From IMG/VR virus record IMGVR_UViG_2648501222_000009: a DNA stretch of 20,000 bases. The stretch is one strand, 5' to 3'. Positions 1 through 20,000 of this stretch are shown in pieces (position 1 is the stretch's first letter; each line of letters opens with the position of its first letter). The translations under genes and the position numbers were made by a program. The stretch comes from an uncultured virus (IMG/VR IMGVR_UViG_2648501222_000009). Taxonomy: Duplodnaviria > Heunggongvirae > Uroviricota > Caudoviricetes. The notes beneath the pieces are model-generated. The model was given only the letters and a program-made list of their open reading frames with translations. It was not told the DNA's origin and did no database searches.

Positions 1-100
1 GTCGCCTGTTCAATGCCGTCCCGTTTATGCGATCCGCCGGTATTATTTTCACTTTTTGGATATTTGTGTTTATGCATGTACTTACTCCTTCTTCTCGGCA

Positions 101-292
101 TCACCATCTCCTTTTGCTCTGCATTTCTACAGATGGCATATTTTCAAACATAACCGGTGCCGCTTTGATTAACGCGTTCGTGCAATCACGGATCTTCTCG
201 ACTACTTCCAGATGCGGGCATTCACCGGCGCACTGGTCGCACACATAAACTTCATCGTCGTCCAGTTCTTTACTGCACAGTTGGCATTCCAC
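101..292 (-). CDS. Small Zn-finger protein, NinF-like
   Basis: CQLC...VYVCDQC motif; nin-region position; GTG start. Confidence 0.5.
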   Translation of the reverse strand: MECQLCSKELDDDEVYVCDQCAGECPHLEVVEKIRDCTNALIKAAPVMFENMPSVEMQSKRRW

Positions 293-680
293 GGCGCACC
301 CCCATCAGCAACGAATCAAAACGCTTTAAGAACGCGCTGCCCATCCCTTTCACATTGGCTTTTTTCACCACTTTCCCACCGGTGAAATTCAGCTTCGGGT
401 ATTTATCGAAAACATCATCATCCGGCTCAAATGCGAACCGCTCCATCCCTCGCCATGATTCCAGTTTTTCATTTGCCATCGGGTCAATAACATAAAGCCC
501 TTTATTAAGAACCTTCGGCAATTTATGAATAATTCCCATCCTCACCATTTCAGCGATCTTTGCTCTTGCGGTGACATCAGCGTAGCCGGTGGCATCAGCA
601 ACATCCTGAGACGTAAAAGATTTTTTGTTGCGAAAAACACTGATGATGAAATCAAATTGCATATACATATTGTTTGTCAT
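270..680 (-). CDS. Phage winged-helix DNA-binding protein (hypothetical)
   Basis: FTSQDVADATG...ARAKIAEMVRMGII HTH-like segment; ATG at 680 overlaps the upstream stop (ATGA). Confidence 0.65.
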   Translation of the reverse strand: MTNNMYMQFDFIISVFRNKKSFTSQDVADATGYADVTARAKIAEMVRMGIIHKLPKVLNKGLYVIDPMANEKLESWRGMERFAFEPDDDVFDKYPKLNFTGGKVVKKANVKGMGSAFLKRFDSLLMGVRRGMPTVQ

Positions 681-874
681 CGCCACATCCTGCTAACCAT
701 TGCTCGTGGTGTCGGTTTCAGATATTTGACGACCGGCAGATACACGGCAACGTCGAAATACTGAGGATTGATATTCAGTGACTTCACCGGGTTATATCCT
801 TTGCGCCTGTAGTGAGTGCAGAGGTTATCGGCTTCGTCATTGGTGAGAAGCTGGTGTATGTGAGGTTCTTTCAT
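677..874 (-). CDS. Hypothetical nin-region phage protein (65 aa)
   Basis: ORF with AGGA RBS, tightly packed after ninB. Confidence 0.7.
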   Translation of the reverse strand: MKEPHIHQLLTNDEADNLCTHYRRKGYNPVKSLNINPQYFDVAVYLPVVKYLKPTPRAMVSRMWR

Positions 875-885
875 GCGTCCTGCTC

Positions 886-1329
886 CTATTCCTGATGCCC
901 GTAATAATTGAAGCTGTATCGCGTTGTGCGAGGTTTTACGCCTTCACCTACAGCCCACGCCTGCGAATACTCTATTAAGCTTGTCATGCGCTTTTTACCC
1001 ATGTTCGCGGTGCTCTCTCTCGCCAGCGGTACAATCTCGCCTTCTAGCCCCGTAATTAACTTCCCGTCCTTGCCGGTTGCCTTTGCGTGCCCGGAGACGA
1101 AAATACATTTCCAGTCCTGCAACTCCCACGTACTGCCAGCCCATACAATGCCCTGCTCTGCTACGTTGCCGCACAGCGCATGAAACATGTCATTTTGGGG
1201 AAGGGTTCGCTTTGGATCTGAGATTTTTACTTCGAGGGGGAATTCTTCGTTTAGCGGGAGACTGTCGAGTGCTGCCTTAAGGTTTCTGAGTATCTGCGCA
1301 TTCCTGAGTAGGAATGTCTGTTTTTGCAT
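886..1329 (-). CDS. ninB: NinB/Orf-family recombination protein
   Basis: MQKQTFLLRN...KRTLPQNDMFHALC...WKCIF...STANMGKKRMTSLIEY typical of NinB/YbcN; GGAGG RBS. Confidence 0.9.
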   Translation of the reverse strand: MQKQTFLLRNAQILRNLKAALDSLPLNEEFPLEVKISDPKRTLPQNDMFHALCGNVAEQGIVWAGSTWELQDWKCIFVSGHAKATGKDGKLITGLEGEIVPLARESTANMGKKRMTSLIEYSQAWAVGEGVKPRTTRYSFNYYGHQE

Positions 1330-1338
1330 TTAGCCTCC

Positions 1339-1596
1339 CTATTCCTCCGGCCTGCGATACATGAAAACAACCAAGCCGCCTTTTGTTGTAATCTTCAGGT
1401 CATCTCCGGGCTTCATGTCGCCAAGCTCATAGGCATCATACAGCTCGTTTATCGCCGCCTGCTTACGGTCTTTTTCCTTACGCTTTAATGCCTTCCTGAA
1501 TATCAGATTCAGAAACCACTCGACTGATTTTGCGATAATCCAAAAATAACCCACTGCCATCAGGCCGATGGTCGCGTATTTGATAATTTCATCCAT
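1339..1596 (-). CDS. Membrane-anchored phage protein, DUF4752-like
   Basis: N-terminal hydrophobic helix, basic stretch, MKPGD...KGGLVVFMYR C-terminus. Confidence 0.6.
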   Translation of the reverse strand: MDEIIKYATIGLMAVGYFWIIAKSVEWFLNLIFRKALKRKEKDRKQAAINELYDAYELGDMKPGDDLKITTKGGLVVFMYRRPEE

Positions 1597-1599
1597 CCC

Positions 1600-1797
1600 C
1601 TACTCCTTCTCACATTGTGGTGCTCTGCGGTTCCAGGCGGTGATTGCTTCATCCTCATCAAACCGCTTAACCCTCACGCCGCATTCGTCACAGGCAACAC
1701 CGTACAACGTCAGGCCGTGGCTGCTGGGGCTGTGTATCGTGATATCAACACATCCGCAAAACGGACACGGTTTAAGTTTCTGTGTTTTCTCTGTCAT
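1600..1797 (-). CDS. Lar-family restriction alleviation protein
   Basis: LKPCPFCG...C-x2-C...EAITAWNRR signature; start placed at MTEKTQ (1797). Confidence 0.8.
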   Translation of the reverse strand: MTEKTQKLKPCPFCGCVDITIHSPSSHGLTLYGVACDECGVRVKRFDEDEAITAWNRRAPQCEKE

Positions 1798-1798
1798 A

Positions 1799-1876
1799 TC
1801 AGCATTCCCACCATCCATATTTTCTTTTTGCGGAAGATATAAGCTCCCGCCAAACATCCTGTGTTTTCTCTGTCAT
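1799..1876 (-). CDS. Mini-ORF MTEKTQDVWRELISSAKRKYGWWEC (25 aa), possibly a remnant
   Basis: Translated by hand; start coupled to the upstream stop (TGATG); shares its first 18 nt with the lar gene. Confidence 0.35.
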   Translation of the reverse strand: MTEKTQDVWRELISSAKRKYGWWEC

Positions 1877-1980
1877 CACTGCACCCTCACAAAGCTGTAT
1901 GGGCGATTGCACTTAATGCAGGTCACTTCGCCAATCATACGGGCACGTCTGCCGCACCCTAAGCATATAAATTTACACAT
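1876..1980 (-). CDS. Small Cys-rich Zn-ribbon peptide MCKFICLGCGRRARMIGEVTCIKCNRPYSFVRVQ (34 aa)
   Basis: Translated by hand; GGAGGAG RBS; CxxC...CxxC; stop/start overlaps on both sides. Confidence 0.55.
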   Translation of the reverse strand: MCKFICLGCGRRARMIGEVTCIKCNRPYSFVRVQ

Positions 1981-2161
1981 CACTCCTCCGGTGGTTGTGG
2001 CTTCCAGTGGGTTACATTGCCGATTATGTGATTAAAAAAACCAGATCGATGAATAAATTCTGATTCAGTAAAAAGCAATCGATCACCCACCCATCTTTAT
2101 CCCTGACCATCACATTCGTATATCGGCCAGGCATTCTTTCCGAGCACTTAATCCATTCCAT
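1980..2161 (-). pseudogene. DUF551-family gene, frameshifted
   Basis: MEWIKCSERMP N-terminus in one frame; the conserved VTHWKPQPPEE C-terminus is in another frame, joined across T homopolymers at ~2034-2074. Confidence 0.7.
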
Positions 2162-2357
2162 CTTCATCTCCTTTTGGCGGTGTCTGGTACGGCAGTCTGC
2201 TGCGAACTCCGGCCACCCATGCCCGATATCTTTTTTCAATTTCTTTGTGTGCATAATTCCAATACCCGAATTGATCTTCCCGCCTGAAGCTCGTGATGAG
2301 ATTGACGGGGCGGCCAGTTTCTTCCGCACACCACTTTTCAAAATCCGTTGGTTCCAT
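2148..2357 (-). CDS. Hypothetical phage protein (MEPTDFEKWCAEE...)
   Basis: GGAGGA RBS, ATG at 2357; FEKW...RYRAWVAG pattern common in nin-region proteins. Confidence 0.7.
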   Translation of the reverse strand: MEPTDFEKWCAEETGRPVNLITSFRREDQFGYWNYAHKEIEKRYRAWVAGVRSRLPYQTPPKGDEDGMD

Positions 2358-2375
2358 AATCAAAAGTCCTCCCTG

Positions 2376-2543
2376 TTAATTCCCGTAACTTACTTTCAGA
2401 CTGCCGGATATCAATACGACCACAATCAGCAGCCATCCCCACCCGTCTTTACCGTGGTAAATCAGGAAGGCCACAGATAAAAACCCGGTAATCGGAACAA
2501 GACAAACAAACAAGGTTCCAAGAATGTCTCTCAGGTATTCCAT
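2376..2543 (-). CDS. Small two-TM membrane protein (55 aa, MEYLRDILGTLFVCLVPITGFLSVAFLIYHGKDGWGWLLIVVVLISGSLKVSYGN)
   Basis: Translated by hand, absent from the ORF track; AAGGA RBS; two hydrophobic segments joined by HGKDGWGW. Confidence 0.7.
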   Translation of the reverse strand: MEYLRDILGTLFVCLVPITGFLSVAFLIYHGKDGWGWLLIVVVLISGSLKVSYGN

Positions 2544-2630
2544 AATCAAAAGTCCTTCTGTCTTGGGTTATGCCGCGCCGGTGGTTCGGCACGCTGATAA
2601 ATCCCCGGACACTTCCCCCGCAGGAAGCAT

Positions 2631-2897
2631 CTACCGGATATTAATGTTTGATTTTTTACTTGCTACCTGTATGAAATAACGCAATAAATCGACTGTCATC
2701 CATTGCTTTTCTGTGAGGTGGTATACCCATGAAATCAGTTTCTCTGCTGTATTGCAGACCTCAATATTGATTTCATAATTATTAATTTCGTCGTCACTTA
2801 GACGAAAAACGAAGTAGTTACCTTCAACTGTTAAAATCTTGCTCAATTCTTCGTATTTGGCTTTAACTTCACCGGTATCCATTTGTTTTAAACTCAT
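2631..2897 (-). CDS. Hypothetical protein (88 aa), AT-rich
   Basis: ATGA overlap with the helicase stop; AGGAG RBS. Confidence 0.7.
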
Positions 2898-4261
2898 ACA
2901 TCTGCTCCTTTAAATCTGCGTTGTGCTGGCTGGCTGCTCTGCTGACAGATATTTGCGGCCATAGCCTGGTCCGTATCGAGAAAGTGCCCGTCTTTGAATA
3001 GCTGATACACGGTCCCTAATTTCCCGAATCGGTTCTTTGTTACGATAATTTCAGCATAGTTCGCTGCGGGGGAGTTCTCATTATACACGCCGTCCCGGTA
3101 CAGCATGATGATGGCATCCGCATCCTGCTCAACGCTTCCTGAATCGCGAAGGTCAGCATTCGTCGGGCGCTTGTTTGGGCGTTTTTCCACATCACGGGAT
3201 AACTGGCTGAGAGAGATAACCGGGGTCCGCAGGTCCTTAGCCATTGCTTTCAGGCTTGCTGAAATGTGACCAATAGCCAGGTCATTACGCTCTGCCTTTG
3301 GTTTTTCAATCAGGCCGAGGTAGTCGACAAGGATAAGAGATAAATTCGGATTGGCCCGCTTGTGCCGACCTGATATCGCACGGATTTGTTCGACCGTTAA
3401 TTTACTGGCATCGACAACCCAAACATCGAGATCCACTATGCGGCCCATGCCGACGGTAACCTTTGTCCAGTCTTCCTGGTCCATCTTCGCCGGATTACGC
3501 AGGGATGAAACCGGCATGCTTGCGGCCCCTGCAATCTGACGCTCGATAATCTGCTGAGAGTCCATTTCCATTGAGAAAATCAAAACGCCTTTCTTCTGGC
3601 TGGTCCCGCGAATGGTCTGTGAAGCAACGCCTTTGGTTATTCTCAGCGCCAGCTCTGTCTTACCCATGCCGGGCCGGGCCGCAACAATAACCAGGTCAAC
3701 AGGGTTTATCCCGCCAGTAATATCATCAAGGTCCGGGATGCCTGTTTTCAGCGTGTCAGACTCATCACCATTCTGGACCCGCTTTTCAAGCATCTGCGCG
3801 TAGTCTTCGGCTATTTCCTTCAGGTGAACGGGCCGTATCTCATCCTGCGGGGCCCGGATTTCAGATGCCTTTGCCAGAAACTGGTCCATTGCCTCAGTCG
3901 CTGCGTCGACGGTCCCGTGTTCGATTTGTCCGCGCGCAGAGTCCATCAGCTCAATCATCTTCCGGCGGCAGTGAAGGTCCATAACCATCTTCGCGTAGCC
4001 TTTCAGGTTGGCAGCGCTCGGACAGTTTTTCGCGGCTTCCATCACGTTGCTGAACTGATCACCCATTTCCTCGGCAACCATCAGAACATCAATCAGCCCA
4101 CGGGCCTTCGCCTGCTTCCTGATAACCTCATAGGTCCTGCGGCAAAATCCGGACCCGAAGAATTCAGGCTCCATCGTTGCGAGAACATCACTGGCATCCT
4201 GTGTTAATCCGCTAATCAGCAGGCCACCGATAACACTCGATTCAACTTCAAAATTAATCAC
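2894..4261 (-). CDS. DnaB-like replicative helicase (P22 gp12 type)
   Basis: Walker [48 protein letters not shown] start at 4261 after GGAGG. Confidence 0.95.
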
Positions 4262-4263
4262 GA

Positions 4264-5100
4264 CTACCTCCCTGTGAGACTTGGTTTTCCTTCGCGGACC
4301 GCTGTGAGCGTGGTTTCTCTCGTCAGATAGTCGATATCTGCGGTCCATCCCGTATCGCTGTCACCAAAATAAAACGGCTTAGCCAGTTTGACGAAGGCCC
4401 GCACATAGGACCGCCATCCGTCGACGTTTGGAGTTGCCAGTTTCGGTATTATTTTCTTCAGGTCACGCTTTCGCTTCTCAGTGACATCGATAGCGTGAGG
4501 CAGGCGATCACCGACTTCCTCGTTGTAGGCAATGAGATATTCGTCGTAATTGATTTTCACTGCCCGGCGCTTTTTAGGTTTAACCAACCCTTCCGCTTCA
4601 CCCCCAACGGGGGTATGGGGGTTAGTTTCTTTCTTTTCTTTTGTAATAGTTTCTTTTGTGTGACTCTGTTTTGGTGACAACGCTGTCACCGTTTTGGTGA
4701 CACTTTTTGTCACTGTTTTGGTGACATTGTCACCAGAGTAGTGACACCCTGTTATTTCCCACTCACTCACGTTCTTGTTTGGTCCGATTCTCGGTCCATC
4801 CATAACGACTACACGCATTGCTATCAGCTCGTTTTTCGCCTTGTTAACTTTCTGCCGTGGCAGGTTGGTCAGCTCGCTTAACTGACTGTCTGCAATGCGG
4901 TCCGACTTCTTGCCGAAGCCGTAAGTTTTCCGGCAAATAGCGTGTGCTACCTTGGCCTGATTTTTTGTTAAGTCAGCGCCTATCAGGGCCTCATACAGAG
5001 CATTTGCAAGTCTGGTGTACCCATCATCAAGGTCTGCCACCGTTGGCCTCTCTTGCCGTCGTGCGGCTCCAAAGTCAGCGTATGCAACGTTACTGTTCAT
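4264..5100 (-). CDS. Phage replication initiation protein O
   Basis: [14 protein letters not shown]...[13 protein letters not shown]...[10 protein letters not shown] (Phage_rep_O domain); internal iterons. Confidence 0.93.
4621..4746. repeat. Replication origin: four 19-bp iterons plus an adjacent T-rich tract
   Basis: TGTCAC-N7-GTGACA at 4684-4702, 4708-4726 and 4728-4746; degenerate copy at 4661-4679; T-rich 4621-4660. Confidence 0.88.
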
Positions 5101-5260
5101 GCCGTTTACCTCCGGTCAGTTCTTCCCTATGGGCTTTCCGCAATAAAGCATCGTTAAAAGCCGCCCTGAGTGCTTTCGCGCCTTTCTCAGTGACACTCCG
5201 TGTCTCGTTGTATTCGGCGATGTTTTTGTGCACAGCGCTGTAATTAAACCGTTGTTTCAT
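5090..5260 (-). CDS. Small hypothetical protein between cII and O (56 aa, MKQRFNYSAVHKNIAEYNETRS...)
   Basis: Translated by hand; GGAG RBS; stop overlaps the start of O. Confidence 0.65.
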   Translation of the reverse strand: MKQRFNYSAVHKNIAEYNETRSVTEKGAKALRAAFNDALLRKAHREELTGGKRHEQ

Positions 5261-5326
5261 GTATAATTACTCCGTTATTTGCTGCATCAAAAAAGGGGAA
5301 ACCGTATATTCCACTTTCCTAAATAA

Positions 5327-5342
5327 CTGGTTATTGATACAG
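5327..5342. promoter_or_regulatory. LexA (SOS) box-like site at the presumed oop promoter
   Basis: CTG-GTTATTGATA-CAG fits CTG-N10-CAG; same position as the LexA box of lambda pO. Confidence 0.6.
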
Positions 5343-5413
5343 TGTGATTGTTAAGTTAAATCGCTAAGTCGATTTGATCCTGAGCCTCGGTTACCGCCGG
5401 GGCTTTTCTTTTT
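5343..5413 (+). ncRNA. oop: oop-like antisense RNA to the cII 3' end, with intrinsic terminator
   Basis: Hairpin AGCCTCGG-TTACCG-CCGGGGCT followed by TTTCTTTTT (5383-5413), antisense to cII; 5' end approximate. Confidence 0.6.
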
Positions 5414-5691
5414 GGTGTTCTGATATGTCCGAGCATCTGAATCAGCGCCCGGGCCTCATCACCCTGCAACACAACCATGTCTTCCCCACCCTCATATTCG
5501 ATAGCCGCCAGTAAACGAGCGCAGCGCTGTATGAAGCTGAGATTTTCTTTATGTTGTGGTGACTGCCACCGGGAGATTTGAGATTCGTGTATGCCCGTTC
5601 TGTGCGCGATTTCCCGCGCGCCGGTTGAGTGAATCCCTTTGAGGATTTTTGTTTCGATTTCACGAAATTTGCGTTCGTTTGATAATTCCAT
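5356..5691 (-). CDS. cII: CII-family transcriptional activator
   Basis: IETKIL...GIHESQISRW...KRKAPAVTEAQDQIDL parallels lambda CII; position after cro. Confidence 0.88.
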   Translation of the reverse strand: MELSNERKFREIETKILKGIHSTGAREIAHRTGIHESQISRWQSPQHKENLSFIQRCARLLAAIEYEGGEDMVVLQGDEARALIQMLGHIRTPKRKAPAVTEAQDQIDLAI

Positions 5692-5701
5692 AATTCATAA
5701 T
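5669..5701 (+). promoter_or_regulatory. pRE-like CII-activated promoter
   Basis: TTGC-GTTCGT-TTGA (5669-5682; lambda TTGC-GTTTGT-TTGC), then -10 CATAAT at 5696-5701 with lambda-like 13-nt spacing; overlaps the cII start. Confidence 0.7.
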
Positions 5702-5787
5702 GTCCTTATTGAGATACAGTTACTCGCTCACTTCCTGTGAGGTGTTGCTGTGTTGAAATAAATGTAATTTGGTGGGTTCTGCCTCTT

Positions 5788-5848
5788 CGGTACATTGTCT
5801 CCTTGGAGATACGCCGCCCGCCCGACAATATGCTGTGCCGTTCAGCTA
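5788..5848 (-). ncRNA. putR: putR-like cis-acting antiterminator RNA
   Basis: Minus strand reads GCTGAACGGCACAGCATATTGTCGGGCGGGCGGCGTATCTCCAAGGAGACAATGTACCG just after cro; shares GAACGGC, GTCGGG, CGGCG and CAATG with the putL copy. Confidence 0.75.
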
Positions 5849-5864
5849 CTGATTTTTTGTTGTC

Positions 5865-6092
5865 TTATGCAGCAAGTTCAGGCCAGTTTTTTTCCCAATC
5901 TTCTGGATATAAATGCTGGCGCTTAACCACTGAGTTGCTGTTTTTTTCAATGAGCACACATAGCTCTGTGCCGAGTTTTGTGCCCTTTGAAATTGCCTTT
6001 CTCAGGTATCCGATAGTTGTTCCGCATTTTTTTGCGAAAGACTCTTGTTCTGATACTGAGAGCGCATTTAGGAAAATCCGTAATTGTTCCAT
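5865..6092 (-). CDS. cro: Cro-like (YdaS family) repressor
   Basis: MEQLRIFL...FAKKCGTTIGYLRKAIS...LYPEDW..WPELAA; AAGGA RBS; divergent from cI. Confidence 0.9.
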   Translation of the reverse strand: MEQLRIFLNALSVSEQESFAKKCGTTIGYLRKAISKGTKLGTELCVLIEKNSNSVVKRQHLYPEDWEKNWPELAA

Positions 6093-6105
6093 GCGTTGTC
6101 CTTGT

Positions 6106-6180
6106 TTACCTATGCGTGAGATAAATATACCTATAGGTATACATTTAATCAATACCCATAGGCAATTTACCGAAAGGTAA
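6106..6180. promoter_or_regulatory. OR operator cluster: four 14-bp WTACC-N4-GGTAW-like sites
   Basis: TTACCTATGCGTGA 6106-6119 (weak), ATACCTATAGGTAT 6127-6140 (perfect palindrome), ATACCCATAGGCAA 6152-6165, TTACCGAAAGGTAA 6167-6180; same motif at OL. Confidence 0.85.
6124..6152 (-). promoter_or_regulatory. pR promoter
   Basis: -35 TTGATT (6152-6147), 17-bp spacer, -10 TATATT (6129-6124); operator overlaps the spacer. Confidence 0.8.
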
Positions 6181-6194
6181 TTTTGTCGGATGAT
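6166..6194 (+). promoter_or_regulatory. pRM-like promoter, predicting a leaderless cI mRNA
   Basis: -35 TTTACC (6166-6171), 17 bp, -10 GATGAT (6189-6194); the ATG at 6201 sits at the expected +1. Confidence 0.5.
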
Positions 6195-6200
6195 TTAGGT

Positions 6201-6899
6201 ATGAATGCTGAAAACGATTTATTTGAGAAAAGAAGGCAAAAGCTATCCGAACTTGTTTCCCAATATGGGACGCAGGAAGAGTTTGCTCGCGCTATAGGGA
6301 AGGACAAATCTTACGTATCCAGAATGCTTTATCCTCCAGAAAAGAAGGGATATAAGCGTATAGGGGACAAAATGGTTCTTGCTATTCAAGCTGCTTTGGG
6401 TCTGCCTCATGGCTGGCTGGATGGGATTGCAGGCACGGATATTCCGGCGCCGTCTCCAAGCACATCCTACAAAGTGGAAATCCTCGATGTTGAAGCCAGC
6501 GCTGGCCCGGGCGTTATGGTTTTAGATGATTTTATTGAAACCATCACGGCAATTGAGTATTCAGCGGAAGAAGCCAAGAGGCTGTTTGGCGGAAGGCCAG
6601 CTGATACCGTTAAGATGATCACTGTGAAAGGTGACTCTATGGCGGACACCTTCGAACCACGCGATCAGATATTCGTTGATATGACCGTTAACCATTTTGA
6701 CGGTGACGGAATTTATGTCTTCATACTGGACAATCAGCTCTACATTAAGCGCCTGCAAATGCAGTACAAGCGCCTTGCTGTGATATCAGATAATCCAAAA
6801 TATGAAACATGGCACTTGAATGAAGAGTCTATTGATGGCGTATTCATACAGGCAAAGGTACTCGTGAGTCAGTCTATTAAGTATAAATTCCACGGCTAA
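6201..6899 (+). CDS. cI: CI repressor (HTH + S24 autopeptidase)
   Basis: N-terminal HTH, ASAGPG cleavage site, catalytic GDSM and IKRL motifs. Confidence 0.95.
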   Translation: MNAENDLFEKRRQKLSELVSQYGTQEEFARAIGKDKSYVSRMLYPPEKKGYKRIGDKMVLAIQAALGLPHGWLDGIAGTDIPAPSPSTSYKVEILDVEASAGPGVMVLDDFIETITAIEYSAEEAKRLFGGRPADTVKMITVKGDSMADTFEPRDQIFVDMTVNHFDGDGIYVFILDNQLYIKRLQMQYKRLAVISDNPKYETWHLNEESIDGVFIQAKVLVSQSIKYKFHG

Positions 6900-6923
6900 C
6901 AGTGGCCTGACGACACGTTTTAG
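6900..6923 (+). pseudogene. Relic 3' end of a lambda-type cI gene
   Basis: CAGTGGCCTGACGACACGTTTTAG = QWPDDTF*, compared with the lambda CI C-terminus QWPEETFG*. Confidence 0.65.
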
Positions 6924-7006
6924 GGTGTGGTTGACATTCTTTACTTCAATACTTCTTGGTTTGCCGCACAAAATTGATAATGACACTACAGGTGATGTCA
7001 TATAAT

Positions 7007-7312
7007 ATGTCCAGAACACAAGATGTAATCAACGAGCTAGTTAAGCGTAAAAAGTCCATATCTTGTAATGGCAGCAAAGGATTGTTGTTGTACTTAGAAT
7101 CCTTGGGGTTTAAGCACAAGGAGGGGAAGACGGTAGGTCACAGAATTTTCACCCACCCTCAGCTTAGCTCTATATCTGACTACAAGACTCATTCGGTAGA
7201 TTGTGGACACAAGCCGAACAGAGACATGAAGCACGCGTACATAACAAACACATTGCGCGTACTTAATCAGTACAAGGATGAACTAGAGGAAATTGAAGCC
7301 AATGACAAATAA
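7007..7312 (+). CDS. hicA: HicA-family toxin (mRNA interferase)
   Basis: LESLGFKHKEGKTVGHRIFTHP...SVDCGH...MKHAYI matches the HicA pattern including the catalytic His; start uncertain (6995 or 7007). Confidence 0.8.
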   Translation: MSRTQDVINELVKRKKSISCNGSKGLLLYLESLGFKHKEGKTVGHRIFTHPQLSSISDYKTHSVDCGHKPNRDMKHAYITNTLRVLNQYKDELEEIEANDK

Positions 7313-7880
7313 AGTCTTTGATCCTGAAAAATATACAATATCAGTAAAGAAAACCACCGAAGATGGTGAGGTGGTTTTTGTGGCTAGCGTCGCCGAGCTT
7401 CCTGATATCAGAGAGTATGCAGATACTGCTGACTTCGCCAGAGAGTTAGCAATTGATTCAATAGCCACCGCATATGAAGTTTTTGCTGAGCAAGGGATGA
7501 TTTTCCCTAAACCAAGTGATGATTCTCAAATTGAAAGTGTCAGCGGAAGAGTAACTTTGCGTCTGCCAAAATCAATCCACGCCAAATGCATAAAAGCAGC
7601 GGAAAATGATGGCGTCAGTTTGAATTCATACTTAACAACCTGCATAACAAGCTACTCTGCACAGAATGAAATTAAAGGCGAGATTCGCAGCCAGTTCACC
7701 CAGGTGAAGGCGCTAATAAAGTCTCACGGCAGATCAGATACCTATAGCGGAAGAATGGTTGATAGAGGTGGGAACTCTTGGGTTTCATCACTGGATGCAA
7801 AATTTTCTAAAGAGAGTGACACCCTGGAAAGGGATAGTGAAATTCAATTATCTGGCTTTTATTCGGAGTTCTATCAATGA
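7302..7880 (+). CDS. hicB: HicB-family antitoxin with a long C-terminal extension (candidate ChAD tail)
   Basis: YTISV...FVASVAELPDI..YADT..A..LA.D.I N-domain, SGRVTLRLPKSIH...AAENDGVSLNSYL RHH domain, then ~75-80 extra residues. Confidence 0.88.
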   Translation: MTNKVFDPEKYTISVKKTTEDGEVVFVASVAELPDIREYADTADFARELAIDSIATAYEVFAEQGMIFPKPSDDSQIESVSGRVTLRLPKSIHAKCIKAAENDGVSLNSYLTTCITSYSAQNEIKGEIRSQFTQVKALIKSHGRSDTYSGRMVDRGGNSWVSSLDAKFSKESDTLERDSEIQLSGFYSEFYQ

Positions 7881-8317
7881 GTATCATGTCGTCAGTCATA
7901 TTAAAATCCGCAACGGTCACTTCTAACACCATGGATTTTGTAAGGCCAGATATTGATGTCGCCAAAGTGGCTGTAAAATTTAAACTGCACAACGCCTTAG
8001 AAGAAGATGAAGAGTGCAAATATTGCAGGTTAGCATTCTCCGGTGATGTTATTGGGAAGTTAACCGATGAAGATGAACCTGATTTCGATTTAGTTGACCA
8101 TGAGTTTAAGTTTAGCATCTCCGTTGATTATGAATTTGAAATCAACGATCGAGAGAAATATCTATCACTAACTAAAGATGAAAAAGCTGAATTGTGTGCA
8201 AATTTAGTTTATCTAGATTTTAGAAGGCGCATGACGCTAAATGCAAATAACATAGGGATAAGCAGCTTTAGAATGCCGCTATCGTTAATGACTCTAACAA
8301 AGAAATCAGAAAAATAA
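7877..8317 (+). CDS. Putative SecB-like chaperone (TAC third component)
   Basis: 146 aa, acidic, alternating beta-strand patterns, then helix ANLVYLDFRRRMTLNANNIGISSFRMPL resembling the SecB C-terminal helix/PxL segment; ATGA-coupled to hicB. Confidence 0.62.
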   Translation: MSIMSSVILKSATVTSNTMDFVRPDIDVAKVAVKFKLHNALEEDEECKYCRLAFSGDVIGKLTDEDEPDFDLVDHEFKFSISVDYEFEINDREKYLSLTKDEKAELCANLVYLDFRRRMTLNANNIGISSFRMPLSLMTLTKKSEK

Positions 8318-8322
8318 CCCCC

Positions 8323-8347
8323 AGCCCTCACCGCGAGGGCTTTTTTG
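8323..8347 (+). terminator. Rho-independent terminator ending the cI-hicA-hicB-secB-like transcript
   Basis: AGCCCTC-ACCGC-GAGGGCT followed by TTTTTT. Confidence 0.9.
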
Positions 8348-8452
8348 TGCCTGAAATTCCCCCGCCTGTGTGATCTGCGTCCAATCGTGACGATTTTTTG
8401 AAAATAAATTACCTGTTAAATCAATCAGGTAAACTTTTCTGCGTCATTTTGT

Positions 8453-8494
8453 TTACCTATGGGTATTTACATTTAAATTACCTGTGGGTATATT
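8453..8494 (+). promoter_or_regulatory. OL operators and pL promoter
   Basis: Operators TTACCTATGGGTAT 8453-8466 and TTACCTGTGGGTAT 8478-8491; -35 TTTACA 8466-8471, 17 bp, -10 TATATT 8489-8494. Confidence 0.88.
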
Positions 8495-8525
8495 TATATC
8501 CATCGAAGGGCAACCGGAGATAACC

Positions 8526-8601
8526 ATAGTCGAACGGCGCGACTTTAAACCATGCGTCGGGCACTCGGCGGAACCAGCTAGTTAAGTGGTCAATGAGATG
8601 C
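8526..8601 (+). ncRNA. putL: putL-like cis-acting antiterminator RNA (HK022 type)
   Basis: ATAGTCGAACGGCGCGACTTTAAACCATGCGTCGGG is nearly identical to HK022 putL as I recall it, with a compensatory GTC/GAC pair; second stem GCACTC-GGCGG...CAAT-GAG-A-TGC; directly after pL. Confidence 0.85.
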
Positions 8602-8644
8602 AATTTCATAAGAAATATTCCTTACCCGACGAGGTGTATTTCAA

Positions 8645-9148
8645 ATGAAATTCAGCAACAAATACGTGAAATCAAACTTTAAAAACATCGGTTATGACAA
8701 TACCAACGGATGCTTATTTAACACAGAGACTGGTGACCCATACACGGCATGGATAGACCACAGGGGATACAAAAGGCTAAACCTTCCTGTGGTTGGCACT
8801 GTAATCGAACACAGGGCTATATGGGCGGTGGTTCATGGCAGGTGCCCTGATATGCATATCGACCACATAGACAACGACAAACTTAATAACAGAATCGAAA
8901 ACCTTCGTGTTTGCACACACAACCAAAACCAACATAACCAAGGGATACGGGCAAGCAACAAAAGCGGATACAAGGGTGTCAGCTGGATGAAGTCAGTAAG
9001 GAAATGGCACGCACAAATTTGCTGCAATAGCAAAGTTACCCACCTCGGATTATATGCCTGCAAAATCGACGCAGCGAAAGCCTATGACCTGGCGGCAAAA
9101 GAGCTTCACGGCGAATTTGCATGGTTAAACTTCCCGCATCAATCGTGA
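8645..9148 (+). CDS. HNH homing endonuclease with C-terminal AP2 domain
   Basis: HRAIW...IDHIDNDKLNNRIENLR...NQHN plus SGYKGVSW...KWHAQI...LG...AAKAYD.AA..LHGEFA.LNFP. Confidence 0.93.
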   Translation: MKFSNKYVKSNFKNIGYDNTNGCLFNTETGDPYTAWIDHRGYKRLNLPVVGTVIEHRAIWAVVHGRCPDMHIDHIDNDKLNNRIENLRVCTHNQNQHNQGIRASNKSGYKGVSWMKSVRKWHAQICCNSKVTHLGLYACKIDAAKAYDLAAKELHGEFAWLNFPHQS

Positions 9149-9194
9149 ACGGGCAACACTGGCGGGATGGGTTGTGTGAGCGCAGATACTAATT

Positions 9195-9219
9195 ATAGCC
9201 CATTCGGTGAGTGGGCTAT
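9195..9219. terminator. Hairpin between convergent genes, possible terminator
   Basis: ATAGCCCATTC-GGT-GAGTGGGCTAT; no clear U-tract. Confidence 0.5.
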
Positions 9220-9225
9220 GGTGAG

Positions 9226-9729
9226 TTAACCAGACTTCAACTTAGAAACCGGAGATAAATATACCGAACCACATGAATTGCATTTAAGGGTAGCAATATG
9301 AGCGCCAATACCAGGGATAGTTTTAACCGAATTAACGCTAAGTGCAGACGCCTTTCCAGACTCATAACAGTGAGCACAAAAGTAGGAATATTTGCTAATG
9401 GAGTTTTCGGGAAGATTCTTACGATAGATCGTCGTACCAAGCATAGGGCTCCACGCTTCATAATCAACGGACTCTCTAAGCCATTTCTCTTTGTCAGCAT
9501 TTTTTGCATTTGCTTCACTGAGAGACTCCTCAAGGAGCATTATCGACTTCTGCTTCTCATTTATGATCTCTAAAAGCTTAGTGTTTTCCATTTGAATATC
9601 ATGAAGTTTTCTATTTATTTCATAGACTGCATTGTCAATAACAGCCTGATTTTTAGCGTCATTAACGGCGTTAAATAGATTAAGGCTTTCTCTGATAGCA
9701 GCAATAGCCGCTGGAATTTCACCGAACAT
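9226..9729 (-). CDS. Moron gene: coiled-coil plus C-terminal Zn-ribbon protein, function unknown
   Basis: 167 aa, AT-rich, opposite to the pL operon; FCAHC...LKCNSC; TATAAT upstream (9759-9764, minus strand). Confidence 0.8.
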   Translation of the reverse strand: MFGEIPAAIAAIRESLNLFNAVNDAKNQAVIDNAVYEINRKLHDIQMENTKLLEIINEKQKSIMLLEESLSEANAKNADKEKWLRESVDYEAWSPMLGTTIYRKNLPENSISKYSYFCAHCYESGKASALSVNSVKTIPGIGAHIATLKCNSCGSVYLSPVSKLKSG

Positions 9730-9793
9730 AATTAACTTCCATATTGTGGGGGTGAGTTAATTATAACTGTTTTCTGTTGTGGGGGCACGACGA

Positions 9794-9825
9794 AACCACC
9801 TCGCCTGATGTGGTTAAAAGCAGGC
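9794..9825 (+). other. Predicted H-type RNA pseudoknot
   Basis: Stem 1 AACCAC(9794-9799)/GTGGTT(9810-9815); stem 2 GCCTG(9803-9807)/CAGGC(9821-9825); loop 3 AAAAG. Confidence 0.55.
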
Positions 9826-9829
9826 ATCC

Positions 9830-9935
9830 AGTCAGTATTGGGATTGGTGCAGAAGATGGCGTGACATAAGCCACTTTCGGGAGATGTCCGGATCATGATT
9901 TAGTCACATGACTGTGCCAATCACCAATACTGACT
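9830..9935 (+). other. Long stem-loop, possible RNase III site or structured RNA
   Basis: AGTCAGTATTGG-GATTGG-TGCAG pairs with CTGTG-CCAATC-A-CCAATACTGACT; inner GTGAC/GTCAC. Confidence 0.65.
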
Positions 9936-9979
9936 AACCATATTCCAGAGTGAGTTCTGGATCACAACGAGGAATAAAC

Positions 9980-10603
9980 ATGACACGGTTAACCAATAAC
10001 ATCAAATCAGAAATCATCAGAAATGCCTTGGTAAAAGCGGGCATTCAGGAAGAAAAAGAGCTGTTAAGAGCAGAAAAAAGCACATTGGCGAACGATGTCA
10101 GAATAGCGGCTCTCGGTGGCGCTGAAAATGCTAAGAAAATTGATGATAAATACGCGACAGCGCTAGCAATTGTAAAAGAATTGAAAAGTGATGTTGATGA
10201 ATATATCCACATCGGTAACGCCACGGATGATGAAATATATCCGGCATTTGGAGGTCAGCGCACAAGGCTTCGTTATGGGCGTGACGACCAAGGAGCGGTA
10301 TTGCGTCTTCTCACTCCGCAAAACAGCAAATGCTTATTCCCTGCTGACCATGAGCTAAGCAAGCGGTTTGCTCAAATCGTTGATAAAGAATCCAGCATTG
10401 AGAAAAAAGAAGCTGAAATAAAAGCGAACGTAAAAGCCGCTCTGGACTCGGTGACTACGATTAAAAAACTTATTTCAGTATGGCCGGAAGTAAAAGAAAT
10501 TCTCCCGGAAGGTGAGCAGGAGCAACAGGCATCACTGCCTGCGGTAAAAGTCGAAAATCTTAATTCTCTTATTGGCCTGCCAACAGAATCAGAAGCCGCA
10601 TGA
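9980..10603 (+). CDS. Nmad5-family (nucleotide modification associated domain 5) protein
   Basis: MTRLTNNIKSEIIRNAL...LDSVTTIKKLISVWPEVKEILP...LNSLIGLP; GAGGA RBS. Confidence 0.75.
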   Translation: MTRLTNNIKSEIIRNALVKAGIQEEKELLRAEKSTLANDVRIAALGGAENAKKIDDKYATALAIVKELKSDVDEYIHIGNATDDEIYPAFGGQRTRLRYGRDDQGAVLRLLTPQNSKCLFPADHELSKRFAQIVDKESSIEKKEAEIKANVKAALDSVTTIKKLISVWPEVKEILPEGEQEQQASLPAVKVENLNSLIGLPTESEAA

Positions 10604-10673
10604 CTAACACCCCGCAGCGGGGATAACTATTCGGACATCACGTAGCACAGGGAAGTGCATAGGAGGAAGTAAC

Positions 10674-10838
10674 ATGCCGATGTTTAAAGTAACGTGCAAA
10701 TGGAACGGGAAGCCATGGGAAAAGGATATCGAGGCCGAGGATGAAGCCGACTGTACAGAGCACATGTATTTGTTCGGTGTGCTGATTGGCAAAGCCGACA
10801 TCCAAGACCTTCAGATCACCGAAATCACACAGAAGTAA
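10674..10838 (+). CDS. Small acidic hypothetical protein (54 aa, MPMFKVTCKWNGKPWEKDIEAEDEADC...)
   Basis: Translated by hand; strong AGGAGG RBS. Confidence 0.75.
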   Translation: MPMFKVTCKWNGKPWEKDIEAEDEADCTEHMYLFGVLIGKADIQDLQITEITQK

Positions 10839-10866
10839 CCCACCCTATAAATAAACGGAGTTAATT

Positions 10867-11808
10867 ATGGCAAACGAACTGGTCGTTATCGAACCAGCGA
10901 CAGCGCTCGACCTTTTTACAGCGCCGGATAAGGTTCAGGTACTGCTGTCTGGTATCCGGGAGAGAGCACTCGCAGAACAGGCATTACTCGATACTGATTT
11001 ATCGAAAGCCAAGAATCGCGATGCTATCAAATCACTGGCCTACAAAGTTACGCAGTCAAAAACATACATCGACAAAGCTGGAAAGGTTGTCGTTGATGAG
11101 CTGAAAGAGCTGCCGAAAAAAGTGGATGCCAGTCGCAAGCAGTGCCGGGATGAACTCGACGCACTGAGCGAAGAAATCCGCCGGCCGGTAACAGCATGGG
11201 AGGATGCGGAAAAAGCACGTGTAGCAGCGGAAGAATTAGCTCGCCAAATTGAGCGTGACCACGAAGAAGCGCTGCAGATGAATGAGTTGCATGACCTGCG
11301 TAAAGCCGAAGAAGAACGCAAACGCATTGAGCATGAAAACGAAATCAAGCGTCAGGCGGCAGAACAGGCACGAATCGAAGCTGAACAAAAAGCACAGCGT
11401 GATCGCGAAGCGGCGGAGCTGAAAGCCAAACAGGAACGTGAAGCTGCGGAATTAAAAGCACGACAGGAAGTCGAGGCAGCAGCTAAGCGCGAACGTGAGG
11501 CCAGAGAGGCGCAGGAACGCGCAGAACGTGAAAAGCAGGAGGCTATCGCGAAGGCTGAGCGTGAAAAGTTGGCTGCAGTTGAAGCGGAGCGGCGCAAGGC
11601 AGAGGAAGCCGAACGCACACGACTGGCGGAGATTGAGCGCCAGAAGCAGGAAGAATTAAAGCGCCAGGCGAACAAAGAGCATCAGCATAAATTTAACCGC
11701 GAGGCTTTACAGGCACTGACTGAAGCAGGATTTGACGATAAAACCGCAACAAAATTCCTTGAGATGGTGATTAAAGGCGAAGTCCCTCACCTCTCAATGA
11801 ACTACTAA
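10867..11808 (+). CDS. Phage coiled-coil protein (Ala/Glu/Arg-rich, often mis-annotated as TolA-like)
   Basis: AIKSLAYKVTQSKTYID..GK..VDELKELPKKVDASRK N-domain, long EAR-rich coil, KGEVPHLSMNY end. Confidence 0.85.
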   Translation: MANELVVIEPATALDLFTAPDKVQVLLSGIRERALAEQALLDTDLSKAKNRDAIKSLAYKVTQSKTYIDKAGKVVVDELKELPKKVDASRKQCRDELDALSEEIRRPVTAWEDAEKARVAAEELARQIERDHEEALQMNELHDLRKAEEERKRIEHENEIKRQAAEQARIEAEQKAQRDREAAELKAKQEREAAELKARQEVEAAAKREREAREAQERAEREKQEAIAKAEREKLAAVEAERRKAEEAERTRLAEIERQKQEELKRQANKEHQHKFNREALQALTEAGFDDKTATKFLEMVIKGEVPHLSMNY

Positions 11809-11847
11809 CCCACCCTATCCCACCTAGGGATATCAGCAGGTAATCAC

Positions 11848-11982
11848 ATGACTATCAATCAGAACGTTTTCCGTCTGGCGCAAGCACAGGCGCGGGTAGC
11901 TATACGCCAGAAATGCGATGACATCTGGTGGTTAGCAATGGAATTACTCAGAGAAAGTTACGGGAGGCAGGCATGCAGATAA
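11848..11982 (+). CDS. Kil-like host division inhibitor peptide (44 aa, MTINQNVFRLAQAQARVAIRQKCDDIWWLAMELLRESYGRQACR)
   Basis: Translated by hand; size, R.AQ..A.(I/V)A....W..A pattern and position upstream of the recombination genes. Confidence 0.55.
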   Translation: MTINQNVFRLAQAQARVAIRQKCDDIWWLAMELLRESYGRQACR

Positions 11983-12218
11983 CTTGCGACCACTTCAGCG
12001 TTTCCAGCAGAACCGGCGAGTCGGTAATCACTACCCACGGAAGGACATTTATCAACGGCCTTGATTCTGAGGCTATAGGAAATAGCGATGCCGACATACA
12101 GGAGTTAGTCGGTAACTGGATGCGGAATATGGATGAGCAATCAGCAGTTGAGACGCTACGGAAAGCAGGGCTCAACATGGACATTATCGCACAGCTTGCA
12201 GGAAGGAGCGCGGCATGA
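11973..12218 (+). CDS. Hypothetical protein (81 aa)
   Basis: GGAGG RBS, ATG at 11973, ATGA-coupled to the next gene. Confidence 0.7.
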   Translation: MQITCDHFSVSSRTGESVITTHGRTFINGLDSEAIGNSDADIQELVGNWMRNMDEQSAVETLRKAGLNMDIIAQLAGRSAA

Positions 12219-12424
12219 GCGCATACGCAGCACAGGATGCTCAGGAAGAGCGGAGGCTGGAGCATGCAGCATGGCAGGATGCCGTGGACATGGAAGTTCA
12301 GCAGATAACATCGGATGTTTTCTTTGGTGTGGATCAGTCAATTTTAGACAAATTCAGTGACGATGCGCAGGACGCGCTTTTTAACTCGCTGTGCAAACAA
12401 ATAAAAAGGAGATTCTTTTCATGA
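12215..12424 (+). CDS. Hypothetical acidic protein (69 aa) in the gam/abc position
   Basis: AAGGAG RBS; coupled to bet. Confidence 0.7.
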   Translation: MSAYAAQDAQEERRLEHAAWQDAVDMEVQQITSDVFFGVDQSILDKFSDDAQDALFNSLCKQIKRRFFS

Positions 12425-13158
12425 GTAACTCACTGGTGTCGATGGCTGGCTCTCTCGCCCAAAAGCTTGATCTGGCAATCGACGAGAAAGACCTGATTAA
12501 CACACTGCGGTCTACGGCATTCAAGGCTGAGGCCACAGACCAGCAGTTTCTTGCGCTTCTCATTGTCGCCAATCAGTACAACCTGAACCCATGGACAAAA
12601 GAGATTTACGCTTTCCCAGACAGGACGGGAATCGTTCCTGTTGTCGGCGTTGATGGATGGGCTCGGATTATTAACGGCAACAAAAATTTTGACGGCATGG
12701 AATTCGAAATGGATGACGAATCGTGCACATGCAAAATTTACCGCAAAGACCGGAATCACCCGACATCAGTAACGGAATACATGAGTGAATGTAATCGGGG
12801 AACCCAGCCGTGGAAATCTCACCCTAAACGCATGCTGCGGCATAAAGCCATGATTCAGTGTGCACGTCTGGCATTTGGGTTTGCTGGAATTTACGACCAG
12901 GATGAAGCAGAGCGCATCACAGAAAATACACCGGCCGGGGTTATCAACGGACAGGAGAGCCATGAAAACCGGCCTGAGCTCATCGCACGCTGTGAAGAGG
13001 CTGCAAAAAACGGAATGGAAGCATTTAAGCAGCTATGGACAGAGCTTACTCCCGAAGAAAGGACGATCATCGGGTCAGCAGATAAAGAGCGAATCAAAAA
13101 TAGTATCGCCATTGATGCCGAATACACTGAGGTGACAGATGGAGCAGAGAACGGATGA
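12421..13158 (+). CDS. bet: Bet (Red-beta) single-strand annealing protein
   Basis: ALLIVANQYNLNPWTKEIYAFP..GIVPVVGVDGWARIIN...PWKSHPKRMLRHKAMIQCARLAFGFAGIYDQDEAERI. Confidence 0.95.
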   Translation: MSNSLVSMAGSLAQKLDLAIDEKDLINTLRSTAFKAEATDQQFLALLIVANQYNLNPWTKEIYAFPDRTGIVPVVGVDGWARIINGNKNFDGMEFEMDDESCTCKIYRKDRNHPTSVTEYMSECNRGTQPWKSHPKRMLRHKAMIQCARLAFGFAGIYDQDEAERITENTPAGVINGQESHENRPELIARCEEAAKNGMEAFKQLWTELTPEERTIIGSADKERIKNSIAIDAEYTEVTDGAENG

Positions 13159-13735
13159 GTGGTTTGCGGCCAGGCTAGGGAAAGTAACGGCAAGCAATAT
13201 TGCAAAAGTAATGGCGAAAGGCGGCGGAGCGACAAGGAAGAATTATATGGCTCAGTTGGTTTGCGAAACACTGACAGGCCAGAAGGAAGAGACCTTTAAA
13301 TCAGCAAGTATGGAGCGCGGTAACGAGCTTGAGGCGGTAGCAAGGGAAATGTACTGCCTTAACGAATTCGACGCCACGGTAACGGAAACCGGCTTTATTC
13401 AGCACCCCACCATTGAACTTTTCGGCGCCAGCCCTGACGGTCTTGTAAACGATGACGGATTAATCGAAATCAAGTGCCCGAACACGGCAACTCATATTGA
13501 GACCATAAAAACCGGAAAGCCAAAGCGTGAATACATCCTTCAGACGCACGGACAGATGATGTGCACCGGACGCAGATGGTGTGACTTTGTCAGCTATGAT
13601 AACCGGCTTCCGGAAAATCTCGCCTATTTCAAAACACGGATTGTTTTTGATGAAGCACTTGCCAGTGAAATAGAAACGGAAATTCGCGAATTCACGAAAG
13701 AACTCAGGGAAGAAATCGAGTTTTTAACCAAATAA
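13139..13735 (+). CDS. exo: YqaJ/lambda-type exonuclease
   Basis: MEQRTDEWFAARLGKVTAS, GASPDGL, IEIKCP, WCDFVSYD. Confidence 0.95.
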   Translation: MEQRTDEWFAARLGKVTASNIAKVMAKGGGATRKNYMAQLVCETLTGQKEETFKSASMERGNELEAVAREMYCLNEFDATVTETGFIQHPTIELFGASPDGLVNDDGLIEIKCPNTATHIETIKTGKPKREYILQTHGQMMCTGRRWCDFVSYDNRLPENLAYFKTRIVFDEALASEIETEIREFTKELREEIEFLTK

Positions 13736-13749
13736 ATATGGACTAAATT

Positions 13750-14010
13750 ATGGGCGACATGGGCGATATATTCCGCGCAATGCGTGAAGATGCCAAAGAA
13801 AGGAAGCAGCAGAGATTAAAAGAAAATACAGGGAAGTTATCAGGGGTTGATATTCCGTTTACACAGGATGGAAGCGGAACAATTCATTTTTCAACACCAG
13901 CCGGAAAGGTTCTGTTTTATCCCACCACAAACAAAATTCAGCACAAGAAAAAGGTCACTCGCGGCAATCTGGAAAAGGCTGTCGCACTGGCTAAAAGTCT
14001 TGGTGCATAA
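13750..14010 (+). CDS. Hypothetical basic protein (86 aa)
   Basis: ORF MGDMGDIFRAMRE...FYPTT.K; co-directional within the operon. Confidence 0.7.
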   Translation: MGDMGDIFRAMREDAKERKQQRLKENTGKLSGVDIPFTQDGSGTIHFSTPAGKVLFYPTTNKIQHKKKVTRGNLEKAVALAKSLGA

Positions 14011-14053
14011 CCCCACCGTTTCAGGATGAAGCGTAATGCAGGGATGCTGAGGC

Positions 14054-14082
14054 TTGACGGCTATGATTGGTTGCGGTAGATT
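14054..14082 (+). promoter_or_regulatory. Sigma70 promoter of the c4/antirepressor unit
   Basis: -35 TTGACG 14054-14059, 17 bp, -10 TAGATT 14077-14082. Confidence 0.75.
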
Positions 14083-14163
14083 GCGAGTAGGTGCTGAACA
14101 CACCATCGAAAGCGGTCTCCACACCCGATAGCCATGTGGATTTTTTATGTCCATTATTCAGAT

Positions 14164-14248
14164 ATGGTCGGGTAGCGAGCAGAACATAAAACACCCGCAA
14201 GGGGAAAACTGCTGGCCGACTTTCGACGGTGTTCAAGTACCCGACCGC
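14164..14248 (+). ncRNA. C4-type antisense RNA (P1 c4 / P4 CI / IsrK-like)
   Basis: Closing stem GGTCGGGTA(14166-14174)/TACCCGACC(14238-14246); the segment CTTTCGACGGTGTTCA is complementary to upstream TGAACACACCATCGAAAG (14095-14112) and downstream TGAACAAATCGAAAG (14270-14284, at the RBS). Confidence 0.8.
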
Positions 14249-14293
14249 CCTGCTGAACACAGGGAAATCTGAACAAATCGAAAGGACATAGCC

Positions 14294-15103
14294 ATGAATA
14301 CTCAAATTCAATCACGAATTTCATCCTCGCCGTCTGTTTTTATTCATGACGGAAAAGCGATCACCACATCAATTTCTATTGCTGATTACTTCCAAAAAAC
14401 TCATGACAACGTACTGAAAAAAATCAGATCTGTTATTGCGGATTGTGATGAAAAATACCATCTCGTCAATTTTAACGAGGTGGTCAGGGACGTTACCGGA
14501 GGTGATGGAGCCGTTCGTAAAATGCCGATGTATGAATTAACACGGGACGGCTTTGTTTTGATTGCAATGGGCTTCACGGGTAAGAAAGCGTTACAGTGGA
14601 AAATAAACTACATTAACGCATTTAATAGCATGGAAGCTGAGCTATTCAGCCCGAAAAAATCCACCGTTGACCAGCGCACACCATTACGTGATGCCGTTAA
14701 CCTTTTGGTCAGCAAAAAGGGGCTGATGTACCCAGAGGCCTATTCAATCGTTCATCAGCGTTTCAGCGTGGAAAGTATCGAAGAATTACAGCCTGAACAG
14801 TTACCGATGGCAATAGAATATATTCACCGACTGGCTTTAGAAGGTGAATATTTACCGAAAGACGACCCACGGGAAGTTACCCACCTTTATGTTAATAAGG
14901 ATTTAGACATCCATAATGTAAATGCACTGGCGAAACATTTCGAGGCGATTTACACCGCGTGGAAGGTTGAGCTATATCCGGCGTTACGCAGTGTCGATTC
15001 ACCGATTGCTTCCAGATTATATGACCGGTTCAAAGACGGGTATTCATTCCTCATGCGATTACAGGAAAGCCTTAACGGTAAACATCCTGCATTAATAAAT
15101 TAA
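14294..15103 (+). CDS. Rha-family antirepressor with P22AR C-terminal domain
   Basis: TTSISIADYFQKTHDNVLKKI...YELTRDGFVLIAMGFTGKKALQWKINYINAFNSME plus STVDQRTPLRDAVNLLV..KG. Confidence 0.9.
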   Translation: MNTQIQSRISSSPSVFIHDGKAITTSISIADYFQKTHDNVLKKIRSVIADCDEKYHLVNFNEVVRDVTGGDGAVRKMPMYELTRDGFVLIAMGFTGKKALQWKINYINAFNSMEAELFSPKKSTVDQRTPLRDAVNLLVSKKGLMYPEAYSIVHQRFSVESIEELQPEQLPMAIEYIHRLALEGEYLPKDDPREVTHLYVNKDLDIHNVNALAKHFEAIYTAWKVELYPALRSVDSPIASRLYDRFKDGYSFLMRLQESLNGKHPALIN

Positions 15104-15112
15104 TTCTATATC

Positions 15113-15138
15113 AGCCCTGCAATCGCGGGGCTTTTTAA
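15113..15138 (+). terminator. Rho-independent terminator
   Basis: AGCCCTGC-AATC-GCGGGGCT followed by TTTT. Confidence 0.8.
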
Positions 15139-15150
15139 TCGGAATATACA

Positions 15151-15309
15151 ATGACCATAATCGGATTTGTATTACTACTGGTAATGCACGGCTCTGCTGT
15201 GCCTGTTACCGATGATATTTATACGCTCGAAGAATGTGAGAGCCGCGCAGTGCAGATGACGACTGTGCGGAATGTTGAATTAGTGTGTGCGGAGGTGGTG
15301 AGACAATGA
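15151..15309 (+). CDS. Small protein with hydrophobic N-terminus and two Cys (52 aa), DUF1482/YebW-like
   Basis: Translated by hand: MTIIGFVLLLVMHGSAVPVTDDIYTLEECESRAVQMTTVRNVELVCAEVVRQ; ATGA-coupled to the next ORF. Confidence 0.55.
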   Translation: MTIIGFVLLLVMHGSAVPVTDDIYTLEECESRAVQMTTVRNVELVCAEVVRQ

Positions 15310-15539
15310 AACAGGGTTCGGTGCAAGCAATGACAACTCTGGTGTTAATTGACGGAGTTACCTATCAGATAGTTCTGCCGAAAAGAATCGTGGCGCTTAT
15401 GGCAAAACAGGCACTGGTAATGACTCAGGAGTTTGGCGGGAAATTAATTCCGTGCAATTTTGCCAGCATTCGAGCAATGGATGCTGACGGGATGCCGTTT
15501 AATATAAATGACAGTGGGGCGGAGAATGAAAAAGTATGA
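15306..15539 (+). CDS. Hypothetical protein (77 aa)
   Basis: GGAGG RBS, ATG at 15306. Confidence 0.65.
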   Translation: MKQGSVQAMTTLVLIDGVTYQIVLPKRIVALMAKQALVMTQEFGGKLIPCNFASIRAMDADGMPFNINDSGAENEKV

Positions 15540-16125
15540 CTTAATTCTCGCAGACCCACCCTGGCAATACAGCAACAAATCCTCCAACGGCGCAGCAAAT
15601 AACCACTACAACACCACCGATTTTTATTCCCTCACCCGCTTACCCATCGAAAAAATAGCCTCTGACAACTCCGTACTATGCATGTGGTACACGGGTAATT
15701 TTGTCCGCGAGGCTTACGAATTGGCTGAAGCGTGGGGCTTTAAGGTGCGTACCGGCTTCGGGTTCGTGTGGGTGAAGCTGAACAAAAACGCCGGAGTTCG
15801 GATAGATGCCAGCCCGCCGGAGGATATGTTCGATTTTATGGACACCCTGAACTCAGAGACGCGCATCAATGGCGGCAACTATACCCGCGCTAATGCCGAG
15901 GTATGCCTGATTGCCACCAGGGGTCGTGGACTTGAACGCCGGTCGGCCAGCGTCAGGCAGATAGTGTATTCCTGTCTCGGTGAACACAGCGAGAAACCGA
16001 AGGAAGTACATCACCGACTGGAAGAGTTATATGGCGATGTCCCACGCATGGAACTGTTTGCCAGGGAGAAATATGGCGAATGGGATGCATACGGGGATCA
16101 GGTGCCGGGAAGTATTGAGTTATGA
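15526..16125 (+). CDS. MT-A70-family adenine DNA methyltransferase
   Basis: YDLILADPPW, LCMW, EAWGF...FVWVK, GNYTRANAEVCLIA, HSEKP, ELFAR...WD.YGDQ. Confidence 0.92.
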   Translation: MKKYDLILADPPWQYSNKSSNGAANNHYNTTDFYSLTRLPIEKIASDNSVLCMWYTGNFVREAYELAEAWGFKVRTGFGFVWVKLNKNAGVRIDASPPEDMFDFMDTLNSETRINGGNYTRANAEVCLIATRGRGLERRSASVRQIVYSCLGEHSEKPKEVHHRLEELYGDVPRMELFAREKYGEWDAYGDQVPGSIEL

Positions 16126-16322
16126 CACCACAGGAAGCAGAGAACGGACGCAGACGAATAGCAAGGGAATGCCTGAAGGAATTAATGCAGTACACATCTG
16201 ACGAACAACACACCGCAATACTCGACAAATACACCATCAAATTCGCTCCGCTAAATCACATGCGCTTCAACAATAAAGACGTGTTGAGCCATTACGTGCG
16301 ATTACTGCAAAAGGAGAAATAA
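16122..16322 (+). CDS. Hypothetical protein (66 aa)
   Basis: ATGA-coupled to the methylase; abuts xis. Confidence 0.7.
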   Translation: MTPQEAENGRRRIARECLKELMQYTSDEQHTAILDKYTIKFAPLNHMRFNNKDVLSHYVRLLQKEK

Positions 16323-16691
16323 ATGTCAGGAATGACCATATCCAGAAAATACGCGGCACAGCTGATCGGGATAACGGAAAATACCCTTTCTCAGTGGTGC
16401 CGTGCAGGGATGATTGCCTATACCAGAAAAAATCCCATGAAGAAAAATTCACCTTACCTATTTACCAGAGCAGCATGTATTGCCGCGGCTAACAAATCGA
16501 TTCACACTATGCCAGTGAACACTGGTGAGACTGGAGGAACAAAACCATGTCAATATTCCGGAGAGGTAAGATCTGGTACGGGGACTACTCGACGCCAGGC
16601 GGTAAACGCATCAAGGAGTCTCTTGGCACAGAGGACAAGAAGCAAGCGCAGGAGCTGCACGACAAGCGAAAGTCTGAGTTATGGCGTATAG
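16323..16691 (+). CDS. xis: Excisionase, P22 Xis type
   Basis: HTH plus [22 protein letters not shown] (P22 Xis TRKDPTKPKSPYLTTRQACIAA); long overlap with int as in P22. Confidence 0.88.
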
Positions 16692-17725
16692 AAAAACTCG
16701 GAGACTTCCCGAGCGTTACATTTGAAGAGGCGATCGTAAGATGGTTGGAAGAGAAAGCCGATAAAAAATCACTGGATGATGACAAAGGTCGGCTTTCGTT
16801 CTGGCTTGATCACTTCGAGGGGGTTCAGCTAAAAGACATCACCGAAGCGAAGATATACGCCGCCGTCAGTAAGATGAAAAACAGGAAGGTTCGCGAGCGA
16901 TGGGAGAAACAAGCAGCTGCAGCGAAAAAGAAAGGTAAAGAAATACCGGCTTACCAGGAGGCGAGAGTATCAATCGCCACAAAAGCAAAGCACCTGGCAA
17001 TAATGAAGTCACTTTTACGCACCGCCGAGGTTGACTGGAAGTGGCTGGAAAAGGCGCCGGTAATTAAAGTGCCGACAGTGAGAGAGAAGCGAGTCCGGTG
17101 GCTTGAATATCATGAAGCACAACGGTTGATAAAAGAATGCCATGAACCGCTGAAGTCGGTTGTTACCTTCGCGCTGGCAACAGGTTTACGCCGGTCGAAC
17201 ATAATCAGTCTGGAGTGGAGCCAGATTGACATGCAGAGAAAGGTGGCGTGGATTCACCCGGAAGACAGCAAGTCAGGGCAGGCAATAGGGGTCGCTCTAA
17301 ATGATACCGCCTGCGGCGTACTGAGAGCGCAGATCGGGAATCATCATAAGTGGGTATTCGTCCACACCGAGCAGAAAGTAAAGCCTGACGGAACAAAAAC
17401 ACCGGCAGTACGGAAAATGCGGGTCGATTCTAACACGGCATGGAGAGCAGCGTTAAAACGGGCAGGCATAGAAAACTTCCGGTTTCACGATCTGAGGCAT
17501 ACCTGGGCAAGCTGGTTAATTCAGTCAGGAGTACCGCTTTCAGTTCTTCAGGAAATGGGCGGATGGGAGTCAGTCGAAATGGTACGCCGGTATGCACACC
17601 TGGCACCAAATCACCTAACTCAGCATGCAAAACAAATTGACGTTATTTTCGGCAACTATGACCCAAAATGTCACAGTTCCGTCCCAAATACGTCCCACAT
17701 GGCAAAAGTGGAGAATTTTAAATGA
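16547..17725 (+). CDS. int: Tyrosine integrase, P22/DLP12 family
   Basis: [11 protein letters not shown]..., [33 protein letters not shown]. Confidence 0.97.
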
Positions 17726-17728
17726 AGG

Positions 17729-17741
17729 TAACTTATTGATA
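17729..17741 (-). promoter_or_regulatory. IHF binding site in the att arm
   Basis: TATCAATAAGTTA matches WATCAANNNNTTR; arm-like repeats GTCCCA at 17681 and 17692. Confidence 0.7.
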
Positions 17742-17746
17742 TTACA

Positions 17747-17768
17747 TGGTGCCCTACAGGATTCGAAC
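17747..17768 (-). other. att junction: 3' fragment of a tRNA (argU/tRNA-Arg-like) with an apparent 2-nt deletion
   Basis: GTTCGAATCCTGTAGGGCACCA = T-loop + T-stem + 5 of 7 acceptor bases + ACCA; the rest of the tRNA is absent. Confidence 0.8.
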
Positions 17769-17951
17769 ACGACAAAATCACCATTGTTTTATATGCAAAA
17801 TATCGTGTTCGATAAATTTTATACCAACAAATGTACCAACAATTGTTTTTACTAAAATAATTACGTTCTTTACATGCAACCTAGTGACCGTCATATTTTA
17901 TAAGATAACAATCAGTTAAACCAATAAATGTTATCAAATCGATTTAGTGCT

Positions 17952-18770
17952 TTAAAAACACTCATACATTCTCTCTGTCATCACCCACAGCGCTTTATTC
18001 AGCCGGATATCACCATCGATACCGGTCACGGCACGGGTGTGTGATCGCTTCCCTTTGGCTGTACGTCCGGACAGCCCGCCTTTAATCAGGTTCTCCTGCA
18101 AACGCTGGTAGACCGTCCACAGGTCATCTTTCTTATCTTCCCATCGCCGTGGTTGTAATACCTGTTCTTCAGTGACCGGCTGGTGGTCATCCCCGAACCG
18201 GTACGTGATAGCGGCATGTGCCAGCGCCTGCTGTGCCGGAGGCGCCAACAGCAGGGACTGCATCTGTTCACGTTTTTCAGCCACCGCATCAAACGTTTCC
18301 AGCACTTCATAAGCCCCTTCAATCACTTTATCGACGACATTACCTTTGTGCGGCACTCTGACCTCACTAAAGGTATCACCACAGACCAGTCCGTTATGAC
18401 ACACCGCACGAAATAATCCCGGCAGCATCTGATAACTGCTGGTGCCGTCGTGGCTGTTTAACAGAATAATTTCCGGTACCTGGACACCGGTAATCTGATT
18501 ATGGCGGCGAAGGCGCAGCATATGTTTGGTGTGCTCCCGGCGGCTGTCCTCGCGGACACGGGTCTGACAGGCAAAGAACGGATAAAAGCCTTCTTTCTGC
18601 AGGCTTTCAAGCAGGGTAATGGTGGGGATATAGGTATAGCGGTCACTGCGGGATTCATGTTTTTCTGCTGAAAAGACACTGGGTACAGTGCAGTATAATT
18701 CTTCGGTGGTTAACGGGCGGTCACGACGAATGATATTCGCCCTGCCGAAGCGGGAAGCTAAACGGGTCAT
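17952..18770 (-). CDS. DUF932 (YafZ/YfjQ family) protein
   Basis: MTRLASRFG...HESRSDRYTYIPT...TKHMLRLR...EIILLNSHDGTSSYQMLPGLFRAVC.NGLV...LNKALW. Confidence 0.93.
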   Translation of the reverse strand: MTRLASRFGRANIIRRDRPLTTEELYCTVPSVFSAEKHESRSDRYTYIPTITLLESLQKEGFYPFFACQTRVREDSRREHTKHMLRLRRHNQITGVQVPEIILLNSHDGTSSYQMLPGLFRAVCHNGLVCGDTFSEVRVPHKGNVVDKVIEGAYEVLETFDAVAEKREQMQSLLLAPPAQQALAHAAITYRFGDDHQPVTEEQVLQPRRWEDKKDDLWTVYQRLQENLIKGGLSGRTAKGKRSHTRAVTGIDGDIRLNKALWVMTERMYECF

Positions 18771-18874
18771 AATAATACTCCTGTAGAATAAACAGATAAA
18801 AGGGGGGCAGATAAAAACCTGGACTGAACGGGATAAAGGAAGAGATAAGATGAAGTGCTGCAGATACCGGCTTT

Positions 18875-19207
18875 TTACACGGTAACGGGTCTGCTGGTGG
18901 CAGAGCTGCAGCCGTGAGCTATCAAACCGGTTGCTTTCTGTGCCCGCAGAATATTGGTCGCAGTGATACTGTGTGACGGCTCAGTGATACCGTTGTTGCG
19001 CCGGTCAGTACGGACCAGGGCGTATTTCTCCGCAAAGGCATTCAGTGCCTCACACAACGACATCCCGCGGATGAGGCAGGCCTCAATGACACGCTCATCT
19101 CTGAATTCCGTGTCATTCAGAGTGAGGCCGTAATGCTGTTGCAGCAGGTAAGTCAGCAATGTCTGCCAGACTGCCGCCGGTGACGCAGATAATGTTGCCT
19201 TTTTCAT
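18875..19207 (-). CDS. cbtA: CbtA (YeeV/YkfI/YpjF)-family type IV toxin
   Basis: VWQTLL..LLQQHYGLTLNDT.F.DERVIE...SLCEALN...EKYALVRTD...ILRAQKATGL. Confidence 0.9.
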   Translation of the reverse strand: MKKATLSASPAAVWQTLLTYLLQQHYGLTLNDTEFRDERVIEACLIRGMSLCEALNAFAEKYALVRTDRRNNGITEPSHSITATNILRAQKATGLIAHGCSSATSRPVTV

Positions 19208-19221
19208 GGTGTTGCTCCCCG

Positions 19222-19662
19222 TTAATCGATAAGACGGAAAATAGCGGCATACTCCTCATGCTGCAGGGCGTAGTCCCGCAACTGATAAAAATATTCCACC
19301 ATCTCCGGACTTTCAGTTTTAAATGACCAGAGACTGTAAATGATGAGGCATACCGCGATACCGGCCGCTTCCGGACTGAGTTCCGCATCATTGCCGTTAT
19401 GCGGATTAAACAGGTACAGCGTGGTCTCCGGCATATCCGGCCAGATAAACGCACCGTCGTTGGTGAGCATGCTGAACTCCCGGAATGCACCATAATAAAC
19501 ATCACACAGTTCGCTCATCCGGGTAAAAATATCGCCTTCCGGGCGCTGCCAGTCCGGCACGCTGCCGAAATAAAACCGCCAGAACGTGTCTCTGCCGCGG
19601 GGATGAATCAGATTGCTTTTGATGGCCGCAGGCTCCTGCAGCGGAAGTGCTGATAACGTCAT
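19222..19662 (-). CDS. KlcA/ArdB-family antirestriction protein
   Basis: LTNDGAFIWP...NGNDAELSPEAAGIAVCL..YS...FYQLRDYALQH.E..AIFRLID. Confidence 0.9.
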   Translation of the reverse strand: MTLSALPLQEPAAIKSNLIHPRGRDTFWRFYFGSVPDWQRPEGDIFTRMSELCDVYYGAFREFSMLTNDGAFIWPDMPETTLYLFNPHNGNDAELSPEAAGIAVCLIIYSLWSFKTESPEMVEYFYQLRDYALQHEEYAAIFRLID

Positions 19663-19720
19663 CGTGAAACTCCTTTGTGTTTAGGGATAAAAACAGTGGG
19701 TTACTGATTTGTGAATGGGC

Positions 19721-19752
19721 ATAAAAAACGGCAGACTGTGAACGTCTGCCGT
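19721..19752 (-). terminator. Rho-independent terminator
   Basis: ACGGCAGAC-GTTCACA-GTCTGCCGT followed by TTTTTAT on the minus strand. Confidence 0.75.
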
Positions 19753-19787
19753 CAGGGGTGATGTGATAAACAGGTCTTTTGTACAGG

Positions 19788-20000
19788 TCAGCGGGGAAAG
19801 AGCCGGCCCAGAAGGCGGTCAAGGGTACCGCCCAGCACGGCTGAGCAGGCCAGCGCCGCACTGAGCCCTGCCGCCAGTTTTTCCGCTGAAGTGGCATCCT
19901 CTTTGTCTGCCGCCTCAGCCGCAGCCTGCCAGGCACAGTACGTGGCTAACGCCACCGTTGCCACGCCGAGCGTGGTGGCGATTAATTTAAAAACAGACAT
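19788..20000 (-). CDS. Small hydrophobic island protein (70 aa)
   Basis: ATG at the window edge; two hydrophobic/Ala-rich segments; followed by a terminator. Confidence 0.6.
   Translation of the reverse strand: MSVFKLIATTLGVATVALATYCAWQAAAEAADKEDATSAEKLAAGLSAALACSAVLGGTLDRLLGRLFPR

What the first reader, a model, noticed from the sequence alone, without database searches (positions are those of the whole stretch)
7007..8347. Candidate HicA-HicB-SecB toxin-antitoxin-chaperone (TAC) anti-phage system in the rexAB slot
Seen: three overlapping, AT-rich genes sit directly after cI and are closed by one terminator: a HicA-like toxin, a HicB with ~75-80 residues beyond its RHH domain, and a 146-aa acidic protein with a SecB-like strand/helix pattern. 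Known: in TAC systems (Mtb HigBA1-SecB, HigBAC, CmdTAC, MqsRAC) the antitoxin carries a chaperone-addiction tail, and several of these act as phage sensors; lambda keeps rexAB at this locus. Inference: this is a HicAB-based TAC expressed in the lysogen that aborts superinfecting phages when a phage protein titrates the chaperone. I know of no experimentally characterised HicAB-type defensive TAC.
Basis: partly seen in the sequence, partly recalled or inferred. Interest (0 to 1): 0.88.

Follow-up and report, generated by a model that had tools for sequence, protein, structure and literature searches.

The report
Prophage HicAB toxin-antitoxin-chaperone cassette
A dormant bacterial virus carries a three-gene toxin, antitoxin and chaperone set at the spot where its relatives keep anti-virus defences; this kind of set is already known, but whether this toxin type protects against viruses appears untested.

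Summary
A lambdoid prophage (near-identical copies in Morganella) has hicA (7007-7312), hicB with a 74-residue tail (7302-7880) and a third gene (7877-8317) behind cI, closed by a terminator. The third protein folds as SecB (top match the M. tuberculosis TAC chaperone, Z 11.2); the first folds as HicA.

Among 107 related hicB loci, 71 of 86 with long tails have a SecB-like neighbour, against 0 of 21 with short tails. The tree gives too few independent contrasts for a formal test. The cassette moves intact between phages with unrelated cI genes. Behind the same 25-nt junction other phages carry RexAB, BstA and a HigBA-type TAC.

It is therefore very likely a toxin-antitoxin-chaperone system (~0.9), probably anti-phage (~0.75). 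Activation by a phage protein titrating the chaperone is inferred by analogy (~0.55).

Not found in my searches: a defence test of any HicA TAC, this chaperone clade (missed by four HMM libraries), and a Cys/His-conserved HicA subfamily.

The parts
6201..6899 (+). cI repressor (context; probably drives read-through transcription of the cassette in the lysogen)
   Evidence: Pfam Peptidase_S24 E 1e-19 and HTH_3; phrog_4; divergent cro- and cII-like genes to the left. Read-through is inference.
6900..6923 (+). Junction sequence directly after the cI stop; reads QWPDDTF-stop, the same C-terminus that ends the cI of relative L004; likely a shared recombination joint
   Evidence: Translation; L004 cI ends with this peptide; the 25-nt sequence occurs exactly in 25 viral loci followed by 17 different first-gene clusters
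6981..7000 (.). Imperfect palindrome TGACAC-N8-(G/A)TGTCA, probable HicB (RHH) operator
   Evidence: Within 4 mismatches upstream of hicA in 23 of 30 same-clade loci and 27 of 38 sister-clade loci; 0 of 28 and 0 of 32 in downstream control stretches; single copy in the window. Binding not tested.
7007..7312 (+). HicA-family toxin, 101 aa, probable catalytic H45 (codon 7139-7141), extra N-terminal helix, conserved C20/H50/C66/H68
   Evidence: AF2 pLDDT 93; top four VIA matches are HicA-type chains, Z 6.2-5.4, rmsd 2.1-3.5 A; 12 of 36 scanned relatives hit Pfam HicA_toxin, 4 above cut-off; residue counts
7302..7655 (+). HicB antitoxin core (residues 1-118): N-terminal HicB domain and RHH
   Evidence: Pfam PF05534; phrog_497 over 11-116; 152 homologues
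7656..7880 (+). HicB C-terminal extension (residues 119-192), candidate chaperone-addiction (ChAD) element with 8 aromatic residues
   Evidence: Mean identity across 121 homologues falls from 0.33-0.72 per block in the core to 0.08-0.14 in the tail; co-occurs with SecB-like genes; aromatic residues listed
7877..8317 (+). SecB-fold chaperone, 146 aa, of a clade not recognised by Pfam, PHROGs, NCBIfam or PADLOC
   Evidence: AF2 pLDDT 86; Foldseek top ten are all SecB or SecB-TA chains, best 5MTW E 1.5e-5, TM 0.67/0.71; VIA Z 11.2 (5MTW) and 9.7 (E. coli-type SecB, 5JTL)
8323..8348 (+). Intrinsic-terminator-like hairpin closing the cassette
   Evidence: 7-pair stem with T run; kept in L001-L003 and L008
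6899..8427 (.). Extent of the exchangeable cassette
   Evidence: 99.6% and 99.0% DNA identity to L001 and L002 over about 6899-8427, with no match across the window's cI or the DNA right of 8427; their cI proteins are 26% and about 21% identical to the window's

Best explanation
[quoted passage not shown] Steps: (1) it is transcribed with cI and/or from its own promoter, repressed by HicB at the palindrome (inferred). (2) HicB's 74-residue tail makes it aggregation- or protease-prone unless a SecB-fold chaperone, probably a tetramer, binds it; chaperoned HicB holds the HicA RNase inactive (folds shown here; dependence inferred from the validated M. methanica HicAB TAC; odds about 0.9). (3) On infection HicB is lost and HicA cleaves RNA, halting translation and aborting the phage (inferred from the slot; odds about 0.75). 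(4) The trigger is most likely a nascent phage structural protein that outcompetes the tail for the chaperone, as in HigBAC and CmdTAC (analogy only; odds about 0.55).
For: SecB fold for C; HicA fold and invariant His for A. Tail and chaperone co-occur: 71 of 86 long-tailed vs 0 of 21 short-tailed loci. Searches started from the other two genes agree: chaperone profile, 1 of 401 genomes, and that hit is a full A-B-C set; toxin profile, 4 of 401 genomes, all four with tailed HicB plus a SecB-like gene. 28 of 30 viral hicB loci carry this chaperone clade; 16 of 24 same-clade loci scanned lie behind a phage repressor. Behind the identical junction, 15 of the 23 loci without this cassette carry a PADLOC-matching gene family, including RexAB (1), BstA (3) and a HigB-HigA-SecB set (3). 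All three genes show far fewer non-synonymous than synonymous changes against L004 (pN 0.12-0.18 for A, B core and C; 0.35 for the tail; pS about 0.8). Chaperone and tail diverge faster than toxin and core (median identity to 17 relatives 26% and 11% vs 48% and 52%).
Against: No functional data. No PADLOC model matches any of the three proteins. The tail-chaperone association is not phylogenetically significant: the tree is poorly resolved, with only 2 independent pairs on supported branches, never discordant but p about 0.5. 15 of 86 long-tailed loci lack a recognised SecB-like neighbour. The sister clade lies mostly in non-viral contigs (38 of 39), so the architecture is not phage-specific. 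A prophage HicAB (no chaperone) in P. putida gave no phage defence (PMC12894663). 8 of 24 same-clade loci are not behind a repressor. Faster divergence of chaperone and tail could be relaxed constraint.
Confidence: 0.68

Rival explanations
1. A genuine TAC, but it serves prophage maintenance or a host stress response (proteotoxic stress titrates the chaperone), not phage defence.
For: TACs were first described as stress-responsive (PMC3581621). The sister clade is mostly chromosomal and environmental. One copy lies between two IS elements.
Against: It alternates with RexAB, BstA and a HigBA-type TAC behind one junction. The P. putida prophage HicAB2 did not stabilise its prophage either.
Confidence: 0.17
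2. An anti-phage TAC triggered indirectly: phage shut-off of host transcription or translation, or direct binding of a phage protein to HicB, depletes the antitoxin, and the chaperone is not the sensor.
For: Labile antitoxins can act this way (general knowledge, recalled). No trigger was identified here and no complex could be modelled.
Against: Both TACs whose triggers were read here are activated through the chaperone. The chaperone is the fastest-diverging folded part.
Confidence: 0.2
3. HicAB is an ordinary two-gene TA and the SecB-like gene is an independent passenger.
For: 15 of 86 long-tailed HicB loci have no recognised SecB-like neighbour.
Against: 4-nt gene overlap; 0 of 21 short-tailed loci have the gene; in all 32 same-clade loci the chaperone gene directly follows a tailed hicB, though these loci were found with HicB; the two loci found from the chaperone side (L007, L118) also show the full set.
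Confidence: 0.05

Closest known systems
Mmet-TAC, HicAB-SecB(TA) of Methylomonas methanica MC09 (Metme_2813/2812; Bordes et al. 2016, PMC5105189)
   Same: Same three gene types and order; ChAD given as residues 119-159, the same boundary as here; shown to need its chaperone. Its printed forward primer reads MSAKLR by eye, like the sister-clade toxins, so it probably belongs to the sister clade (inference; its sequence was not fetched).
   Different: Tail 41 vs 74 residues; chaperone clades nearly unalignable (sister vs this clade: hhalign probability 11%); no phage defence in the passages and section read; here in a prophage immunity region.
HigBAC of E. coli NT1F31 (Mets et al. 2024, bioRxiv 10.1101/2024.02.24.581848)
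   Same: TAC in a lambdoid prophage downstream of cI, in the RexAB locus; long aromatic-containing ChAD; anti-phage, triggered by lambda gpV through the chaperone.
   Different: Toxin is HigB (RelE family), antitoxin is HTH-type HigA. A HigBA-type chaperone from the same slot is only distantly related to this clade (hhalign probability 2-34%). No HicA/HicB mention in that main text.
CmdTAC / PD-T4-9 (Vassallo et al. 2024, PMC11618068) and MqsRAC
   Same: [quoted passage not shown]
   Different: Toxins are an mRNA ADP-ribosyltransferase and MqsR; the PADLOC PD-T4-9_C model does not match gene C; HicB here ends in FYQ, not the LAA ClpXP tag of CmdA.
M. tuberculosis HigBA1-SecB(TA) (Rv1955-1957; PDB 5MTW)
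   Same: Best structural match for gene C; the sister-clade profile also hits it by sequence (E 1.1e-6).
   Different: 6-8% sequence identity; different toxin and antitoxin families; chromosomal.
Canonical two-gene HicAB (B. pseudomallei 6G26, S. pneumoniae 5YRZ, Y. pestis-type HicA3B3 4P78)
   Same: HicA fold with GH motif; HicB with DNA-binding domain.
   Different: This HicA is about 100 aa vs 58-70, with an added N-terminal helix and near-invariant C20, C66, H68, H50; HicB has a tail; a third gene is present.

Membership tests
TAC systems | Toxin, antitoxin and chaperone genes in that order in one operon, antitoxin and chaperone overlapping | tested here: met
   11-nt and 4-nt overlaps, one terminator-like site after gene C
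TAC systems | Third protein has the SecB fold | tested here: met
   predicted model; top ten Foldseek rows all SecB-type; VIA Z 11.2, rmsd 3.8 A over 130 residues; first unrelated row Z 5.7
TAC systems | Antitoxin carries a variable C-terminal extension absent from chaperone-less relatives | tested here: met
   74-residue tail; 0 of 21 short-tailed loci have a chaperone gene. Phylogenetic independence not established
TAC systems | Toxin neutralisation requires the chaperone; deleting the tail removes the requirement | not testable with these tools
   Shown for the M. methanica HicAB TAC, not for this one
TAC systems | Chaperone is a tetramer that binds the tail through aromatic residues | not testable with these tools
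   No complex model available; the tail has 8 aromatic residues
HicAB toxin-antitoxin family | HicA dsRBD-like fold with conserved catalytic His | tested here: met
   (top four rows HicA-type; Z 6.2, rmsd 2.2 A over 61 residues; Z is modest as expected for a small domain; Foldseek alone gave E 0.24-0.45); H45 in 104 of 106 relatives; transitive Pfam hits
HicAB toxin-antitoxin family | HicB antitoxin with N-terminal toxin-binding domain and RHH DNA-binding domain | tested here: met
   Pfam HicB above cut-off; phrog_497 over residues 11-116
HicAB toxin-antitoxin family | Palindromic operator upstream of the toxin gene | tested here: met
   Conserved palindrome at 6981-7000; protein binding not tested
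HicAB toxin-antitoxin family | HicA is a toxic RNase neutralised by HicB | not testable with these tools
   Needs expression assays
Anti-phage TACs (HigBAC, CmdTAC, MqsRAC) | Located in a variable prophage defence locus | tested here: met
Anti-phage TACs (HigBAC, CmdTAC, MqsRAC) | Toxin of the HigB, CmdT or MqsR class; proteins match those systems' models | tested here: not met
   Toxin is HicA-type; no PADLOC hit better than E 0.035. It may work like them but is not a member of any of the three
Anti-phage TACs (HigBAC, CmdTAC, MqsRAC) | Protects against phage; triggered by a phage protein binding the chaperone | not testable with these tools
   Needs phage challenge

The most novel reading that the evidence does not exclude
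This is a fourth class of anti-phage TAC: a prophage-specialised chaperone clade acts as a fast-diversifying phage sensor, co-varying with its tail, and is wired to a HicA RNase with a Cys/His metal site (C20, C66, H68 plus H45 or H50) unlike the solved HicA chains it matched. In close relatives the SecB gene is replaced by unrelated 84-111-residue proteins behind equally long tails, so chaperone addiction may not be limited to SecB. Defence alone is about 0.75 likely; the full reading is much less so.
Probability: 0.2. Interest if true: 0.78.

Novelty: new variant of a known kind. Interest (0 to 1): 0.52.

Why it matters
If confirmed, it adds a HicA-type RNase to the toxins used by anti-phage TACs and supplies a family of natural chaperone alleles (16-36% identical to the window's, apart from one at 71%) for working out how SecB-like sensors choose phage triggers. 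The clade is missed by Pfam, PHROGs, NCBIfam and PADLOC, so such systems are under-counted, including in Morganella, Proteus and Providencia prophages, where they could narrow the host range of therapeutic phages. The basic design is already published, so a specialist would find it a welcome extension, not a surprise.

Tried and rejected
Family scans of genes A and C: no meaningful hit in Pfam, PADLOC, PHROGs, NCBIfam; of 31 chaperone-clade members only 1 touched Pfam SecB, at E 0.042; the clade profile found nothing in PDB by sequence; the toxin profile gave only a weak 1WHZ hit, E 0.2. Atlas feature searches gave leads only: SecB on 23% of one cluster, HicA on 11-15%. Isolated-phage and plasmid collections: no match to the cassette or to A, B or C beyond short flanks and distant two-gene-type HicB hits in 29 records. 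Promoter scan: 6 sites vs 6.4 expected, so no own promoter can be called. Complex prediction of chaperone with tail was not available, so binding and tetramer state are unmodelled. Cys/His geometry could not be measured because model coordinates are not returned. Tree test of tail-chaperone co-evolution: underpowered. Expression: contigs from 4 RNA-labelled runs cover the cassette (X2 tiles 7062-8323; X7 has one contig from inside cI to 8310), but the runs were found with this stretch, are contigs and may hold DNA, so they show nothing about transcription. Third genes of L059, L069, L117 and the 84-aa family could not be linked to SecB by profile. Earlier scan findings: none relevant in four look-ups. 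The HigBA-type set in L205 is not claimed to be NT1F31 HigBAC; its residue numbers do not match those in the paper. The DefensePredictor HicA system is a 472-aa fusion protein, not a TAC. The window's own genome is not held, so prophage completeness was not checked.

Full report
Setting. The window holds the early region of a lambdoid prophage: nin-type genes, DnaB-like helicase, O, cII, cro, cI, then recombination genes, excisionase and integrase at 16547-17725. The window's own assembly is not held. Named members of the third protein's 90% cluster are from Morganella morganii, with relatives in Providencia and Proteus; L008, titled M. morganii subsp. sibonii, is 99.6% identical over the cassette.

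Observation. Three overlapping ORFs of 101, 192 and 146 aa follow cI and end at a terminator-like hairpin. They are 40.0% GC against 46.7% for window 1-17725. Against relative L004, non-synonymous differences per site are 0.12 (A), 0.17 (B core), 0.35 (B tail) and 0.18 (C), with synonymous sites saturated near 0.8, so they are real genes under selection.

Gene C is a SecB-fold protein. No HMM library names it. I aligned it with 30 relatives from two searches (25 of 27 hits used, two long proteins dropped) and folded it: pLDDT 86, four strands followed by helices. The top ten Foldseek rows are all SecB or the M. tuberculosis TAC chaperone (best E 1.5e-5, TM 0.67/0.71). An independent search over 48,161 chains gave Z 11.2 for 5MTW and 9.7 for SecB, then 7.8 for a streptococcal protein of unknown function and 5.7 for the first clearly unrelated fold.

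Gene A is a divergent HicA. Its model (pLDDT 93) matches HicA-type chains in the top four VIA rows (Z 6.2-5.4; that 1WHZ is a HicA is recalled); Foldseek ranked the same chains first but not significantly. Of 36 upstream genes of related loci scanned, 12 hit Pfam HicA_toxin and 4 pass the cut-off. Among 106 of 110 loci with a recognisable toxin, H45 is kept in 104, C20 in 101, H50 in 101, C66 in 104 and H68 in 105. A metal site or disulfide is a hypothesis; geometry could not be measured. One search on HicA with zinc and cysteine listed nothing relevant by title or abstract.

The HicB tail behaves like a ChAD. Across 121 homologues the first 118 residues are conserved and the rest is not. I fetched 110 hicB loci (80 of 106 genome hits, 30 of 30 viral hits) and dropped 3 (one cut, one split, one with 193 nt downstream). 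Of 86 loci with tails of 40 or more residues, 32 have this chaperone clade next door, 39 a second clade, 7 an unrelated 84-96-aa family and 8 none recognised; of 21 with shorter tails, none has any of these. The second clade's profile hits the M. tuberculosis chaperone at E 1.1e-6. The split persists after dereplication at 70% (29 of 38 vs 0 of 9). The clade profiles were built from these same loci, and kin are not independent: a tree of 76 cores needs 9 tail changes but gives only 2 independent pairs on supported branches, never discordant, not significant. Searches from the other genes agree: chaperone-first, 1 of 401 genomes, a full set between two IS copies; toxin-first, 4 of 401 genomes, all four full sets.

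Regulation. A palindrome at 6981-7000 recurs before hicA in both clades and not in control stretches; it is probably the HicB operator. The promoter scan found nothing above chance and no terminator between cI and hicA, so co-transcription with cI is plausible but unshown. RNA runs were uninformative.

The slot. The stretch 6899-8427 is 99-99.6% identical in two phages whose cI genes are unrelated to the window's. It begins with 24 nt that read as the end of another cI type. That junction occurs exactly in 25 viral loci, followed by 17 different first-gene clusters. Two are this system. Of the other 23, 15 carry a gene family matching a PADLOC model at E below 1e-5 (one representative per cluster scanned; 52 of 73 clusters): RexA-RexB in 1, BstA in 3, a HigB-HigA-SecB set in 3, and candidate or partial matches in 8; 8 have no hit. 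Of 24 same-clade loci whose upstream gene was scanned, 16 lie behind a phage repressor; the rest lie behind a large methyltransferase gene (3) or near tail, terminase, lysis or integrase genes (5). A second allele (L118) sits behind an identical cI C-terminal domain with toxin 63%, core 57%, tail 5% and chaperone 27% identical. This is strong circumstantial support for defence, not proof.

Literature, and what I saw of each paper. Sala et al. (PMC3581621; passages) list HicB with RHH as one of the TAC antitoxin communities. Bordes et al. (PMC5105189; passages and section 8; supplements not read) show that the M. methanica HicAB TAC needs its chaperone and that its residues 119-159 act as a transferable ChAD. 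Mets et al. (bioRxiv 10.1101/2024.02.24.581848; abstract, passages, supplementary legends) place HigBAC downstream of cI in the RexAB locus and show triggering through the chaperone; their main text never mentions HicA or HicB, but I could not see Figure S1, which surveys other TAC-like loci in Enterobacteriaceae and might include this one. Vassallo et al. (PMC11618068; passages) give the CmdTAC mechanism. Gerdes (PMC10865869; abstract, outline and term search) proposes HicA in defence and has no mention of SecB or chaperones. DefensePredictor (PMC13092281; passages and supplement rows) validated a fused HicA-domain protein. A P. putida prophage HicAB gave no defence (PMC12894663; passages). 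A Morganella TA survey (PMC13227991; passages) lists hicAB without chaperones. PMC8790059 and PMC12619734 (passages) were irrelevant. Nine searches showed no phage test of a HicAB TAC; most hits were seen only as listings, and the library lacks most subscription journals.

Verdict. Shown: the genes, both folds, the variable tail, its association with SecB-like genes, the conserved palindrome, cassette mobility and the shared slot with known defence systems. Inferred: chaperone dependence (about 0.9), anti-phage function (about 0.75), chaperone-titration trigger (about 0.55). It is a TAC by every feature testable here, works most likely like HigBAC, and is not a member of HigBAC, CmdTAC or MqsRAC. 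New variant of a known kind; interest 0.52.

Noticed in passing
L012:4554-4844, L039:4581-4835, L051:988-1266, L060:4579-4833, L063:4545-4799, L067:3301-3555, L070:4567-4821: An 84-96-aa family is coupled (gap -8 to +14 nt) behind HicBs with 55-83-residue tails, in place of a SecB-like gene. No Pfam, NCBIfam or PDB match and no profile link to either SecB clade. Possible non-SecB partner for a tailed antitoxin.
   Followed up: partly
L069:4555-4890, L081:4573-4902: A second unrelated third gene (109-111 aa) behind HicBs with 66-69-residue tails; no family match.
   Followed up: partly
L059:2247-2753, L117:4534-4974: Third genes that look SecB-like by eye but match neither clade profile; they were counted as non-SecB.
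   Followed up: partly
window 9226-9729 (-): 167-aa gene (phrog_1244, unknown function) antisense to the early operon; near-identical in L003, where it follows the cassette without the HNH gene. Second accessory-gene candidate.
   Followed up: no
window 8645-9148 (+): HNH-AP2 homing endonuclease-like gene just after the probable pL promoter (8466-8494); absent at this place in L003.
   Followed up: no
L193-L217: Eight of 25 loci behind the same cI junction carry genes with no PADLOC match (L196, L198, L199, L207, L208, L209, L210, L214); L207 and L136 have a ClpP-like SDH-type protease, L199 and L208 share a two-gene set. Candidate undescribed defence genes.
   Followed up: partly
L007:519-1839: A complete HicA-HicB-chaperone set of this clade flanked by two copies of an IS element, as in a composite transposon.
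   Followed up: no
L098, L101, L107: The same system lies directly behind a gene of over 1,000 codons matching a large DNA methyltransferase family (phrog_15406), not behind a repressor.
   Followed up: no
window 17952-19662 (-): Beyond the integrase: DUF932, CbtA-type toxin and antirestriction genes, a second mobile element next to the prophage end.
   Followed up: no
window 15508-16125 (+) and 9950-10603 (+): MT-A70 methyltransferase and Nmad5 genes in the early operon.
   Followed up: no
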